Shown piece by piece: positions 1 to 64,000 of a DNA stretch of 64,000 nt. The notes below the pieces were generated by a model. It did no database searches. It was not told where the DNA came from and saw only the letters and a list, made by a program, of their open reading frames with translations. The position numbers and the translations under genes were made by a program. Location of the stretch: the NCBI GenBank assembly GCA_045589955.1, contig JAZNQD010000009.1:48294-112293 (forward strand). The letters are read 5' to 3'. Numbering within the stretch: the first letter of the stretch is position 1; every line of letters begins with the position of its first letter. The stretch comes from Bacilli bacterium. Lineage in GTDB: Bacteria > Bacillota_I > Bacilli_A > ML615J-28 > CAG-313.

Positions 1-113
1 TTTCTTTAAGTGCTGCGTCAGCTTGTTCCTTTGTATCATAACCACCAAAAAGATTATTCAAGTCTATTTGACCAAAGTTATCTTCGTAGCATAAGACCCA
101 TACTTTTTTAGAC
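1..113 (-). CDS. hypothetical protein (partial, continues upstream of the window)
   Basis: Open minus-strand frame from window edge to ATG at 111-113, AGGAA-like RBS on minus upstream. Confidence 0.4.
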
Positions 114-132
114 ATTATTAAATTCCTTTTTA

Positions 133-357
133 CTATTTGTTAATAAAACCGAATACTTCTTCTTTAGCTTTATCTAAAGTGTTACAGAAATATTCATCTA
201 CCATAATTTCAAAGTTATCTTCAACCGCTAAAGTATCTATATAACTCAGAAATTCTTGTTGATCATCTGCACTAGAAAATGTCCAGGTTGCATTATTACC
301 TACATTACCCTTACAATCCAATTCAGTAACAGTAACAGTATAAATTTTATTCATCAA
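133..357 (-). CDS. hypothetical protein
   Basis: 74 aa ORF in tightly packed minus-strand block. Confidence 0.5.
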   Translation of the reverse strand: MMNKIYTVTVTELDCKGNVGNNATWTFSSADDQQEFLSYIDTLAVEDNFEIMVDEYFCNTLDKAKEEVFGFINK

Positions 358-618
358 TCATTCTCCTTCAAACTTTTGTTTTATAGATTCGCAGGTTTCA
401 AACTTAATACTGGCTAAATCAATTTCAATAATATTAGCACTACTATTTATTTGATCATTAACACCAGTATTATTTTCATTATATTCATTGACATAATCAC
501 AAATCTTTTGAGCTTCTTTTTTATTATCCGTGATTATGTTTTCAATACAATCAGGATCAAGATTATATATACCACTTTCTGTTGTATTGTAAGATTGAAT
601 TATATATATTTTAGTCAT
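358..618 (-). CDS. hypothetical protein
   Basis: 86 aa ORF, abuts neighbours. Confidence 0.5.
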   Translation of the reverse strand: MTKIYIIQSYNTTESGIYNLDPDCIENIITDNKKEAQKICDYVNEYNENNTGVNDQINSSANIIEIDLASIKFETCESIKQKFEGE

Positions 619-629
619 GTCTTACCTCC

Positions 630-845
630 TTAAAACATTCTAGTTTCATTATACGAAAGAAAGTAGTCGACATACTTCTTAAATTCTTCTAAAGACATAT
701 CATATTCTTTAGCATACTTTTCTAATTCTTCTTCGCTAACATTAGGTTGGTCACATATAAAATCAGGAAAGTGTCCGCATTCATAACAATCTTTCCACTC
801 TTCTTTAACTTGACGTTTTAGTTTAGCATCAGTCCATTTAGTCAT
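630..845 (-). CDS. hypothetical Cys/His-containing small protein
   Basis: 71 aa ORF with CYECGH...C motif. Confidence 0.5.
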   Translation of the reverse strand: MTKWTDAKLKRQVKEEWKDCYECGHFPDFICDQPNVSEEELEKYAKEYDMSLEEFKKYVDYFLSYNETRMF

Positions 846-1251
846 GCCCTAACTCCTTCCAATGTTCAATTACATAGCTTGCCATATAATTGATGTCTTT
901 AGCTAATTCTCCAAAGTCAGTTGTCTCATATATACAATACTCACAATCATCATATACATCACCGGTATCAGGATTATATGGAAGATTGAAGTCTATATCA
1001 TAATCGCATTGCATCATACTATTTGACGGTTGATAACCAACTTTAACAGCAAGTCTCCAAGTATCATCTTGATATTTATCTTTAGCCGGATCATTCTTAT
1101 CAAAACCATTTGTCCAGCCTAAGACAATAGCAATATCTTTATCACCTTGACTACAAACTTTCCAATGATAACAACCACCTTGTTCTTTAGTAGAAGCAAG
1201 ATAGTCAGCAGCATTTTTAAGTTGGTCACTCGTTACATAAGGTATTGTCAT
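838..1251 (-). CDS. hypothetical protein
   Basis: 137 aa ORF overlapping downstream gene by 8 nt. Confidence 0.55.
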   Translation of the reverse strand: MTIPYVTSDQLKNAADYLASTKEQGGCYHWKVCSQGDKDIAIVLGWTNGFDKNDPAKDKYQDDTWRLAVKVGYQPSNSMMQCDYDIDFNLPYNPDTGDVYDDCEYCIYETTDFGELAKDINYMASYVIEHWKELGHD

Positions 1252-1303
1252 TACTTATCTCCTTATATTGTGGTTAGAAAAACTATATAATAATATTAAG
1301 TAC

Positions 1304-1672
1304 TCAATCTATAGTTGGATATGTTCTACACGGATCGTTAATACCATGAGCACCAAGTTTAGGATCATATTCTCTAAAGGCATTTAGTAATGCTTTAGTA
1401 CATTTATCTTTTGGTACATATACTGTAATAGTACCACATGTTCCAGATGTACCTTCCCAACTACATCTAAAATTATATTTCTTAGCAATTGCTTGACGTG
1501 TTTCTGACGGAATACCATTGATAAGATAAACTTTAGTAAATCTTTCGTCAATAACTTTACGTCTTACAGAATCAACAATGTATTCTAAATTATCTAAAGC
1601 ATTAAATACATTGTCTTCTTTACAAATAGTTGCTGTAATTTCATCAATCAAATCTTTACATTCATTATTCAT
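1304..1672 (-). CDS. hypothetical protein
   Basis: 122 aa ORF. Confidence 0.55.
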   Translation of the reverse strand: MNNECKDLIDEITATICKEDNVFNALDNLEYIVDSVRRKVIDERFTKVYLINGIPSETRQAIAKKYNFRCSWEGTSGTCGTITVYVPKDKCTKALLNAFREYDPKLGAHGINDPCRTYPTID

Positions 1673-1828
1673 TGCTTACCCTCCTTTAATTCATGTATTA
1701 ACTTAACTAAATCTTCTTTAGCTTGTTGATACGCTTCATAGTTATGTTCTTTATTTACAGCAGCTTCAATAAAAGTAACTACTGTATCAATAATATATTC
1801 ATCTTCTTGATATTCTTCATCATCCATT
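1669..1828 (-). CDS. small acidic hypothetical protein (52 aa, below ORF-track cutoff)
   Basis: ATG at 1826-1828 with AGGAAAG RBS; stop TGA overlaps next start (ATGA). Confidence 0.4.
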
Positions 1829-1849
1829 ATTTACTTTCCTTTCGTTATA

Positions 1850-2095
1850 TTATAGTAAAGTATTTTGTAAAGCATTCATACCTTCTTCTAAAGTCTCTAC
1901 TCTATATTGTTCAGGATTTTGAGAAGGTTTACCAATACTATAAAAGAATTTATTACGTTCTTCATCACAAGCAGTATATTTAGGATAGGCTTCAACATAT
2001 CCTAAAGTTTTATTTTTACATTTAAGTGTAGCTCTTATTACTCCATAATCTGTTACACTTTTTTTCCAATGCACTTCTGATTTAAGATAACCCAT
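1850..2095 (-). CDS. hypothetical protein
   Basis: 81 aa ORF; the antisense 1723..1983 ORF is low complexity. Confidence 0.5.
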   Translation of the reverse strand: MGYLKSEVHWKKSVTDYGVIRATLKCKNKTLGYVEAYPKYTACDEERNKFFYSIGKPSQNPEQYRVETLEEGMNALQNTLL

Positions 2096-2110
2096 TTGTA
2101 TTTACTCCTT

Positions 2111-2467
2111 TCACGTTTCTTTATATTGACAGCATTCATAGGCTTTAAGATGTTCGGCACAAGTAACAGTTTGTAAACCAACTCTTTCCTCAATTCTTGC
2201 TCCAGTACTCATAATATCTTTTAGATTAACATTATCAATATTTGCATGTTCAGATATTCTAAAACCTGTACCGTAGCGTGATGATGGTTTATGTCTAGTT
2301 GAAAAGTATACAGTTCCGAGCATCCAATCAATACCAAATGCTATTACTTGTGTACCTAAACTATTTGTAATAAAACCATACGAACCTAATTCAGATACAA
2401 ATATTCTTAGCCCTTGCTTGTGTGCTTTTTTAACAAGTGTGCTTATCTCATTCTTATACAACATCAA
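2111..2467 (-). CDS. hypothetical protein
   Basis: 118 aa ORF. Confidence 0.55.
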   Translation of the reverse strand: MMLYKNEISTLVKKAHKQGLRIFVSELGSYGFITNSLGTQVIAFGIDWMLGTVYFSTRHKPSSRYGTGFRISEHANIDNVNLKDIMSTGARIEERVGLQTVTCAEHLKAYECCQYKET

Positions 2468-2520
2468 TCGTTCTCCTTAATGTGGTCAGAAAAAAAATTA
2501 CATAATAATTTATAAGTTTT

Positions 2521-2991
2521 TTACCACTCATCGTCATCTTCATCATCATCAAAATTTTCTGGTGGTAAACTATTCCAACGATTACCAGCTTGGTCTACAA
2601 TATTTACTACTGTCCAATCTGAGTCTGAATCATCAAAGCTAACTTCAATTTCACCTTCAGCTTCAAATATTGCACCAAGATTCTTTATTTGTTCTGGTGT
2701 ATACTTACTAAATAACGCAGCATCTAATTTACAAACACTAACCATACCAGCATCTGCAACAAATTCACCACTATTAACTGTTTCACCAAGTAAAGTATTA
2801 CTCCAATCACCAAAGCCTGTTCCTGAAGCATAAGCCTTACTACCGGTTAATTTAGTTAATGCTTCAGCGACTAGTCTATCAAATTTACCATTACAAAAAT
2901 CATCACTAGTGCATTGACCGCAAATATTATCCCATACATCATTATCTATAATATAGCATGGGTCAGTCACAAGATAAGTTATTTTTGGCAT
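2521..2991 (-). CDS. hypothetical protein with acidic C-terminal tail
   Basis: 156 aa ORF ending DDDEDDDEW. Confidence 0.55.
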   Translation of the reverse strand: MPKITYLVTDPCYIIDNDVWDNICGQCTSDDFCNGKFDRLVAEALTKLTGSKAYASGTGFGDWSNTLLGETVNSGEFVADAGMVSVCKLDAALFSKYTPEQIKNLGAIFEAEGEIEVSFDDSDSDWTVVNIVDQAGNRWNSLPPENFDDDEDDDEW

Positions 2992-3003
2992 TTACATTCT
3001 CCT

Positions 3004-3432
3004 TTAACAGTTGATTGCATTAAATTGTTTTTGTAATTTATTTAGTAACTTCGCAGACGGTTTATAATCTGGGAAGTAGCATTGTGTAAGATGAAGTGGT
3101 GTAGAATAGCTATAAGTTAAACCACACTCATGATTCCACCATTCAGATTCAAAGATGTCTTCTGGTTTACATTCAGCTTTAATCTTCTCATCTATTTGAT
3201 TATAAAATTCATGTCGTTTAGCAAATGCTTCTCTAGTTCCGATTCCACCACAGCCATCACCTACAAGTAAGCCAGACTCAATATCTGCTTCTGTATAACC
3301 GTTGCGTTCAAGATATTCCTTAAACTGTTTATCACCAAACACATATTCAATACCTTCAAACTTTTGTGTTCGGCAAATCTCTTTAAGCTCATTGTAACGT
3401 TTAACTGTCATGATAACCTCCTTTGTCAGCAT
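3004..3432 (-). CDS. hypothetical protein
   Basis: 142 aa ORF. Confidence 0.55.
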   Translation of the reverse strand: MLTKEVIMTVKRYNELKEICRTQKFEGIEYVFGDKQFKEYLERNGYTEADIESGLLVGDGCGGIGTREAFAKRHEFYNQIDEKIKAECKPEDIFESEWWNHECGLTYSYSTPLHLTQCYFPDYKPSAKLLNKLQKQFNAINC

Positions 3433-3611
3433 TCTAAAAACATGACAACATCTAAGGGTTCATTAAATTTAGGTTGAGCGTTTAAGTGTTCTTTAAGACG
3501 CTCTTTATCTTCTTCACTCATCTCATTCAATTGATTAGCAAGTCTTGAATAAAATCCTTGTGAAGATTTCAAACTGTTTACGGTATTTACAAACATTGTA
3601 TAATTATCCAT
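3426..3611 (-). CDS. hypothetical protein
   Basis: 61 aa ORF. Confidence 0.45.
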   Translation of the reverse strand: MDNYTMFVNTVNSLKSSQGFYSRLANQLNEMSEEDKERLKEHLNAQPKFNEPLDVVMFLEC

Positions 3612-3615
3612 GGTC

Positions 3616-3849
3616 TTATCCTTTCGATCTAATTAAATACTCAGATGCTTCATCAATGATATACTCTTTACCGGATATCATTGTAAGCTTTACTAACGCC
3701 TTTTTTGTTTGTGGATCCTTTACTGTTCTAAACGACTCAACACAATTTATATTAACATCAACACATCCAGCTAATTGATATGTGAGTGTCATAGATTCAG
3801 AATCAACAGGGCGAAGTTCATACACTGTAACATTAGCATACATATTCAT
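3616..3849 (-). CDS. hypothetical protein
   Basis: 77 aa ORF. Confidence 0.5.
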   Translation of the reverse strand: MNMYANVTVYELRPVDSESMTLTYQLAGCVDVNINCVESFRTVKDPQTKKALVKLTMISGKEYIIDEASEYLIRSKG

Positions 3850-3853
3850 TGTC

Positions 3854-4030
3854 TTATCCCTTTACATTAAAGTTGGTATAAAGATAAGTATCACTAGTCC
3901 AATACTTAATCGGATCTGTGTAATTTCCAAACTTATCTCGCTCAGGTGTTAAAATGCAAATCAAAAAGATTACTTGGATTGATAGCATTATAAACGATGT
4001 GAATAAAAAAGTAAATGATTTTTTTAGCAT
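3854..4030 (-). CDS. small membrane protein (58 aa)
   Basis: Hand-translated: MLKKSFTFLFTSFIMLSIQVIFLICIL..., hydrophobic; start overlaps upstream stop. Confidence 0.35.
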   Translation of the reverse strand: MLKKSFTFLFTSFIMLSIQVIFLICILTPERDKFGNYTDPIKYWTSDTYLYTNFNVKG

Positions 4031-4128
4031 AAGTCTATTCCTTCATCTGCAATTATTACAGTTTGAGTTTCGCGACTACCAGGTTTCAATATCACCAAGC
4101 CAATCGCAACAGTTTTAATTGTACTCAT
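4024..4128 (-). CDS. small hypothetical protein (34 aa)
   Basis: Hand-translated MSTIKTVAIGLVILKPGSRETQTVIIADEGIDLC; translationally coupled. Confidence 0.3.
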   Translation of the reverse strand: MSTIKTVAIGLVILKPGSRETQTVIIADEGIDLC

Positions 4129-4179
4129 TGGTTTAATCCTTTCATAAAAGTTATAAACGACGCTCTTAACAATATATGA

Positions 4180-4380
4180 TTAGTAACACGTATAGGCAAC
4201 AATGTCTTCCTCGTAATTGCCATAATCATATCCAATATATTTACCTTCAGCAGTAAAGTTTGAATTGGTTGCTCGCATTGTTTCTTCTAATGCTTGCTTA
4301 TTACTATCGGCACATATTGCACAATCTAAAACGGTATCAAATAAGATATATCCGTTTTCTGCTTCTCTAACTTCTAACAT
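4180..4380 (-). CDS. hypothetical protein
   Basis: 66 aa ORF. Confidence 0.5.
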   Translation of the reverse strand: MLEVREAENGYILFDTVLDCAICADSNKQALEETMRATNSNFTAEGKYIGYDYGNYEEDIVAYTCY

Positions 4381-4462
4381 GATTTTTTCCTTTCAAAATT
4401 GTGGTTGGTTGTATAAAAAAAGGACATGCTAAGCACATCCTTTTCTGTCATTAGCGGCGCTC

Positions 4463-4804
4463 TTAAGCTAATTGATAAACGCCTTTTTGTTCAGTCTTTT
4501 GTAATACCCCTTTTTTAGCAAGTAACCATACTCTATCCGCTACTTGTTTATTAGCGACGCTCTTACCTTTATCTTTGAGCCGCGTCACTACTTGAGATAT
4601 AGCCAGGGGGGTACCGGCGGCGGTAAACACTTCAATCAAATCCTTAGTAAACTGACCAGGAGCGCCGCTCTTAACTCTTTTAACCGGTTTGGATTCCTCT
4701 ACTTCCTCACTAGGTTCCATATTAAATACTTTCGGGATATTTACTTCACGCAAACTCGCAACTTGTTCTGCGCTTAAACCCGGTTGTTTATCTTCATCAT
4801 TCAT
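4463..4804 (-). CDS. putative DNA-binding (winged-helix-like) protein
   Basis: 113 aa, basic C-terminal half (RVWLLAKKGVLQKTEQKGVYQL); locally GC-richer; carries repeated GCGnCGCTCTTAA motif. Confidence 0.4.
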   Translation of the reverse strand: MNDEDKQPGLSAEQVASLREVNIPKVFNMEPSEEVEESKPVKRVKSGAPGQFTKDLIEVFTAAGTPLAISQVVTRLKDKGKSVANKQVADRVWLLAKKGVLQKTEQKGVYQLA

Positions 4805-5022
4805 GATTTTTTCCTTTCAGTTGGTTGATACAAAATTAAATGCGTATATATTCTAAAATAAAAAATATATAATATAATAACCTAATACACACTAGATTAT
4901 TGTATTATATATCTCATACCTCAGATATGCCAAACCGCTCTCCTTGGTCAATATAAAGACATTCTACTCAATCTATTATATATATCTCTATATCTTTTTT
5001 AACTCTATTAAATAAGTCTTAT

Positions 5023-5400
5023 ATAAATTGCAATAAATTTTAATATATCTTATTTAATTATTATATATTTATTATATCAATCACTTATCAACATATAAAT
5101 ATATAACTTTCAACATGCTTTTTTATATCTACTTATTTTGAAGTTTTAAGGTTAATAAATAAATTTGATATAAATTGCTAAAAAATTTTAATATCTTTTA
5201 TTTATTTTATATATTTATTTTAACCTCAAACTCTCTACATGCGAATATATTTTATCCACCATGCTTTTTTATTTATTCCAATCATTGAGCTTAATATAAA
5301 TTGCTAAAAATTTTAATATCTCTCAATCATTATTATAATTTTATTTTAACCGGTTTTCATCTACATGCGAATATATTTAAATCAACATGTAATCCAGCCC
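5023..5400. repeat. three ~125-bp tandem direct repeats (core TATAAATTGCTAAAAATTTTAATATCT ... CTACATGCGAATATATTT)
   Basis: Units start near 5023, 5169, 5294; exact 18-mer CTACATGCGAATATATTT at 5235 and 5359. Confidence 0.8.
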
Positions 5401-5510
5401 TTCCTTACCATATAATCCCTAACATGTACATATATTTTGCCTAACATGCCGGCGGGGGCCCGGGGGTGGGGGCCTTTACATGTAGGGGTAAAAAGTCAAC
5501 ATGCCGGCCC

Positions 5511-5615
5511 AGTAGGTATCTAAGCGGGAATGGTAGGTATCTAAGGCGTCTCGGCGTATCTCGGTGTGTTATTGTTAGGCAGTAGTATCGGTAGGTATCT
5601 AAGGCATCGGGATCG
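5511..5615. repeat. 14-mer iteron GGTAGGTATCTAAG x3 within G-rich island
   Basis: Copies at about 5513, 5534, 5600; surrounded by G-runs (GGCGGGGGCCCGGGGGTGGGGG) unusual for this AT-rich genome. Confidence 0.75.
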
Positions 5616-6637
5616 GTTATAGGAATTAGGGCATAGGCATTATCTCGGGCAGTAGGTAGGGAGGCAGCGGTGGCGGTAATCATATGGTCGTGTATGGAGG
5701 CCCGTGGGATAGTAGAAAAGTCGGTGTAGTTAGTTATGAGGGAAAAGTAGAAAGGTGTGTTGTATGGCGATTATATGGGGCAATGCTATTATATGAGGCG
5801 GTGGCGAGTAGAAGGAGGAGTTTTTTATAGATAGAGTATGTCAGACCAGAATATTATAGAAGTATACTTTATCTATATGTTAGTAATACATTTATGTCGG
5901 GAGAAGTGTATTGATTTGTATTACTATAGGAAAGACTCGCCACCATGAGGAGTTGAGTATTATTATTCTTTATTGAAGGGGAAGAATTCTGTTGTAGATT
6001 CTTTATTATTAGACCACCATGATTCTATACGATTATTTGCCCAGTGTATTCTTATATTATATTTATCGTTAGAGTTAGTGGTATTTTGGGTATTGAACAT
6101 TTTATCCATTACTTTTGATGCGGTGGAATTGAATGCGGATATGTTTATAGAGGTATTATTTTTTACTGTATCGTTTATTTCTTTTATTGTAGTTGGTTTA
6201 GTATACATTTCTTCTTTATCTATGGATTGAGAGTATAGTATTCTTGACATGTTGTATATATTCCTTTTTATTAGATATATTGAGTGTGTATATATGTTTT
6301 TTTGAATTGGTTTATTATATAGCGTGTAATAAATTATAAGTAAAGCAGTAATATTGTGTTAGTTATAAAAAAAGAAAAAAGACCAGTATGTGTATATATG
6401 TGGGGATATATATTACTGATCTTTTCTGTGTGTTAGTGTATATATTATATTGTGATGATTGATATTGTAGAGAGAATATTTTGGGGAATCATATAACTAG
6501 TAGGGAACTATATATGTATTCTTTCTACTTTATCTGATTTATATATACACACTAATAAGGAGGAGTTAGTATATGGTAGTATATATTGTTTTATTTTATT
6601 TGTAAAGTATTTTTTTATGTTGTGCGTAAGTTTTATT

Positions 6638-6672
6638 TTAGGTATAAGAAAAGGCGAATATTTTAGTAATAC
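6638..6672 (-). terminator. rho-independent terminator of 6698..7183 gene
   Basis: Hairpin AGGCGGGTATTACTAAAATATTCGCCT followed by T-run on minus strand. Confidence 0.5.
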
Positions 6673-6697
6673 CCGCCTGTTTCGATTTGTAGAGAAA

Positions 6698-7183
6698 TTA
6701 GTCTGTTAGTAGTCCGTCTTCTTTTAGTAGTTGACGAATAAACATTAGACCTTTGCTAGTCCAGTAGGTATGTGCTCTTGATAGAGGTTTGCCTTGACCG
6801 GTAGAAGCGTATTCGTACCAGCATATACGTGTTAGTCCTTGGTTTTGGTATTTAGCGTAAAGAACCCATACTTCTCCTTGTTGGAATTGTACTTTTTTGT
6901 TCTTTAAGTATTGGTTTAGTTTTATTGCGGACCAACCAAAACTTTTAGCTATTACCGTTGTTGTGAAGAGGCTAGAAGAAGATACTAACTCATCAAATGC
7001 ATCAGCTTTAATTTTAAGTTTAGCATTTTCTTTCTTAAGTTGTTTTACTTTTTCTTCTAGTTTAGCCTTTTCTTCTTGGACACGTTTGAGGGCACTAGGT
7101 CTTTTGGACTTTTTCTTTACTTGTTTTGTTTCGTATTCAGGGAATAATGTACCTTGTAATACGTTTTGATTTGTTTTGTTCAT
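6698..7183 (-). CDS. hypothetical protein, possible KilAC-like antirepressor C-terminal domain
   Basis: 161 aa; Lys-rich coiled-coil N-terminus, C-terminal half resembles KilAC-type domains (weak). Confidence 0.3.
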   Translation of the reverse strand: MNKTNQNVLQGTLFPEYETKQVKKKSKRPSALKRVQEEKAKLEEKVKQLKKENAKLKIKADAFDELVSSSSLFTTTVIAKSFGWSAIKLNQYLKNKKVQFQQGEVWVLYAKYQNQGLTRICWYEYASTGQGKPLSRAHTYWTSKGLMFIRQLLKEDGLLTD

Positions 7184-7237
7184 AATTATATGTATTAAAA
7201 ATTAGTTACAATAATGTTTTTAAACTTGTTGACTAGA

Positions 7238-7690
7238 TTATTCTGTTTTTTCTTTATTAAACATTTCTGGGAATAATTCTAGTATTTTATCTTTTATACA
7301 TTCTACGGAGTTTGTTTCTGTTATTGTATTCCATAGTTTCTTTTGTTCGTCATTAAATTTTACTACAATGGTTTTATATGTATTATCGAAGGAATCGTCA
7401 TAGGTAGTTACAACCCAGGGTGCAGTATCAACAATTCGAGATAATCTACAAGCTGGACAATTACAACCTTCTGTGTCATATTCTCCATCGTCATTACCCC
7501 AACATTCATAATTTCCACCACCCATACGAGTATATATAAGTAAATCGTAGTCTGTTACTGGACATTCTTCATCTTTAGTAAAAATATCTCTGAATCTGGG
7601 TATTTCTTGGTCTATACGAAAGCCTAATATTGCACTTCCTACTACTACTAAATTACCATTCATTCCGTGTACCATATTATATAAAGACAT
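7238..7690 (-). CDS. hypothetical protein
   Basis: 150 aa ORF. Confidence 0.55.
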   Translation of the reverse strand: MSLYNMVHGMNGNLVVVGSAILGFRIDQEIPRFRDIFTKDEECPVTDYDLLIYTRMGGGNYECWGNDDGEYDTEGCNCPACRLSRIVDTAPWVVTTYDDSFDNTYKTIVVKFNDEQKKLWNTITETNSVECIKDKILELFPEMFNKEKTE

Positions 7691-7706
7691 ATTTATTACT
7701 CCTTTT

Positions 7707-8063
7707 TTATAATTTTAATATTTTGCGTATTAAATAACATACCATGATTGAATTGTTATGTATTTTATTACCGTTATTGATTTTCCATCCTGATTGATTA
7801 CTATAGTCACTATATACATGTACTAATTTAAGGTTATCTTTTACTAGTGTATCATTATGTATAAGATCATTTTCTTTTTCCATTACACTATAACACTCTC
7901 TAGATTCTAATGTAAAACCGACACTATATAATATCTCAGCAATTAAATTACCTAATTCGAATGTTCTATGACTAGAATATTCGAGCTGTAATATATTTGC
8001 ATTTATTATTTTCGCATAGGTATATAATAAATGTTTGTAGTATGTTATATTATCGTAAGCCAT
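7707..8063 (-). CDS. hypothetical protein
   Basis: 118 aa ORF. Confidence 0.5.
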   Translation of the reverse strand: MAYDNITYYKHLLYTYAKIINANILQLEYSSHRTFELGNLIAEILYSVGFTLESRECYSVMEKENDLIHNDTLVKDNLKLVHVYSDYSNQSGWKINNGNKIHNNSIMVCYLIRKILKL

Positions 8064-8424
8064 TTAATCTAATTAGTCCTTCTAATACTTTAACATTTTC
8101 GTTTGGTGATATCTGCAGAGTAATATAGGTACGATCGATAGCAGCACGTCGTCTACAGTATGATCTATGTTTCGGTGCAGATAGTTTAAGGTTATAGTCT
8201 ATTTGTTCTTTAAAGATTGAATCGAAACGAGTTGATAGTTCTGACATTACACCTTTTGCGGTGGTAATATCTTTATTATAATCTGAATCGAAGTATAATC
8301 TACAAAAACCCGGATTACGTTTACTTTTTTTAATTACGAATTCTTTAAAACCCATTTGTTTTGCAGTATAGGTAAGTAAGCATTTCTCTATTTTACGAAA
8401 TTGTTTATTGAGTATCTTGTCCAT
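8050..8424 (-). CDS. hypothetical protein
   Basis: 124 aa ORF; GGGAG RBS; promoter upstream. Confidence 0.55.
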   Translation of the reverse strand: MDKILNKQFRKIEKCLLTYTAKQMGFKEFVIKKSKRNPGFCRLYFDSDYNKDITTAKGVMSELSTRFDSIFKEQIDYNLKLSAPKHRSYCRRRAAIDRTYITLQISPNENVKVLEGLIRLNGLR

Positions 8425-8451
8425 TGTTATCTCCCGTTATAATTTAGTTTA

Positions 8452-8490
8452 ATTATATTCATCAAATAGTATAAAGTAAAACAAAATTTT
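8452..8490 (-). promoter_or_regulatory. sigma70-like promoter (TTTGTTTTACTTT-17-TATAAT)
   Basis: Minus-sense -35 TTTACT and perfect -10 TATAAT with 17-nt spacer, about 30 nt upstream of ATG at 8424. Confidence 0.55.
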
Positions 8491-8541
8491 GGCTTTATTT
8501 TTTATATATTTACTATATTATGCGTAATAAGGAGATAAAAT

Positions 8542-8883
8542 ATGTTTGGAACTAATGTTGATGAAGTTATATTGCGAAGTATAATGCTTAAATGGTTAAA
8601 TATGCGTGGACCAAGATACGGTACAGTAATTACTTCTGACACCACCGCAAAGGCAAGTTGTGTATATAATAAGAAATTAGAAAACGACTTACTTGAATTG
8701 CGTGAGTTATTTACTAATACTAATTTAATTATTACGTATAAAATATTGACATACGAAAAGACTAATGATAGGATTGTAATTGAATTTGAAGTACCAGAAA
8801 CAGCGAATAGGCCATTTATAGTAGGTATGTTACGATTATATAATAAATTAGATACAGATTTGCCTATAATGGGTGAATATTAA
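8542..8883 (+). CDS. hypothetical protein
   Basis: 113 aa ORF with AAGGAG RBS. Confidence 0.55.
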   Translation: MFGTNVDEVILRSIMLKWLNMRGPRYGTVITSDTTAKASCVYNKKLENDLLELRELFTNTNLIITYKILTYEKTNDRIVIEFEVPETANRPFIVGMLRLYNKLDTDLPIMGEY

Positions 8884-9410
8884 CGGTTATTGCTAAAGAA
8901 GAAGCGTTTAGCAAAATATAAAATTGAAATACATATTAGAGTAGCAGGAACAACTACATACTTAAAAAATTTATAGATAAAAGATGATATATTAGCTATA
9001 ACCCTATATATTTTCTTACTTATGGATATTATACGATCCTTTGTTGTTACCGGTTTAGGTTCCGATTCTTTATATAATTCATCTAAAATATCAGCATTTT
9101 CTTTTAATTTACGGTTTATTTCATCCATCTTTCTAATAAAGTCATCTAATTCTTCTTCAGTCGCATTTTTAAAGATGGATTCTAAGTCATCATTGTGTAA
9201 AGATTCATCATATTTTCTACGTGTTAAAGGATTAGTTAATGTAGAATATGCTTCATTTATCTTTTTAAATTTTTCAGTAGTTTTAGGATTAATATCAGGA
9301 TGGTACTTTTTAGCCAAAACTTTAAATGCAGCTTTAATTTCTTCTAAAGTTGCTGTTTGTTCAATACCAAGAATATCATAATGTGTTATTGTCATATTAA
9401 TCCCCTCCAT
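8880..9410 (-). CDS. J-domain (DnaJ-like) protein with C-terminal transmembrane segment
   Basis: N-terminal YDILGIEQTATLEEIKAAFKVLAKKYHPDINP with HPD motif; C-terminal hydrophobic helix. Confidence 0.7.
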   Translation of the reverse strand: MEGINMTITHYDILGIEQTATLEEIKAAFKVLAKKYHPDINPKTTEKFKKINEAYSTLTNPLTRRKYDESLHNDDLESIFKNATEEELDDFIRKMDEINRKLKENADILDELYKESEPKPVTTKDRIISISKKIYRVIANISSFIYKFFKYVVVPATLICISILYFAKRFFFSNNR

Positions 9411-9431
9411 TATATATATTCATTATACAGT

Positions 9432-9466
9432 ATTTTACTATACATGTAAAACAGTTTTTAATATTT
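9432..9466 (-). promoter_or_regulatory. sigma70-like promoter (CTGTTTTACA-17-TATAAT)
   Basis: Minus-sense TTTACA, 17-nt spacer, TATAAT; upstream of J-domain gene. Confidence 0.55.
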
Positions 9467-9500
9467 TTTTAATTATTTAAATTTTTTAATTCTAATAAGT

Positions 9501-9845
9501 ATGATTGATACTATAACACAAACATTCGATTACGTTTATATAATTGCAGATGAGCAAGGATATGTAAAAGTAGGTATATCTAAGCATCCAGAAAAGCGAT
9601 TAAAACAGCTTCAAACTGGACATCCTACTAAATTATCTTTGATATTTACTGAAGAATTTGAATGCACTCGTGAACATTTACTTAAAATAGAAAAAGAAAT
9701 CCACAAAGATTTACGTAATTTTACTAAAAAAGTTCACGGTGAATGGTTTTTATTACAAGAAAACCAATTAGAAAAGATAAAAAATACGATAATAATAAAT
9801 CGTATTCAATATGATGCTAATCTACTTGCTTTTAAATATAGATAA
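9501..9845 (+). CDS. T5orf172 / GIY-YIG-superfamily-like domain protein
   Basis: YVYIIADEQGYVKVGISKHPEKRLKQLQTGHPTKL matches T5orf172 (Mug113-like) domain pattern. Confidence 0.45.
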   Translation: MIDTITQTFDYVYIIADEQGYVKVGISKHPEKRLKQLQTGHPTKLSLIFTEEFECTREHLLKIEKEIHKDLRNFTKKVHGEWFLLQENQLEKIKNTIIINRIQYDANLLAFKYR

Positions 9846-9848
9846 AAT

Positions 9849-9923
9849 TGGCAGAGGCAGAGAGACTCGAACTCCCGACATTTGGTTTTGGGGACCAACG
9901 TTCTACCACTGAACTATACCTCT
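9849..9923 (-). tRNA. tRNA-Trp (CCA)
   Basis: Cloverleaf folded by hand: acceptor AGAGGTA/TGCCTCT, D GTTC/GAAC, anticodon loop CCCCAAA, T-loop TTCGAGT, encoded CCA. Confidence 0.7.
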
Positions 9924-10005
9924 GTGGCATACCCGGCAGGAAGATGTCCTACTCTTACGATGATGGAAACCGTATGCTTCACTTGATTCACGGGTATATA
10001 ATAAT

Positions 10006-10082
10006 TGGGGTGACTGATGGGACTTGAACCCACAACATTCGGGACCACAACCCGACGCTCTACCAATTGAGCTACAGCCAAC
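10006..10082 (-). tRNA. tRNA-His (GTG)
   Basis: Anticodon loop TTGTGGT, extra G-1 paired with discriminator C, encoded CCA. Confidence 0.7.
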
Positions 10083-10088
10083 ATAATA

Positions 10089-10162
10089 TGGAGCACTGTA
10101 GAGGAATTGCACCTCTCTTGTCGGTTTTGCAGACCGATGCATAACTTCTCTGCCAACAGTGC
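10089..10162 (-). tRNA. tRNA-Cys (GCA), atypical T-loop
   Basis: Acceptor GCACTGT/ACAGTGC, anticodon loop CTGCAAA, T-loop TGCAATT is non-canonical, encoded CCA. Confidence 0.55.
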
Positions 10163-10164
10163 AA

Positions 10165-10240
10165 TGGTGGTCAAGGACGGGATCGAACCGCCGACACGAA
10201 GATTTTCAGTCTCCTGCTCTACCTACTGAGCTACTTGACC
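10165..10240 (-). tRNA. tRNA-Phe (GAA)
   Basis: Acceptor GGTCAAG/CTTGACC, D GCTC/GAGC, anticodon loop CTGAAAA, T-loop TTCGATC, CCA. Confidence 0.75.
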
Positions 10241-10274
10241 AAAAAAATAAAGCCTCTGAAAAAATCTCAGAGGC
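10241..10274 (-). terminator. hairpin plus U-run on minus strand between accessory island and tRNA array (terminator or processing site)
   Basis: GCCTCTGA-loop-TCAGAGGC followed by TTTATTTTTTT on minus sense. Confidence 0.4.
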
Positions 10275-10455
10275 TCAAACCAAATAATACCGATAAAAAA
10301 GGTATAATTAAACGGCATCGCCTCCAGCGAAGTAAAAACAATGCCAAAAATGTTTAATCGTACTTTTCATCATATTATTTAGAACCTTATTTCAATAACA
10401 TTTATAAAGATTAGTTATTATAATAGCATATAAATTTTAAAAGTAAAGCAAAAAA

Positions 10456-11142
10456 TTATACTTCTGTATTTAAATTTTGTACTTTTTCTAATTCTTTAGC
10501 CGAATTAACTATCTTTTGTTGTGGATTATTACCTTCTATACCTTCATCATCTACCAAAAAGATTTTGTTTGTATTAAAATCTTTTACAAGTACAGTTTCT
10601 TGTTTGAATTCTTTACAAATTTCAATAGCAAATAACAATAGCATTTCACTAGGTACACCACCCAATTCAATAGATGTTGATTTATCATTATAAATTCTAT
10701 CACCAGATTGATATTTACCTCTAAAGTTATTCCCTACTGTTAAAGCTCCCAAGTACATATTTGGTTGTTCACCGAATTCTTTATTCCAAGTCTGTACCAA
10801 ATTGTTTACTTTTTTATCTTTAAAGACGTGATTCATTGTAGAATGATAAAGTTTCTTTAAAAATCCATACAATTTGTTTTTTTCAATATTATCAATCACT
10901 GTATTTACAGATAATGCAAATACGATCATACCACCACGATATTTTTCGAAACCATATTGCTCATCTGCGATTTTTTCATACAAAAAGGATTCTGTAAGCT
11001 TTTCTTGTCTAACAAAAGCCTTTTCATTTTCAGAGATTGCTTTTAGCATACCGGCATTGTAGTAGCAAACACCATTTGGGCGTCTGTCTTTTCCATCTGG
11101 TCTAAAATATTTAATTTCTTCTATTCGCATTTTGTACTCCAA
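10456..11142 (-). CDS. hypothetical protein (island gene 1)
   Basis: 228 aa ORF, no recognisable motif. Confidence 0.55.
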   Translation of the reverse strand: MEYKMRIEEIKYFRPDGKDRRPNGVCYYNAGMLKAISENEKAFVRQEKLTESFLYEKIADEQYGFEKYRGGMIVFALSVNTVIDNIEKNKLYGFLKKLYHSTMNHVFKDKKVNNLVQTWNKEFGEQPNMYLGALTVGNNFRGKYQSGDRIYNDKSTSIELGGVPSEMLLLFAIEICKEFKQETVLVKDFNTNKIFLVDDEGIEGNNPQQKIVNSAKELEKVQNLNTEV

Positions 11143-11696
11143 TCGTATTTACCTCTTTTCATTAACTCTCTTAAAAAATATCCATACATATGACGTGCAA
11201 AATTAGGTTTTTTGGTACCTGATAACTCATATTCTGTGTTTTCTGAGATTAATGAAAACTTATTGCCATGTATCTTGCTAAATCCATTCTTAATATCGTG
11301 TATAGAAAATTTAGATAATACTGGACTTGTAGGTTTGCCATATTTATTATACCATCTTGGTTCGTAATCAGCTGTTTTTAATAAGATACTCTCTTGTTTA
11401 TATTTACCACATAACCAAAGCATATCTTCAGCAAAAGTTTTTTTATTTCCGTTATTTATTACAAAAAAGGAAGCTTCTGTTACATCAACCTCATTTTCTT
11501 TTCCTTGGTTTTCTGTAAATCCACCTAAAATTGTAATATAACTATATCCTAAAGACCTAATATCAGTAACTAGTTCTTCTGTATACTTTTCGTTTTCTTT
11601 ATTAGAATTTTCATTACGACAAGCAGAAATAAAGCATATCTCATTGTCGTTGATATGCTGCAATACTCTACTTAATCTAGCTTCTAGCATTTCCAT
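11121..11696 (-). CDS. hypothetical protein (island gene 2)
   Basis: 191 aa ORF; promoter upstream. Confidence 0.55.
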   Translation of the reverse strand: MEMLEARLSRVLQHINDNEICFISACRNENSNKENEKYTEELVTDIRSLGYSYITILGGFTENQGKENEVDVTEASFFVINNGNKKTFAEDMLWLCGKYKQESILLKTADYEPRWYNKYGKPTSPVLSKFSIHDIKNGFSKIHGNKFSLISENTEYELSGTKKPNFARHMYGYFLRELMKRGKYDWSTKCE

Positions 11697-11726
11697 ATTT
11701 ATTAACCTATTTTTTAATTTTTATAT

Positions 11727-11762
11727 ATTATACACTATAAAAACAAAAAAGTAAAACATTTT
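11727..11762 (-). promoter_or_regulatory. sigma70-like promoter (TGTTTTACTTT-17-TATAAT)
   Basis: Minus-sense TTTACT, 17-nt spacer, TATAAT, about 30 nt upstream of ATG 11696. Confidence 0.55.
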
Positions 11763-11766
11763 TTAA

Positions 11767-12546
11767 CTATTTCCAAAAGTCGGTACTAAAATAGTTATAC
11801 AATCTAGCTAAAAAGCGTTTTTTTGACTTAGCATCTAATAAATTGTAATATTGCATAAATTCATCGTGCTTTTGCCATTCATTCTTTAAAAAGTCTAATC
11901 TTTCAATAGGACTTAAATCTTTTAATGCTCTTCCGTACTTACTGTATAATTCACCGGCAATTTTTAATATCCATGCTAAATAATGTGCATTTTTTTCATG
12001 CGGAGAATTCCAATACCAAGTGTCCTTATCTTTTGTAGTACGTGACGCGGCAGATTTTTTCAAGAAGTTTTTATATTTGTCATCCATAAAGTGTTGAAAT
12101 TCATGGACAAATGTACTCTGGACAGCTTGTTTTGATAATAATTCTAATATAGATTTGCCAGGGATTAATGTTACATCTGCTTCTCCTGTGATTGGATCAG
12201 TACCTTTAATAGCATCCCAATCTTCTAAATCAAACATATTACACAAATAAATGCAGATAGCTGGTCCAGTAGGTACATAAATTCCAGCAGTATGTTTTTC
12301 TTTATCGTCTTCATCTAGCATTAAAGCTACTACTAATGGTCCTGCGTCGGTATTTAATTCTAATGATAACTGAGGAGAGGTTTCGGTATACATTGCTCTA
12401 GTATCAACAATTTTATTTTCAAAGCCTTGTATAACGTTTTCAAATGCATTTAGAGCAAATAACAAATCTTCTCTATCTGAATAGGCATCTTCTTGGTATA
12501 CTTTTTTTATTTCTTGCTCAACAATTGTACGAAATTTAGACATCAC
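11767..12546 (-). CDS. hypothetical protein with HExxH motif (possible metallopeptidase-like)
   Basis: 259 aa; FVHEFQHFMDD contains HExxH; no further family assignment possible by eye. Confidence 0.45.
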   Translation of the reverse strand: MMSKFRTIVEQEIKKVYQEDAYSDREDLLFALNAFENVIQGFENKIVDTRAMYTETSPQLSLELNTDAGPLVVALMLDEDDKEKHTAGIYVPTGPAICIYLCNMFDLEDWDAIKGTDPITGEADVTLIPGKSILELLSKQAVQSTFVHEFQHFMDDKYKNFLKKSAASRTTKDKDTWYWNSPHEKNAHYLAWILKIAGELYSKYGRALKDLSPIERLDFLKNEWQKHDEFMQYYNLLDAKSKKRFLARLYNYFSTDFWK

Positions 12547-13175
12547 TATGCTCCATATGGATCTGAATCATTACCATAAATATCTTTACCAGCAGCTTTT
12601 TGTTTAAAATATTCTTCTCTGTCATACTGCATAGATTCAGGAGCAGTTTTATATTCTTCGTAGGATAGTTCTGGGTTTTCATACCATTTATTAAATTCAT
12701 CTAGATTAAACCATTCTATAAAGTCTAAACCTGCTTCTTGAGCAACTTGTCTTTTTAATGGATCTAATTCTGTCCAAGTATGTAAAATCTTTTTATAAAA
12801 TTCGCCCGGTTTATTTTCTAACCATTTTACATCATCTTGACAGTACGGATTATTAGCATCATACTTACTTCTACCGTGACGAATATGCTTATTATAATTA
12901 AAACCTTTATCTTCTGAAGGAATATAAAAGTCTAATTGAAAATGGCGATGAGTTTCTGGATTTACAAATCTATCATCTGTATATGACATTATAACATCTG
13001 GCCATTTTTCTTTTAATTTATCGAATATATATAATTCATCTTTACTTGTATTATAACCAGTTTCTTTGTCAAATATCTTCTTATCACCTTCACGAAGAAT
13101 ATTCTCTACAATTTCTCTAAAATTTTTCATATAAAAAAGGTCCCAAATATATATCACATATATACTTAGAACCAA
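12546..13175 (-). CDS. hypothetical protein (island gene 4); alternative start at 13130
   Basis: 209 aa ORF; internal ATG at 13128-13130 (MKNFREIVEN) may be the true start. Confidence 0.5.
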   Translation of the reverse strand: MVLSIYVIYIWDLFYMKNFREIVENILREGDKKIFDKETGYNTSKDELYIFDKLKEKWPDVIMSYTDDRFVNPETHRHFQLDFYIPSEDKGFNYNKHIRHGRSKYDANNPYCQDDVKWLENKPGEFYKKILHTWTELDPLKRQVAQEAGLDFIEWFNLDEFNKWYENPELSYEEYKTAPESMQYDREEYFKQKAAGKDIYGNDSDPYGA

Positions 13176-13436
13176 AATTCGTTATCTAAAGCCAAGCCAA
13201 CATACATTACTATATGGCTACCCTTTAGAACATGCAGTCTTTGTTTTGGTCTCGATAGCTCCCGTGCGCAGGGGATACAATTGGTTAGTTCACAAACCGC
13301 CTGAGACTCTGTGGCAATCTATTAAAAATTAATAGAATACTTTTTTAATCTACGAGTAGGATAAATAAGCCGGCACTCATCCTCTCTATCTGCATTCCAT
13401 CTAGCGTCTATACTTCCGCCATAACGAATTACTTAT

Positions 13437-13470
13437 TTTATACAATATACTTTTAACAATGTAAAGCAAA
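13437..13470 (-). promoter_or_regulatory. sigma70-like promoter (TTTTGCTTTACA-17-TATAAA) driving the 13176-13436 leader
   Basis: Minus-sense TTTACA, 17-nt spacer, TATAAA. Confidence 0.45.
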
Positions 13471-13473
13471 AAA

Positions 13474-13716
13474 TTATAATAACTCAATTAATTTTTGTTT
13501 ATTATACTTACGTAAAGCGTTTTTAGCTTCTAATTCGCTATCATATACTTCTTCGTATTCTTTTATCACATTTTGTTTATATGTATTTTCTTTTTGCATT
13601 AATTTCCAGCTAGCTATCCAACCAATAAGTTTATTTTGTAAAGCGGGATGTTCTGGACGTTTAAACGTTGATTTTTCTACATATACTTTATCTAAATTTA
13701 TTTCTGTGTTAATCAT
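13474..13716 (-). CDS. hypothetical protein
   Basis: 80 aa ORF. Confidence 0.5.
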   Translation of the reverse strand: MINTEINLDKVYVEKSTFKRPEHPALQNKLIGWIASWKLMQKENTYKQNVIKEYEEVYDSELEAKNALRKYNKQKLIELL

Positions 13717-13858
13717 TCTAACATTCCTTTATTAAAAAGTAGTATAAATAAATTAGGTCCCGATATTACTTACGAGACCTAACGGAATAACCTAAATAAG
13801 AAAGTAATAAAATATGAAAAACGAAAAACATTCTTCTTTATTTAGAACTACTTTTTTA

Positions 13859-14068
13859 TCAATAACAATAAAATTTATTTTTGTGTTCGATACATTCGTG
13901 ATAATTTGAATATAACAATTGATCATATGTCAATTCTGTTTTTTTATATCCAGCTCTTAAGATCTGTTCTTCCTTTGTATCTTTTTCTAAAGCCTTGCCT
14001 ATAACAATATTACTTAATACAACAACTACCATACCTATTGCAAAAATATCTAAACAATATAATTTCAT
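13859..14068 (-). CDS. small membrane protein
   Basis: 69 aa, one hydrophobic helix (IFAIGMVVVVLSNIVIG). Confidence 0.45.
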   Translation of the reverse strand: MKLYCLDIFAIGMVVVVLSNIVIGKALEKDTKEEQILRAGYKKTELTYDQLLYSNYHECIEHKNKFYCY

Positions 14069-14079
14069 AGTCCTACTCC

Positions 14080-15114
14080 TTAATATGTACTTAAATTATC
14101 AAAATATCCTTTAACATAAACAACCGGCGTTCCTTTATCACCACTACCAGATGTCAAATCCATTAAAGAACCTAATAAATCAGTTAATCTTCTTGGAGTA
14201 GTACCTTGTGAAACCATATTACCTACTAAATTTTTATCTTTTTCTTTGATACTTTGCTTAATAGTATTAGTTAAATCATCACCGCTTAAATCTTTATAAT
14301 CATTATCAGCTAAATATTTAAGTTTTAATTCGTTAGGTGTTCCTTTTAATCCATCTGTATAAGCAGGACTTACAACAGGATCAGCCAATTCCCAAATACC
14401 ACCAACAGGATCTTTAAAACAACCATCTCCATATACCATTACTTCAATTGTTTTTCCTGTTTTTTCATAAATTGTTTTTTGGATACAATCAATTAATTTT
14501 TTTGCAGAAGAATACGACGGAAATAATTTTAGCTTTTCTTCAGTCGCTTTATTACTTCCATATAGACCATATTCACATTTATCTGAACAAATATCTTTTA
14601 AGGTTATATCAAACGTATTTTTATGAATCTGACAATCTATAATCCCATTAACATTACATACCGATTCATTTTGGTATACAATATAACACTCTTTACCTTC
14701 TGCTTCAACAATTGATTTATAATATTCATCATAATTCAATCCGGTAAAAGGATGATTTTGTAATACATTACCAACTTCATCGACATTAGGCATTCTTATA
14801 TAAACAGTTCCAGTAACTGCTCGTGCAATACCTTTTAAAATCATTGCAAAACGATTACGCGAATAAATTGGATTAAATACTAAAATATCTTTTGGATTAT
14901 TGAATACTTTTTTAACAGATTCGGCAACTTCATCAACCGTAACATAATTACCTTCTGTTCTTGCAACAATAGATTCTGTAATACCTAAAACATCTTTATC
15001 ATCTATTTCTAACCCACTATTTAAAAGTGTATCTGAAACAATTTGAGCTAAATCATCACCTTCTTTGAAAATTGGACAAACTAATCCATATACAGATGTA
15101 CCTATTGTGCGCAT
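14080..15114 (-). CDS. CofE-like (F420-0:gamma-glutamyl ligase family) amide ligase homolog
   Basis: N-terminal [13 protein letters not shown]...[20 protein letters not shown] and C-terminal [12 protein letters not shown] resemble conserved CofE/FbiB blocks (GDDLAELI, SKAEGR, EGTPVV.VRG). Confidence 0.5.
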
Positions 15115-15138
15115 ATATAATCCCCTTTTTTAATGAAA

Positions 15139-15216
15139 TGGTGCGTCGAGCTGGATTCGAACCAACGACCAATCCGTTATGAGCGGACAGCTCTAACCGG
15201 GCTGAGCTACCGACGC
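15139..15216 (-). tRNA. tRNA-Met (CAT)
   Basis: Acceptor GCGTCGG/TCGACGC, anticodon loop CTCATAA, T-loop TTCGAAT, CCA; elongator or Ile-lysidine type not distinguishable. Confidence 0.7.
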
Positions 15217-15260
15217 ATATTTATTTAAATAACTAATAATCATGTTATTAAAAAATAAAA

Positions 15261-15334
15261 TGGCTGGAGGAACTGGAATCGAACCAGTATTCTGAGTGCC
15301 AAAAACTCATGTCCTTCCCTTAGACGATCCTCCA
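15261..15334 (-). tRNA. tRNA-Gln (TTG)
   Basis: Acceptor TGGAGGA/TCCTCCA, anticodon loop TTTTGGC, T-loop TTCGATT, CCA. Confidence 0.6.
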
Positions 15335-15338
15335 ATAA

Positions 15339-15423
15339 TGGTGGGTGAGGATGGATTTGAACCACCGATGTCTAAGACGGCGGATTTACAGTCCGCTGCA
15401 ATAACCAACTATGCGACTCACCC
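15339..15423 (-). tRNA. tRNA-Tyr (GTA), type II
   Basis: Acceptor GGGTGAG/CTCACCC, anticodon loop CTGTAAA, long variable arm, T-loop TTCAAAT, CCA. Confidence 0.65.
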
Positions 15424-15428
15424 TTAAA

Positions 15429-15505
15429 TGGTCGGAATGGCGAGACTTGAACTCACGACATCTAGTACCCAAAACTAGCGCTCTACCAGGCTGAGCTACA
15501 TTCCG
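15429..15505 (-). tRNA. tRNA-Pro (TGG)
   Basis: Acceptor CGGAATG/CATTCCG, D GCTC/GAGC, anticodon loop TTTGGGT, T-loop TTCAAGT, CCA. Confidence 0.7.
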
Positions 15506-15520
15506 AAAGGATATATTTTA

Positions 15521-15552
15521 TATATACTATAGAATAATAATTGTAAAACATA
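15521..15552 (-). promoter_or_regulatory. promoter for tRNA array 2 (TGTTTTACA-15-TATATA)
   Basis: Minus-sense TTTACA and TATATA about 15 nt before tRNA-Pro 5' end. Confidence 0.45.
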
Positions 15553-15557
15553 AAAAT

Positions 15558-15590
15558 AAAAAATACCCACAAAATTTCTTTTATGGGCAC
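15558..15590 (-). terminator. rho-independent terminator of 15700..15951 gene
   Basis: CCCA-loop-TGGG hairpin followed by TATTTTTTATTTTT on minus. Confidence 0.4.
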
Positions 15591-15699
15591 TTCCTACTTA
15601 TGAGATTATTTTAAGTAATAACTACCCATCAACCGTTTATAGGTTGTTGATAATAAGGGTAGAAATATGTCATCAAAATATTCATCATGGTTTATAGAA

Positions 15700-15951
15700 C
15701 TACTTTTTAAATAAAAAATTATGTATTTTTTCTAATTTATCTTTATTTATGTCGTTTTCTTTAGTATCGGGTATAATAGCATCTACTTTACAATGTGGAC
15801 AAATTGCAGTAAGTGTATCATCAGTCCATTCCTCTATTTCTACCGTTTTAATTTTTCTTTTACAATATGCACAATAGCAAAAATCTATTTCCGATAGAAC
15901 TTCACGGTTATATATTGTCTGAGTGAGATACTTTTTCATTATATATTCCAA
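15700..15951 (-). CDS. zinc-ribbon small protein
   Basis: CYCAYC...CPHC four-Cys pattern; likely true start ATG at 15937-15939. Confidence 0.5.
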   Translation of the reverse strand: MEYIMKKYLTQTIYNREVLSEIDFCYCAYCKRKIKTVEIEEWTDDTLTAICPHCKVDAIIPDTKENDINKDKLEKIHNFLFKK

Positions 15952-16013
15952 AAAAAAGTAGAAGAGGATTAAGTTAAAGACCGTATTTTACGAAAAACAC
16001 ACTCTTAATCCTC
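15951..16013 (-). terminator. rho-independent terminator of vWA gene
   Basis: 11-bp stem AGAGGATTAAG/CTTAATCCTCT (large loop) followed by U8 on minus sense. Confidence 0.5.
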
Positions 16014-16147
16014 TCCCGGCGTCGTGAACTCTACAGCTCCGACCGATTGCTTTCTACTAAGTGCAATCATTGTTACCACTATTCATGTATCATGTTTTGG
16101 TAAACTGCTGTACGTTTTTCACGGTCTCTAAATTATTATCTAGAACA

Positions 16148-17701
16148 TTAATATACTATTTGCATATAACGCTCTTGGTTAATAACTTTCAAAGTTGCTT
16201 CTAAAGCATCATAATCTTCGCCTAATGCAATTTTCATAACAGAAGGTGAACAACCAGATAACAAAATATTATTCTTATCGTTAACCGTAATAGGAGTTTG
16301 ATTACTACGACTATCTACGTTCCACCATATTAACTTAGGTAAAGTATATCCAGCTTTTTCATATTTAGCCTTTATACCTTCATAATTAGTAAAACCAAAT
16401 GAGTATTCATCAAATTCCATATCTGAAATAATAATAAGTTGTTTTGGCATATCAGCATCTGGTACTTTTTCGGCAACAGCTCTTTTCAAAATTAAATCGA
16501 AAACACTTTGTAAATTAGTATTACTACAATCACCGGTAAAAACAGAACGAATTTTATCCAATAATGTATTACCTTTAACTATTTTCCACTGTGCGTTACA
16601 TGAAAAAGGAATTACATAGTTACGCCAAACCAAAGACTTATTTCTTTCTGCTATATAAATTGCTAAAGACAAAGATACAGCCATCGGTAAACCATTCATT
16701 GAACCAGATGTATCGCAAACAACCAAACCGTTTATTTCTGGTACATAATCCGGTAAAGCTTTCCATTGCGCCTCGACAGTAGGATTTATATTGATATGAG
16801 AGCCATAACCAATAAAATCATAAGCATCACTATAAACCCGAATTAAATCATACGGATATAATGTTTTAGCATTTATTTTAGCTTTACCTTCTTTTACCGC
16901 TTCTATATACGCATTATACTTATCAGAATCGTTTTTAAAGAAAGCTTTTCTGTATTTAAATGCAGCATAAGAAGGAAGATTTTCATAGTTAATTTTATCG
17001 TATTCTTTATTAACTAATTTTGTTTCAACTATATCCAAATCTTTACGTAATAAAACCAAAGCTCTTCTATAAGCTCCAATTGCACCAAACTTCCCAGATT
17101 TCAACAGTATATTTAACCACTTACGTTTTTCTGCATTTTTTACGCTTGTTCGTGGTAACCATTTAGCTAATAAAGAAATATCATATAATTCACCTTTAAA
17201 ATGATGTTGTAAATCTTTTTCTAATTGCATACCTATATAATCTATTACTTCATCTCGACAAGCAGTAAGTAATAGTGGCATATAATCATCATATCTACCA
17301 TATTCTGCAATTAAACCTAAATTTTTGCATATCCAATCTTTTTCGACATTACCTAAATATTCTAAGCAAATACGAAATACTTTACGTTCACCTTGTCCGC
17401 CTCTTACATCACGAATATAAAAAAGAGTACGTAAAGCCAAAGTTTTATCATAGTTAAATGCATTTACAAAAAGATTTAATATACGAGATTTATCAGTTTC
17501 TTTACGTAAAGCTGCACCATGAAAAAACCAATCAACAAGAGCGTTTTGTGTAGAAATATTAGTCAACGCCCCATTTTCAGTATAGGTTTTATTTGACATA
17601 GCATTAATAAACGCATTAGTAGAAGATTCACTTACTAATGGTATAGCTTTAAACTCAGAAATTTTTGCAGTATATCCTAATAAATCTGTATATGTTTTCA
17701 T
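16148..17701 (-). CDS. vWA-domain protein with MIDAS motif and N-terminal helical DUF2828/TROVE-like module
   Basis: LVVCDTSGSMNG (DxSxS MIDAS) about residue 330; N-terminal YIRDVRGGQGERKVF block reminiscent of DUF2828 proteins; promoter upstream. Confidence 0.5.
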   Translation of the reverse strand: MKTYTDLLGYTAKISEFKAIPLVSESSTNAFINAMSNKTYTENGALTNISTQNALVDWFFHGAALRKETDKSRILNLFVNAFNYDKTLALRTLFYIRDVRGGQGERKVFRICLEYLGNVEKDWICKNLGLIAEYGRYDDYMPLLLTACRDEVIDYIGMQLEKDLQHHFKGELYDISLLAKWLPRTSVKNAEKRKWLNILLKSGKFGAIGAYRRALVLLRKDLDIVETKLVNKEYDKINYENLPSYAAFKYRKAFFKNDSDKYNAYIEAVKEGKAKINAKTLYPYDLIRVYSDAYDFIGYGSHININPTVEAQWKALPDYVPEINGLVVCDTSGSMNGLPMAVSLSLAIYIAERNKSLVWRNYVIPFSCNAQWKIVKGNTLLDKIRSVFTGDCSNTNLQSVFDLILKRAVAEKVPDADMPKQLIIISDMEFDEYSFGFTNYEGIKAKYEKAGYTLPKLIWWNVDSRSNQTPITVNDKNNILLSGCSPSVMKIALGEDYDALEATLKVINQERYMQIVY

Positions 17702-17729
17702 AACTAATCCCTCTTTTTATACAAGACAT

Positions 17730-17765
17730 ATTATAGGTAAAAAAATTTAAAGTAAAACAAAAAAC
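17730..17765 (-). promoter_or_regulatory. sigma70-like promoter of vWA gene (TTTTTTGTTTTACTTT-15-TATAAT)
   Basis: Minus-sense TTTACT and TATAAT; GAGGG RBS before ATG 17701. Confidence 0.5.
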
Positions 17766-17775
17766 GATATTTTAA

Positions 17776-17991
17776 TTATTCACTTTCTTCTGAATCCGAT
17801 TCGATATAGTTTAATTTGTTATAATTCGAATCTACAATTTCTTTAGTGCGAATAGATTCTTCATAAAAACGATCTTCATGGTTGACAATACCCAATGCCC
17901 ATAACAATTGAATGAATCGCATATCTGGGCATTTTTCAACCATATCTGCTACTTTATCTAAAATATATTTATTTGTATCATTACGACTCAT
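17776..17991 (-). CDS. hypothetical protein
   Basis: 71 aa ORF. Confidence 0.45.
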   Translation of the reverse strand: MSRNDTNKYILDKVADMVEKCPDMRFIQLLWALGIVNHEDRFYEESIRTKEIVDSNYNKLNYIESDSEESE

Positions 17992-18338
17992 GCATTTGTC
18001 CTCTATTAATATTTAAAACAATACTTAACGCAGTACAAATATAATTTCAAGTTGATAAGAAATGCTAATTTTGATACTGCGTTTTAGTCATCTGTGCTTT
18101 GTCACTCCGATGAACCCGAGCATTCCACTTCGATCTTTAAGCAGCCAATCTGGACCCGATCTCTGTTCTCTTTATACTAGTAAACAGTCGTGAGCTAACT
18201 CTAGTAGTGTCTTTCCAACCAGCCAGATGTCTTTCCATCAGTATAGAGATTAACCACATTAAAGAATCACCAATAACTGTTAATCTCTTTTATAGAAGAT
18301 ACTACATTGCAAATTTCTCTTCTACAAATTCCTATAAA

Positions 18339-18431
18339 TGGCGGAATCAGAAGGATTCGAACCTTCGGCCCCTCATAATAAGGGACGACAGTTTAGCAAA
18401 CTGCTGGTTTCAGCCACTCACCCATGATTCC
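18339..18431 (-). tRNA. tRNA-Ser (GCT), type II
   Basis: Acceptor GGAATCA/TGATTCC, anticodon loop TGCTAAA, long variable arm, T-loop TTCGAAT, CCA. Confidence 0.7.
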
Positions 18432-18442
18432 AAAAAAAAAAC

Positions 18443-18520
18443 GGCTAGAGGAGGTGGAGTCGAACCACACACAACCAATATCTGCAGATACTAGAATTTC
18501 CCTCTACTTCCCGTCTTCTT
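18443..18520 (-). ncRNA. truncated tRNA-like element (acceptor stem + T-arm, single 8-bp hairpin replacing D and anticodon arms)
   Basis: Acceptor TAGAGGG/TCCTCTA, T-arm GTGG-TTCGACT-CCAC, hairpin CTAGTATC-TGCA-GATATTGG, 3' end CCG not CCA, followed by U10. Confidence 0.4.
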
Positions 18521-18579
18521 AATCAAACTTTCTTTCTGCAGAAATACTTATTTGACATAGTAGAGCTCCTCTTATAAAA

Positions 18580-18655
18580 TGGTGGAGGTAAGGAGGTTCG
18601 AACTCCTGACCCCCTGCTTGCAAAGCAGGTGCTCTCCCAACTGAGCTATACCCCC
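18580..18655 (-). tRNA. tRNA-Ala (TGC)
   Basis: Acceptor GGGGGTA/TACCTCC with G3:U70, anticodon loop TTTGCAA, T-loop TTCGAAC, CCA. Confidence 0.75.
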
Positions 18656-18862
18656 ACAAAAATAATATCTTATATAAGCGATTAATTGATACTTTATATA
18701 CAAGGTGCGAATCAGCGTTAGGCAGAGTTAGGACAATAAATCTTTCGGATATCACGACTTACCTAAGAAAATTCCTGTTAGCTCTTTCGGTGGTTGCCTC
18801 TATCATTCGTGTGTTAGATTTACTCAATTAATCATAATCCCTCGCACAAGGAATAGATATAA

Positions 18863-18938
18863 TGGCACACTCAACAGGACTCGAACCTGTAATAAAAGTT
18901 TAGAAGACTTTGGGTTTGTCCAATTAGCCTATGAGTGT
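18863..18938 (-). tRNA. tRNA-Arg (TCT)
   Basis: Acceptor ACACTCA/TGAGTGT, anticodon loop CTTCTAA, T-loop TTCGAGT, CCA; weak D-stem. Confidence 0.6.
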
Positions 18939-18940
18939 AA

Positions 18941-19012
18941 AAAATGAAGTAAACTAACCGTTAGACTGAATAGACAGTAAAGGAGTCGAACCTTATTTAA
19001 TTACTTCATAAA
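18941..19012 (-). ncRNA. tRNA-sized degenerate tRNA-like remnant
   Basis: Exactly fills the gap between tRNA-Arg and tRNA-Asp; 9-bp terminal stem ATGAAGTAA/TTACTTCAT and internal AAGG-TTCGACT-CCTT T-arm-like hairpin but no canonical cloverleaf on either strand. Confidence 0.3.
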
Positions 19013-19015
19013 AAC

Positions 19016-19092
19016 TGGCGGGATTGATGGGGCTCGAACCCACGACCCTCTGCGTGACAGGCAGATATTCTAACCAGCTGAACTACAACCCC
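19016..19092 (-). tRNA. tRNA-Asp (GTC)
   Basis: Acceptor GGGGTTG/CAATCCC, anticodon loop CTGTCAC, T-loop TTCGAGC, CCA. Confidence 0.7.
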
Positions 19093-19229
19093 GTAAATGG
19101 TGGATAGGTGGGATTTTCACCCACATTTTTTAATTGACCGGTAAGTTTTACATTTCAAAAACACTCATAATGATTTATCTAGATAATTACTATTTTAATT
19201 TTTGTTTTTAAACTACTATCCTATAAAAA

Positions 19230-19314
19230 TGGCGGAGGGTGAGGGACTCGAACTCTCACAACCTTTCGGTCGGCGGTTTTCAAGACCGCTGCAATACCAT
19301 TATGCGAACCCTCC
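19230..19314 (-). tRNA. tRNA-Ser (TGA), type II
   Basis: Acceptor GGAGGGT/ACCCTCC, anticodon loop CTTGAAA, long variable arm, T-loop TTCGAGT, CCA. Confidence 0.7.
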
Positions 19315-19486
19315 AAAATAAAGGTGCTTTATCAGTACTCTTACGTAATAAAGCTTCGACTGCAGTTCAGGCATCCTTTCCACCTATATAGATGTAGTTC
19401 TATACCGACTCCCTATTTCAAACATTAGGGGCATGTACCAAACAAACTTATCTAGAATCAATGTTCGTTTGGATTTAAAGTACAGA

Positions 19487-19687
19487 TTATTTAAATACTA
19501 CTGGCATAACACTTAAATAATCCGTACTTTCTTTTTTCCAATCAAACTTTTTTATTTCTTTTTTCTTATTTTTAATTACTCTAGTACGTAATAAACCTTT
19601 TAACTGAGCCTCTATCAACATAAAATTTCGTCTTTTAGGCGCTTTAATTTTAAGCTTAAACTTATTTTTCATAATCTTGACCTTCAA
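19487..19687 (-). CDS. small highly basic hypothetical protein
   Basis: 66 aa, Lys/Arg rich; directly downstream of ACP gene. Confidence 0.4.
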   Translation of the reverse strand: MKVKIMKNKFKLKIKAPKRRNFMLIEAQLKGLLRTRVIKNKKKEIKKFDWKKESTDYLSVMPVVFK

Positions 19688-19938
19688 ATATGTTTTTCAA
19701 GATATTCAACTAAGTCCTTTACAGTTTCTATTTTTTCAGCATCATTATCTGCAATTTCTAAACCAAATTCTTCTTCAACGTACATAATTAATTCAACATG
19801 ATCTAAACTATCTAAATATAAATCATTATCAAAAGTATGTGTCATAAGAATTTCATTTCTATGCTTACCTGACACGTCTTCAATTAATTTTGCAACTTTA
19901 TTGAATATCTCTTTGTTTTCCATGACCATTTCTTTCAT
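19684..19938 (-). CDS. acpP: acyl carrier protein
   Basis: MKEMVMENKEIFNKVAKLIEDV...DNDLYLDSLDHVELIMYVEEEFGLEIADNDAEKIETVKDLVEYL carries the DSL phosphopantetheine-attachment motif and helix-II acidic patch. The ORF-track N-terminal extension 19939..20106 is spurious because it overlaps two tRNAs. Confidence 0.75.
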   Translation of the reverse strand: MKEMVMENKEIFNKVAKLIEDVSGKHRNEILMTHTFDNDLYLDSLDHVELIMYVEEEFGLEIADNDAEKIETVKDLVEYLEKHI

Positions 19939-19943
19939 ATAAT

Positions 19944-20019
19944 TGGAGCGAGTGAACGGGCTCGAACCGTCGACATCAACCTTGGCAAGGTTGCGCTCTA
20001 CCAACTGAGCTACACTCGC
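19944..20019 (-). tRNA. tRNA-Gly (GCC)
   Basis: Acceptor GCGAGTG/CACTCGC, D GCTC/GAGC, anticodon loop TTGCCAA, T-loop TTCGAGC, CCA. Confidence 0.75.
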
Positions 20020-20028
20020 AAAAAATGC

Positions 20029-20150
20029 GGGTAAGGGATAGATTCGAACTACCGACCAAGAGGTTACCAACCATGCAGATACAATTGCTGTGCCTATTTT
20101 TACCAAAATAGTTTATTTGCTTCTTGCTCTAACCGCTGAGCTACCTTACC
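20029..20150 (-). tRNA. anomalous 122-nt tRNA (candidate Thr, GGT) with about 50 nt of extra internal sequence; possible intron-containing gene or pseudogene
   Basis: Perfect acceptor GGTAAGG/CCTTACC, D-arm GCTC-AGCGGTTAGA-GC and T-arm GGTAG-TTCGAAT-CTATC, internal CTATT-TTGGTAA-AATAG anticodon-like hairpin, 3' end GCA instead of CCA. Confidence 0.4.
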
Positions 20151-20158
20151 CATAAGAA

Positions 20159-20398
20159 CTAACTTATTTCAATAGTTTTAAATAAAAATGTAATGGTAAT
20201 CTGAAATGTACGAATTATATCTTCATCTAAAACTTCTACAAATAACACTTTATCACCGTCTAATGCAACACTTTTCGAATACCATTCTGGATGTTTTTCT
20301 ACCCATTCTTGCGCTAATGACATGGGATGAAGATTTTGTTCACTCTCATAGTCTTCCCAGTCAATATCATTTTGTAATCGTATTTTACATTTTTGCAT
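20159..20398 (-). CDS. hypothetical protein
   Basis: 79 aa ORF. Confidence 0.45.
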   Translation of the reverse strand: MQKCKIRLQNDIDWEDYESEQNLHPMSLAQEWVEKHPEWYSKSVALDGDKVLFVEVLDEDIIRTFQITITFLFKTIEIS

Positions 20399-20420
20399 TT
20401 AACATCTTTCTTTTAAATTG

Positions 20421-20507
20421 TGGTGGGCTAGGCCGGAATCGAACCGGCACGGGATTGCTCCCAACAGATTTTAAGTCTGCAGCGTCTACCAGTTCCGCCA
20501 CAAGCCC
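20421..20507 (-). tRNA. tRNA-Leu (TAA), type II
   Basis: Anticodon loop CTTAAAA, long variable arm, T-arm GCCGG-TTCGATT-CCGGC, CCA. Confidence 0.7.
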
Positions 20508-20526
20508 ATATTAAGTAATAATTTCT

Positions 20527-20567
20527 TAAAAAAGAAGTGTCCTTTATTTTCAAGAACACTTACAATA
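20527..20567 (-). terminator. rho-independent terminator after small basic protein gene
   Basis: Hairpin AAGTGTTC...GGACACTT followed by CTTTTTTAAG on minus. Confidence 0.4.
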
Positions 20568-20603
20568 TGCATTAAAATTTTTAAATGTAAAACAAAAAAG
20601 TGA

Positions 20604-20789
20604 TTATTTTTTCTTTTTACTCGCTACTTGTAAAGTGACTTCTTTTTTAGCAGTGTTAGTATTACACGATGGAGCTTTACCAACTGTTGATTTTAATAAA
20701 TGAAAGCTTGGCATTAATTTCATTCTTTTTGCCCAGCGTTTAGCAAACATTATTTCTTCAACAGTTTTCTTTTTCTTTTCCATAGCCAT
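20604..20789 (-). CDS. small basic protein (61 aa)
   Basis: Start moved to ATG 20787-20789 (MAMEKKKK) with AGGAG RBS; the longer ORF-track start overlaps tRNA-Asn. Confidence 0.45.
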   Translation of the reverse strand: MAMEKKKKTVEEIMFAKRWAKRMKLMPSFHLLKSTVGKAPSCNTNTAKKEVTLQVASKKKK

Positions 20790-20815
20790 TATATCATACT
20801 CCTTTTTATAAAAAT

Positions 20816-20890
20816 TGGCTGGGATGGAGGGATTCGAACCCCCGACCAATCGGTTAACAGCTGATTGCACTGCCGCTGTGCTACATCCCA
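20816..20890 (-). tRNA. tRNA-Asn (GTT)
   Basis: Acceptor TGGGATG/CATCCCA, D GCAC/GTGC, anticodon loop CTGTTAA, T-loop TTCGAAT, CCA. Confidence 0.65.
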
Positions 20891-20902
20891 ATGATTAAAA
20901 GT

Positions 20903-20979
20903 TGGTTGGCCGAGCGAGACTTGAACTTGCGACCCCAGCTTTATCAGAGCTGTGCTCTAACCACCTGAGCTACCGACCA
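20903..20979 (-). tRNA. tRNA-Ile (GAT)
   Basis: Anticodon stem CAGCT/AGCTG with loop CTGATAA, T-loop TTCAAGT, CCA. Confidence 0.7.
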
Positions 20980-20984
20980 ATAAA

Positions 20985-21060
20985 TGGTGCCAGCAGAGAG
21001 ACTTGAACTCCCAACCTTCTCATTACAAGTGAGTTGCTCTACCAATTGAGCTATGCTGGC
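20985..21060 (-). tRNA. tRNA-Thr (TGT)
   Basis: Acceptor GCCAGCA/TGCTGGC, D GCTC/GAGC, anticodon loop CTTGTAA, T-loop TTCAAGT, CCA. Confidence 0.7.
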
Positions 21061-21077
21061 AATGTATAATATAAGAA

Positions 21078-21596
21078 CTATTCTCTCGAATTATTTTTAG
21101 AAACAAATTTCTGTTTTTTATTCTTTTTGGAATTTTTCATATATTTATTTCTAATTTCTTGTATTTTCTGCTTCTTTTGTTGAAGTAACATATTCTCATA
21201 TCGTTTACGTATTTCTTTAGCACTTTTATCAGCTTCCTTGTTATAATAAGAAAGGACAGTACCGTCTTGGCAATGTCCCTTAATCCACATAACATGGCAA
21301 TTCAAAGCTTCTAATCGTTCTAAAATGTTATCGAGAATTATTTTTTCATTTGGTCGATATGAGCCATTTCTAATTGCGTGAATTGCGTATGAAGAATCCG
21401 TTAACAAGGTAATATGTTCTTTAGTATCTTTTATACTAACAAGAGCAAATAAAATAGCGCGTAATTCAGCAGTATTATTATCAGATTCTTCTACAACCGC
21501 AGCATCTCTAAAAATTTCTCTGTTTCTAGCGTCTGTAATAACAAATGCTATACCCGAATTATTTTTACGTGTGCTTGCGTCGGTATATATTTTCAC
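21078..21596 (-). CDS. rnhA: ribonuclease H (RNase HI-like)
   Basis: DASTRKNNSGIAFVI...AELRAILFAL...LLTDSSYAI...MWIKGHCQDGT...NKEADKSAKE matches D-E-D-H-D RNase H catalytic layout. Confidence 0.6.
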   Translation of the reverse strand: MKIYTDASTRKNNSGIAFVITDARNREIFRDAAVVEESDNNTAELRAILFALVSIKDTKEHITLLTDSSYAIHAIRNGSYRPNEKIILDNILERLEALNCHVMWIKGHCQDGTVLSYYNKEADKSAKEIRKRYENMLLQQKKQKIQEIRNKYMKNSKKNKKQKFVSKNNSRE

Positions 21597-21649
21597 AAGA
21601 TTTGTCCTAGCTTAATTTACCTATTATCTAGAACATTTAGTGATATAAT

Positions 21650-21726
21650 TGGTGATCCCGACGAGATTCGAACTCGTGATCTTCTCCGTGAAAGGGAGAT
21701 GTCCTAGGCCGCTAGACGACGGGACC
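21650..21726 (-). tRNA. tRNA-Glu (TTC)
   Basis: Close to canonical bacterial tRNA-Glu: GGTCCCG-TC-GTCT-AGCGGCCTA-GGAC, anticodon loop CTTTCAC, T-loop TTCGAAT, CCA. Confidence 0.8.
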
Positions 21727-21831
21727 ATTGGCGGGGGTAGCTATATCGGTGTCATTGCGCAACCTATGTAAACGTCCAAACTATAACTAGTATTCGTAAG
21801 GATAGTTTTACCGACCCCCATAGTATAAATC

Positions 21832-22104
21832 TTAAACAGCTACGTTTATACTTGCTCCAACAGAAGTCATTGCACCAGTCATTGCACCTGAAGAATTATA
21901 ACCTGGACAAGCTGGCTGACCAACTGCATTTCTATAATGCTCGCTTGCAATTCCTTGTGTTTGTGACGAATTCAAAGCAATTAAAATCGATTTTTTCTTT
22001 TCATCATCCTCATCATTAATAATAGCAATCATAGATGAAGATTGACTGCTATAAGTAGATTGACAAGGTGACATTATTTGTGTATTTATTCCGCCTACTT
22101 CCAT
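21832..22104 (-). CDS. hypothetical Ser/Gly/Ala-rich small protein
   Basis: 90 aa ORF. Confidence 0.4.
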   Translation of the reverse strand: MEVGGINTQIMSPCQSTYSSQSSSMIAIINDEDDEKKKSILIALNSSQTQGIASEHYRNAVGQPACPGYNSSGAMTGAMTSVGASINVAV

Positions 22105-22155
22105 GATTTAATATCCTTTTTTTAATATTATCATTTTATAGAACGGTTATTTAAT

Positions 22156-22231
22156 TGGTTGCGAGGGGAGGAATTGAACCTCCTACCCCAAGGTTATGAG
22201 CCTTGTAAGCTAACCGTTGCTCTACCTCGCA
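22156..22231 (-). tRNA. tRNA-Met (CAT), second copy
   Basis: Acceptor TGCGAGG/CCTCGCA, anticodon stem CAAGG/CCTTG with loop CTCATAA, T-arm GGAGG-TTCAATT-CCTCC, CCA. Confidence 0.65.
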
Positions 22232-22756
22232 ATAAAAACAAATTTCTTTTATAGACGCTTAAGTAATAACAATCTAATTAAGACCAAGTCCTGACTAAGA
22301 AATTTAAGACTGCCAGTGTTATATTATTAAATAGGCTAATATAACAGAATAGCTTATTATTTTTTATATCGTTTCTTATTCACTATGTATTATAACTTTT
22401 GTTTCTAAAATAAATATTTACATTAAAAAATGCAATATGTAAAACAGAATATTGTATAGAATATGAAATTATTTTAATTTTGTTATAAAAAGTTATAAAA
22501 AAAGAAAAAAGTGTATCAAATTGGCGAAGATACACTTTTTTAGAGGAGAGTCAGTGATTATGTTGCTTAGTTTTTATTTAATCCAACGACGACATCCCAA
22601 GCAATAATTTCGCCGTTTTCAGGAAGAGCTTTTTTGGCATCTTCCTCAGTTTGAAAAGTTTGAGCGGCAAGTAAACCTTTCCATTCATTCTCTTCTGTTA
22701 AATATGCATCATATGAATATTCTTTATTCTTGATAACAAACATCTATATCTCCTTT

Positions 22757-23119
22757 TTATCTTCCATTTGATGTATTTCTATCTATATGAACTTCTGTTA
22801 CGTCAGCTTCTTTTGAATTTGTTTTTCCATTTTTAGCAATATATTTATCTATAGTATGATCAAGTCTTTCTAATTTATAATCTTTTATGTTTTCAATTTT
22901 TTCTTGGTCTAAATTATAGATTTGTTTTATCTGGTGTAACATAATTTCTACATCAGCTACTTCTTCTGCAATATTTTCAACGTTATCTGTTCCGCGGTGT
23001 ACATTTTCAAACAAAGCTTTTTGCAATTCCATTAATTCTTCAATTGCTTGCATAGTTTGATTTTTTTCACCAAATGTATTTATTACTCTATAAATAGTAC
23101 GATTTTGTTTAGGTGTCAT
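22757..23119 (-). CDS. MazG-like nucleotide pyrophosphohydrolase
   Basis: AIEELMELQKALFE ... AEEVADVEIMLHQI matches the two EExxE/D metal-binding helices of small MazG/HisE-type NTP-PPases. Confidence 0.55.
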   Translation of the reverse strand: MTPKQNRTIYRVINTFGEKNQTMQAIEELMELQKALFENVHRGTDNVENIAEEVADVEIMLHQIKQIYNLDQEKIENIKDYKLERLDHTIDKYIAKNGKTNSKEADVTEVHIDRNTSNGR

Positions 23120-23274
23120 TTTATAATTCCTGAATCATAGCACGTTCCTTTATGAATATGAGTTACGGTTTTTGGTTCAACCTCTGCTACACATTTCGTT
23201 ATACTTATTACACATACACAAATAATTATTGCACGTAAAACAGAATTTAAACAATATACCAAAACTTTTTTCAT
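23116..23274 (-). CDS. small Cys-rich hydrophobic peptide (52 aa)
   Basis: Hand-translated MKKVLVYCLNSVLRAIIICVCVISITKCVAEVEPKTVTHIHKGTCYDSGIIK; ATGA overlaps at both ends (coupled to guaC-like and mazG-like genes). Confidence 0.35.
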   Translation of the reverse strand: MKKVLVYCLNSVLRAIIICVCVISITKCVAEVEPKTVTHIHKGTCYDSGIIK

Positions 23275-24449
23275 AAAATACCCTTTCCATCATTATTTAA
23301 AATGCGGCGAACTTTATAAAATGTTGTTACTTTTGGAAAATCTTTTAGTTTTGTACAATTTATATAAGTCATGGTACTTCTTAATGATCCTAAATAGTCA
23401 TCAATAATATTTTGTACTGGACCAACGTATTCTTTTAATGTAACAATACCTTCTGATGTTCTGTAGTTAGCCATACCATTCCAATGTTTATCTTGGGCAT
23501 ATTTAGATGACATTCCATAGGCAAGTTTGAATTTTTTAGCTTCATATTTTGGTTTATCGGGGACATAAATTTCATCAATTAATGTAAATCCATCAACAAC
23601 TCTTTCTTCTGTTTCTATATAATAATCATATTCATTAGTGCGGTATACTTTTTCAATAATATCACCTTCAGCTTCATCAGTTCCAGCAACTAAAGAACCA
23701 ACCATTACAAAATCGGCACCTGCTCCATACGCCTTTGCAATATCACCATAGCAAGTAATTCCACCATCAGCACAGATATATCCACCCACCGCATGAGCAG
23801 CTTCTGCACAATCTAGTACGGTAGATAATTGTGGACGTCCAACTCCTGTTTGTTTTCTTGTCGTACAATTAGCACCCGGTCCAATCCCACACTTAACTAA
23901 GTCTGCTCCGGCTAATATTAAATCTTGGACCATATCTCCGGTTACAACATTACCAACCATTATAACGATATCTGGATACTCTTTTCTAAATAAACTTACT
24001 GCTTCTAAAAGCTTTGGAATATATCCATTAGCAATATCAATACATAAATTTTTACAAAGACCTGTATCTAAAATACGTTTTGTCTTATTTACGTCTTCAG
24101 TATTTATGCCAGTTGATAAAAAGATATAATCGTTTCCACAAATATGTCCATCAAAAGTTTTGGCAGAAAGATTATTTTCAGTAAAAAATTCATAAAGGCT
24201 GTCAAAAGAATAATGCTTTTGTAAACAACAGAACATTTTATTATATTGAAAAACTTTAGCCATTTCAAATGTACCTGTAGTTGCCATATTAGCTACAGTT
24301 AATCCATTTCCTTCTATTGTTCTATTTGACCATTTAAACGTATACTTTCTATATACATTAGGCTCTTTTCTTGAATTTAAAGTAGAGCGTTTAGGTTTAA
24401 TCAATACATCGCAATAATCTAGCTGTTCTTCGTTTATAACCTGTGTCAT
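23271..24449 (-). CDS. guaC: GMP reductase (GuaC-type, IMPDH/GMPR family)
   Basis: DVLIKPKRSTLNSR...TFKWS...ANMATTGTFEMA ... GADLVKCGIGPGANCTTRKQTGVGRPQLSTVLDCAEAAHAVGGYICADGGI...GADFVMVGS aligns block by block with bacterial GuaC. Confidence 0.7.
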   Translation of the reverse strand: MTQVINEEQLDYCDVLIKPKRSTLNSRKEPNVYRKYTFKWSNRTIEGNGLTVANMATTGTFEMAKVFQYNKMFCCLQKHYSFDSLYEFFTENNLSAKTFDGHICGNDYIFLSTGINTEDVNKTKRILDTGLCKNLCIDIANGYIPKLLEAVSLFRKEYPDIVIMVGNVVTGDMVQDLILAGADLVKCGIGPGANCTTRKQTGVGRPQLSTVLDCAEAAHAVGGYICADGGITCYGDIAKAYGAGADFVMVGSLVAGTDEAEGDIIEKVYRTNEYDYYIETEERVVDGFTLIDEIYVPDKPKYEAKKFKLAYGMSSKYAQDKHWNGMANYRTSEGIVTLKEYVGPVQNIIDDYLGSLRSTMTYINCTKLKDFPKVTTFYKVRRILNNDGKGIL

Positions 24450-24452
24450 TTA

Positions 24453-24698
24453 TTAATCCTTTTTTCTAATTTTTTTGAGAATATCCTGTAGAAGTGGATC
24501 TTTTGAAAATGCTTCAGTGCTTATATTACACAGCGCATCGATAATTGCATCTACTCTTTTTTTATCCCAAGTATTTTTACGTACTTCTATTAAAGATACT
24601 ATTTGTGGTCTTACTGTATACCAATATGTATCGTAAAGTATTTTTTCTTTAGAAGCATGTTTTTCTCTCATTGTAAGATTTCTAAGCCAATTCCGCAT
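24453..24698 (-). CDS. hypothetical protein
   Basis: 81 aa ORF. Confidence 0.45.
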   Translation of the reverse strand: MRNWLRNLTMREKHASKEKILYDTYWYTVRPQIVSLIEVRKNTWDKKRVDAIIDALCNISTEAFSKDPLLQDILKKIRKKD

Positions 24699-25017
24699 CT
24701 TCTTCCTCTTTCAAACGTTTTAATTTTTTTAATTCTTTTACTAATACTGGACAAACTACATTTAAACGCTTTTCATAATTTTTTTCTAATTTTTTTCCTG
24801 AACGCCAATCGTCTAGCCAAATATCTACAACAGGTGTATTTAGTTGAACAATTAATTCACAAAGATTTTTTATAACGTCCATAGAAGTATTTTTATTAAA
24901 CAGTGCTGTTGCAATATGATTTAAAACAACTAATTCTTTTACATTAAAAGCCTCGTTTTCTTTAATTATTTTATCATATCCAAATAATTTATTAAAAAAA
25001 TTTTTAAGCATTAACAT
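24682..25017 (-). CDS. hypothetical protein
   Basis: 111 aa ORF. Confidence 0.5.
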   Translation of the reverse strand: MLMLKNFFNKLFGYDKIIKENEAFNVKELVVLNHIATALFNKNTSMDVIKNLCELIVQLNTPVVDIWLDDWRSGKKLEKNYEKRLNVVCPVLVKELKKLKRLKEEEDAELA

Positions 25018-25477
25018 TAAATTTACTCCATAGACGACATAAAAAGTTTTGAAAACGAATAAGGCGTTTACCGTATAATTTCCAGCGTCGAATTATTTTA
25101 TGGATAGTTCGTAAACCACATGGTGAGATGTAACTAAGATGAGTTAAACCAGTGTCATATCCAGCAATTCTTACTCCTCTTTTATTATACGATATTCTAC
25201 CTTCTCGTGTAAGCTTATATTTAACATTCCAATCTCTGTTAAAACCCGATGCTTTTAATGGAAGATCATCTATTACAGTAAGATAATCATAAGGAATGAG
25301 AATATAATAATAATGATCCGCATGATAAAAATTAATTCGGTTAACTATCCAAATAAAATCATCATAAGGTAATTCAACATCATCAACAGTACATTGTGAT
25401 AATATTTCGTATATTACCGCATCTCTTTCACGATTATCTCGCCTATAATAGGTAAGTAGTCTATACATTAATCGCAC
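25004..25477 (-). CDS. hypothetical protein
   Basis: 157 aa ORF with promoter upstream. Confidence 0.5.
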   Translation of the reverse strand: MRLMYRLLTYYRRDNRERDAVIYEILSQCTVDDVELPYDDFIWIVNRINFYHADHYYYILIPYDYLTVIDDLPLKASGFNRDWNVKYKLTREGRISYNKRGVRIAGYDTGLTHLSYISPCGLRTIHKIIRRWKLYGKRLIRFQNFLCRLWSKFNVNA

Positions 25478-25488
25478 CTTTCTATCGA

Positions 25489-25522
25489 ATTATAAAAAAT
25501 TAAAAAAGAATGTAAAACAAAA
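25489..25522 (-). promoter_or_regulatory. sigma70-like promoter (TTTTTGTTTTACA-16-TATAAT)
   Basis: Minus-sense TTTACA, TATAAT, GGTG RBS before ATG 25477. Confidence 0.5.
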
Positions 25523-25645
25523 AGTTCTTATTATTAAGGTTACTTTTATGCCTCCGACTTAAAATCAATGAAATAAGTGGAAAAGTTCGAGTATCCAGAG
25601 TCTTAAGCGGTTAAATAAAAGAGGGGAAGTTTTAGGGCTTCCCTT

Positions 25646-27061
25646 TTATTTTCCATTATTAGTGGTTTTAATAGTATATCCACTCATTGTTTCTAATTCT
25701 TTTGGATTCCAACTCTCGGTCTCTTCAAATTTGCCTCGGCCTAAATCACGTTGTACATATACTACAGTTCCAGGTGTACCAGTGCGAGATTTAGCTAAAT
25801 ATAATCTTGCTTTTTGTACCTCTTTTTCAGCTGGATTAACATTTATTGTTGTCATTGAGTGTGCGATGTGTACTTTTCGTGCAGATTCTGCTACAGATGA
25901 CATTGAAATTACTTGATCACCGGTTAAATCCCAACTTGTACGACCTAATTGTGAACCTGTAATTACTGGACATTCAAATGTAATAGCTAAATTCTTACAA
26001 TCTGTTGCAACATTACCATTATCTTCATAGACATTACCTTTCATTTTTTGAATAGGTAGAATTTTGTCCATATAATCTAAGAAAATAACATCAGGTTTCC
26101 ATTCATAACCAATTTGTTCACTCTTCCATCGACAATATGTCTTAATATAATTATGTATAGTGTTACAAGTGATACAATCTGGTCTATAAAATTTAATATT
26201 CATCATACCGCTAAAAGTATTAATGAAAGAATTAAAGCGTTTTTTAAATTCTGGTTGTAAGCTTGGGTCACGCATATCTGATAAGCTCATTCCAGTAAAA
26301 CTATTACAAACACCTTGCATTAATTCTTGTTGGTCTAATTCAAGAGTAATAAAAATAATACGCTTACCATCTTGCAAAGCTTTACGCGCCAAATATGACA
26401 TTGTCTTTGTTTTACCATAACCAGGAGCGGCAGCGATAATATGAAGATTACTTTTTGTAAAACCACCGCCAAGTGCTCTATCCCATGTAGGAAGACCAGT
26501 AGATAACATATTTGTTTTATCATAGGTTTCATTTACATTCTTTAAGAAATCTTCTGGGTCAAGAGTATCTAAATCTAAGCCCATATCATTTTCAGCACCG
26601 ACATTTAAAACTTCTTTAAAAGCCTCTAATGCATCTGTATAATTGCCAACTTCTAATACTTTACTTCCTTTTGCTAAAGCTTGTTTCCAGGCAACTTGTC
26701 TCGCAAATGTTACAGCTTTTTCTTTAAAGTATTCTAATTGAGTATCATCATCTAATGTAAAAATTTGTTCGATTTTTTCTTCGTATTGAAAATATTCACC
26801 ACTAGATAAATGGTGTTTGTTAACAAAATCGGTAGCGGTTTCGGTTAAAATTAATTTAGATGGCACGCCTTTGTATTTATTATAATAATCATGAATCCAA
26901 ATACAAATATTACGTAAATATCTATTTTCAAAGAAATCAGGCTTAACTACTTCTAATCCACTTAATTCAGTCCAAGTCTTATCGTATATTAATAAACTTA
27001 TGAATTTTATCTGAGTATCTATTTTATATTCATCATCAAAGTTATACTCAATTTGAGCCAT
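25646..27061 (-). CDS. DnaB-like replicative DNA helicase
   Basis: 471 aa; C-terminal RecA-fold with Walker A IIAAAPGYGKTKT and Walker B IFLDYMD; N-terminal helical domain. Confidence 0.6.
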   Translation of the reverse strand: MAQIEYNFDDEYKIDTQIKFISLLIYDKTWTELSGLEVVKPDFFENRYLRNICIWIHDYYNKYKGVPSKLILTETATDFVNKHHLSSGEYFQYEEKIEQIFTLDDDTQLEYFKEKAVTFARQVAWKQALAKGSKVLEVGNYTDALEAFKEVLNVGAENDMGLDLDTLDPEDFLKNVNETYDKTNMLSTGLPTWDRALGGGFTKSNLHIIAAAPGYGKTKTMSYLARKALQDGKRIIFITLELDQQELMQGVCNSFTGMSLSDMRDPSLQPEFKKRFNSFINTFSGMMNIKFYRPDCITCNTIHNYIKTYCRWKSEQIGYEWKPDVIFLDYMDKILPIQKMKGNVYEDNGNVATDCKNLAITFECPVITGSQLGRTSWDLTGDQVISMSSVAESARKVHIAHSMTTINVNPAEKEVQKARLYLAKSRTGTPGTVVYVQRDLGRGKFEETESWNPKELETMSGYTIKTTNNGK

Positions 27062-27140
27062 TTTCTTTCTCCTTTTAACGCTATCGTTATTATAGAAGTA
27101 AGGTTATAAATCAATTCTACAAAATAAATTTCCAAATAGT

Positions 27141-28697
27141 TTATTTTTTATTTTCAGAAATTTCTTTGACTAAATTAATGAAATCTAATACATTAGTAAA
27201 GATTTTAACACCGGAATCATACATCATTTGTTTCCTACGATTATAATGCTCTTGAAAAACATAATACCCACCTTCATCTTTAAAATCAATTACCAAAGAA
27301 ACATTCATACCGTCTTTCTTTTTTCTACTAGCACGTCCAATTCGTTGTATTCCAGCAATTGGAGTTTTACCGGCACTAAATAACACAGCGGCTTGAAAAA
27401 TATCAATATCAACACCTTCATCTAACACGGTACTTCCAAATATTATATTGTATCCATCTTCTTCTAAAGCCTTTCTGACATCTTTAGGTGTACCTTTTCT
27501 TTCTTCTAGCTTTAGACTACCTCTTTTAGTTGGTTTCCATTCATATATTGTTTCATCACCACAAATAAATAATGCCTTTATCCCTTGTTCAGCCAAAGAT
27601 TTCATCATTTTTTGACCAGGCTTAATATTATTATAAGAAGCTAATGTTTTAATACCATGCTTATCTAAAAATTTAAGCATTTCTAAACCGGCGGCGTTTC
27701 TATTTTTATTATAAGTGATATTAGCTCTATATTGCATGAAATAACTGTCGGCAAATTGATCTGGTACATTCCCGGGCTCATTTTTAAAATTAATAAAATA
27801 TCCATAAGGTTGTGCAATATTACCATCTGATACAGTATCTTTCATTTTATATACAAACGCCGGTTCACCTAAAATAGCGATTGTTCTAAAATCATCTAAA
27901 TCTTGATAGGGTGATTTATAATTTCTAAATGGACTACCTGAATATCCAACGATTCTATGTAACTTATCAAAATCTGTATAAAAAATTGGTTCAAAAAATG
28001 TCAAAGCCTGTACATGTTGGCATTCGTCATATATAATAGTATTTACTTCCTTCAAAAAGCTTAAGTATTCTGCATTTTTACTATTTAATCTCGAATCTGA
28101 ACTACTCGTATTTAAAAGTACAATTTGTTTAGTATAATCTGGTTCTTTACTAGGATTCCAACTAATATCTGTCATTCCAAAGGATAATAATCTTTCATAT
28201 ATTTGCTGTAAAATAAAATTATTATCATTTAAAATCAATATCTTATCGTCCGCGAGCATTTTACATAACAAACACATCATGGAAGTTTTACCACTACCCA
28301 CCGCAGATTCTATTAAAGATTGAAATTGATTAAGTGATGTAAGGACTGCTTCTGTTTGATATGGTCTAATTTCAAACGCTGGATTTATACTTTTTACTTT
28401 TTCAGCAGCTAAAAGCACATCATTTTCTGTATACACTTTAGTAGAAGGACGAGTAATTAAAGGTACTCCCACTTTACTTTGTATATATTTAGTTAAGCCA
28501 GCCGGAAAGCGTAGATACGTATATTTAATATCATCTATTACTATTTCATATAATACTTGATAATAGCAGATAGATTCAGTTCGTTTTAAATCAAAATCAT
28601 ACCTGAGTTTCGTAAGATTATCTTTTATAAGAGTAGTTACCAATTCTGATTCATTACAGACATAATTCCAAAATGTATTTGATTGATAAATTGGCAT
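27141..28697 (-). CDS. superfamily-2 DNA/RNA helicase (UvsW/RecG-like)
   Basis: Motif I AVGSGKTSMM, motif II DECQH, motif VI QRIGRASR. Confidence 0.6.
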   Translation of the reverse strand: MPIYQSNTFWNYVCNESELVTTLIKDNLTKLRYDFDLKRTESICYYQVLYEIVIDDIKYTYLRFPAGLTKYIQSKVGVPLITRPSTKVYTENDVLLAAEKVKSINPAFEIRPYQTEAVLTSLNQFQSLIESAVGSGKTSMMCLLCKMLADDKILILNDNNFILQQIYERLLSFGMTDISWNPSKEPDYTKQIVLLNTSSSDSRLNSKNAEYLSFLKEVNTIIYDECQHVQALTFFEPIFYTDFDKLHRIVGYSGSPFRNYKSPYQDLDDFRTIAILGEPAFVYKMKDTVSDGNIAQPYGYFINFKNEPGNVPDQFADSYFMQYRANITYNKNRNAAGLEMLKFLDKHGIKTLASYNNIKPGQKMMKSLAEQGIKALFICGDETIYEWKPTKRGSLKLEERKGTPKDVRKALEEDGYNIIFGSTVLDEGVDIDIFQAAVLFSAGKTPIAGIQRIGRASRKKKDGMNVSLVIDFKDEGGYYVFQEHYNRRKQMMYDSGVKIFTNVLDFINLVKEISENKK

Positions 28698-28794
28698 AGC
28701 AAATCCTAGACTTTAAATTATTTTAGCATTTATTATAGAATTTATACGCGACAACCGTTCTAATAAATAAATGTTAAAAAGGAGAATATTCTTT

Positions 28795-29085
28795 ATGTTT
28801 GAAACTGTAAAACAGATTTTTAAGAAAAAGCCAAAACAGACTGAAGTAACTAACACTCTCATTAATGAATCTTTGGCTTTTCAAGACAGAAAATTACAAC
28901 AAATTAGTTTAGAAATTAAACCAGCAGGCAATGAAACCGTTTTAATGCTGACTGAAAAGAAATCTAATACTGAGATAGCATTAGACCAAGAAATCTGTTT
29001 TGTTTTAGCTGCGGTTTTACAAGAATATTCACTTAATGGAAATATACGTAAAATTATAAAAGAAATCGAAAAAGGGAATAATTAA
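28795..29085 (+). CDS. hypothetical protein
   Basis: Start moved to ATG 28795 (AAAGGAG RBS 9 nt upstream); GTTCTAAT motif at 28757. Confidence 0.5.
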   Translation: MFETVKQIFKKKPKQTEVTNTLINESLAFQDRKLQQISLEIKPAGNETVLMLTEKKSNTEIALDQEICFVLAAVLQEYSLNGNIRKIIKEIEKGNN

Positions 29086-29447
29086 TGGAAAATGCTTATA
29101 AATTAGCAGAAGTTTTATTAACTGATATTGATGCACATGCAGAAGCTTTTACATCAGAAGAAGGTAAAATGATTGCAACATCTGATTCTGTTATGGCATT
29201 AAATAAAATCTTAGAGAAAGCTTTTACTCTACATAAATACTTAGTTGAAAAAGAATTATACGTTGGTAAGCCTTCAATTGAAATTGCTTTGGTTGAATTA
29301 CAAAAATATATGGAAAAATTACAAATAAACCAAGAAAATGCAGAAAAATTAAATTTGTCTAATGCATTACAATTATGGAATCAAGCAAAAATAGCCGCTG
29401 CAATATTAGCTTGCAATTTATTAGATTTTAGAGATTCTTTAAACTAG
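29085..29447 (+). CDS. hypothetical protein
   Basis: 120 aa ORF, overlapping start/stop. Confidence 0.5.
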   Translation: MENAYKLAEVLLTDIDAHAEAFTSEEGKMIATSDSVMALNKILEKAFTLHKYLVEKELYVGKPSIEIALVELQKYMEKLQINQENAEKLNLSNALQLWNQAKIAAAILACNLLDFRDSLN

Positions 29448-29457
29448 GAGTAAATTT

Positions 29458-29907
29458 ATGTACGGTACTTCTAATATGACTTACTATAAGCGTTCTACAC
29501 CTAAGCCAAAAACAACTAAAATTAAAACAGTACAACCCGAAATTAGTTCCGAACACGATCTACAAAAAGCATGTGTCGCAAAATTAAGTGCACACAATAT
29601 GTTATGCTTTTGTACAGATGTTTTTAATGGTATGTCATTTATTCGTGATATTAAATTTAAAGCCATTTATAAAACGCATATGGAAAAAATGGGTGCACGC
29701 AAAGGTCAACCAGATTTAATTATTTTAAATCGTGGTAAATGTACATTTGTTGAATTTAAATGGAATAAAGGTAAAAAATCACCAGACCAAGAAGCAATGT
29801 GCAATTTAATTACTAGTATGGGTTATGAAGTTTTAGAATGGCGTACCCTAGAAGATTGTACAAATTGGATTTTAGCTAATGTAGATTTAAACCAGAAAGA
29901 AGAATAA
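29458..29907 (+). CDS. VRR-NUC domain nuclease (PD-(D/E)xK)
   Basis: GQPDLIILNRGKCTFVEFKWNKGKKSPDQ matches VRR-NUC D...E.K core. Confidence 0.55.
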   Translation: MYGTSNMTYYKRSTPKPKTTKIKTVQPEISSEHDLQKACVAKLSAHNMLCFCTDVFNGMSFIRDIKFKAIYKTHMEKMGARKGQPDLIILNRGKCTFVEFKWNKGKKSPDQEAMCNLITSMGYEVLEWRTLEDCTNWILANVDLNQKEE

Positions 29908-29908
29908 T

Positions 29909-30382
29909 ATGCCAGTTTGGAAACAATTAGCACAATCTACACCAAAAGTATCACCAGGTGCAGTAAATAATTCATCTAAAACAAATATTAGTAATTTTAA
30001 TTTGCAATATGATTCAAAAAAGAAAATTATTACATATTATGGATCAGTTGCATCTAGCTCTATGCCGGGTGGATACAATGTAATAATTAGTTTTTTAAAT
30101 GTAGGTCCAGAAGACGGTCTTACAGATGATGAGATTTTACAAGGCTTTAAACCAAAACCATCTCTTGCTAACAATGAAGTCCAAGTAAGATGTTCTTGTC
30201 CGGCATATCGTTTTAGATTTGACCAAGCTAATAGAAGTCATGGTGCAGGTACAGGTAAAAAGTTTCCAAATTACCATAGAAAAACAGATCGCGCTCCAAA
30301 TAATCCAAATAATTTACCCGGCTTTTGTAAACATCTTTTGGAGTTCGTTGAATATTTACAGCGTCAAGGATTTATACATTGA
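29909..30382 (+). CDS. SWIM zinc-finger protein
   Basis: CSCPAYRF...PGFCKHL gives a CxCxnCxH SWIM signature. Confidence 0.5.
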   Translation: MPVWKQLAQSTPKVSPGAVNNSSKTNISNFNLQYDSKKKIITYYGSVASSSMPGGYNVIISFLNVGPEDGLTDDEILQGFKPKPSLANNEVQVRCSCPAYRFRFDQANRSHGAGTGKKFPNYHRKTDRAPNNPNNLPGFCKHLLEFVEYLQRQGFIH

Positions 30383-30972
30383 TTAAAGTTTCTATAATAA
30401 TCCCCGTTTATAATACTGAAAAATACATAAGAAAATGTCTAGAATCGGCAATTAATCAAACTTTAACCGATATTGAGATAATTTGTATTAATGATGGTTC
30501 AACAGATAATAGCCTAAGTATATTATATGAATATGCAGCTAAAGATTCTCGTATACGTGTATTCACTAAAGCAAATGAAGGTGTAGCAAAAGCACGTAAT
30601 TTAGGTTTACGTCATGCTAGAGGTGAATATGTTGGTTTTATAGACAGTGATGATTTTGTAGATGAAAAATACTTTGAAGAATTATATAGCTATGGTCCAC
30701 AATACGATGTGATACGTGGAATAAGAGTTATAGATGAAACTAATAAACAAGGTAAGAATAAATATGGTTGCATTATTCCATCTATAATAAAAAGAAACGT
30801 ATTAGTTAAGCATAATTTATTTTTCCCTAATAGAAAATCTGGAGAAGATAGTACATTTAAACGCTGGCTTTATAACGCAACTCGAAACATTTTTGAATGC
30901 CCAGATAAAGGTATATATTATCATTATATGCGTAGAGCCGGGTCCCTTTCTAACTATGATATAAAAGAGTAA
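30379..30972 (+). CDS. family 2 glycosyltransferase
   Basis: VSIIIPVYNTEKYIRKCLESAINQTLTDIEIICINDGSTDNS ... FIDSDD (DxD). Confidence 0.75.
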   Translation: MIKVSIIIPVYNTEKYIRKCLESAINQTLTDIEIICINDGSTDNSLSILYEYAAKDSRIRVFTKANEGVAKARNLGLRHARGEYVGFIDSDDFVDEKYFEELYSYGPQYDVIRGIRVIDETNKQGKNKYGCIIPSIIKRNVLVKHNLFFPNRKSGEDSTFKRWLYNATRNIFECPDKGIYYHYMRRAGSLSNYDIKE

Positions 30973-30976
30973 TATT

Positions 30977-31669
30977 ATGACACAGCCTTTAGTCTCAATT
31001 ATTTTAACAGTATATGATACCAAATTACAATATTTACAAGAATGTATAGAGAGTCTTTTGCAACAAACTCACAAAAATATTGAAATTATTGTAATTGATG
31101 ATGCTTCTCCAAATACTACCTATGATCACATTGTAGAATTTTCAAATAAAATCAAGTTGTATAGAAACCCTGAAAATTTAAAAATGAATAAATCAGTAAA
31201 CAAAGGATTCGATTTATCAACAGGTAAATATGTAGTTAGATTAGGCAGTGATGATATTTTTCATAACGAAATGCTAGAAAAAGAAGTAGCTTATCTTGAA
31301 AATCATCCAGAAGTCGGCGCAGTTTGTTGTGAATTAAAACGTTTCGGTTGTGACCAGCATCAACATATTAGACGACCGAAAACTTGGAATTATAATAATA
31401 TTGTAAACAATCGAATTTTTGCCGGTACTGGTTATGCTGGTGGTATGATGTTTAGACACGAACTTTTGGAATTTTGTTCAATAGATGAAGATTTTAAGAT
31501 GTGTGAAGATTTTGATTTTCATCTACAATTATTGAAACATATGCCCATTGCAAGTATTCATGAGATTTTATATTATTACCGCTCGCACGAAACAAATTTA
31601 TGTAAAAGTGTAAGCCGTCAAGAACGATGGGCTCTTTTAGATAAGATTATTGCTAAACACAAAAACTAA
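30977..31669 (+). CDS. family 2 glycosyltransferase
   Basis: VSIILTVYDTKLQYLQECIESLLQQTHKNIEIIVIDDASPNTT ... LGSDD. Confidence 0.7.
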   Translation: MTQPLVSIILTVYDTKLQYLQECIESLLQQTHKNIEIIVIDDASPNTTYDHIVEFSNKIKLYRNPENLKMNKSVNKGFDLSTGKYVVRLGSDDIFHNEMLEKEVAYLENHPEVGAVCCELKRFGCDQHQHIRRPKTWNYNNIVNNRIFAGTGYAGGMMFRHELLEFCSIDEDFKMCEDFDFHLQLLKHMPIASIHEILYYYRSHETNLCKSVSRQERWALLDKIIAKHKN

Positions 31670-31724
31670 TTTATTCTTTTAATATCAAGTTCTAATACAA
31701 TATTTAGAATAAAGAGAGTAAATT

Positions 31725-32696
31725 ATGCCTGATATAACATTAAATATCCCTTCTAATAGTAAATTTCACAGTAGCCTTAACGAAATAGATTTGGCTATGG
31801 GTGCAGTTTTACTCAATCAAATGAGAATAGCTGATCCACGTAATAAGCTGGGTTTGCAAGACGTTTTAGCAACAGAAGAAAAAAATGATTGGTTATGGGA
31901 CTATTCTAGGGTTTTTCAAGTAGATGAATTAACCACAGAAGAAATATTTAATACTTATTTATTACGCAAAAATATTAATAAAGAAAAAGGCGTAGATATT
32001 ACTTATCCAATCTTAGCATACTTACAAAACGATTTAGAAACAGTATTTTGGGGTACAGGTAATAGATTTAGACAATGGTATTTTGATTTACCAACACCGG
32101 CTGATTCTTGGGAGGTTGGTGATTCTGTATTTATTACGGCACCAGCTAAATATAGAGGTTTACAAGGTGAAATAGAAGAAGTAAAGACAGAAGATTCCCA
32201 GTTATATTGTAAATTGTCTATTAACGGTCAAATTATCACAAATACACTTCCTAATTTTAAAAAAGAAGAAATGTGGTTTAAAATAGAAGACCTTCGTCAA
32301 GTTGGCGATAAAACACCTTCAACTTATAAAGCTAAATCTGTAAAAGGTACGTATACGGCTGTAATATTGTGTGATAATAGAGACGAATTACAATATTTGC
32401 GTGATAAATTTATTTTACGCTGTGCTGATGGTCAAATTTGGCATAAATACGCATCTCCTTCAATTAACGGCGCTGAAAATCAATTATTTACAGTATTTGA
32501 TATTCCTAACATTGAAAGATATCCTGCTTCACAAGATAAATTAAAAGGTGAAGGTTATATCTACGGCTCTGCATTTAAGATTAATTATTGGGGATGCTTA
32601 ACAGATACACCATTACCGCAATCATTAATTGAGACAATCCGTATGAATATTCATGTAGAAGGAGACGGTAGAACTAATCGAATAGTTATTAGTTAA
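31725..32696 (+). CDS. hypothetical protein (late operon)
   Basis: 323 aa; GTTCTAAT motif at 31686. Confidence 0.55.
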   Translation: MPDITLNIPSNSKFHSSLNEIDLAMGAVLLNQMRIADPRNKLGLQDVLATEEKNDWLWDYSRVFQVDELTTEEIFNTYLLRKNINKEKGVDITYPILAYLQNDLETVFWGTGNRFRQWYFDLPTPADSWEVGDSVFITAPAKYRGLQGEIEEVKTEDSQLYCKLSINGQIITNTLPNFKKEEMWFKIEDLRQVGDKTPSTYKAKSVKGTYTAVILCDNRDELQYLRDKFILRCADGQIWHKYASPSINGAENQLFTVFDIPNIERYPASQDKLKGEGYIYGSAFKINYWGCLTDTPLPQSLIETIRMNIHVEGDGRTNRIVIS

Positions 32697-32821
32697 TATA
32701 AACAATTACAATATTTTAATTAATATAGGTTCTAGTTTTATATATTTCTAGTTTAATTTTCATATTACAATAGTTCTAGTTTTTAGTTTATAATCAAAAT
32801 ATATTAAAGGAAAAGATACAA

Positions 32822-33889
32822 ATGGCAAAATTTTTGAAAAGACTTTCTGCTCGTGTAGCTCGTGAAGCTTTACGTGAAAGTGCAAAAGAAGCTAAAAACT
32901 GGATCGTTTCTAGAAAATTGATTTTAGAAACTGAAGAAGGTGATATTGAATTCGATAAAGGTGAAACAGTTGAAATCGGTGCTACACCTGAAGGTGATAT
33001 GGCATTGAATGGTTCTGCTGCTGTTGTTGTTATTTCAGATGCTGATTTAGCTGCTAAGATTGCAGACGTTGTTGTTTCTTCTGATGAATTATCTGACGTT
33101 AACTTCGTTGAAAAACCAGCTTTAGATGCTGTTATGGACGGTGAAGAAGTTGATGATGTAATCGACAGTCTTGCTGATGACGACAATGATGAAGTTGAAG
33201 TTGCAGAATTAGACATTGAACAAAAAGAAGCTGTTGAAACTAAGTTTGCTAAATTTAGTGAAAATCGCATGAATCCTGCTAAGTTCTTTGTTTGCGAATC
33301 AATTTTGGTTGACGAAACTGATAATGCTCCTCTTAACTTAAGACTTATCAAAACTGATTCAGTTAAAAAAGAAAGTTTCTCTGAATACAAAAAATTCGCT
33401 GGTCGTGTAGCTGAATTAAATGGTTCAATTCAACCAGGTAAAAGAGAAATTGCTTTGTCAGAAGCTGGCGAAATCATGGGTGCATATGATACAGAAGCTA
33501 ATGCTGGTGAAATTTATCCTGAAAACACATTTGAATCTGTAGATGCTATGGATAATTTCGATGCTGCTCCTGCTGCTTTGATGCAATATGAAGATTATGG
33601 TGATAATGCTGAAGTTCTCGAATCTGCATTAGGTGCTTTCGAAGAATCTGCAAAATCTGGTAAAGATTACGTTGCTTTAGTTGAAGCTGTTGAAAAAACA
33701 GGTTTGGCTGAAGAAGCAGTTGCTAAAATCGTAGCTACTTTTGATAATCGTTCTTTAACAGAATGCGTACGTGCTTTTGATACAAAGTATGGTAAATATG
33801 TAGCTGCATTTAAAGAATCTGTGGATTGCGACAACTTCATCGCTGAAACAGGCGAAGAAAAACGTTTCACAAAGCGTTTCTTCGCGTAA
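32822..33889 (+). CDS. highly acidic protein (possible scaffold / internal virion protein)
   Basis: 355 aa, D/E rich, strong AAAGGAAAAG RBS, own terminator; function inferred only from composition and position. Confidence 0.55.
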   Translation: MAKFLKRLSARVAREALRESAKEAKNWIVSRKLILETEEGDIEFDKGETVEIGATPEGDMALNGSAAVVVISDADLAAKIADVVVSSDELSDVNFVEKPALDAVMDGEEVDDVIDSLADDDNDEVEVAELDIEQKEAVETKFAKFSENRMNPAKFFVCESILVDETDNAPLNLRLIKTDSVKKESFSEYKKFAGRVAELNGSIQPGKREIALSEAGEIMGAYDTEANAGEIYPENTFESVDAMDNFDAAPAALMQYEDYGDNAEVLESALGAFEESAKSGKDYVALVEAVEKTGLAEEAVAKIVATFDNRSLTECVRAFDTKYGKYVAAFKESVDCDNFIAETGEEKRFTKRFFA

Positions 33890-33920
33890 TTACATCTTTA
33901 TAATGTGATTAAAAAATACA

Positions 33921-33952
33921 AAAAGGGTTCCTAATTTTGGGACCCTTTTTTA
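33921..33952 (+). terminator. rho-independent terminator
   Basis: AAAAGGGTTCC-loop-GGGACCCTTTTTTAT. Confidence 0.6.
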
Positions 33953-33981
33953 TGTTCTATAGAAATATATTAAACTAGCTT

Positions 33982-34272
33982 ATGGAAAGTAAAATGTATT
34001 TGATACGAGAAAATGTACAAGATGAAGAAATAACTGGTTATTGGATCGATGAAAAAATTAATGGTAAATTAATTGAATCCCATTTCGTAACAAAAGACTT
34101 AAAGACTTGCTCTTGCAGATATTTTGCAGAATCCAAAAACCCTTATAATCATTTTCATATCAATTTATGCTCGTATTGGATAAAATCTGGTAAACCACAA
34201 TGTGCAATGTATGCTAAATCAAAAAAAGGTAAAATCGTTGTGCTTTGTCCAGGTTTTACTAAAATTAAATAA
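33982..34272 (+). CDS. small Cys/His-rich (SWIM-like) protein
   Basis: CSCRYFAESKNPYNHFHINLC plus C-terminal Cys residues. Confidence 0.45.
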   Translation: MESKMYLIRENVQDEEITGYWIDEKINGKLIESHFVTKDLKTCSCRYFAESKNPYNHFHINLCSYWIKSGKPQCAMYAKSKKGKIVVLCPGFTKIK

Positions 34273-34380
34273 GCTTAACAATTTATATTTACTAAAGTTC
34301 TAATTATAAAATGATTGTAATATTATAATAAAATACGTATTCTTTTATAAGTACAAAAAGTTTTAATGAGGATAAAAAGC

Positions 34381-35112
34381 ATGAATCTTAGAGATCGTTT
34401 AACACAAGCTGCAAAAAACAGTTTAAGTGAAGGATTAGAAAGTTCAAAAGATATCATCGGTGATAACATTGTTCCTTCTTTTGAAGAAATGGGCATGGCA
34501 AGCGTTGAACCAGGTGAATTCGCACAAGGTGAAATTACTGATCAAGAAAATTTAGTAAACAAAGGCAATATGTCTAACGATAATACTTTCAATAGCGAAA
34601 AAAATGACGCAGGTTCTGAAGTTGCTAATGCTATTGATGATATGGTAGATGATATTGTTGATATTTCAGATAAAGATGAAGATTCAGAAGTAGCATCTAT
34701 TGAAATTACACAAACGACAGAAGATGATGCTGAAAAATGCGAAGAAAAGAAATGTAATCCATTTGGTGAATCTACTTTCGCAAAATTAGTTGAAAATGCT
34801 TTGGGCGGAAAAACTTGTGAGCAATATTTAAAAGAATCTGGCAACTACGCAGGTCCATTAGATTTCGTACCAGATACACGTATCAACGTTTCAGATGTAT
34901 TAACTACTTTAAAACGTGAATTAGGTGAAGGTTCAGAAGGTATTCACGTAGATCAAGTATACGATGAACGTAGAAACAATGCTTATCAAGTTTCACAATT
35001 CGATAAAGAAAAGTTACCTAAAAAAATTCAAGTAGAAAACGTATTGCTTGAATTAGATGGTGATACATATAAAGTAAATAAAGTTAGTGATTCTTTCCCA
35101 TTAGCTCGTTAA
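34381..35112 (+). CDS. acidic hypothetical protein
   Basis: Start moved to ATG 34381 (GAGGA RBS); D/E rich. Confidence 0.5.
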   Translation: MNLRDRLTQAAKNSLSEGLESSKDIIGDNIVPSFEEMGMASVEPGEFAQGEITDQENLVNKGNMSNDNTFNSEKNDAGSEVANAIDDMVDDIVDISDKDEDSEVASIEITQTTEDDAEKCEEKKCNPFGESTFAKLVENALGGKTCEQYLKESGNYAGPLDFVPDTRINVSDVLTTLKRELGEGSEGIHVDQVYDERRNNAYQVSQFDKEKLPKKIQVENVLLELDGDTYKVNKVSDSFPLAR

Positions 35113-35126
35113 TATCAGAGGCTAAT

Positions 35127-36023
35127 ATGAGATTTATACCAAAAGTAAAAGAACCTATAGTAGAATCTGTAACGGTAACGGTAACCGAAGCAGAAGTTAA
35201 TCCATTAGAAACAAATGGTGTTGATTTATCTTACGATGAACAATATAAACAGGCTATTTTAAAAGCAATAGGTAGTGAAACCTCTGCTCATGTAGAGTAT
35301 GATCAAATATTAGCCCTTGAACCACATGTCAGTACAAAATCATTAGTAGATTTATTTCACGATACATTAATAGATATTCGTGACGAAGAAATGAAGCATA
35401 TCGCTCAGCTTACAACTAAAATAAGCGAAGTACCTGAAATGAAAGCTTCTTTTGAGGCTGGTGAAGAAGAAGCAGAAACTGGTGAAGACAAAGAAACCTC
35501 TAATCAAGAAGAAACAGAAGAAAACGAAAAAGAGGAAGTTAAAGAATCCGTGGAATTATTGACTGAAGCTGTACAAACAAATCGTTTATATGATACTTAT
35601 ACAATCTCACAAATAATTGCAGATAAGCTTGGGTTAAATGATAAACAATATGAAATTATAGAAGATATGTTTAGATATGCCGATGATGAATTAGAAGCCG
35701 GTGAAGTCGATTCATATCTTGTTAAAATTTCAGAGTACTTTAGAATTTCAGATCATAAATTAGAAGAAATTGAAAACGCAATTATTGCATCTAATGACCC
35801 AATAGCAGATAGAAAAAGTGAATTTGCTGATGACATTCAATCTGATATTTATGATATTGAAAATACTATAGAAAAAGTATCTTCTATTGCAGCCAAAGAA
35901 AAATTATACTCTGTAATTGAATATCTTAAAAACTTAGAGTATAATGGTGAAAAAGAAGTAGGCTGGTCAGTAAGACATTCTATGTTTGGTAGTAGAAATC
36001 CAAAGAAAAGGATTGTTGCATAA
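35127..36023 (+). CDS. acidic hypothetical protein
   Basis: 298 aa, E-rich central region. Confidence 0.55.
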   Translation: MRFIPKVKEPIVESVTVTVTEAEVNPLETNGVDLSYDEQYKQAILKAIGSETSAHVEYDQILALEPHVSTKSLVDLFHDTLIDIRDEEMKHIAQLTTKISEVPEMKASFEAGEEEAETGEDKETSNQEETEENEKEEVKESVELLTEAVQTNRLYDTYTISQIIADKLGLNDKQYEIIEDMFRYADDELEAGEVDSYLVKISEYFRISDHKLEEIENAIIASNDPIADRKSEFADDIQSDIYDIENTIEKVSSIAAKEKLYSVIEYLKNLEYNGEKEVGWSVRHSMFGSRNPKKRIVA

Positions 36024-36406
36024 TGTCAAAAACGAGAACTTTATTTACAGAAGCTTTGAATCCTTTAAATAAAATTGCAAATAGCATTATTAAAAAATTA
36101 AACTACATCGAGTCAAGTTTAATCTTAGAAACACAAGATTTTGAAAAAGCTAAAGGTTATTTACATAAAACAGCATTATTTCATTCAAATTCTTATGATG
36201 AATTAAACGAAGAACAACAAAATCTCGTTCTAGAAAAAGTATGGAATACAATTCATAAGGTATTAGGTCAAAAACCGGTTGAAGAATCTGATAATTTAGA
36301 AGAATTAGAAGCAAAAATCTATAATTTTTTGAAAACGAACGGTGGTATCTTATATCCTTTAGAATTGTCAGCGAAAAAATTAGCTCAAGCAATTAAAGAA
36401 AAATAA
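36023..36406 (+). CDS. hypothetical protein
   Basis: 127 aa, ATGA overlap with upstream gene. Confidence 0.5.
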   Translation: MSKTRTLFTEALNPLNKIANSIIKKLNYIESSLILETQDFEKAKGYLHKTALFHSNSYDELNEEQQNLVLEKVWNTIHKVLGQKPVEESDNLEELEAKIYNFLKTNGGILYPLELSAKKLAQAIKEK

Positions 36407-36412
36407 GTAGAT

Positions 36413-37321
36413 ATGACAGATTTAAAAAGGAAGACAATTACCCAGCCATGGTTACATACCAAAGAATGGGCAGATAAACAACATATAAGTTACCCAAACA
36501 ATGTCCTTTCTGAAAAAGCACGTTCCTTTTTAACGTATACAATGCCAGAAAAACCATATCCTAATGATTTAAACTTAGATTTGGTATATATTTTAAAAGC
36601 AAGTGAATCAAATCCAGATATAAGAATTTCTTTACGTTCGGTTGCTAAGTTTTGTAATTTTAGAAGAATTTGGATTGTAGGATATAAACCTTCATGGATT
36701 AAAGGTGTAAGATATATCCCAACTATTCAAAACCAAGATAAGTGGAAAAATAGTATAATCAATTATATGGCAGCGTGTAATTGTGAAGAAGTATCTGAAA
36801 ACTTTATCTTAATGAATGACGATTTCTTTGCATTAAGACCAATTTATAACTGGCGAGAAAACTTAAATGTTTGTTTAGGTAAGTTATCAGATGAAGTAAG
36901 GAAAAACGCAAATAATCCTAAAAAATCACGCTGGAAATATGGATTTGATTATGCCGTAGATACCTTAAAAGAATTGAAATGTGAAAACGAATTCAATTAC
37001 GAAACACATTTACCAATTATCATTAATAAAGCTAATTTTAAACAAATGATGAAACTTCCTATTATTAAAGACTTTATGGTAACAAGAAAAGTCTTACATA
37101 AGAGAAGTATATATAAGAATCTTTATCCAGATTCTGTTCTTACTAATCCTCGTAGAATTGATGATGTTAAAATTACTCTAAACCAAGACTTATCGGATGC
37201 ATGGCTAAGAGAAGATTGGTTAAGTGTTTTTGACGATACAGTGGGAAATACTAGACAATATCCAAAGCTAAATCAGTTTTTAAGTAGTTTATTTTCAGAA
37301 AAATGTAAATTTGAAGTATAA
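36413..37321 (+). CDS. Stealth-family protein (hexose-1-phosphoryltransferase / capsule phosphotransferase homolog)
   Basis: LDLVYILKASESNPD (CR1-like), DIRISLRSVAKF...RIWIVGYKPSW...FILMNDDFFAL (CR2-like: LRYSLRS, IVT, YLNDD), ETHLPIIINK (CR3-like). Confidence 0.55.
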   Translation: MTDLKRKTITQPWLHTKEWADKQHISYPNNVLSEKARSFLTYTMPEKPYPNDLNLDLVYILKASESNPDIRISLRSVAKFCNFRRIWIVGYKPSWIKGVRYIPTIQNQDKWKNSIINYMAACNCEEVSENFILMNDDFFALRPIYNWRENLNVCLGKLSDEVRKNANNPKKSRWKYGFDYAVDTLKELKCENEFNYETHLPIIINKANFKQMMKLPIIKDFMVTRKVLHKRSIYKNLYPDSVLTNPRRIDDVKITLNQDLSDAWLREDWLSVFDDTVGNTRQYPKLNQFLSSLFSEKCKFEV

Positions 37322-37491
37322 TACTTTAAGTTTAGAATATATAGCCAATAATAATCTAAATTTCAAAAAGTTCTATAAGTTAGAAGAATTTATGGGATGG
37401 TATGATAAATTAGATTAATACTTTATTATATCCTTTTCAAAGTTCTAATAATTAACTTTGATATTAAAAGAGAAACAAGGATTATAAAGAA

Positions 37492-39453
37492 ATGGCTAAC
37501 TATAAATTTCCGGGCGTATACGCTTCTATTAGAGATTTAAGTGGAGTTGTTGCAACTAATAGTACAACAGCTTGCGCATTCGTTGGTGAAGCGGAGTATG
37601 GTCCAGTAAACACTCCAGTTTTATTATCTACATTACAAGATTATACAGATCGTTTTGGTTCACTTAGCTCAAAATACGGTTACGCCGGATATTCATTAGC
37701 CGTTGCTGCTGATACTATCAACGAACACTATTTTGTACGTGTTGTTCCAATGGGTGATCCAGAAACTCCAGTTGAAGAACGTGTAAATGATGCTCACTGG
37801 GCAGCAGCTTTTGTACCAGTTACAGGTAATACAAAAGAGCTTCCTGCTTCTAAAGGTTATTTCTACGAAGAAGTTAAAGCTGCTCAAACTTCTCGTGATG
37901 CAGGTGCTGCTTCTGGTTTATTTGCTAAAGATGATGTAGATTCTGCGTTCTTAGTAATGGCAAATGATCCAAACAATCGTAAATTTTACATTTCATTAGC
38001 AGACAGTACAATTAACGAAAACCGTGCATATTCAGTATTAGCACCAACTAGATTTGAACACGAGTCTGGTGATTCAGAAAGAACATTTGTTACTGTAACA
38101 GTTCCAGCCAGTGTTGTTGATGGTATCGAAGAAGGTTCAGCAATCGTAGTTTCTCGTATGTCAAACGATGTTCTCAACGGTACATTCAAAGTATATGATT
38201 GGGCATTAGATGGTCAAACTGCTACAATTACTTATATCGTTAATGAATTAGTAGATGAAACAAATGATGCAAATGCACGTGTAGGTCGTTATCCAGATAA
38301 TAATCAAACAACTTTTACCGTAAACGTAATGGAAAAAGTTGGTCGTGTAATGCAAACTCTTGAAACATTTGAATATTGTACATTATATCCAAGCCAAGAT
38401 AACTATGGTAATTCAATGTTCATCGAAGACGTAATTAACGGCTCTTCAAATTACATTCAAGTATTTGTAAATAACAATTTCACAGATGAAGATCCAGATG
38501 CAGTAGTTATTCCAGCATTTGTTGAAAACTTACCTTTAACAGGTGGTAAATCTGGTAACTGGACAGATATGAATCAAAAATACACTGACTTAAATGCAGC
38601 ATGGGAAAACTTCCGTGACCGTTCTCAAGTTGGCGTATCATTGTTGATGAACAGTGGTTATGTAACAAAAGAAAATGTTTCATACCAAGCAAAAATGTTA
38701 GAAATCGCTGAACATCGTCGTGACTGCTTCTGCTTGTTCGATTCTCCAATGACAGAAACTGATTACGAAGATTTGATTGACTGGAGAAAAAATATTCAGG
38801 GCTTTAACTCATATCGTGGCGCAGTATCTGCACCTTGGGTTAAAACATATGATTCTGTTCAAGGTCGTGCAAACTTTGTAATGTGTCCATCAGCTTATGT
38901 TGCTAAAATCATGGGTAATGGTCAACCTTGGGTTGCTCCTGCTGGTTTAAATCGTGGTGTTCTTACATCAGCAACTGTTTCACCTACAGGTTTAACACAA
39001 TACTATGACCAAACAAAAGGCGGTAACATTTACGCTGATAATCAAGTTAACTGCATTATCAAAGATCCAAGTTCTGGTTATGTAAACTGGGGTCAAAGAA
39101 CATTACAAGCTAAACCTTCTGCATTAGACAGAATTAATGTAGCAAGAACAGTTATTTATATCGAAACTGTATTACGTGATGCAGCTAAATGGCACTTATT
39201 CGAAAACAATACAGCTTACGAACGTATGCAAATTACCTTACAATTCACAAGTTTCTTAAATTCAATTTTAAGTGCTGAAGGTATTCAAAAGTTCCAAGTT
39301 GTATGTAATGAAACAAATAATACTCCTTTAGTAATTGCCAACAATCAATTGGTAGTAGATATTTATTTGTGGCCAACATATACTGCAGAAGTTATCATTC
39401 TTAACACAACAGTTATGGGTGCAGACACTACAGTTACCGTTACAACTGCTTAA
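37492..39453 (+). CDS. tail sheath protein
   Basis: N-terminal YKFPGVYASIRDLSGVV...ACAFVGEAEYGPVNTPVLLSTLQDYTDRFGSL matches contractile tail sheath N-terminal consensus (PGVY..E...afvG...GP.n.P.l..s...f...FG); 653 aa; GTTCTAAT motifs upstream, terminator downstream. Confidence 0.75.
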   Translation: MANYKFPGVYASIRDLSGVVATNSTTACAFVGEAEYGPVNTPVLLSTLQDYTDRFGSLSSKYGYAGYSLAVAADTINEHYFVRVVPMGDPETPVEERVNDAHWAAAFVPVTGNTKELPASKGYFYEEVKAAQTSRDAGAASGLFAKDDVDSAFLVMANDPNNRKFYISLADSTINENRAYSVLAPTRFEHESGDSERTFVTVTVPASVVDGIEEGSAIVVSRMSNDVLNGTFKVYDWALDGQTATITYIVNELVDETNDANARVGRYPDNNQTTFTVNVMEKVGRVMQTLETFEYCTLYPSQDNYGNSMFIEDVINGSSNYIQVFVNNNFTDEDPDAVVIPAFVENLPLTGGKSGNWTDMNQKYTDLNAAWENFRDRSQVGVSLLMNSGYVTKENVSYQAKMLEIAEHRRDCFCLFDSPMTETDYEDLIDWRKNIQGFNSYRGAVSAPWVKTYDSVQGRANFVMCPSAYVAKIMGNGQPWVAPAGLNRGVLTSATVSPTGLTQYYDQTKGGNIYADNQVNCIIKDPSSGYVNWGQRTLQAKPSALDRINVARTVIYIETVLRDAAKWHLFENNTAYERMQITLQFTSFLNSILSAEGIQKFQVVCNETNNTPLVIANNQLVVDIYLWPTYTAEVIILNTTVMGADTTVTVTTA

Positions 39454-39473
39454 TAAACAAAGCTTTAGTAATA

Positions 39474-39510
39474 AAAGGGATCTTAGAAATAAGGTCCCTT
39501 CTTTATTATA
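39474..39510 (+). terminator. rho-independent terminator after sheath gene
   Basis: GGGATC-loop-GGTCCC followed by TTCTTTATTAT. Confidence 0.5.
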
Positions 39511-39566
39511 TGAGTTCTATATACTATATGTAAAGCAAGGAATAGCTTAAAGGAGCAAACTAAATA

Positions 39567-40157
39567 ATGGCAAAAACAAATACACCTTGGGTTGGTACAT
39601 TAGCTGAATACGAAGCTTTAGAAATACATGATCCTAAAGTAACATATATTATTACAGATGACGTAGAAATTACAGATCTTATAAAAGACGGTGAAGTATC
39701 CGAAAAAACAACTTTTTCTTCACGTAAAATACTATCTTTACTTAAACAAGCTCTTCCTCCTATGCCTGATGATAAAGATAGATTATTACATGCAAATGGC
39801 GAAGGTTATGAATGGATATTAGCAGATAACTATAGAAAACACACTGATTTTTTAGCTTCACAAGCTTTTATTGGTGCAAAATCAATTAACTTAACTCTCT
39901 ATGCTTCAGGAAGTGTATATGAAATGCCAGAATGTGGATATTTAGTGCTCAATAAATACGCTGAAGCAACAGGTGAAGTAATGTCTATTTGGAATAATAC
40001 CAACGCTGTACTTTTAGATATAGCATATTCAAGTGTACCACATTCTATAGGTTGTTTAATTTGCCCAGTAAGTAAAGGTGATTTAATTAAAATACAATAT
40101 GATTTTTCTGGCGAAACCAAAGCCTTTAAGTTTATTTATGCGAAAGGTTGTGAATAA
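39567..40157 (+). CDS. putative tail tube protein
   Basis: 196 aa ORF immediately after sheath gene (positional inference only). Confidence 0.35.
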   Translation: MAKTNTPWVGTLAEYEALEIHDPKVTYIITDDVEITDLIKDGEVSEKTTFSSRKILSLLKQALPPMPDDKDRLLHANGEGYEWILADNYRKHTDFLASQAFIGAKSINLTLYASGSVYEMPECGYLVLNKYAEATGEVMSIWNNTNAVLLDIAYSSVPHSIGCLICPVSKGDLIKIQYDFSGETKAFKFIYAKGCE

Positions 40158-40462
40158 TGAGTCAATGGTTAGGATATAAAGATAGTGTAATTGTGGCAGT
40201 AGCAAATACACGTTATGAATTAGAAAATAGCCCATTAATAGTATTAGATAATATTGTTAAGACTGAAGACAAATATGTATTAATTAAAGGCAAATACGTA
40301 TTAGAAACAAAATCACACAACGATAAAGCAATTGCAGCCAGACTTGCAGAATACCCATCAATAGAAGACCAGTTGGATATGATTTATTGGGATAGAGTTA
40401 ACAATACCAACGTTTGGGAAAATACAATTACAAGAATCAAAAAACATTACCCTAAGGATTAA
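40157..40462 (+). CDS. hypothetical protein
   Basis: 101 aa, ATGA overlap. Confidence 0.5.
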   Translation: MSQWLGYKDSVIVAVANTRYELENSPLIVLDNIVKTEDKYVLIKGKYVLETKSHNDKAIAARLAEYPSIEDQLDMIYWDRVNNTNVWENTITRIKKHYPKD

Positions 40463-40464
40463 GT

Positions 40465-41334
40465 ATGACTATTAGACAAGGTGATAAAATAGTAGCAGGT
40501 TCAGTAGTAAACCATGACTATTTGGAATTAGAAAATAAACCCGTAATCAACAATATTGTTTTACGTGGTAGTTTTACATTAGCAGATTTAGGAATACAAC
40601 CAGCAGGTGATTATCTTAAGCGTGATGAATATTTATTTTATGTTAATACTTCTACAGAATCATTAGATACTTTATATAATAATCTTTTAACTGCACTTAA
40701 CAAAAATTCTTTAGATATTAAACATTTTATACACACTGTAAAAAATGAATTAGAAGACTACGCTAAAAAAGAAGACTTGTATAAAGTGAAAGAAGATTGC
40801 TCTGATTATACTAATTTGCGCAATACACCGGATTTAAAAACCTTAGACCAATATGCAACTAAAGATCTTTTAAACGAATTCATAACAAGAGATGATTTCA
40901 ATAAAGCTCTGTCTCAACTCGATTTATCAGAATATTGTAAAAAAGAAGAATTACCGAAATTACAGTCAACAACCGCCGAGTGTAATTATATAACCAAAGA
41001 ACAACTAGACATAATGTTAAAGCGTTATGTATTAGAGAATGATTTTGAAGTACGCTTAGCCGATGAATTGAATAATATTTCATCTGAAGAAAACTATGTC
41101 GAATTAAATCAAAAAAATAAAAAAAGACAAGAACGTGATGATAAATTAAACGCTGTAATTTGGCGAATAGAACGTTATGAACAACAACTTAAATTAGGAA
41201 TAGAAACCTTAGATACAGAAAAAACATATTATGGTTTATTGCAATATGTTCAGTATTTACGCGATATTCCTCAACAAGATGCTTTTCCAAATATAAACAT
41301 TTTAACTTTTGAAGAATACTTAACAACTATCTAA
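40465..41334 (+). CDS. fibre-like structural protein
   Basis: N-terminal ELENKPVINNIVLRGSFTLADLGIQPAGDYLKRDEY shares the KP.IN.V.L.GN..L.DLGIQ motif with minus-strand tail fibres. Confidence 0.5.
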   Translation: MTIRQGDKIVAGSVVNHDYLELENKPVINNIVLRGSFTLADLGIQPAGDYLKRDEYLFYVNTSTESLDTLYNNLLTALNKNSLDIKHFIHTVKNELEDYAKKEDLYKVKEDCSDYTNLRNTPDLKTLDQYATKDLLNEFITRDDFNKALSQLDLSEYCKKEELPKLQSTTAECNYITKEQLDIMLKRYVLENDFEVRLADELNNISSEENYVELNQKNKKRQERDDKLNAVIWRIERYEQQLKLGIETLDTEKTYYGLLQYVQYLRDIPQQDAFPNINILTFEEYLTTI

Positions 41335-41345
41335 GAGAAATAATC

Positions 41346-42227
41346 ATGGCAATTAGAATTTTACACAGTGTTTTACCACCAGCCACTGACGATAAAAAAG
41401 GTGGTATTATAGTAGGTAACGATTTAGATGTAACGGCTGATGGAACTTTAACAATTGGTGGTGTTATTTCTGAAATATCTGGTAAAGGTGGATCTTGGTT
41501 ATACACAGATGGTACTAAACTAGAATGGAAAGCTTTACCTGGAACCATTGCTGTTGATAGACTTAATACAGCCTTAGTCACAAGTACCTATTTAAAAGGA
41601 AGTCAAGGCGAGGCAATATTAAACAGTTTGGCTTCAAGTGGTACATATGTTGCATTTTCTAAATATAACTCTACAAATGGTAAATTTACTATAGCTGGCC
41701 ATCAAAATAAAGTACAATTACATTATATGGCTAATACTACAATTGATGCGGGAACCAATGCTCCTACTAAAACTGTAACCTTCTTAGACGAATCTGGTAA
41801 TTCTTCATTTCCAGGTACAATTACTGCGCCATTATTAAGTGGTACTGCTACAGCTGCTCGTTACGCTGATTTGGCAGAAAAATATATTGCTGATAAAAAA
41901 TATCCAATTGGTACATTGGTTTGTTTTGGTGGTGAAAAAGAAATAACTGAAGCAACTAAAACTGTAAACGGTGTAGTTTCTGAAAAGCCGGGTTTTATTC
42001 TCAATTCTGAATCAAAAGGCTTACCTGTTGCTCTAGCTGGTAAAGTAAAAATTCGTACAATAGGTAAAGTAAATAAATTCGATAAACTAGTATTAAGTAA
42101 TACACCCGGTGTAGCTCGTGCACGTAAATGGTATGACCTATTCAAAAAGACTATTGCAATAGCTCTAGAAACAAATGCCGCAGAAGCTCAAAAATTGGTC
42201 TGTGGTGTAACGAAATTTGTTTTGTAA
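41346..42227 (+). CDS. fibre/baseplate-like structural protein
   Basis: 293 aa Gly/Thr-rich beta-type composition. Confidence 0.45.
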   Translation: MAIRILHSVLPPATDDKKGGIIVGNDLDVTADGTLTIGGVISEISGKGGSWLYTDGTKLEWKALPGTIAVDRLNTALVTSTYLKGSQGEAILNSLASSGTYVAFSKYNSTNGKFTIAGHQNKVQLHYMANTTIDAGTNAPTKTVTFLDESGNSSFPGTITAPLLSGTATAARYADLAEKYIADKKYPIGTLVCFGGEKEITEATKTVNGVVSEKPGFILNSESKGLPVALAGKVKIRTIGKVNKFDKLVLSNTPGVARARKWYDLFKKTIAIALETNAAEAQKLVCGVTKFVL

Positions 42228-42305
42228 GGGTTTCTTTAGTAATAAACAAAAAAGGCTCTATATGGCTAAAAAACAGGGCCTTTATCTATATATAAATTTA
42301 CAGTA

Positions 42306-42551
42306 TTATTTTTTACCTTGAATTAATTCATTAGTAACTTTATTTTGAATTTTTTCTGCTTTATCTTGTGTTTGATAGCATAAAATAATTTGAGTAAAAG
42401 TTTTATCGCCTTCTAAGCAATTATAATTATAATCTGTTTGAATGAAATTATTTGTTGAAATAACAGTAGTTTTTGTTGCACAACCACTTATACACGAAAA
42501 GGCAAATAAAAAAAGAACAGCTATTAATAAATATTTACAAAATGTTTTCAT
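42306..42551 (-). CDS. o-spanin (outer-membrane lipoprotein)
   Basis: Signal peptide with lipobox AFSCISGC, 81 aa, overlaps i-spanin gene end. Confidence 0.55.
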   Translation of the reverse strand: MKTFCKYLLIAVLFLFAFSCISGCATKTTVISTNNFIQTDYNYNCLEGDKTFTQIILCYQTQDKAEKIQNKVTNELIQGKK

Positions 42552-42856
42552 TGTGCATTCTTTCTTAAATATTTTAATAAATCAGCTGATGGTTTTGAAT
42601 CACCACAAGAATCTTTTGGAATATTCTTTAACTTATCAGTATATTCTTTCTCTAGCTCTTTAATTTTTAAATCTTTTTGCTCAATAAAAGTTACTAATTT
42701 TTTATTATCTTGTTGTAAAGTAGCTATATTATCATTGGCTACACGTAAAGCATCTTTAGCTACTTTTAAATCATTACTAGCACTACGCCATAATCCAAAA
42801 AAGATAATCATGGCTAAAACTAAGCAGAAAAAGGTAATGATTAATGGTTTATTCAT
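42548..42856 (-). CDS. i-spanin (N-terminal TM, periplasmic coiled coil)
   Basis: MNKPLIITFFCLVLAMIIFFGLW then coiled coil LQQDNKKLVTFIEQKDLKIKELEKE. Confidence 0.55.
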   Translation of the reverse strand: MNKPLIITFFCLVLAMIIFFGLWRSASNDLKVAKDALRVANDNIATLQQDNKKLVTFIEQKDLKIKELEKEYTDKLKNIPKDSCGDSKPSADLLKYLRKNAQ

Positions 42857-43169
42857 CTTTATTACTTTTATCGATTGCTTTACCTATTACTGTTTTTAAT
42901 ACATCGAAACAGAAATCAAGAAACGCTATGCCTGCAACACCAGATACACCTGCACAAGCCATAATCCAATTTTTATGGTCAAAATCCGGTGCAAATAATC
43001 CAATTATAATACCACAGAAACCTGAAATGAAAATATTCTTAAAAAAGCGTTTCCATTCAAATTCTTCTTCTTTTTTAGAAAGCTCTTTTGCTGTACCACC
43101 TAGCAATGCTAATATAAAACAAAGAAAAACTGTCAGCGTCTCTGGATATTTGGCGCCACTATCTTCCAT
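42849..43169 (-). CDS. holin candidate
   Basis: 106 aa, 2-3 TM segments, charged C-terminus, directly upstream of spanins. Confidence 0.45.
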   Translation of the reverse strand: MEDSGAKYPETLTVFLCFILALLGGTAKELSKKEEEFEWKRFFKNIFISGFCGIIIGLFAPDFDHKNWIMACAGVSGVAGIAFLDFCFDVLKTVIGKAIDKSNKDE

Positions 43170-43187
43170 TTAAACTTCTCCAAATTT

Positions 43188-43811
43188 TTATTTGTCATCA
43201 TTTGTATTAAATTGACATAAATATCTCATGTGTTTAGCATATGCTACGATTACCCAATTACAGATTGCTGTAAATAACAACAATAATCCGACTGCAAAAT
43301 ACAACTCTTTTTCTTCAGCTGTTTTAGGGTAATTATGTACGCCAATTAAAAGAATATAATCTTTACCGTCTGTTTTCATATGGCGGTATTGAAATTCCAA
43401 TTTAGTTCCAGGCACTAATTCGTGGGTAAAATGTCCTACCTTTCTTTCATTCATTTTTTGTTTAAAATTTTCTTGTTCAAAAGGTGGATCTACTTTATAA
43501 ATAGAATATAAACAATTTTTAGTATGTCGTCTATCTGGTAGTAAGTTAAAGTTTTTATCTAAAAGGTATAAATTATTATCTTCAAATCTATCGATGATAT
43601 CTAAATATGTATACAATGTATCTTTTTTCTGTATAAAATGCGCGAATTCACTTATAGTATCGCGCTCATCGATTTGTCTTTTTAGTAAAGATTCATCTAT
43701 TCTTTCGAATAAATTTATAAAATACATGCATAAAACTGCTGATAATAATACTGGAATTAACCAAACCGCCCTTTTTATGTAACTTTTCGTACTTTCAAAA
43801 TAGTTTGACAT
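43188..43811 (-). CDS. membrane protein with N- and C-terminal TM helices
   Basis: 207 aa; no lysozyme motifs recognised. Confidence 0.45.
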   Translation of the reverse strand: MSNYFESTKSYIKRAVWLIPVLLSAVLCMYFINLFERIDESLLKRQIDERDTISEFAHFIQKKDTLYTYLDIIDRFEDNNLYLLDKNFNLLPDRRHTKNCLYSIYKVDPPFEQENFKQKMNERKVGHFTHELVPGTKLEFQYRHMKTDGKDYILLIGVHNYPKTAEEKELYFAVGLLLLFTAICNWVIVAYAKHMRYLCQFNTNDDK

Positions 43812-43906
43812 AATAAAAATTCCCTAAATTAGCCTATTATTATTGTAATAGAACTTGTTTAGGGAATGACTATGTGAAATATATAAATTATATTTACATG
43901 CTATTA

Positions 43907-45583
43907 TTATAACTCAGTGTTTTCAGTGTTAGATTCTTCTCCACTAAATTCTTCTGGTACACTAGGTTGCTCTAATTCTGCGATTCTGTTTAGCAAATTA
44001 TCAACAGTCATTTCTAGCTGAGTGATTCTATTTAATGCAAAACCCAAATTATTTTCTAATTGGCTTACACGTATTGCTTGATCACTAAGTAAATTAACTG
44101 TATTTTCTAAATTGCTAATTCTTGAATTGTGTTCGCGATAATTAGTAGATAAACCTTGAACGCTTTTACTATAACTATCAAAACTACTCTTTAACCAATT
44201 AATATCTCGTGTATTATCGCCAGATCTTAAACTCGCGGTATGCAATTTGTCATATACATCATCACGTAAGTCCAAGGTGTAACAATTTAAAGGTGAAGTT
44301 ACATAATTTGATACAAATGGACTATAGAAGTGATAACCAAATAAGCATTGCCAGTTACCATCTAGGTTTCTAATAAATGCACCAACAACAGGCGCAGTTT
44401 CTTTACCTAATGTATGACTAACATCAATTATCATTACACGTACAAAAGACAATTCATCGAAATTAAATGCTTCTAAGAAAGCTTTTTTCATCATAACGCC
44501 ATCCATACCGAGGACAGTTTCCATAAAATATGACGTTAATAATTCAAAGCAATACATACGAGATTTATTGTCATTATTGTATAAATCTACTAAACCATTC
44601 TCATATTGATACGGTAAAACAAAGCATAAACCATCTTCTGTCCAAGTAGTGTTTTCATCGATTGTATAAAAGCCTAATTCTTGAGAACGCGTAAATCCAG
44701 GTTGAACTAACTGAGAATCTTCACCATCAAAAATACTACTTAAATGATATTCACTAAAGGTATTCTTTTTAATATCTAATCTACCACCATCGACATCTAA
44801 AAATACCCCTAAGTTATTACTTGTTAATACAGCATCTTGTGAATTAACTGTAACGTGTGGAAAAGTAATATCATTTAAAGTAAGTGTCTTATTTGTTACT
44901 AAATTGTCTGTTCTGAAAACTGGTTTATCCTCAGTACCACTCTCTGTTGTAAAAGATCCAGAATCTTCATCCCAAATACTTTCTTCTTTAACACCACTTG
45001 GCTCTTCTGGTATATCAAAATTAACAGAAATCACATCTTCTTCTATTTTAATACCATAACCAGCCGTCAACGTATTTTGTTTTTCGAGGTGTAAGTCATC
45101 TAAATCAGAAATAACAGCTGAAGCTAATCCATCTACTTTGTCATTAATTACATCATTATTAGTAGCAACAACTTCTTTAACCGTATCGAGCTCATTTATC
45201 AATGTCATTACTTCGGCATTAGTTTTTATAATTTCACTCTTTACCGGTAACAAAGCATCATTAGTTAAGTAATCGCCTTTTACCTGAATATTTAAATCAT
45301 CTAAAGTTTTATTACCAACCAATTCTACATTATTAATAGAAGGCTTATCTCCAAATTCATTATAAGAATTTGCTGTTTCAACATTAATTGTTAATTCTGC
45401 CGTTTTATCTACAATAGGAGCTTCTTTACCATTAACTTTAATTCGCTCAATTTTATTTTCTTGAGCGTTTAAATCAATAGTCTCTAAAGTTCGATTATCA
45501 CTTGTATATACAGCAGAAGCTTTTGTTTTAGGAAACAAAAGATTACCATCAGGGTCTTTAATCTGTGTTATCTCTTCTCTCAT
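43907..45583 (-). CDS. tail fibre protein
   Basis: N-terminal IKDPDGNLLFPKTKASAVY paralogous to 59318..60004; KPSINNVELVGNKTLDDLNIQ and KQNTLTAGYGIKIEED repeats; C-terminal coiled coil. Confidence 0.65.
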   Translation of the reverse strand: MREEITQIKDPDGNLLFPKTKASAVYTSDNRTLETIDLNAQENKIERIKVNGKEAPIVDKTAELTINVETANSYNEFGDKPSINNVELVGNKTLDDLNIQVKGDYLTNDALLPVKSEIIKTNAEVMTLINELDTVKEVVATNNDVINDKVDGLASAVISDLDDLHLEKQNTLTAGYGIKIEEDVISVNFDIPEEPSGVKEESIWDEDSGSFTTESGTEDKPVFRTDNLVTNKTLTLNDITFPHVTVNSQDAVLTSNNLGVFLDVDGGRLDIKKNTFSEYHLSSIFDGEDSQLVQPGFTRSQELGFYTIDENTTWTEDGLCFVLPYQYENGLVDLYNNDNKSRMYCFELLTSYFMETVLGMDGVMMKKAFLEAFNFDELSFVRVMIIDVSHTLGKETAPVVGAFIRNLDGNWQCLFGYHFYSPFVSNYVTSPLNCYTLDLRDDVYDKLHTASLRSGDNTRDINWLKSSFDSYSKSVQGLSTNYREHNSRISNLENTVNLLSDQAIRVSQLENNLGFALNRITQLEMTVDNLLNRIAELEQPSVPEEFSGEESNTENTEL

Positions 45584-45597
45584 AGAAATTCACCTTA

Positions 45598-46236
45598 CTA
45601 CGCAATTCTTATAACATTACTTACACTCATAATTACTGGAACTGAATTACCTTCAGATACAATGTTAAATCTATACTCACCAGCACTTTTAGCAGCACCC
45701 GTTATCTCACTATTCGCAAATGTAAATCCACTCGGTAAATTATTTATCTTAGCACCAGGAATGTCAACTTTTAATGTAATAAATTGATTAACTGCCAATT
45801 TTAATCTAATTTCATTTAAACTACCAGTTGCTTGTCCAACTGAACTATCTACGGTTACTAATTCTGTATTAGCGGTTTTATTTGGTCCTTTAAACGATAC
45901 AACTTTTGGTGTTGCAATACCTTGTGTAGAAACAGTTTTATTGATAGGTGTGACATAAACATTATAATCATCTGTCGCATCTAATGCTTGCACACTTTTA
46001 GATCTAACTTGTTGGTATTTAGTTTCTTTTGAAATATTTTTAAGTTCAATTGTATAATTTGTATCCATATAAGGTTTATATAAATTAATAGTCGAATCAG
46101 CATTAACTATATCTGATTTACCACCTTGAAGTAACAAACCAGATTGATATAATTTATACCAATAATTTTCATCTTCATATTCGTCTATTAAAATCTCACC
46201 TTGTAGATTTTCATCATCATACATTGTAAACTCCAA
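45598..46236 (-). CDS. structural protein related to PEGA-repeat proteins
   Basis: N-terminal YWYKLYQSGLLLQGGK paralogous to the 46246..47208 N-terminus. Confidence 0.5.
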   Translation of the reverse strand: MEFTMYDDENLQGEILIDEYEDENYWYKLYQSGLLLQGGKSDIVNADSTINLYKPYMDTNYTIELKNISKETKYQQVRSKSVQALDATDDYNVYVTPINKTVSTQGIATPKVVSFKGPNKTANTELVTVDSSVGQATGSLNEIRLKLAVNQFITLKVDIPGAKINNLPSGFTFANSEITGAAKSAGEYRFNIVSEGNSVPVIMSVSNVIRIA

Positions 46237-46245
46237 AATATTAAT

Positions 46246-47208
46246 TTATTCTTCAGTTAATATTTCTTCCAAGATAACATCATTAACAGCATCTTCAATT
46301 AATTCAATTTGACCATTTTGTGAAGTATAACCTTCCATCGATACTTCCCAATCAATTACCGAACCATAATCGGCAGTAATCGTATTCTGTTCAATTCCAT
46401 TTATAACAACTATTGCATCACTTGGCGTCGGATTAATTGTATAAGTAAATTGCATTTTTTCTAATTTAACTTTTTTAATAATATTATTAGTCAATATATC
46501 CATGCCACTTTGTGAAATATAACCGTATCTATTAATTTCCCAATTTATTTCAGTATTCATTAAAGCATAAAGAGTATTTTGTTCAATTCCGTTTATAGTA
46601 ACAGTTGCATCAGATGGAATTGCTCTAAGAATATAATTATAATATTGTAATTCAAGATTTACATCTATTGTCAAATCATCTGTTATAGTTACAGTATTCG
46701 TAATTGTTTGATAACCATCTTTTTTAACAGTATAAGTTAAATATTTTCCACAAGGATATTGTATATTATTCTGTTCGATTCCGTTTATAATAACTGTTGC
46801 ATCAGATGGTGTTGGATTAATTGAAAACGTTTTATATTCTAATGATTTTATATAGCCTTTTGTAAACCATTCATATTTTGCTCTTGATACATCTGATGTT
46901 ACTTCAAATTGATTTTCTGACTTAATTTCATAAGAAAATGACGGTAAAACATCTTCTTTCATTGTTGTTGTAATATTTGTATAAGTCATCAATGCTTGTT
47001 TTGATTTATAAAACTTTTGTGGATTATATTGAGGAACATTTGATATTGATACAGTATAATCAGTATCTGCATAATTGACAGGTAAATTGATTGTTTGTAA
47101 TGGTGACCCAGAATAAATTTTTGTTCCTTGTTCAAGTAAACCCGATTGATATATTTTATACCAATTTATTCCATCATTATATTCTTTTACAATTACATCG
47201 TCAGTCAT
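46246..47208 (-). CDS. PEGA-like repeat structural protein
   Basis: Three repeats TINPTPSDATVIINGIEQN / AIPSDATVTINGIEQNT / TINPTPSDAIVVINGIEQNT. Confidence 0.55.
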   Translation of the reverse strand: MTDDVIVKEYNDGINWYKIYQSGLLEQGTKIYSGSPLQTINLPVNYADTDYTVSISNVPQYNPQKFYKSKQALMTYTNITTTMKEDVLPSFSYEIKSENQFEVTSDVSRAKYEWFTKGYIKSLEYKTFSINPTPSDATVIINGIEQNNIQYPCGKYLTYTVKKDGYQTITNTVTITDDLTIDVNLELQYYNYILRAIPSDATVTINGIEQNTLYALMNTEINWEINRYGYISQSGMDILTNNIIKKVKLEKMQFTYTINPTPSDAIVVINGIEQNTITADYGSVIDWEVSMEGYTSQNGQIELIEDAVNDVILEEILTEE

Positions 47209-48437
47209 TATTCGTCGCCTATTGTTTCAAATGTTATATTTTTTACAAACAATCTATCAGAATTTGTATTAACTGACCCGTCTTTAGCATACATTAAGTT
47301 AATATAATAGGTTGTATTAGGTTCTAACGTTTTTGTATATGTTGAATATGATGAATTATTACCAGACGAAATCATTAAATATGAACCATATCCATCTGTT
47401 GTACCATCTCTAAATGTAGTTCTTGATGGTTGATATATTTTCGTTCCAACATATACAGCCCCATAATCACAGCCTGCTTCAGAACTCACATATGCCTGTA
47501 ACGATAACGTCGTTGCTTCATTAGGAGTTGTAAATTTAATCCACGCATACGATGAACCATTATGAACAGTATAGGAACCTGAATTACTATATAAACTTGA
47601 ACCACTGTTATAAAACGCAGAACTAGATGATGAACCAATACCGTTTGTGGATACTGTTGATGGTAATGTACTACCAGGATATACTACTTTAACTATATTA
47701 TCTTCCATAACAATATCTAAAACAGTATCTTCTTCAATTATAAATATATTTGTATATGTTTTATAACCTTTACAAGTAATTTTAACACTTACTTCGTCAC
47801 CTTGACCAAATGTGTGTTCTTTACCTTCAATATCATTTACTGTAACAATAGCATCTTCTTGTTCAACATTAATTGTTAAATGAACTTCCAACGGTAATGT
47901 AATATTTAGTTCGGTATCTTCCATTAAGTGAACATTTCCTATTTTTGTCGCATAACCTTCTAAAGAAATTTCATATTTAACATCTTCTGTTTCATAACCC
48001 TCATAGAATGTTTGTTCAGCATCATTTATTTTAACTATTGATTCAGATGGTGTAGGAATGATTGTTAAATTATATCTTGCTATTTGACCAGTTGTTGTTA
48101 TTTCGTAAAATCCAATATCGGTTGTAGATACTTGAACATTTTTAGTGTCTAATATATTATAACCATAATCCTTTGTTTCAGTAGTCATATCAGTTGAATT
48201 AAAATGAGAATTAGCAGATTTTACCAATGAAATTCCATTACACAAAGCCTTTTTTGAAACCGATAAGAAAAAATTACTTGTATCATAGTTTTTTGCTATT
48301 TCTGTTTTATAAGAATTTGCATTTTTAGATACCACATTAATAGTTCTTGGGGTTTTTTCAAATCCCCAAGAAGTCTTTCCCCGTAAAGTTTTTAACTTTA
48401 TGTCACCATAAGTATAGTATCCGTAAGATTCTGTCAT
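47208..48437 (-). CDS. PEGA-like repeat structural protein
   Basis: TIIPTPSESIVKINDAEQTFYEGYE and INVEQEDAIVTVNDIEGKEH repeats. Confidence 0.55.
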   Translation of the reverse strand: MTESYGYYTYGDIKLKTLRGKTSWGFEKTPRTINVVSKNANSYKTEIAKNYDTSNFFLSVSKKALCNGISLVKSANSHFNSTDMTTETKDYGYNILDTKNVQVSTTDIGFYEITTTGQIARYNLTIIPTPSESIVKINDAEQTFYEGYETEDVKYEISLEGYATKIGNVHLMEDTELNITLPLEVHLTINVEQEDAIVTVNDIEGKEHTFGQGDEVSVKITCKGYKTYTNIFIIEEDTVLDIVMEDNIVKVVYPGSTLPSTVSTNGIGSSSSSAFYNSGSSLYSNSGSYTVHNGSSYAWIKFTTPNEATTLSLQAYVSSEAGCDYGAVYVGTKIYQPSRTTFRDGTTDGYGSYLMISSGNNSSYSTYTKTLEPNTTYYINLMYAKDGSVNTNSDRLFVKNITFETIGDE

Positions 48438-48449
48438 TGGAATCCTTTA

Positions 48450-50369
48450 TTAAATAATAGCATCAACGCCAACATTAATAGATGTATGTCCTTTAATTAT
48501 AAATGGTATATTAATTGGACCTTCTGCACTCGTTGTTGTTTCTAATGTTTGTAAACCATTTGCTTGCCATACAACGTTACCAGTTAATGTTAATTTAATA
48601 TTTGTCGCAGTGTATTCTTCATCTGCATTTTTTGCCCAAATTGTAATGTATGATGTAATGTCAGCATTATTATAGTTATAAATTGGTTTTTCAAATTCAA
48701 AATCAACCATTACAGCACCATTTAAATCTTGACAAATGATTCTATGATCATCTAAAATTGCATACAATTTATCTTCTTTTGTGTGTAAAAATGACCTTAC
48801 AGTTTGTAATGAATCGTAAGAAGAAATCCAAGATTCTGAAATTGGGTCAAAGTTTAAAATATGATATGATGTAGCAGTTGCAACTAATATTCTGCTTCTA
48901 TCTTCTTTTAAAAACATAAAATCTCTAAATGAACCGCCTAATGCTTCATAAAACGAAATAAATGTTGCCGAAGTTTTTTCTTCATTAATTCTAAACGTAT
49001 ATATTCCTCGTTCTGACACTGGATTTGAATAATCTCCTTTATAACAAACATGTAAATAATCAATACCATTAACATTTTGTGTAAATGATTCATAGCTATA
49101 ACCATAATAATTTAAACACGTTGTTGTAAAGTACCAATTGTACGTAGAGGTGTAACCAGATTTATTTAAATTAGGATGAGGTAATTCAGTTATATTATAT
49201 GCATTATCTTCAGGAAAAATCAATTCAATATCCGAAAAAGTAATATTTAATAAATCTTCTTTTGACTGACACATTCTATAAGCAACCATTTTGTACGATG
49301 ATGTCAATGAATTAGGCTCAATAATATATTGATATAATTCATTATCGGTTTCCAAATAATGATTAGGATATGTCATTGGGCAATATATAGGACTTGAATA
49401 TGCTGTGTTGAGAGTACTTGAACTATAACTTGTACCCGGATAAGCGATTGTATCATTAAAACCATTTGATGTCACAGGTACAACTGTACCTGGTGTTATG
49501 GTCGTTAATTTATTTTCGCTAAATGAATAATAATACGTATGTATATTATATCGTTGTTTCTCACCAGAAGAGTTATAGTTATCTCCTGTCCAACTATTAT
49601 AAGATTTAATATATAATACCAAACCTTCATTTGGAACTTCATATAATACAGTTGGAACAGCATCATATAAGTTTATATGAAGATATCTGACCGATGAACT
49701 ACTATAATGATAATATCCATAACCTCTATAAAGCATATTGTCTAATCTACACTGCGAAGTAGTAAATTGTTCTTTATTAATTTTAAATATTGCAACATTA
49801 TGTGATTTAAGTAAAGTTGCTGCTGCAGAAGCAGAAGAAGAAACACTATTGTAATCGGCTTCACCGGCTGACACAATGGTATAGATATATTCATTGTCTT
49901 GCGTAGTATAATAAACATTATTTTCAATACCATTTATTATACTTAATGTATCTAATATTGTTATACTTTTATCTTCTTTTATTTTTAGTTTATATATTTT
50001 TGAAGTCGCATATTTTAGCGATGAATAGGAACTCCCACTTACCATATCATTAGAAGTAATCACATAAATAATACTACTATCTTTATTATCAACTATAACA
50101 TTATTACTATAAGATTTATTAGTATAATTTTCTGATATTACAGTACTTGCACTGTCAGTCGCAGGTACACCAACCATATTCATTAACATCGGATTTAATG
50201 TTTTTCCTTGACAAATATTCTGTGTTGAATCAATATTGATTACATTAAATGGTATTGGAGAATTATTCTCTTTCAAATATGGAACAGAATTAATTAACAT
50301 ATATTCATTCAAATCCACCAATCTATTTGATGTTGAAGAAATTTTATCTGTTGAACTTGCAATTTGCAT
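48450..50369 (-). CDS. large structural protein (tail fibre/baseplate)
   Basis: 639 aa, S/T/Y/N-rich beta composition. Confidence 0.5.
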   Translation of the reverse strand: MQIASSTDKISSTSNRLVDLNEYMLINSVPYLKENNSPIPFNVINIDSTQNICQGKTLNPMLMNMVGVPATDSASTVISENYTNKSYSNNVIVDNKDSSIIYVITSNDMVSGSSYSSLKYATSKIYKLKIKEDKSITILDTLSIINGIENNVYYTTQDNEYIYTIVSAGEADYNSVSSSASAAATLLKSHNVAIFKINKEQFTTSQCRLDNMLYRGYGYYHYSSSSVRYLHINLYDAVPTVLYEVPNEGLVLYIKSYNSWTGDNYNSSGEKQRYNIHTYYYSFSENKLTTITPGTVVPVTSNGFNDTIAYPGTSYSSSTLNTAYSSPIYCPMTYPNHYLETDNELYQYIIEPNSLTSSYKMVAYRMCQSKEDLLNITFSDIELIFPEDNAYNITELPHPNLNKSGYTSTYNWYFTTTCLNYYGYSYESFTQNVNGIDYLHVCYKGDYSNPVSERGIYTFRINEEKTSATFISFYEALGGSFRDFMFLKEDRSRILVATATSYHILNFDPISESWISSYDSLQTVRSFLHTKEDKLYAILDDHRIICQDLNGAVMVDFEFEKPIYNYNNADITSYITIWAKNADEEYTATNIKLTLTGNVVWQANGLQTLETTTSAEGPINIPFIIKGHTSINVGVDAII

Positions 50370-50373
50370 ATTT

Positions 50374-51870
50374 TTAATCCTTTATTCTAATTTCATATCT
50401 ACCGCTACCATTCAAGTATACCGGTATTCTTGTATATTCATCTGATGTTAAAATTAATTCTAACTCTTTAGAACTATTCATAAATGTAAAGTTACCTATT
50501 GCCTTTAACTTGATTTTAGACGTTATCAATTCTCCCATATAATTTAAAACTCTTAAATCAGCATAGGTTTCAACAACTTCGGTACCTATTTCATACTTTG
50601 GTAATTCAAAATGATAATCGATTGATAATGGTTGGTTGTATGTATATCTCACGACATTACCTATACCATCCATAATCCACAATCTTTCATCAATATCAAA
50701 TCCAAATTGTTGACAAGTTGTATAAATTGTTGGTTTTTCAACCATTTGTTTTTCAAAACTATCCCAGTTAAATACTCTTATACCAGTTGATGTACCAATA
50801 AACAAAGTATTCCAATCATTTCTGGGGATAAGAGATAAACCGTTTAAAACTATGTTTTGTTTAGTTATTAAAGCATCTCCGTCGACTTCATATACAATAA
50901 GGTTAGAAAGTCGTGAATCATTTGAAGCACTATATGAATTTAATGTAACTACAACTAGATATTCTTTTCCATCTTTTTCAAATACATGTGTAAATCTTTT
51001 TACATGTCCAAAATAAGATGTTGAAGAAAGCGCACAATTAGAAGCATCTTCGTCAAAAGTTAATGCTGTCATAGTAACAGATTTACGTAAGTCAGTAAAC
51101 GAGCATCTATACCAAGTATTGCTTCTCATATTTTTAATATAGAAATGTTCGTTTACTACATTTGATGGATACGAAGTTAAAACACCAGGACCAGAAGTAC
51201 TAGTACTATAAAGAGTTGTTTCCAAACCAGAGCTTATTTCTATTTTACAGAAGTAATAATAATAAGTGCTTGCACCAAACATTTTTACAAAATAAATGTA
51301 TCCATCTTTAATATCTAATAAAGAAATAATACCGTCTGAGCAAGAATAAGTATTGGCAGATTTAAGAACATCGCCATCTTTTGCATATCTATAAATATAA
51401 GATGATGTACCGCTTGTTGTATCTATATTACTATAATATACAAAAATACTAGATGCATCTTGATAAAGAATTTGTCCACAACCTCTTGCTTTTGTCATCG
51501 AGTATGGTTGAGTTAATTCACTGTATTCGAATCCGTTTGCATCTACACATCTTCTTGCTAAATAAATAGCAGGTCCTTCAGTTGCGTCTGTTCTATGTGA
51601 AGTATTTAAAATCCAATATTTGTTAGGATCATCATAATCTCTAGCAGCGTTTAACCAAGAAAAATCTTCGACTGGCACACCAACCACTAGACTATTACCA
51701 GCAACTTCTTTTAAAAGCATACCAGAATCTTTATTATTAGCCAATGTATAGCGTAAACCAAGTGGTGCTAAAGCAGTTTTGGTATAATTGAGGCCATTAA
51801 TAATAGTATTCCAAGGTGTATCTATTATTTTAGCAACATTATAATTAAATATTGTAGAAGTAAGTGCCAT
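50374..51870 (-). CDS. large structural protein
   Basis: 498 aa. Confidence 0.5.
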   Translation of the reverse strand: MALTSTIFNYNVAKIIDTPWNTIINGLNYTKTALAPLGLRYTLANNKDSGMLLKEVAGNSLVVGVPVEDFSWLNAARDYDDPNKYWILNTSHRTDATEGPAIYLARRCVDANGFEYSELTQPYSMTKARGCGQILYQDASSIFVYYSNIDTTSGTSSYIYRYAKDGDVLKSANTYSCSDGIISLLDIKDGYIYFVKMFGASTYYYYFCKIEISSGLETTLYSTSTSGPGVLTSYPSNVVNEHFYIKNMRSNTWYRCSFTDLRKSVTMTALTFDEDASNCALSSTSYFGHVKRFTHVFEKDGKEYLVVVTLNSYSASNDSRLSNLIVYEVDGDALITKQNIVLNGLSLIPRNDWNTLFIGTSTGIRVFNWDSFEKQMVEKPTIYTTCQQFGFDIDERLWIMDGIGNVVRYTYNQPLSIDYHFELPKYEIGTEVVETYADLRVLNYMGELITSKIKLKAIGNFTFMNSSKELELILTSDEYTRIPVYLNGSGRYEIRIKD

Positions 51871-51881
51871 TTATATACCTT

Positions 51882-53489
51882 TTAATAACTATAACCGATT
51901 AAACTTAATTCAGCTTTAATATTTCCTTTACCTTTAATCTTAATATATTTTAAAGGCGGTAACTGATATACTTGTGTACTTAAAGGTAAAATTTGAAGCG
52001 TATCAAGCATAGTGGTATTATTATAAATAAGAACTTCTGCAGTATTTGGATCGATTTCGCCTTCTTCTAAATCTGGAGTAAGAGAAGCGTTATTTGTTAC
52101 GATTAAATACGCGTTTATAAGAGCTTTATAACTTTCTTCATTACAAATACTATTAACGTCATAAACCTCTGTCATTTCATCATAAGTATTTGTAATTTCT
52201 TTATCTATCTGTACAGGATTAATTGGAACTATATTACCATTCCAACGCAATACACCACTGGCATCACATGTAAAATTATCTAAGAGCGTTTTATTTGCAT
52301 GGGTATGTTCACTTGTTTTTGCGGCAAATACACTGTCTGCTTCGTTTTTGGTATAATAATTAGATAAATCGGTTGGAGCTAATGTACTTCCATCATCTGG
52401 ATTAGGTGTATTATCAGAACCACCGCCTGTACTAGAAATAATTATATCATTACCGTTTTTAACAATACTAATATTGACACCAGCATAAATATTATCTACT
52501 GTTAATTTTTCATCTAATTTAGTATCAATATTTTCTTCTAAAGCTGTGATCTCATTTTTTGTTGTAAAATTTTCGGTAAGATGTGCTGAAGAATAGGTAG
52601 TTGTTTTAGATGTTATTTCATCATTTACAATTTGTGACGGATCAATATCTGCTGGTGTATTATTTACTCTTTTTACACAGAAGTAAAGATACATCTGTGT
52701 TGCACGTTGTTGTACCGGAGCTCCGTCTTGGTATGTCGATGATGATAAGGAAGCATCAAGTTTTATTGAACTTGTTGTAGTAGTAGAGCCACCACCAACG
52801 CCAGCTAACCCTGAGAAAGTGTCATTATTATCAATGTATATAGCACCTTCTGATGAATAAAAAACTGTATTACCATTTCCATTCGCTAACGATTTAGACA
52901 TTATTCTAGAGGTAATATTCGGCAAGCTCTCCGCAACGTATCCGCCGGCATTATCGCGTAAACCAACAAAATTCCACTGTGTGCGCGGTAATTTGAATTT
53001 TTGAGTATCTGGATCTAAAATATAAAACCATGCTATCCCAGAGTCATTAAAACGAGTTTGAATAGCTGTTTCTTGGTCTTGTAAACAAATATTATAACCT
53101 TTTGCTGATTTTTTATAGGTAATATCCCCGTCGGTTAAAACTTCACTAGTCGAATTAAATTCAGAAACTAATTCGTTATATGCGTCAATATATACTGCAC
53201 TATCTAACCATTCAAATAAATCAGCACGTACCCAATACTCTGAATCTAAAATGTGATCTACAAATTTAGAATCAAACAAATCCCAACCAAGACCATCTCT
53301 ACCGGTACCAGTACCTCCACCCGATGCACTAATTACGCCTTCTTCAGAAATATAAATGTTATCACCAGCAACCAACTTATCTTGTTTTGTATCAAGAGCG
53401 GTTTTAATTGCTTTTTGTGATGGAATATAATAGTCTGAATTGCTTGATAATGTAGGATCTGTATCTAGGTTAAAATATTTTGTAGCCAT
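51882..53489 (-). CDS. tail fibre protein
   Basis: KQDKLVAGDNIYISEEGVISAS fibre motif near N-terminus. Confidence 0.55.
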   Translation of the reverse strand: MATKYFNLDTDPTLSSNSDYYIPSQKAIKTALDTKQDKLVAGDNIYISEEGVISASGGGTGTGRDGLGWDLFDSKFVDHILDSEYWVRADLFEWLDSAVYIDAYNELVSEFNSTSEVLTDGDITYKKSAKGYNICLQDQETAIQTRFNDSGIAWFYILDPDTQKFKLPRTQWNFVGLRDNAGGYVAESLPNITSRIMSKSLANGNGNTVFYSSEGAIYIDNNDTFSGLAGVGGGSTTTTSSIKLDASLSSSTYQDGAPVQQRATQMYLYFCVKRVNNTPADIDPSQIVNDEITSKTTTYSSAHLTENFTTKNEITALEENIDTKLDEKLTVDNIYAGVNISIVKNGNDIIISSTGGGSDNTPNPDDGSTLAPTDLSNYYTKNEADSVFAAKTSEHTHANKTLLDNFTCDASGVLRWNGNIVPINPVQIDKEITNTYDEMTEVYDVNSICNEESYKALINAYLIVTNNASLTPDLEEGEIDPNTAEVLIYNNTTMLDTLQILPLSTQVYQLPPLKYIKIKGKGNIKAELSLIGYSY

Positions 53490-53634
53490 GTGTCCATATC
53501 ACTTAAAATTCTTTACTTTGTGCATATTAACTAGAACCAAATTAAGCATCTTTTAGCCATACTTCAAAAAATAAATATTAAAAAAGGAAGACCCATAATA
53601 AGATCTTCCTTTCAATTTACTTATAATTTACAGA

Positions 53635-55905
53635 TTAGCTTACAACTAAACGCATATCTGGGTCAACATATACGCAACCAGATGAATGATACCAATTATA
53701 TGAAAATTTAACTTCAATTGGTTCAATCATTTCTACATTAATTGGAATGACTATTTTTTTAGCTACAGCTTCAGGATCTGTCCACACTGAAGTATCATCA
53801 TACCAATCAATTACCGAAGTTATAGGTAAGTATTTAATTTCACCTAAACTGTTTTTAGTTGGCAAATAAACAATAGGATTAAATGCTAATTTACCTGCAG
53901 CTTCTTGGTCTTTTACAAAATCCTTATACGCAAAATAAATAACTAACTCTTGCATACCTAATTTTGTAGGAGTTACTGTAAAACCTTTATATGGGTTTGG
54001 ACAAACGACGATACGTTTACCTTCAGAAAGAGTATTGTTTGATAAACGTAAAGATGCTCCAGAATCACTACCATTTCTAGTCACTGACCAAGATTGAGCA
54101 AGTGTATTTCTATTTCTAGCAACAAACTTACCTTCTGCACCGGCATTTGCACAAATAGCAATACTGTTTACATAATCAACATTAGTCTCTTTATCGCAAA
54201 CGCAATCAAATACTTCTTCTTGGTTACAGTTGTCAATATAAATGGCATTAGAATAACCGTTATATAACCCACTAACGACAGGCTCAGTGTTTGTTTTATT
54301 TTCAATCACTTTTAAATTTTTAATACGAACTGTAGACTGTTCTCCTATTACAACCGCTGGAACATCTAATTTGTCAAACACAAGCTCATTTACTTGTACA
54401 TGAGTACTGGTATGAGTATGTAATCTTGCTTCTAATCTATCAATATTAGCAACAATATTTCGTAAATATACATTACCAGCTAATTTTGAGCTAACAAAAA
54501 GATTTTCTATTCTTGCAATAGCTGCATAACTAGTTAAATAAGCATTACCATATGCTACTGTACCACCATTGTTTTGATGCCAATAACCATTTAATACAAC
54601 TGTACTATGTGTTGTACCATTGGTGTTTGTTATAAAACATTCATCTAATACATCGTGTAATTTAACAGATATGTTTTTAAAAATAGTTGGTTGTGGGGAA
54701 CCTAATGCATCTCCCATGAAATGTGCGTTTAAGAAATTACCTTCTGCTAATTTTGCATTGCCAATTGTACAATCAACATCAAAGTTTGTCAGACTTAATT
54801 CTTTACCGTAGCCTTCGTGGGTATCATCATTTATATAACCTAAAATGAGTCCTCCGTATATATAACCACTTTCTAAAGCATTCGATACAGGAGCATTTGT
54901 AAACTTTTTAACACGAATTTTTGTATTATCGATATTTATGATACCATATCTTCTGTAACCATATGTATACATCAATGGTGTCAAACGGTTTGTTAATAAT
55001 ATTAAATTACATTCGGTATTGCGATATGTGCCACTAAAAAGTACATCTCTAAATACAAAGGCTGGAGTAGGTGAAAAACACTTTATATTTACTTTATTAT
55101 TATTCATATATACTGTATTAATGGCTTGTACAGAAAAAGCTTTACCATATTGAGTAGTTGTTCCATGATAACTATCGTTTGCATTTGTATGGTAGTTAAT
55201 TATACAATCTTCACATACGAAACTATTGGCGGCTAAAACAGTAACATAACAACCACCGAACTGATCATATTTATTAGCACCACTATCTAAATTGATATCT
55301 GTATCAGTATGCTCTGCTAAAAATGCATCTGAATCAATATCATATCCTAAAACACCAAATTTACAACCATAAAAACCAAAATTCGTTAATTTAGTTGTAA
55401 TATTGTTATTACCGAACATTCCTGATAATACTTCTCTATAACTACCACCGGAACTATAATTTGTTTTTTCGAGTCTATAACAATATGTGTTTATTACAGT
55501 TAAAAATTCTAACTTAGCACTATTAATAACATTGTTATCAGCGGTATTATTGTATTTATTACCATAATGTGGAAATTTAATATTTGCATAATCGGCTTCG
55601 TCATTTTTCCAAGCTGTATTAATTTCTTCAACTTGTATCAAATCTTGAATCCATTGTTTATCAGTGGCTTTAGGCATACCCAAAATCATGACATTAACTA
55701 ACGAATTATCATTTTGCCAATTAATATTACAATGCTGATTAGCAGCATCGGTAGTACGTCTAATTACATAGCAAGTATTATTTTCTAATTTAGCTGGAAA
55801 ATCTTTAAGTGCACTAGCAGCAGTAAGGCCATCCCCAGCTGTTTCGATTGTAGGGTCAATACATACTACTTTGTATTCTACGTTTTTGTATGAAAGTGTA
55901 TACAT
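53635..55905 (-). CDS. tailspike-like protein (possible beta-helix)
   Basis: 756 aa, Asn/Gly/Thr-rich; fold assignment is a guess. Confidence 0.4.
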   Translation of the reverse strand: MYTLSYKNVEYKVVCIDPTIETAGDGLTAASALKDFPAKLENNTCYVIRRTTDAANQHCNINWQNDNSLVNVMILGMPKATDKQWIQDLIQVEEINTAWKNDEADYANIKFPHYGNKYNNTADNNVINSAKLEFLTVINTYCYRLEKTNYSSGGSYREVLSGMFGNNNITTKLTNFGFYGCKFGVLGYDIDSDAFLAEHTDTDINLDSGANKYDQFGGCYVTVLAANSFVCEDCIINYHTNANDSYHGTTTQYGKAFSVQAINTVYMNNNKVNIKCFSPTPAFVFRDVLFSGTYRNTECNLILLTNRLTPLMYTYGYRRYGIINIDNTKIRVKKFTNAPVSNALESGYIYGGLILGYINDDTHEGYGKELSLTNFDVDCTIGNAKLAEGNFLNAHFMGDALGSPQPTIFKNISVKLHDVLDECFITNTNGTTHSTVVLNGYWHQNNGGTVAYGNAYLTSYAAIARIENLFVSSKLAGNVYLRNIVANIDRLEARLHTHTSTHVQVNELVFDKLDVPAVVIGEQSTVRIKNLKVIENKTNTEPVVSGLYNGYSNAIYIDNCNQEEVFDCVCDKETNVDYVNSIAICANAGAEGKFVARNRNTLAQSWSVTRNGSDSGASLRLSNNTLSEGKRIVVCPNPYKGFTVTPTKLGMQELVIYFAYKDFVKDQEAAGKLAFNPIVYLPTKNSLGEIKYLPITSVIDWYDDTSVWTDPEAVAKKIVIPINVEMIEPIEVKFSYNWYHSSGCVYVDPDMRLVVS

Positions 55906-55927
55906 ATGTTTATCCTATCTGTTAAAA

Positions 55928-56347
55928 TTAAAAGATAATAGGCGAAGTTTCAATATCAAATTTAATATCAACGACTAAAGTGGAAGGCTCAGTAACAAAC
56001 AAATTACCGGTTGTATAGCCGTTTCCATATGCTCTTAAATTAGAAAGCTCTTCGGTACTTTGATTTGCATCAATTGGCCAAATATCCCATACTTTTGATA
56101 TACCAAGATGTTTTAATCCACTTGTAATAAAACCATATGCTACAGGTAAACAACGAACAGCTTTGGTATTATATTCTATATTCAATAGCATATTCAAGTC
56201 TTTTTTAAAGACCGGAAAAAATCGTGGAGGAAGTTTTACTTTAATTTTATCGCCTAGTTTACTATATACTGCTTTTTTACCACGATTAAGTAAATCAACA
56301 GCTGCTGTACCGACAGTAATAATATATTGTGAAGCAGCGACTAGCAT
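55928..56347 (-). CDS. hypothetical structural protein
   Basis: 139 aa. Confidence 0.45.
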   Translation of the reverse strand: MLVAASQYIITVGTAAVDLLNRGKKAVYSKLGDKIKVKLPPRFFPVFKKDLNMLLNIEYNTKAVRCLPVAYGFITSGLKHLGISKVWDIWPIDANQSTEELSNLRAYGNGYTTGNLFVTEPSTLVVDIKFDIETSPIIF

Positions 56348-56413
56348 AGTTTATTCCTTAAAAAATAGGGCAAAATATAGCGAAATATACTTTGCCCTTT
56401 ACTTTTATTTATA

Positions 56414-58090
56414 TTAGCCTACTAATACTACTTTATATGTTCCAGCAGTAACATTGCTAGAAGTATTCATTTTGATAGTAACAGTATTTTCAGTTGTAAT
56501 AACGTCTGTAATAACTTCTTCATTAGTAGCAACTTCTTTAACAGTTACAACGACATCTTCACCAAATGTATGTTCAACTGTCCACGTAGCAACGCCACCA
56601 GCTGGAGTTAATTCATCGTTTAAAGCTACAACTTTGTGAACAGCACCGCCAGAAACAGCAGCAACTTCTTCTTTAGTAGCATAAGTTTGTTCAGCATCAG
56701 TTTTAGCTAAATATGTATTAGCAGCATCTGTCTTATTTAAATATGTTTCAGCAATTTGTTCAGCTGTAAGATAAGGTGTTAAATCGATATCACCACCTAA
56801 ATCATCCCAGTGACCAGGCTCACTATCTGTAGCAGCAACCCAAGCATAATTTTCACCAGTTGCTTTTACATTATATACATCACCTTCAACGTTACCTTCA
56901 GTTGGTAAATCAGCAACTGCTTCTACTGAACCTTTGAATTTATAAACAGAAGAAACTTTAGCGTCAACTTCTTCTTTAGTATAAGCATCGGTGATACCAT
57001 AACCAGCTAATGTATCAGCCTTATCAGCTTTGTTATCTAAAGCGGCTTGTGTAGCATCAGAAATTGGTTTATCTTTATCGGCTGTATTATCAACGTTTTC
57101 TAAACCAACAGAAACTTTATCTAATACAACAACACCTGTTTGACCATTAACAGAAACAACAGCTGAACTTGCACTCAATACGCCATTTTCATCGATAGAC
57201 AAGTTAGCACCAACTTTGATACCACCAAGTGTATCAGCAGATGCAACAGGCAATGTATAGTTATATGTACCAGCGATAGTTACTGTACCATCTTCATTTT
57301 CAGTTAATGAAATATTATCGCCAGCTACTAATTTATTTTGTTTTTGATCTAATAATTCGTAAACGTCAATTGCTTCGCCGTCTTTTTGAATGTAGTATAA
57401 AGTATTTTCATCTTTTACATCCAAAGCATCGTATTGTTCTTTTGAACCAACCCACAATTTAATCATTGTAGAGCCAGTGTTAGAATCTTGGATAGCAGTT
57501 ACAACAACATTACCAGTTTCACCATTAACAGAAGCAACAGCGTCTGCCCATGTAGCAGTGGTACCATCAGTTGTTAAGAATTTGCCACCCATACCATCTT
57601 GAGCTGGTAAAGAATCTTTTTCAGCAATCTTATCGTCAACTTCTTGTTTTGTATAAGTATCTTCGATTACACCGTTGATTAATCCTTCGAGCTCAGTATC
57701 TTTGTTATTCAAAGCTTCTTGATCTTGACGATATTGCTCACTATTTACATAATCTAAATTATCAACAGTAACTTTGTAGTCATTAAATTCTTGTTGAAGA
57801 CCTTCGAAGTCTGATTGATTTGTTTTACCATCGATGGCAGTTTGAAGTTCTTGAACTTTTCCTTCATAAGTAGCAGCGTCTACTTTGCCATTTAAAGCTT
57901 CTTGCATTTCTGCGAGAGTAGCATAGTGAGTCCATGCACCATTCTCGTAGAAACTAAATTTGTTTTCTGCTGTATCATAATAAGCTTGACCATTTTTTGC
58001 ATTTTCCGGTGCGATTGCAAGATTTTGCAAGACGGCATTTTGCAATTCATTCTTATTAAGATCTATAGCAACTAAAAACTTTTTAGCCAT
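56414..58090 (-). CDS. tail fibre protein with phage tail-fibre repeat
   Basis: VDNTADKDKPISDATQAALDNKADKAD (N.t.DldKPvS.Atq.AL motif), KQNKLVAGDNISL. Confidence 0.65.
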   Translation of the reverse strand: MAKKFLVAIDLNKNELQNAVLQNLAIAPENAKNGQAYYDTAENKFSFYENGAWTHYATLAEMQEALNGKVDAATYEGKVQELQTAIDGKTNQSDFEGLQQEFNDYKVTVDNLDYVNSEQYRQDQEALNNKDTELEGLINGVIEDTYTKQEVDDKIAEKDSLPAQDGMGGKFLTTDGTTATWADAVASVNGETGNVVVTAIQDSNTGSTMIKLWVGSKEQYDALDVKDENTLYYIQKDGEAIDVYELLDQKQNKLVAGDNISLTENEDGTVTIAGTYNYTLPVASADTLGGIKVGANLSIDENGVLSASSAVVSVNGQTGVVVLDKVSVGLENVDNTADKDKPISDATQAALDNKADKADTLAGYGITDAYTKEEVDAKVSSVYKFKGSVEAVADLPTEGNVEGDVYNVKATGENYAWVAATDSEPGHWDDLGGDIDLTPYLTAEQIAETYLNKTDAANTYLAKTDAEQTYATKEEVAAVSGGAVHKVVALNDELTPAGGVATWTVEHTFGEDVVVTVKEVATNEEVITDVITTENTVTIKMNTSSNVTAGTYKVVLVG

Positions 58091-58109
58091 TATTTATCAT
58101 CTCCATTTG

Positions 58110-58574
58110 TTAATTTAAGTATACTTTTCCTGCGAATGGAGATGAAAACTTAACAACGATATTATTCTTATCGATGTATTGTACATCTCCCATTACGGTT
58201 GTTCCTGCCGAATCAACCACCGTTACACTAGGATATCTATCTAAATTATGACCAATGTCCCAGCGAGTGTTTGCTTCAGCTTGAGTAAATACATACGTGG
58301 TAATTTTAACTTCAGATGAATCAGAATTTCCACCAAAAGTTGTCCAATACTCGTTTGTAATTCCTCCTCTTAAAACATAGCACGTGTTAGTTTCTTCGAC
58401 ATAAACAGCCATGCCTATTTTACGGCGTGGGATAGAAATTGCATCTCGAGCAGCAATATTTTCTACTTCACGCCAACCACCTTTTCCATATTCTGAATAA
58501 TGTGTTGGAAAAAGATCTTCTGTTGTAAATGGCACAATGCCTGAAGGTAAATTAATTCCAGTTAAATTTGCCAT
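58110..58574 (-). CDS. hypothetical structural protein
   Basis: 154 aa. Confidence 0.45.
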   Translation of the reverse strand: MANLTGINLPSGIVPFTTEDLFPTHYSEYGKGGWREVENIAARDAISIPRRKIGMAVYVEETNTCYVLRGGITNEYWTTFGGNSDSSEVKITTYVFTQAEANTRWDIGHNLDRYPSVTVVDSAGTTVMGDVQYIDKNNIVVKFSSPFAGKVYLN

Positions 58575-58577
58575 TTG

Positions 58578-59318
58578 TTATAAAACCTCTACTGAAATAC
58601 TTGCACCAGTTTGAATATTTGCACTTCGATATATTACATAAGCCGAGGTATATCCATTTTTACTTGTAACATTTACGTTATTTGTAACTAAATCACTATA
58701 TACAAATCCATTTGCTTTAAATGATATCCCTGATACAAAAGATGCAGGTAAAACAAAATAAAAATACTTACCACCACTACAATTAAATACTCGCGATTGT
58801 TTACGAGAACTTGCTAACGCAGATGAAAAATTAACAATCGTATCATTATCAAGTACCTCTAATTCAGAAGAACCCCAATAAATTCTATATTGGAATGAAA
58901 TTGAAGTGCTTGCACTAGCAGTTTTTTTACCATCACCAACAGTTATTGTATATGTACGATTAGAAGTAATATTTGCATTTGTTACAGCGTATTTTCTTAA
59001 TGTTGGATCGAGTGTACCAATACCCTGATTAATTGATTGTATAGTTATATCTTTATTAGTAGTCCAGCTTAAATTTACAGTATTTACTACCGTACCCATT
59101 TCTTGTGTTGAACCACCAGATAATTTAACTGTAGGAGCTTCATATAACACTTCTTCTACTTTAGCGGCGAGATTATCTAATTTATATTTATCTGCAGCTG
59201 ACATTAAACCATCTGTCTCTTGCGTAACTAAAGGGATAGGATCTGTATATGGAATCAAATACGTTCCATCTCTATCTTTTAAAATTACTTTATGTCTAGG
59301 TGTAAAGTCTTTTGTCAT
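58578..59318 (-). CDS. hypothetical structural protein
   Basis: 246 aa. Confidence 0.45.
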   Translation of the reverse strand: MTKDFTPRHKVILKDRDGTYLIPYTDPIPLVTQETDGLMSAADKYKLDNLAAKVEEVLYEAPTVKLSGGSTQEMGTVVNTVNLSWTTNKDITIQSINQGIGTLDPTLRKYAVTNANITSNRTYTITVGDGKKTASASTSISFQYRIYWGSSELEVLDNDTIVNFSSALASSRKQSRVFNCSGGKYFYFVLPASFVSGISFKANGFVYSDLVTNNVNVTSKNGYTSAYVIYRSANIQTGASISVEVL

Positions 59319-60004
59319 TACATTAACGATTCTTCTTCGATTTCACCATCTAAAATTTCATAAGTAATACAAGTATTTAAAATTGTATCAAGATTACTTA
59401 AATTTTGAGCTACTGTATTTTCAGCTGTGATGTAATTGCCTTCTTGCATTTTACCGATTAAATTATCTTTAAGATAAGGCATATCAATCGAAATTAATGC
59501 ATCAGGAGTAATAACAATACCTTCACCTGCTGTATAATTCGTAATTAAATCATCTACCAGAATATAAATATGACTATTATCAGTATTGGCTAAAATCAAA
59601 TCAATATATTTTTGACCCGGTACCCAACCTGCAACTGGCTGATCTGGTTCAAGAACTTCTTGTACAGAGCCGGATTTAACAACCATATCAGAAGGAATGT
59701 TGATAATATCACCAACTGGTTCGTTACCTTTCATTAATTGGTAACTAGCAGAATATCCTTCTTCGGCAGTTTCTGATTTTTTAATTGTATACTCGGCGCC
59801 TTCGTTTATTTCAATATTTACGCGTTTATCTACAATTTTTTGTTCGATGCCATTAACTAAAATCTTTTCTAGTTTATTGACTTGAGCACCTGCTTCTACT
59901 GCACCTAAATCTTCGCCTTTGTCATTATAAACAATGGAAGCTTTTGTTCTAGGATAAAGATAATTACCTCTAAGGTCTTTAATCTGAATTTTCTTTTCTG
60001 CCAT
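59318..60004 (-). CDS. tail fibre N-terminal anchor paralog
   Basis: MAEKKIQIKDLRGNYLYPRTKASIVY parallels 43907..45583 N-terminus. Confidence 0.5.
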   Translation of the reverse strand: MAEKKIQIKDLRGNYLYPRTKASIVYNDKGEDLGAVEAGAQVNKLEKILVNGIEQKIVDKRVNIEINEGAEYTIKKSETAEEGYSASYQLMKGNEPVGDIINIPSDMVVKSGSVQEVLEPDQPVAGWVPGQKYIDLILANTDNSHIYILVDDLITNYTAGEGIVITPDALISIDMPYLKDNLIGKMQEGNYITAENTVAQNLSNLDTILNTCITYEILDGEIEEESLM

Positions 60005-60015
60005 TTAAATATCCT

Positions 60016-62709
60016 CTAAAAATCAATAGCTTCATCAACACCGACAATCATGAAGCCGGCAGATGTAACCAATTTAACCATACGATCCAACCTTTGTTCT
60101 AACGCTGCAATTTTATCTTCATATTCATTGCATTTTGCTTCATATTCAACCCTAGTAACATAACCAACACCAGGATTAATTGGAATATAGCCGGATTCGT
60201 CATAGCCAGAATCATCGTAATTAGATTCATCATAACCCGATTCATCATAATCCGGAGTAATTTCAGATTCTTCTTTATCACTTAAATCAACTGAAATAAC
60301 GTTACCTGTAATACGAATACCATAACCTGGAATTAATCTATCTTGTTTTTCAGATTCCAAATAACTTATTGCTTGTGTAACATATCCTACATTACGTGAA
60401 ATACTAGTTACGCTGTTATTTAATAATTCTTCAGCCTCTAAAGCACGTTCGGTTTCAGCTTTTAATTCATTGGCACTTACGTATTCACCTTTTTGTTGAA
60501 TACCTAAATCATCGAGAGTTAATGCGCCTTTTAATTCTGTACCGTTAACGTAAGGTTTATCAATTAAATCGTCATAAGAATCGATATTATTAACAACTGA
60601 TATTACATCGTTTTCTAAGATAATACCGTTACCTGCTTTTAATGTAGCTTGTAAGCCCAAATCTTCAGAAGTTTTATTTCCTTCTAAAACAACATTATTT
60701 ATAGAAGGCTTATCGGTAAGGTCAGTATAAAGATAATTTGCTGAGATTACGTTTTCTTTAATTGAAATGTGTTCGCCAGCAATCAAAGTATCTTGTTTTT
60801 TAGATAAACCACTATTTAACTCATCTTTAGAAGCTTTTATTTCATCTAAATTTGCTAATAATGCATTATTACGGTCTACATCTGCGTTATATCTTTCAAT
60901 ATTAACGAAATGTGTATCTACCCAAAGTTTAGTATATGCATCATTAATACCATATCCGTGTAAAGTAGTAGCCTTATCAGCTTTAGTATTTAATAATTCA
61001 TCGGTTTCGGTTTTGGTATATGCGTCTAAGATACCGTATTCTTCTAAACTACTGCCTTTATCAGCCTTAGTGTTCAAATCGGTATTAGTAGCATAATCAC
61101 CGGCAGGCTGTATTCCTAATTCATCTAAAGATTTATTACCTACTAATTCAACATCATTAATTAAAGGTTTACCCGTTAAAAATTCATAAGGAGTAACAAT
61201 ATTTGCAGCCGAAATTGTATTACCTTCAATTACAATGTTCTCACCTGCTTCTAAAATATCTTGTTTTGTATCAATTTTCTCATTTAAAGAATCTAATACA
61301 AACAATGTTGCTTTAGAAATAGGTTTGTCTAAGTCTGAAGTATTATCTACATTTTCTAATTGTAAATCATCTTTTGTTAATAATACGTTACCATTTTCGT
61401 CAGGTCCAACATTATTAACAGTAACAATAGCAGATGTGGCTGAAATTACATCATTTTCAATAGTGATATTATTTCCAGCTGTTAATTTATTTTGTTTTGT
61501 TTCTAAGCCTATTTCTAAATTAGCAACTCTAACTACAGCCGAATCTAAGTTAGTAGTTAATAAATGTTCAGCTTTAATTGCACGATTTTGTTCAGCAGTA
61601 ATAGCAGCATTTAATTCAGAAGTTGTTATATAATCAGTTAAATCTAATGCAGTATTACCGATTAATTCCCAAGTATTATTAACCCACATATACTCTTCAT
61701 ATATGTTTTTATCAGCAGAAATTTTACTTGGTATGAAATATAATACTTTAGTTTTACCAACTTCAGGTAAATCTTCTAAAACCTCTACATTTAAAACTGC
61801 TAAATCGGCAATCATACCTTTTAATTTAGTAAGGTCTGTGTCAATTTTAGCAGATGAATACGTAGATGAATATGAAGACTCAAAATCGTTAATAACAGCA
61901 GAATTATTTAAAGGTATCCATTCGCCATTTGATCTTACATATTCTTTATTATCTTTTGGAGCGTCTGGAATACCAACATCTAAGAAATGAAATACGGTTT
62001 GATTGCCATTTTCATCAATACCATATAAAGTATTTGGTACATTTTGCTTTTCTAATTTATCATCTAAAGCAACAGATAAGGCAGCATTATCAGAAGGTTC
62101 GCCTTTTAAATTTGCAAATGAAATTTCTTTATCTGCAACCGGTGCATAAATAATAACACCATCAAATAAAGCTTCTGTAGGATCAACGAAAGTAACTAAA
62201 ACTTGATGTCCACTTGCAAAAATTACAATGTCATTTTCTTTTAATGAAGCAGGTGGAGTTACGGCTAATGCTTGTAAACCATTTAAGTTTTTGAGCTCAT
62301 CGCCAATTGCTAAATCGTCCGGTAATTCTTGTTGACTAGTAAATCTATCTGGTACAGCAACACCAGGTACAGAAATTTTACGTACCGGACCATCTCCAGA
62401 AATAACAACATTAACACCTGCAATTAAAGTATCAATTTTCTCATCAAATACGCCTTGTGTGAAAACAGGATACTCTTGAGCACTTGGAATTGAGCCTTTG
62501 CCCGCACGAATTTCAGCATATGTATGATTACCATCACCTAGTACATAATATAGACCAGTTTTTCCATGCTTTTCAAAATCATCATCATTGTAAAATGCAT
62601 ATGCTTGGGTATCTAGCGGTATTACTCTATTGTAATAAAGTCCGCCTTTTTCGTATTCTGACACATCTCGAATAAAACGATGTATCACTTTATTTTGAAT
62701 AGCCGCCAT
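60016..62709 (-). CDS. long tail fibre protein
   Basis: 897 aa; repeats GKPLINDVELVGNKSLDELGIQPAGDY, DKPSINNVVLEGNKTSEDLGLQ, VDNTSDLDKPISKATL, TKQDILEAGENIVIEG. Confidence 0.7.
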   Translation of the reverse strand: MAAIQNKVIHRFIRDVSEYEKGGLYYNRVIPLDTQAYAFYNDDDFEKHGKTGLYYVLGDGNHTYAEIRAGKGSIPSAQEYPVFTQGVFDEKIDTLIAGVNVVISGDGPVRKISVPGVAVPDRFTSQQELPDDLAIGDELKNLNGLQALAVTPPASLKENDIVIFASGHQVLVTFVDPTEALFDGVIIYAPVADKEISFANLKGEPSDNAALSVALDDKLEKQNVPNTLYGIDENGNQTVFHFLDVGIPDAPKDNKEYVRSNGEWIPLNNSAVINDFESSYSSTYSSAKIDTDLTKLKGMIADLAVLNVEVLEDLPEVGKTKVLYFIPSKISADKNIYEEYMWVNNTWELIGNTALDLTDYITTSELNAAITAEQNRAIKAEHLLTTNLDSAVVRVANLEIGLETKQNKLTAGNNITIENDVISATSAIVTVNNVGPDENGNVLLTKDDLQLENVDNTSDLDKPISKATLFVLDSLNEKIDTKQDILEAGENIVIEGNTISAANIVTPYEFLTGKPLINDVELVGNKSLDELGIQPAGDYATNTDLNTKADKGSSLEEYGILDAYTKTETDELLNTKADKATTLHGYGINDAYTKLWVDTHFVNIERYNADVDRNNALLANLDEIKASKDELNSGLSKKQDTLIAGEHISIKENVISANYLYTDLTDKPSINNVVLEGNKTSEDLGLQATLKAGNGIILENDVISVVNNIDSYDDLIDKPYVNGTELKGALTLDDLGIQQKGEYVSANELKAETERALEAEELLNNSVTSISRNVGYVTQAISYLESEKQDRLIPGYGIRITGNVISVDLSDKEESEITPDYDESGYDESNYDDSGYDESGYIPINPGVGYVTRVEYEAKCNEYEDKIAALEQRLDRMVKLVTSAGFMIVGVDEAIDF

Positions 62710-62796
62710 AATTTACATAACCTATTTAGATCTAAATTTTATTATCTTATTTAGTTAGAACTTTGATAACTAAATAATTACAAAGTTACAATACTA

Positions 62797-64000
62797 TCAA
62801 ATATCTGCATTTGTCGCGATTTGAAATACTACCGAACCTGTACAATAGAATAGCTTACCTGTCTTTTTATTATATGATAATCTACCTGCTCCTAATGTCG
62901 TAGCTGGAATTACACCATTCATTTTTACCCAGGTGCTAGTTTTTGAATCAAACTGTAAAACACTATTAGAAGTCAAATCATAGATATAACCATCTGGATC
63001 AGTAACACTTATATTCTCGTACATAGAGTAAGGTTGAGATAAAGTACTGTATCCCCAAGAAGATGCACCTTTAAAGTTATTTAATACAGGATATTGACTT
63101 GACAATGCATCTAAATCAATAGTCATTCTAGTATTTTCATCAATTGTACTACTGTTAAATTGTGAACAAGCCGCTGTGAATACATTATCATTTCTTGTCA
63201 TATGAATAACAGTACCTGTACCAATTAAACTTGTTCCCCAGTTTGTTGTTGCATCACTAGATGGTATTATTATAGTCGAAGTTTTATCAGCCAATAAAAT
63301 CTGGTTATAAGCAGTTGATCCCATATCATAAGTACAATGGTCTACTTTACAAATCCACTTATAGGTACCTGAATTATTCCAAGGTGAACGAATAAACGAT
63401 AAAGTATGTTGCTTACCATTAGCATCTGTAGCAAAAGCAGCTACCATACCAATTTGGTCATCATCTTCCCCAGTTGAATACAATCTTACTTTTATATCAT
63501 ATGATGAATAAGATTTTGGACTAACAAAACCACAATAAGACTCAGTATTTAACGGTTGAACCACAGTATTAATATCTGCATCATATGTCCAAGCAGACAA
63601 TTCTTCTGGCTTAGCATCATCTACACCATTCAAATGTGAAAACTTTAACCAATTATTAAAGACTTCTTCAAAAGATGGTGCACTATTTTTACATGTTTCT
63701 AAATCAGCAGCGGTAGCAACAACAAAACCTTCATTCATTAAAGGTTGTGAGAAAACGTTAGTACCATTATGATATAAAAGCTCGCCATTATTACCGTTTA
63801 TAATGTCTTGCTTAGCATCTGTTAATGTTTTAATACCTTTTGAATATACAGGATTTGTAGAGTCCGCAGTAGGAACTTCATCAAAAGTTAAAGTATCTTG
63901 TTTATTAGCTATTTCATCTCTGGTAGCATAAACAATTGAAGCTTCATCTACAGTTAAAAACTCTTCTGGAATTTCTGTTAAATATCCACTATCATTTATT
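62797..64000 (-). CDS. tail fibre-like protein (partial; frame stays open to window end, ORF-track start at 63738 is an internal Met)
   Basis: Hand translation upstream of 63738 stays open (…KQDTLTFDEVPTADST…NGTNVFSQPLMNEGFVV…) and contains a KQDTL fibre motif. Confidence 0.5.
   Translation of the reverse strand, partial: INDSGYLTEIPEEFLTVDEASIVYATRDEIANKQDTLTFDEVPTADSTNPVYSKGIKTLTDAKQDIINGNNGELLYHNGTNVFSQPLMNEGFVVATAADLETCKNSAPSFEEVFNNWLKFSHLNGVDDAKPEELSAWTYDADINTVVQPLNTESYCGFVSPKSYSSYDIKVRLYSTGEDDDQIGMVAAFATDANGKQHTLSFIRSPWNNSGTYKWICKVDHCTYDMGSTAYNQILLADKTSTIIIPSSDATTNWGTSLIGTGTVIHMTRNDNVFTAACSQFNSSTIDENTRMTIDLDALSSQYPVLNNFKGASSWGYSTLSQPYSMYENISVTDPDGYIYDLTSNSVLQFDSKTSTWVKMNGVIPATTLGAGRLSYNKKTGKLFYCTGSVVFQIATNADI

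Follow-up and report, generated by a model that had tools for sequence, protein, structure and literature searches.

A conserved GTTCTA hexamer as the probable core of late promoters in a clade of jumbo myoviruses distantly related to T4

The late promoters of phage T4 carry a single box, TATAAATA, at positions -13 to -6, which is read by gp55 and gp33 together with the gp45 sliding clamp (PMC2988020, PMC1524935) and is followed on its 3' side by an AT-rich segment (PMC2988020). Early and middle T4 transcription runs with a single polarity, while late transcription is bidirectional (PMC2988020). In Aeromonas phage Aeh1 the late promoters take the form (a/g)CTAAATA, a natural variant within the T4 family that has C at -12 (PMC1524935). 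The 64-kb stretch of DNA analysed here (64,000 nucleotides, hereafter the window) belongs to a clade of uncultivated, AT-rich jumbo myoviruses (~227-263 kb) that are distant kin of T4; their capsid protein is of the Gp23 type, and the sheath has its best full-length matches in RB43 and in Aeromonas phages. The late genes of this phage are most likely served by the hexamer GTTCTA in place of TATAAATA, and we regard it as a new late-promoter consensus.

In an unbiased k-mer scan of the window GTTCTA ranked first among gene-sense intergenic hexamers (19 observed versus 2.5 expected, p=3e-11), with one intergenic copy in antisense orientation. The count lies above that of every one of 500 shuffles, in which no hexamer with at least two G/C positions occurred more than 14 times. 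Genes, modelled as simple longest-ORF calls, are ~2-fold poor in the hexamer relative to codon shuffles (6 versus 12.1 sense and 11 versus 21.7 antisense). A first-pass annotation had read the element as (A)GTTCTA(A/T)T and placed it at nine plus-strand sites only. All nine are present, intergenic and oriented to the downstream gene, with starts (28757, 31689, 32729, 32773, 33954, 34297, 37370, 37442 and 39514) that differ by 0-7 nt from those originally given. The conserved unit, however, is the hexamer: the octamer GTTCTAWT has no window-wide enrichment (7 matches versus 8.8 expected), and the nine sites divide among GTTCTAAT (4/9), GTTCTAGT (2/9) and GTTCTATA (3/9). The distance from motif to likely start codon in the window is 30-116 nt rather than the 24-90 nt first reported. 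Nor is the motif restricted to the plus strand, since the minus strand has another ten intergenic copies in sense orientation (10380, 13226, 13843, 15695, 16141, 21629, 22139, 43849, 53532 and 62756, with 13226 doubtful), 5' of tail-fibre and lysis genes and also in the tRNA region.

GTTCTA is invariant at orthologous positions in ~12 related contigs (up to 263 kb in length, with sheath identity of 51-83%), where the spacer and flanking sequences diverge around an unchanged hexamer, including at two tandem pairs and a post-terminator site. The pooled count over 15 non-redundant clade loci is 80 versus 11.8 expected (p~5e-39), with densities per kb of 1.93 sense and 0.25 antisense in intergenic DNA and of 0.105 sense and 0.176 antisense in coding DNA. 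None of the single-base variants of GTTCTA is enriched in these pooled loci. The hexamer is independently the top one in L001, L002, L024/25, L026, L027 and L034, and it is not the top hexamer in the distant sheath homologues L003-L006. One might suspect that chance or the base composition of AT-rich intergenic DNA produced the pattern, as the motif was originally chosen by eye and its 8-mer form is not enriched window-wide, but we give this explanation practically no credence: it is refuted by the first rank in the unbiased scan, by family-wise shuffles that never match the count, by the pooled clade counts, by the pooled sense/antisense asymmetry (p=6e-15), and by replication both across independent genomes and at orthologous sites.

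The first plus-strand box (28757..28762) heads a block of 104-aa, 120-aa, nuclease and GT2 genes, with the likely true start codon (28795) 32 nt to its 3' side and an SD sequence, AAAGGAG, beginning 17 nt 3' of the box; the downstream sequence is near-identical at the orthologous sites L001:178 and L019:4902. The box at 31689..31694 (orthologues L001:1841 and L019:2028) lies 30 nt 5' of a 323-aa gene (31725-32696). A tandem pair (distal box 32729..32734, proximal box 32773..32778, the latter at 43 nt) precedes a 355-aa gene (32822-33889) and is kept at L002:4669/4715 and L001:4316/4359. This transcription unit is closed by an intrinsic terminator hairpin (33920..33950) whose stem carries compensatory substitutions in L002 and L001, and the TGTTCTA 3' of the stem is invariant. 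The box so placed (33954..33959; orthologues L002:5924 and L001:5623) begins 3 nt beyond the hairpin and lies 5' of a conserved 96-aa Cys/His-rich gene. The box at 34297..34302, found in a conserved island (AAAGTTCTAWTTATAAAA), precedes a four-gene unit (34366-37321; orthologues L002:6267 and L001:5965). A second tandem pair (distal box 37370..37375, proximal box 37442..37447) precedes the tail sheath gene (37492-39453), the proximal box being 44 nt from the gene and part of a further conserved island (AAGTTCTAAWWATTAAC); the pair is kept with a spacing of 72-79 nt (L002:9877/9950 and L001:9867/9946). The sheath gene is followed by an intrinsic terminator (39475..39500) and 13 nt on by the box at 39514..39519 (orthologue L002:12072), 5' of tail-tip-domain and tail-fibre-like genes (39567-42227). 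The product of 39567-40157 was at first labelled 'tube', whereas Pfam yields only a tail-tip domain.

On the minus strand, the box at 62756..62761 lies 46 nt 5' of an 897-aa tail-fibre-like gene (62709-60016), that at 53532..53537 is ~50 nt past a terminator-like hairpin and 5' of a structural gene block (53489-43907), and that at 43849..43854 (orthologues L002:16866 and L001:13761) is 37 nt 5' of a 207-aa gene, the head of a holin/spanin-like lysis cassette (43811-42306). Two boxes sit just 3' of tRNA genes, one behind tRNA-Met (22139..22144) and 34 nt 5' of a 90-aa gene, the other behind tRNA-Glu (21629..21634) and 32 nt 5' of the RNase H gene (21596-21078). The box at 16141..16146 is followed by ~190 nt of GC-rich non-coding sequence with a terminator-like hairpin at its end; this stretch, which has no Rfam match, may encode a late small RNA or form a long leader. 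The box at 15695..15700 leads into a mini-ORF of 19 codons, which is succeeded by a terminator, a sigma70-type promoter at 15549-15519 and then a tRNA cluster, a layout also kept at L019:14894. The box at 13843..13848 lies 126 nt 5' of an 80-aa gene, and that at 10380..10385 has a sigma70-type promoter (10449-10420) on its 5' side and, on its 3' side, a mini-ORF of 21 codons, then a terminator and the tRNA-Phe/Cys/His/Trp cluster. The doubtful occurrence (13226..13231), within a GC-rich non-coding stretch, has neither the A-rich 5' flank nor the AT-rich 3' flank and thus is probably a chance match.

The strand specificity of the motif and its position in would-be 5' leaders would also suit a signal that works in RNA, as an endonuclease processing or translational-regulator site, with the promoters elsewhere; T4 has both sequence-specific mRNA processing by RegB and translational repressors. 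We judge this very improbable. The sites at 33954, 39514 and 53532 are only 3-50 nt past strong intrinsic terminators, so that little RNA would be present there unless a new promoter intervened, and the plus-strand block has no detectable alternative promoter class, its sigma70-like sites not being in excess (105 found versus 94.8 expected). Start codons lie anywhere between 22 and >200 nt from the hexamer, and the depletion in coding DNA affects both strands, the antisense part of which an RNA signal would leave unexplained.

The genes 3' of GTTCTA include the sheath, tail-fibre-like and tail-tip-domain genes and the holin/spanin cassette, and in two relatives also the T4-type Gp23 major capsid gene, while the early-gene arrays of the clade hold 0-2 sites each. 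From this gene content we infer both the promoter role and the late timing, and GTTCTA is probably the core element of late (or middle-plus-late) promoters in this phage and its clade. The broader wording reflects the non-structural features that GTTCTA also precedes (RNase H, the tRNA-region mini-ORFs and an Hsp20-like gene); in view of these, GTTCTA may mark middle as well as late genes and not a strictly late class. To the late blocks of the original assignment, the sites in the tRNA/RNase H region have to be added.

The surroundings of the hexamer are simple. No second conserved box was found between -45 and +40, the 6 nt 3' of the box have 11% GC versus 20% in the flanks (p=2e-7), and the weak flanking consensus is aaaGTTCTAwwwA, with the A four nt past the hexamer present in 54/80 (p=1e-5). 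SD sequences start 9-21 nt past the hexamer and start codons follow mostly at 22-63 nt. The lack of a partner box, the SD proximity and the AT-enriched next 6 nt together match the layout of T4 late promoters, in which a single box occupies the -10 region. A promoter of this kind would work from one -10-region box, all six bases of which are needed, and would do without a -35 element; the AT-rich stretch on its 3' side would be easily melted, and transcription would start ~6-10 nt past the hexamer.

The first-pass annotation had left the choice between a late-promoter element and an activator-binding site, and the latter, a site recruiting the host sigma70 holoenzyme to weak promoters, has models in the T4 MotA box at -30 and the late activators of Mu and P2. 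T4 middle promoters, which pair the MotA box (a/t)(a/t)TGCTT(t/c)A at -30 with a sigma70 -10 element, likewise mark a temporal class with a phage-specific box, short invariant boxes 5' of one gene class also suit activator sites, and weak TAnnnT -10 elements could hide in the AT-rich downstream sequence. However, with SD sequences at 9-21 nt and start codons from 22-34 nt past the hexamer, transcription from a box at -30/-35 would begin within or past the SD, a geometry that rules out the -30 position. Neither a TAnnnT signal at fixed spacing 3' of the hexamer nor the dyad symmetry or repeats typical of activator sites were found. Geometry thus favours the core -10-type element, and an activator site is unlikely.

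As a putative core promoter element GTTCTA resembles the T4 late box in being single, short and tightly conserved, in lacking a -35 element and in having an AT-rich segment directly 3', within a phage that carries T4-type sheath and Gp23 capsid genes. It differs in sequence, with two G/C positions that are both invariant, and TATAAATA is not enriched in the clade loci; unlike T4, these phages have genomes of jumbo size, and their head and tail genes are scattered in order. When aligned with Aeh1 on CTA, T-13, C-12, T-11 and A-10 coincide, as does the A four nt past the hexamer (=-6). The conserved part is nevertheless shifted upstream (GTT), of the downstream AAT no more than a loose A/T preference is left, and CTAAATA is not enriched here (15 observed versus 14.2 expected). 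The alignment of GTTCTA with TATAAATA and Aeh1 CTAAATA is therefore put forward as a hypothesis that leans mainly on one flank position, and the Aeh1 variant shows that the gp55 system is able to drift in the direction of GTTCTA.

Early genes use host-type sigma70 promoters in one orientation throughout. For the late genes, on whichever strand, we propose transcription by the host RNA polymerase carrying a specificity factor of the phage comparable to T4 gp55, perhaps aided by counterparts of gp33 and the sliding clamp, the reader genes being encoded beyond the window. A weak search (hand-typed seed sequences, only selected ORFs run against PHROGs) of the window and of ~55% of a clade genome-equivalent yielded no gp55-like, sigma70-family or RNAP gene, and no homologues of gp55, gp33 or gp45 were located in the same partial clade sequence. 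The proposal of a late-promoter element read by a phage factor encoded outside the window is supported by all the computational evidence obtainable, namely orientation, intergenic position, depletion in genes, gene class, near-absence from early arrays, clade invariance and a window free of detected sigma and RNAP genes. An RNA polymerase of the phage itself, whether single-subunit or of the multisubunit phiKZ/AR9 type, is an improbable reader, although some jumbo phages carry their own RNAPs with short AT-context promoters, the genomes here are of jumbo size (227-263 kb) and the gp55 homologue was missing from the part searched. The sheath and Gp23-type capsid are T4-type, and T4-related phages rely on host RNAP; the RNAP signatures DFDGD and RHGNKG are absent from ~130 kb of clade sequence; and the ~20 conserved bp usual in single-subunit RNAP promoters contrast with the 6 of this motif. 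The late promoters of Bacillus phage SPO1 (CGTTAGA-N17-19-GATATT, read by gp33/gp34) offer another precedent for a phage-specific late promoter, in this case recognised by a phage sigma on host core RNAP. The resemblance between GTTAGA and GTTCTA is superficial: in place of the bipartite -35 and -10 arrangement of SPO1, GTTCTA has no second box and lies too near the SD for a -35 element.

The early promoters form a separate sigma70-type class, GYTTTAC-N16-17-TATAAT, present on a single strand only. All nine intergenic matches are on the minus strand, and with one match in plus-strand coding sequence the total is 10 versus 1.2 expected. The earlier claim that GTTCTA is absent from early-promoter sites stands insofar as the two sequences differ, although three intergenic gaps hold both classes (10241-10455, 13176-13473 and 15506-15699). 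As in T4, early promoters are sigma70-type with one polarity, and the late box lies 5' of virion and lysis genes in both orientations. Words in the window that resemble TGCTTTAC are part of these sigma70-type promoters rather than of a MotA arrangement, and 17 nt, a normal spacer length, separate them from TATAAT.

The core common to the nine plus-strand sites of the first-pass annotation is the hexamer GTTCTA. All nine were recovered, each 0–7 nt from the position assigned to it, but the consensus proposed for them, (A)GTTCTA(A/T)T, did not hold: GTTCTAAT is present in only 4 of the 9, and the 8-mer GTTCTAWT, with 7 matches against 8.8 expected, shows no window-wide enrichment and was dropped in favor of the hexamer. 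When every hexamer in intergenic DNA was oriented to the downstream gene and compared with a second-order Markov expectation, GTTCTA ranked first among the sense-intergenic hexamers of the window, above the Shine-Dalgarno words (19 observed vs 2.5 expected, p=3e-11), with a single antisense intergenic occurrence and 17 in coding DNA (~108 kb counted on both strands). Over 500 shuffles of the intergenic DNA no hexamer with at least two G/C exceeded 14 occurrences. Rather than being equally frequent in coding regions, GTTCTA is depleted about 2-fold in genes on both strands relative to codon-shuffled genes (6 vs 12.1, P=0.04, and 11 vs 21.7, P=0.008, one figure per strand). Pooling 15 non-redundant loci of the clade (~380 kb) gave a count of 80 against 11.8 expected (p=5e-39), with densities per kb of 1.93 in sense intergenic, 0.25 in antisense intergenic, 0.105 in coding sense and 0.176 in coding antisense DNA (sense vs antisense contrast, p=6e-15). 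Since none of the ~20 single-substitution variants checked in the pooled loci is enriched, all six positions of the hexamer appear to be required; the base that follows, base 7, is A, T or G and seldom C. The apparent enrichment of one variant, GTTTTA, is accounted for by the early −35 box, of which it is part.

Contrary to what had been proposed, the sites are not confined to the plus strand: the minus strand carries ten more intergenic ones in sense orientation, giving window totals of 9 (+) and 10 (−). At 30% GC, the window carries on its minus strand small ORFs (0.1–9.4 kb), 20 tRNA genes (9.8–22.2 kb), genes for nucleotide metabolism and replication (MazG-like, IMPDH/GMP-reductase-like, DnaB-type and ResIII helicases, RNase H), a holin/spanin-like cassette and a long block of fibre-like and other structural genes, and on its plus strand, at 28.8–42.2 kb, a nuclease, two GT2 glycosyltransferases, unknown genes, the tail sheath and tail-fibre-like genes. 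The minus-strand sites precede an 897-aa fibre-like gene (62756), the structural block (53532), the lysis cassette (43849), a 90-aa gene (22139) and RNase H (21629), and the remaining five lie in the tRNA region (16141, 15695, 13843, 13226 and 10380), of which 13226, lacking the usual flanks, is probably a chance match.

Genes downstream of the box include the sheath, fibre genes and the holin cassette, and in relatives the capsid gene: in two loci retrieved by homology (L014:7382 and L015:7256, locus and position) GTTCTA lies upstream of a plus-strand gene amid minus-strand small genes, and this gene encodes a T4-type Gp23 major capsid protein (Pfam PF07068, 7e-23). Long same-strand arrays of small, early-type genes from the same genomes (L007, L008, L011, L012, L013 and the new parts of L018 and L022) hold 0–2 GTTCTA sites each, and only Shine-Dalgarno words are prominent there. 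The box also precedes non-structural genes, namely RNase H and an Hsp20-like gene with its divergent neighbour (L023:16568/16609), as well as mini-ORFs and short predicted terminated transcripts in the tRNA region, so that the safest label for the class is 'late, possibly middle plus late'. The two Gp23 genes themselves (L014:7530-9113 and L015:7479-9080) are isolated on the strand opposite to their small early-type neighbours, ~25–30 kb from the tail genes, and Gp23 of the more distant relative L016 lies within a conventional head-gene block; the gene order suggests that structural modules have been extensively rearranged in this clade.

Reading all intergenic gaps revealed a strong sigma70-type class of putative early promoters of the form TTTTTTG(T/C)TTTAC(A/T)-N16-17-(TG)TATAAT. 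The corresponding regular expression matches 10 times in the window versus 1.2 expected, and nine of these matches are intergenic, every one of them a minus-strand match within 6.3–25.5 kb (6316, 8452, 9422, 10420, 11727, 13437, 15519, 17730 and 25489). Next to the GTTCTA class this gives the phage two promoter classes: as read from the sequence, the host-type class is predicted to act in a single polarity on small-ORF, tRNA and metabolism genes, and the GTTCTA class in both polarities on virion and lysis genes. The two occur together in three gaps (10241-10455, 13176-13473 and 15506-15699). Sigma70-like sites show no excess in the plus-strand late block (105 vs 94.8 expected), and the GTTCTA sites do not fit sigma70 TTGACA-N17-TATAAT, lacking a −35 partner as well as a TATAAT at constant distance. 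The TGCTTTAC words were ruled out as MotA boxes, their spacing to TATAAT being the 17 nt of the sigma70 type.

Alignments of 19, 46 and 80 sites spanning −45 to +40 contain no second conserved box, and all columns outside the hexamer carry at most 0.35 bits, the lone exception being column −34 of the 19-site window alignment (0.53 bits). There is a slight preference for A directly 5' of the hexamer, while on the 3' side A occurs four nt past it in 54 of the 80 sites (p=1e-5) and positions +1 to +6 are only 11% GC compared with 20% in the flanks (p=2e-7), an effect not seen upstream. The Shine-Dalgarno sequence begins 9–21 nt past the hexamer and most start codons lie at 22–63 nt, so the hexamer is unlikely to be a −35/−30 element, a position that would put the transcription start within the ribosome-binding site or past it; on this geometry it would have to sit at about −10 or overlap the start. 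The same spacing bears on the reading of GTTCTA as an activator site, which in a promoter of the MotA or other activator-box type would place the box near −30 with a sigma70 −10 element 11–13 bp downstream: such an element would have no room, given that Shine-Dalgarno sequences are found at +9 to +21 and start codons at +22 to +34, and no positional TAnnnT signal is present. Several sites lie 3–50 nt past intrinsic terminators, and this terminator-then-promoter arrangement counts against an element acting in RNA only.

The sheath protein retrieved L002 (83% identity, on a 237-kb contig, IMGVR_UViG_3300045988_171990) and L001 (51%, on a 36-kb contig), and other anchors retrieved pieces of 227-kb (IMGVR_UViG_3300028888_000051), 124-kb, 241-kb (JAEIGA010000010.1), 263-kb (Ga0247609_10000016) and 101-kb contigs together with several shorter ones; the 897-aa fibre protein, too divergent as an anchor, reached no relatives. 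GTTCTA is independently the top sense-intergenic hexamer in L001 (11 observed vs 0.9 expected, 0 antisense), L002 (8 vs 0.95, 0 antisense), L025 (6 vs 0.75, 0 antisense), L027 (5 vs 0.55, 1 antisense), L034 (7 vs 0.68, 3 antisense) and L026 (3 vs 0.16, 0 antisense). No enrichment was found in L003–L006, which have only the sheath in common (24–29% identity). Phylogenetic footprinting identified orthologous sites between the window and its relatives: the tandem pair before the sheath retains its 72–79 nt spacing in 3 of 3 genomes, the tandem pair of the 355-aa gene is likewise retained in all three, the lysis-cassette site is conserved, and L019 and L001 share the site that heads the late block, with near-identical sequence downstream. 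In the terminator 5' of a 96-aa gene the stem has undergone compensatory changes (GGGTTCC/GGGACCC vs GAGCTCC/GGAGCTC), whereas the TGTTCTA after it has stayed invariant. Taken together, the enrichment and orientation of GTTCTA, its scarcity within genes, its gene-class specificity and its deep conservation support the late-promoter reading put forward in the first-pass annotation.

Of the known systems the gp55-type late promoter of T4, which relies on the sigma-like gp55, gp33 and a gp45 sliding clamp, comes nearest; there, transcription begins about 6 nt past the box and requires DNA replication. Recognition of late promoters by gp55 counts as a hallmark conserved among T4-related phages, and the late consensus of coliphages, vibriophages, Aeromonas phages and cyanophages is at most 1–2 bases from TATAAATA (PMC2988020, PMC1524935), although the box varies within the family, that of Aeh1 being (a/g)CTAAATA (PMC1524935). 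The T4 late promoter consists of one short box in the −10 region and an AT-rich melting segment, with no −35 element, and functions in either orientation; early and middle T4 transcripts have one polarity and late transcripts run both ways (PMC2988020). The GTTCTA sites similarly show a single box in the −10 region without a conserved −35 element, an AT-rich and easily melted segment directly 3' of it, and placement before virion and lysis genes in both orientations, the sigma70-like early promoters having one polarity. However, unlike in T4, TATAAATA is not enriched in the clade loci (25 sense vs 19.5 expected, 23 antisense), nor is the CTAAATA of Aeh1 (15 vs 14.2 expected). GTTCTA is T4-like in every architectural test run and fails the sequence-consensus test. 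When its CTA is aligned with that of Aeh1, T-13, C-12, T-11, A-10 and A-6 coincide, which is a partial overlap only; on this alignment transcription would begin ~10 nt past the hexamer, an estimate that comes mostly from one flank position.

Comparison of almost every window ORF of ≥100 aa with PHROGs and/or Pfam gave no match to a sigma factor or RNA polymerase. Likewise no gp55-like protein, gp33 or gp45 was found in the window or in ~55% of the genome-equivalent (PHROGs/Pfam on selected ORFs; phmmer with an approximate T4 gp55 seed), and phmmer with approximate SigA, RpoE and T4 gp55 seeds returned only noise across every locus, the marginal gp55 matches scoring 5–8 bits. Gene 55 of T4 is located close to nrdD, and for this reason the NrdD neighbourhood of the 241-kb contig was sampled; the 184–237 kb portion of the 237-kb contig was walked. 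The genes there (NAD-dependent ligase, Hsp20-like, AAA+, NrdD, thymidylate synthase, dUTPase, MazG-like, methyltransferase and primase-like) include no gp55-like, sigma70-family or RNA polymerase-like protein. Unannotated, putatively early-expressed proteins of the window were considered as readers and set aside, as they are not conserved in the 227-kb relative and thus would not supply a clade-wide factor. That the reader is encoded outside the window, as had been suggested, fits these results and is unproven. A phage-encoded RNA polymerase of the phiKZ/AR9 type, with split beta/beta'-like subunits, might instead read GTTCTA in place of host polymerase carrying a phage sigma-like subunit. We regard this as unlikely: the structural genes are T4-type, not phiKZ-type, and DFDGD/RHGNKG signatures and PHROG RNA polymerase matches are absent from the clade sequence examined (~55% of the genome-equivalent).

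For the gp55-type comparison, a tentative and somewhat doubtful possibility is that the clade swapped the near-universal T4-family TATAAATA for an unrelated G/C-containing hexamer, read by a radically re-targeted gp55 or by a gp55-unrelated protein. If true, this would be a natural case in which promoter and sigma have co-evolved wholesale, or in which the sigma has been replaced, inside the T4 superfamily, and would provide a compact orthogonal pair of a 6-bp promoter and its factor. A clade with T4-type capsid and sheath and an invariant GTTCTA would show how far the late-promoter system of the family can drift, and the search target that the motif defines in the genome is a diverged gp55-like factor. 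Class-specific single-box late promoters are already well known, making the advance incremental rather than surprising; its value lies in giving an uncultivated T4-related jumbo-phage clade a regulatory signal that is clean and testable. As a simple marker GTTCTA could bound late transcription units in these uncultivated jumbo phages and point out late genes that lack annotation as well as candidate small RNAs of the late class. A full-text literature search found no description of GTTCTA as a phage promoter motif, and exact-protein look-ups of the late proteins gave no match on record. The late block has no nucleotide-level match among GenBank phages (megablast), and the sheath is less than 35% identical to that of any cultured phage (tblastn), the best full-length matches being T4-related RB43 and Aeromonas phages; there is therefore no characterised relative from which to borrow data.

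The host may belong to the Succinivibrionaceae (Gammaproteobacteria, order Aeromonadales). The sole clue is MAG binning, which is weak and does not prove infection: L017 (JBJFGR010000069.1, 52 kb), a near-copy of the L002 phage region, was binned in a Succinivibrionaceae MAG. A literature search found no papers on jumbo phages of this family.

Several features of the tRNA region deserve description. A 21st tRNA gene, tRNA-Thr(ggt) with a 49-nt intron (20027-20151, minus strand), was detected only with the ARAGORN intron option and was missed by default ARAGORN and by Rfam. Following the boxes at 10380 and 15695 (−), ATGATGA... occurs 6 nt on and opens mini-ORFs of 21 and 19 codons, succeeded by a terminator and tRNA clusters; the arrangement of GTTCTATAAAnCATGATGA, terminator, sigma70-type promoter and tRNAs is kept in the 227-kb relative (L019:14894). 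These units may represent leaderless micro-peptides or short late transcripts. GC-rich stretches between the tRNA genes (15952-16140 on the minus strand, 13176-13473, 17992-18338, 18656-18862, 19315-19486, 21727-21831 and 22232-22382) are probably structured and non-coding. Rfam, at gathering thresholds on the whole window and in E-value mode on 13–22.6 kb, returned only tRNAs and spurious tRNA-antisense matches. The stretch at 15952-16140 is a candidate late small RNA, bounded as it is by a GTTCTA box immediately before it and a terminator-like hairpin at its end. Also in this part of the window are an acyl-carrier-protein-like ORF (...LDSLDHVELIMYVEEEFGLEI...; 19487-19900, minus strand), which reaches further upstream than the ORF first called, a F420-0:gamma-glutamyl-ligase-like gene (14080-15114) and a DUF2828/DUF7788 gene (16148-17701).

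The early region contains ~1.7 kb of apparently non-coding DNA (4805-5440 and 5684-6697) that could be an origin or regulatory region. It includes a tandem repeat of 146-nt period at 5009-5272 (1.8 copies, 77% identity; ~3 units by eye), followed by C-rich, G-poor DNA with CTCCTC words, and its GC skew is opposite to that of the adjoining minus-strand genes. In the leaders of early small genes a short AACCAC(A) box recurs just 5' of the Shine-Dalgarno sequence (1252-1303, 2468-2520 and 4381-4462, minus strand), and CAACCA is strongly enriched in the early region of the relative L013 as well. Finally, the 96-aa protein of the plus-strand block (33982(33994)-34272), whose gene has its own putative terminator-flanked GTTCTA promoter, is rich in Cys and His with a CxC...H pattern resembling, by eye, a SWIM-type zinc finger, and it is the best-conserved small protein of that block (83% identity to L002 and 70% to L001).

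Follow-up and report, generated by a model that had tools for sequence, protein, structure and literature searches.

A phage protein of 302 residues, encoded within a block of tail/neck morphogenesis genes, is, to judge from its sequence, a stripped-down member of the Stealth superfamily, with the four conserved regions and almost none of the spacer segments of cellular members. Our best reading, which we hold tentatively, is that this Stealth-like protein is a sugar-1-phosphate transferase that builds a phage glycan together with glycosyltransferases of family 2 (GT2), most probably on a virion protein of the tail or neck. The window (the whole stretch of 64,000 nucleotides that was analysed) comes from an uncultivated contractile-tailed phage of roughly 230 kb and 30% G+C from gut or rumen metagenomes. 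The phage is large and looks lytic; no lysogeny genes were seen. The three open reading frames are present where the preliminary description had placed them, all on the plus strand: GT2a (30379-30972, 197 residues), GT2b (30977-31669, 230 residues) and the Stealth-like gene (36413-37321).

The Stealth-like protein

Stealth homology had been proposed from CR1-, CR2- and CR3-like blocks in the translation. These blocks are present and show the strongest conservation within the family, and the homology holds. The protein, a putative minimal Stealth-fold sugar-1-phosphate transferase (core residues 55-302, preceded by a lineage-specific extension of residues 1-54), matches PF11380 (Stealth_CR2) with an E-value of 3.9e-6, below the preset limit of 1e-3, although the 27.4 bits of the match fall well short of the gathering score of 39.4; no Pfam match was obtained for CR1, CR3 or CR4. 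A profile of the family has GNPTAB, the eukaryotic GlcNAc-1-phosphotransferase (PDB 7s05, 7s6n, 7dxi, 9bgg), as its sole sequence-profile match in the PDB (E 1.6e-6), and fold comparison strongly reinforces the relationship. Residues N135, D136 and D137 of the NDD motif, H199 and P201 of the HxP motif, and R231 are invariant in 79 of 79 diverse relatives. N135-D136-D137, H199 and R231 correspond to the metal-binding aspartate, catalytic histidine and essential arginine of GNPTAB (D407/D408, H956 and R986) and of Mycobacterium tuberculosis CpsY. GNPTAB coordinates Mg through D408, cannot do without R986 and is proposed to use H956 as its base (PMC9388126); CpsY coordinates Mg through D324 and cannot do without R419 (PMC10668966). 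Among sub-threshold segments, the phage E-x-H199-x-P aligns with A-H956-M-P of GNPTAB, and LFPxKCKFE in the C-terminal part pairs with MFPIPSQFE. What is directly supported is the homology, the fold and the conservation of residues.

Two positions differ, and activity or chemistry could therefore differ as well. The near-universal CLND signature of CR4 reads SVFD in the phage protein, and the family varies at the position that aligns with N1151 of GNPTAB, a residue that ligates Mg/phosphate and without which activity falls 200-fold (PMC9388126). Together with a Pfam score under the gathering threshold, these differences would suit a fold relative with altered chemistry, for example an ordinary GT-A glycosyltransferase or a nucleotidyl or other transferase. 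Such a change is improbable given that the phosphotransfer-specific histidine base in H-x-P and the essential arginine about 30 residues later are invariant across the 79 diverse members.

The bacterial Stealth hexose-1-phosphate transferases used for comparison are the Neisseria meningitidis capsule polymerases CsaB/SacB and CsxA, and CpsY (PDB 8j2n). Like them, the phage protein retains a CR1-like DLVYI, the SLRS and NDD of CR2 and the His and Arg of CR3, appears soluble and cytoplasmic, and is associated with glycan-synthesis genes. Its core of about 230 residues is shorter than the catalytic fragment of CpsY (about 320 residues), and the S1-S3 spacer segments, which gate the cavity in CpsY (PMC10668966), are largely missing. 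GNPTAB is a membrane protein of 1,256 residues with Notch, DMAP and EF-hand inserts, gamma subunits and proteolytic activation, whereas the phage protein amounts to a bare catalytic core. In contrast to the bacterial enzymes, its family is overwhelmingly phage-encoded. A phage-borne Stealth homologue had been considered unusual, but the family is large (3,850 clusters, at least 554 IMG/VR loci, PHROG 7999), predominantly phage-borne and never named, the gene being called 'hypothetical' in 40 of 40 listed phage records.

The glycosyltransferases and their coupling to the Stealth-like gene

The assignment of the two other enzymes to GT2 stands, both scoring above the curated cut-off of PF00535 (GT2a 1.6e-37; GT2b 1.6e-30 across the whole domain). 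Both are small soluble proteins. GT2a, of GT-A type, shows the DSDD and GEDS motifs in its translation, and its TTG start overlaps the preceding stop. No membrane or hydrophobic segment was found in GT2a, GT2b or the Stealth-like protein.

The proposal that the GT2 and Stealth-like enzymes form one glycosylation module, and with it a functional link between them, is supported by sequence comparison, through gene fusions and conserved adjacency in other phages. Three natural fusions of 522-946 residues (P0241, P0250, P0251) carry a GT2a-like domain, 46-55% identical to the first 103-129 residues of GT2a, before a Stealth-like domain of 37-46% identity; their contigs are phage-like, and the order is that of the unfused pairs. 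In unrelated large phage contigs (L015/L016 and L091) the gene immediately before the Stealth-like one is a GT2b orthologue (57% and 50% identity), and in L015/L016 the two genes share a stop/start overlap. GT2, pyruvyl transferase and Stealth-like genes are contiguous in a further locus (L066). In a freshwater phage lineage the Stealth-like gene abuts, in two arrangements, a cassette of GT1, GT-A-like (without a Pfam match), GT47-like, FkbM methyltransferase and GT1_2 genes.

It is also conceivable, though rather unlikely, that the GT2 pair neighbours the Stealth-like gene without any functional tie to it, being a mobile accessory cassette with a target of its own. The cassette is an accessory hot spot within the lineage, occurring as GT2a with GT2b, as GT2a alone, as pyruvyl transferase with GT2 and GT2a, as GT2a with a gene of no assigned function, or not at all, while the Stealth-like gene is constant; two relatives (L009 and L014) have no GT2 genes yet keep it. 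That the GT2 pair and the Stealth-like gene belong to different transcription units, divided by a terminator, would agree with such independence, as would the 25 of 39 dereplicated groups that show no glycosyltransferase in the examined flank. At least 14 of the 39 do show one, in a count where many loci are short and detection covered a few seed families only. The fusions and the GT2b adjacency argue for a shared function, since they involve close relatives of exactly these GT2s.

Gene map and promoter-like sites

All genes of the block described below are on the plus strand. The GT2 pair closes a six-gene unit (28771-31669) headed by GTTCTAAT at 28757-28764; in five relatives (L007, L001, L006, L009, L014) GTTCTA precedes the orthologous first gene by 30-35 nt. 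The four conserved genes ahead of the pair (28771-30382), with orthologues of 33-72% identity in relatives, encode proteins of 104 and 120 residues, a VRR-NUC endonuclease (29458-29907; endonuclease/resolvase matches to PHROG 93/5702, and VRR_NUC found in relatives) and a protein of 157 residues. The next gene (31725-32696) encodes a tail terminator or sheath-stabiliser protein similar to gp15 of T4, with a small beta-barrel domain inserted; its GTTCTAAT motif at 31689-31696 is kept at -35 to -42 in five of the six relatives examined. It is followed by a conserved acidic protein of 355 residues (32822-33889; pI 4.3; orthologues 57-80% identical; no family match in Pfam and PHROG searches) with GTTCTAG motifs upstream at 32729 and 32773. 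A strong intrinsic terminator (33920-33950, a 12-bp stem and a T run) then divides the upstream units from the Stealth-containing unit. Beyond it lies a conserved Cys/His-rich protein of 96 residues (33982-34272), with its own GTTCTA motif at 33954 and a Pfam SWIM match that is not significant (E 0.092).

The Stealth-like gene is the last of a four-gene unit (34366-37321) headed by GTTCTAAT at 34297-34304, a site kept at -41 to -60 in four of six relatives. The other three genes (34366-36406; 248, 298 and 127 residues, the first two products very acidic) are lineage-specific and gave no matches in Pfam, PHROG or the PDB. Their orthologues occur in all relatives and are contiguous with the Stealth-like gene even in rearranged regions; in L005 the order is Stealth-like gene, a 52-residue protein and the homologues of the 248-, 298- and 127-residue proteins, with the sheath gene 9 kb off on the opposite strand. 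In the window, the Stealth-like gene lies between the gp15-like tail terminator and the sheath. The sheath gene (37492-39453; PF17482 1.6e-9; PHROG 23 6e-67; tblastn matches to T4-like and jumbo-phage sheaths) is preceded by GTTCTAAT at 37442-37449, kept at -49 to -54 in six of six relatives, and by a second copy of the motif, GTTCTAT, at 37370. An intrinsic terminator follows it (39475-39500).

This map does not agree with a single transcription unit for the three enzyme genes, as the terminator and the motif-bearing gaps at 31689, 32729, 32773 and 33954 separate them. The preliminary description had also placed all three just upstream of the sheath. That is correct for the Stealth-like gene but not for the GT2 pair, which lies 4.7 kb upstream of the Stealth-like gene and ends 5.8 kb before the sheath.

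A late motif in front of all three genes had been claimed as well, and the sharing of a motif is borne out: one conserved GTTCTA motif stands upstream of the GT2 unit, the tail-terminator gene, the Stealth unit, the sheath and the tail-fibre blocks. The exact 8-mer occurs four times against 4.5 expected, a number that by itself is not above chance, with all four copies on the plus strand in intergenic gaps. The core hexamer GTTCTA is wholly intergenic in 20 of 38 copies, compared with 12% of the window (binomial P 2e-9), and at least two of the 20 (9900, 19397) fall in tRNA-gene regions, where they may reflect T-arm sequence and not promoters. Copies of the hexamer point towards downstream genes and are kept at matching offsets before orthologous genes in six diverged relatives. 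The motif is found, too, in front of genes unconnected with the virion, RNase H among them, so that late timing is unproven.

Proposed pathway and acceptor

We infer a chemistry, donor, order of action and acceptor as follows. By analogy with GNPTAB and CpsY, the Stealth-like enzyme would bind UDP-hexose or UDP-HexNAc, D137 (together with D136) coordinating Mg2+. H199 would deprotonate the acceptor hydroxyl and R231 would stabilise the beta-phosphate under attack, so that sugar-1-phosphate becomes joined to the acceptor through a phosphodiester and UMP is released. The soluble pair GT2a and GT2b most likely serves this pathway too by adding further sugars, and the outcome would be a phosphate-containing anionic glycan made in the cytoplasm at a late stage of infection. 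Since the glycosyltransferase cassette is a variable hot spot and the Stealth-like gene belongs to the lineage core, the Stealth-like step is probably constant and the GT2 steps a strain-variable elaboration.

The substrate might instead be a host envelope glycan (LPS/O-antigen, capsule or a teichoic-acid-like polymer) or a free poly(oligosaccharide phosphate), serving for instance to mask receptors, block superinfection or keep progeny from sticking to debris. The substrates of canonical bacterial Stealth enzymes and of pyruvyl transferases are polysaccharides, not proteins, which counts against a virion-protein acceptor, and a polysaccharide pyruvyl transferase is found in the relatives' cassette. 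Where bacterial Stealth proteins have been characterised, they synthesise or decorate capsular polysaccharides and exopolysaccharides (PMC1285062; PMC10668966; PMC5974469). Cellular copies in Saccharibacteria adjoin GT4 and ATP-grasp genes. The GT2::Stealth-like fusions resemble the capsule polymerases CslB, Cps12B, Cps1B and Ccs2, in which GT-A and hexose-phosphate transferase domains produce poly(oligosaccharide phosphate) (PMC5974469); the phosphotransferase domain of those enzymes is TagF-like, not Stealth, and the likeness is a functional analogy that implies no homology. Stealth polymerases are themselves described as single-domain (PMC5974469), whereas members of the phage family are sometimes fused to GT2. 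GT2a further matches PHROGs annotated as GtrB-like O-antigen conversion (2e-17), which recalls the phage-borne GT2 enzymes of temperate-phage GtrA/GtrB/GtrC clusters. GtrB, however, is anchored in the membrane and has a flippase and a periplasmic transferase as partners, whereas the three enzymes of the window are without membrane segments, and neither the block nor the relatives showed a flippase gene, a GtrA/GtrC-like gene, a polymerase/exporter gene or one for lipid-carrier priming. In a large, apparently lytic phage whose enzymes share a motif with tail genes there would be little time for envelope remodelling to pay, and the repeated siting by major tail or sheath genes would be left unexplained. 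An envelope target is possible, but we regard it as somewhat unlikely.

Hypermodification of phage DNA, such as sugar-phosphate or glycans on hydroxymethyl-pyrimidine that evade restriction, is very improbable. Phage glycosyltransferases of several folds do glycosylate DNA, according to work cited in PMC12619734. The GT2 unit contains the VRR-NUC nuclease, and the Stealth-like gene is surrounded by dCMP deaminase, dUTPase, ThyX and NrdD genes in one distant relative and adjoins a DNA methyltransferase in Gaia. We know of no DNA-modifying enzyme with a Stealth fold, and a scan of about 40 ORFs of the window, which holds the minor part of the genome, turned up neither a hydroxymethylase or 5-hmdU kinase gene nor any further gene for base hypermodification. 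Siting in the tail/neck modules of three unrelated lineages also argues against a DNA target.

For the glycan that we favour, the likeliest acceptor, and the least secure step of the proposal, would be a virion protein of the tail/neck region. GNPTAB acts on glycoproteins, and the Stealth fold can therefore serve protein-linked acceptors. The neighbours are mixed. In cluster-K-type mycobacteriophages the Stealth-like gene directly precedes terminase, which speaks for a virion context. In several other phages its neighbours are non-structural (dCMP deaminase, dUTPase and ThyX; rIIA/rIIB; or HSP20 and an AAA ATPase) and do not point to a virion target. To our knowledge, mycobacteriophage virion glycosylation involves no Stealth enzyme or phosphodiester linkage; it proceeds through GT-A/GT-B glycosyltransferases. 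The likeness lies elsewhere: mycobacteriophages such as Che8, Corndog and Myrna likewise use their own soluble glycosyltransferases, on capsid and tail-tube proteins (Freeman et al. 2023, as relayed in PMC12363180 and PMC12619734), and the genes lie in structural modules of some phages. In Streptomyces phage TurkishDelight, and at a Streptomyces chromosome locus that is probably a prophage, the order is double GT4, major tail protein and Stealth-like gene, so that glycosyltransferase and Stealth-like homologue flank the major tail protein.

The Stealth-like protein

The product of the gene at 36413-37321 (+ strand), a putative sugar-1-phosphate transferase of 302 residues, shows a divergent but recognisable resemblance to the Stealth enzymes. 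The protein alone matches the Pfam model of the second conserved region, PF11380 Stealth_CR2, over residues 68-145 with an E-value of 3.9e-6; the score of 27.4 bits is below the curated gathering score of 39.4, and the Pfam models of CR1, CR3 and CR4 give no match. A family profile is required for comparison with PDB sequences, as a single-sequence phmmer search against them returns only noise. An NCBIfam scan gives no match, and the protein is assigned to PHROG 7999, 'unknown function'. A database search produced 200 homologues, the majority of which carry a precomputed CR2 match. In Pfam, CR2 is matched by all 41 aligned homologues (best E-value 3.9e-9) and CR4, weakly, by 21 of them (best 0.0042). 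Among PDB sequences, the profile of these 41 homologues matches the catalytic domain of GlcNAc-1-phosphotransferase (GNPTAB), CR2 included, with an E-value of 1.6e-6, and also CpsY weakly. The AlphaFold model built from the same alignment is confident (pLDDT 90.4) and has a Stealth fold, the top 13 PDB matches found by Foldseek all being Stealth structures.

Six positions, N135, D136, D137, H199, P201 and R231, are invariant in an alignment of 79 diverse members from IMG/VR, cultured actinophages and bacterial assemblies. CR1 has been defined as a short N-terminal motif, IDVVYTF or a close variant (PMC1285062). It is recognisable in the window protein as L-D56-L-V58-Y59-I-L (DLVYI compared with IDVVYTF), and its D, V and Y are present in 70, 74 and 66 of the 79 members, respectively. 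CR2, which spans about 100 residues and is the best conserved portion of Stealth proteins, is represented by SLRS and the metal-binding NDD (N135, D136 and D137), the latter found in every member, and CR3 by E-x-H199-x-P and R231, of which H199, P201 and R231 are found in every member too. In sub-threshold HMMER segments, E-x-H199-x-P is aligned to A-H956-M-P of GNPTAB. R231 is located 32 residues past the catalytic His, as compared to 30 for R986 of GNPTAB, and this spacing suggests that the two arginines correspond. The CLND/CIND tetrapeptide of CR4 is 'almost universally conserved' in Stealth proteins (PMC1285062). The window protein does not have it and reads S271-V-F273-D274 (SVFD) where a sub-threshold alignment places C-L-N1151-D of GNPTAB; S271 is kept in 78 and D274 in 51 of the 79 members, and position 273 is variable. 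The family and GNPTAB have in common the upstream D251-x-K253, the 'DD(V/I)(K/R)' flank and a C-terminal 'FP....FE'.

The conserved core of the family is only about 230 residues long (window residues 55-302). Most of the spacer segments, which in CpsY surround and gate the active site and the deletion of which raises the activity of CpsY (PMC10668966), are therefore missing from the family. By its fold and catalytic residues, the protein almost certainly belongs to the Stealth superfamily. The homology claimed in the preliminary description is borne out by the profile match and by the retention of NDD and HxP, and we read the family as a genuine yet divergent, minimal clade of the superfamily.

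In GNPTAB, D408 coordinates Mg and D407 helps to hold the ribose and a second Mg, H956 acts as a base on the acceptor hydroxyl, which it deprotonates, R986 is essential and stabilises the phosphate, and N1151 is a ligand of Mg and of the beta-phosphate, the mutation of which costs 200-fold activity (PMC9388126). The Mg-binding Asp of CpsY is D324 and its essential Arg is R419 (PMC10668966). Judged by homology and residue conservation, the phage protein would follow the reaction described for GNPTAB. A UDP-sugar would be bound with Mg, the acceptor hydroxyl, assisted by the His, would attack the beta-phosphate, the Arg would stabilise the reaction and UMP would leave. The Stealth-like protein is thus probably active as a sugar-1-phosphate transferase.

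The gene block and its transcription units

The window has a G+C content of about 30%. Its Stealth-like gene is part of a + strand block (28771-42227). Helicase and DnaB-like genes, transcribed divergently from the block, lie to its left, and tail-fibre-like genes on the - strand lie to its right. The open reading frames of the two glycosyltransferases, of the Stealth-like protein and of the tail sheath, which follows it at 37492-39453 (+), are all exactly as first described. The product of 31725-32696 has a tail-terminator (T4 gp15-like) fold. As the block contains tail terminator, sheath and fibre-assembly-like genes, it represents a tail/neck morphogenesis region.

The gene order of the block (genes being named by the length of their products in residues) is 104, 120, VRR-NUC, 157, a variable cassette, 323, 355, 96, 248, 298, 127, Stealth-like and sheath, and this backbone is conserved in seven relatives with protein identities of 45-83%. 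With a pI of 4.3-4.4, the 355-, 248- and 298-residue proteins are very acidic, and no relative with a known function could be detected for any of them; in profile searches, the 323-, 298- and 248-residue proteins do not match any PDB sequence. The 248/298/127 trio (34366-36406) has stayed contiguous with the Stealth-like gene in spite of a rearrangement in L005, a member of the window's lineage, where the trio occupies 11137-13087 and the sheath gene is 9 kb away. These three genes are the tightest partners of the Stealth-like gene in the lineage. Two of their products are extremely acidic and contain low-complexity linkers, and a pattern of E..Y...EE.KH is conserved close to the N-terminus of the 298-residue protein. 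The 157-residue (29909-30382, +) and 96-residue (33982-34272, +) proteins are small, conserved, Cys/His-rich and SWIM-like by eye; in Pfam, a SWIM match is found for the 96-residue protein only and is non-significant (E-value 0.092). One of these two genes directly precedes the glycosyltransferase cassette.

The glycosyltransferase and Stealth-like genes had been placed in one 'late transcription unit'. The block is instead split into several units by gaps carrying a promoter-like motif and by a terminator. Every larger intergenic gap of the block contains the hexamer GTTCTA, with + strand sites at 28757, 31689, 32729, 32773, 33954, 34297, 37370, 37442 and 39514, and strong intrinsic terminators are found at 33920-33950 and 39475-39500 (both +). 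The glycosyltransferase genes form the end of a six-gene unit (28771-31669), and the Stealth-like gene forms the end of a four-gene unit (34366-37321).

The exact 8-mer GTTCTAAT, of which GTTCTA is the core, occurs in the window at chance level and is not over-represented there. The hexamer is fully intergenic in 20 of its 38 copies, compared with 12% intergenic sequence (P 2e-9), at least two of these 20 (9900 and 19397) being in tRNA-gene territory, where they may match T-arms instead of marking promoters. The intergenic copies point to starts located 8-126 nt downstream, and the distance from the hexamer to the orthologous genes behind it is retained in six relatives, the proteins of which are only 45-80% identical. 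A scan for the sigma-70 consensus shows no enrichment (85 sites as compared to 75.7 expected). The hexamer precedes the sheath and tail-terminator genes and the - strand tail-fibre blocks, and 'late' expression of these units is a reasonable inference. It goes no further than that, because the hexamer also precedes an RNase H gene and small genes of the tRNA region.

A variable glycosyltransferase cassette

GT2a (30379-30972, +; 197 residues), the TTG start of which overlaps the preceding stop codon, and GT2b (30977-31669, +; 230 residues) are glycosyltransferases of family 2, the members of which are inverting and have a GT-A fold. They match PF00535 with 129.5 bits (1.6e-37) and 106.7 bits (1.6e-30), respectively, both well above the cut-off of 23.3 bits, and their translations contain the DxD motifs 'DSDD' and 'GSDD'. 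The sugars and acceptors of the pair cannot be named, since all matches to NCBIfam equivalogs are far below the cut-offs. The maximum of 19-residue hydropathy is at most 0.9 in both proteins, and neither has a hydrophobic segment. The pair thus lacks the membrane anchor of the GtrB component of Gtr-type O-antigen conversion (membrane GtrB, GtrA flippase and GtrC), and genes of the GtrA or GtrC type are found neither in 28771-42227 nor in the syntenic relatives. As GT2a, GT2b and the Stealth-like protein are all devoid of membrane segments, their reactions would take place in the cytoplasm.

The slot between the 157-residue gene and the 323-residue, tail-terminator gene (30382-31725 in the window) is a hot spot, the glycosylation content of which varies among the relatives. 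It is occupied by GT2a and GT2b in the window and L007, by GT2a alone in L090, by a pyruvyl transferase, a GT2 and GT2a in L001, by GT2a and an unknown gene in L006 and by a longer GT2 in L010, and it is empty in L009 and L014. Because the cassette varies and the Stealth-like gene is constant, the latter belongs to the core of the lineage and the GT2 genes to its accessory part. By itself, this accessory status would argue that the GT2 genes are independent of the Stealth-like gene.

Probable coupling of the Stealth-like enzyme with glycosyltransferases

The argument for independence has to be weighed against natural gene fusions. Three proteins encoded on phage-like contigs, P0241 (946 residues), P0250 (564 residues) and P0251 (522 residues), consist of an N-terminal GT2 domain with 46-55% identity to GT2a and a C-terminal domain with 37-46% identity to the window Stealth-like protein. 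At one fusion locus, an AAA ATPase gene is followed by the GT2::Stealth gene, paralleling the unfused AAA, GT2 and Stealth-like genes of L015, an unrelated large phage contig. In L015/L016 and in L091, another large phage contig, both with a backbone other than that of the window, an orthologue of GT2b (57% and 50% identity, respectively) is directly upstream of the Stealth-like gene, with a stop/start overlap in L015/L016. A Stealth/glycosyltransferase fusion had also been considered in CslB, a meningococcal polymerase, but its phosphotransferase is TagF-like (PMC5974469), and CslB is only a functional analogy to the phage fusions.

Other glycosylation partners are found elsewhere in the family. 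The GT2, pyruvyl transferase and Stealth-like genes of L066 form one overlapping run. In a group of IMG/VR contigs (L038/L039, L063 and L069, all at ~10000-15900, and L061, L062 and L082), which presumably represent a freshwater phage lineage, a conserved five-gene cassette abuts the Stealth-like gene in two arrangements and orientations. It encodes a GT1, a 253-residue protein labelled GT-A-like from its sequence and without a Pfam match, a GT47/RXYLT1-like protein, an FkbM methyltransferase and a Glyco_trans_1_2 protein, and several 2OG-Fe(II) oxygenases are encoded nearby. In the Streptomyces phage TurkishDelight (L088, 16432-20015) and in the chromosome of Streptomyces sp. Act143 (L097), the locus of which is probably a prophage, a conserved trio consists of a double-GT4 gene, the major tail protein gene (65% protein identity between the two) and the Stealth-like gene. 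The two-domain GT4 also matches the Pfam model 'GT4 in conflict systems'. In a Saccharibacteria genome, the Stealth-like gene adjoins a GT4 gene and an ATP-grasp gene. By crude detection, with many contigs being short, a glycosyltransferase is found within the flank in 14 of 39 dereplicated groups.

These associations make it very likely that the family in general acts together with glycosyltransferases in glycan synthesis. The natural fusions, the adjacent orthologues and the other glycosylation partners further argue that the window's Stealth-like enzyme is probably coupled in function to its own GT2a and GT2b, and the two are plausible partners despite lying 4.7 kb upstream of it.

The acceptor

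The placement of the Stealth-like gene in structural modules of three unrelated lineages, the motif that it has in common with the tail genes and the precedent of phage-encoded virion glycosylation of the Che8/Corndog type (Freeman et al. 2023, as summarised in PMC12363180 and PMC12619734) favour virion proteins as the acceptor. This assignment is tentative, and our confidence in it is low for two reasons. Other family members are located among nucleotide-metabolism, rII or chaperone genes. Moreover, the substrates of canonical Stealth enzymes, like those of pyruvyl transferases, are polysaccharides. An acceptor in the form of a host-envelope glycan or a polymer would agree with such chemistry and comes close behind, with the structural placement speaking for the virion. 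Modification of DNA by the Stealth-like and GT2 enzymes has no support in the window, as no genes that would go with it were found among the window ORFs scanned.

If the product decorates virions, phage virion glycosylation would extend to phosphodiester-linked glycans, which would have consequences for how the immune system recognises therapeutic phages. Should host polymers be its target, phages would be directing the remodelling of the envelope in a new way. A more elaborate version of the virion reading, which we consider unlikely, would be the first viral phosphoglycosylation. The spacer-less Stealth enzyme would put sugar-1-phosphate directly on exposed residues of virion tail/neck proteins or on their glycans, and the variable GT2, GT4, pyruvyl transferase and methyltransferase cassettes would build on it to give anionic glycans that differ between strains and shield or tune the surface of the particle. 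Such a system would be widespread in tailed phages and would also be present in cultured phages of mycobacteria and Streptomyces.

Distribution of the family

The known Stealth enzymes include those that synthesise bacterial capsules and the human enzyme of lysosomal targeting, and a phage-borne member had been expected to be unusual. In sequence space it is common. An exhaustive profile search gives 3,850 clusters (at 50% identity) with E-values of 1e-3 or better, the weaker of which may include canonical Stealth proteins, and 2,406 at 1e-10 or better; most of the 3,850 are stand-alone proteins of 225-260 residues. Two short peptide patterns recovered at least 554 confirmed loci from IMG/VR. 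Similar patterns, one residue longer, recovered 39 from prokaryotes (one genome each of 185,579 species), several of which are evidently phage contigs or prophages. A tblastn search finds a homologue in 50 deposited phage genomes, the hosts being Mycobacterium, Gordonia, Microbacterium and Streptomyces, and the annotation under the match is 'hypothetical protein' in all 40 matches listed. A full-text literature search found no description of a viral Stealth member, and the family appears to have been unnoticed so far.

What is new is the recognition that phages have a large clade of minimal Stealth proteins, which had gone unannotated, is devoid of CLND and of the regulatory spacers, and sometimes occurs as a fusion with GT2. 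The comparison shows that this mostly phage-borne clade retains the Stealth catalytic core and is tied in evolution to glycosyltransferases, even by fusion. The core of the preliminary interpretation can thus be kept; the single transcription unit and the exceptional status among phages have to be given up, and the GT2 cassette turns out to be accessory. A name and a testable chemistry become available for a 'hypothetical protein' of many sequenced phages, some of which, e.g. those of M. smegmatis and Streptomyces, are genetically tractable. The minimal 230-residue enzymes could also serve in the chemoenzymatic synthesis of sugar-phosphate polymers.

Further domain arrangements are found among the representative proteins. 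P0241 and P0242 share a domain of about 300 residues without a Pfam match, P0260 is a multidomain form with a C-terminal extension of 300 residues, and in P0349 and P0334 the N-terminal domain is of the DxD type.

The host and other genes of the window

A megablast search of 30000-38000 against 50,697 phage records gives no match and no near-identical relative, and the phage therefore has no close cultured relative among them. The closest relative in the genome collection, L090, which is fully syntenic and has 75% identity, was placed by binning in a MAG of the Succinivibrionaceae, and L091, a 245-kb contig that encodes a homologue with 43% identity, in a 'Bacilli' bin. The two are probably phage contigs that were carried along in the binning. 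As these bins contradict each other, no host is assigned from them.

The - strand region 9849-22231 contains twenty tRNA genes in scattered clusters amid small ORFs. The set covers 18 of the 20 amino acids, with Val and Lys absent and Met and Ser present twice, which fits a large phage. An ORF for a phosphopantetheine-binding (ACP-like) protein (19684-20106, -; 1e-8) overlaps a predicted tRNA-Gly (19944-20019, -), and probably only one of these predictions is correct. Other - strand genes encode a KilAC antirepressor domain (6698-7183; 7e-22), a DnaJ-domain protein (8880-9410; 1e-22), a SAM lyase family protein of the anti-restriction type (11121-11696; PF23780, 4.8e-12) and a homologue of IMP dehydrogenase/GMP reductase (23271-24449; PF00478, 8e-55). 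The gene at 14080-15114 (-) encodes a homologue of F420-0:gamma-glutamyl ligase (CofE-like; PF01996, 5e-46). Such a gene is unexpected in a phage, and its product might ligate glutamate to a substrate other than F420.
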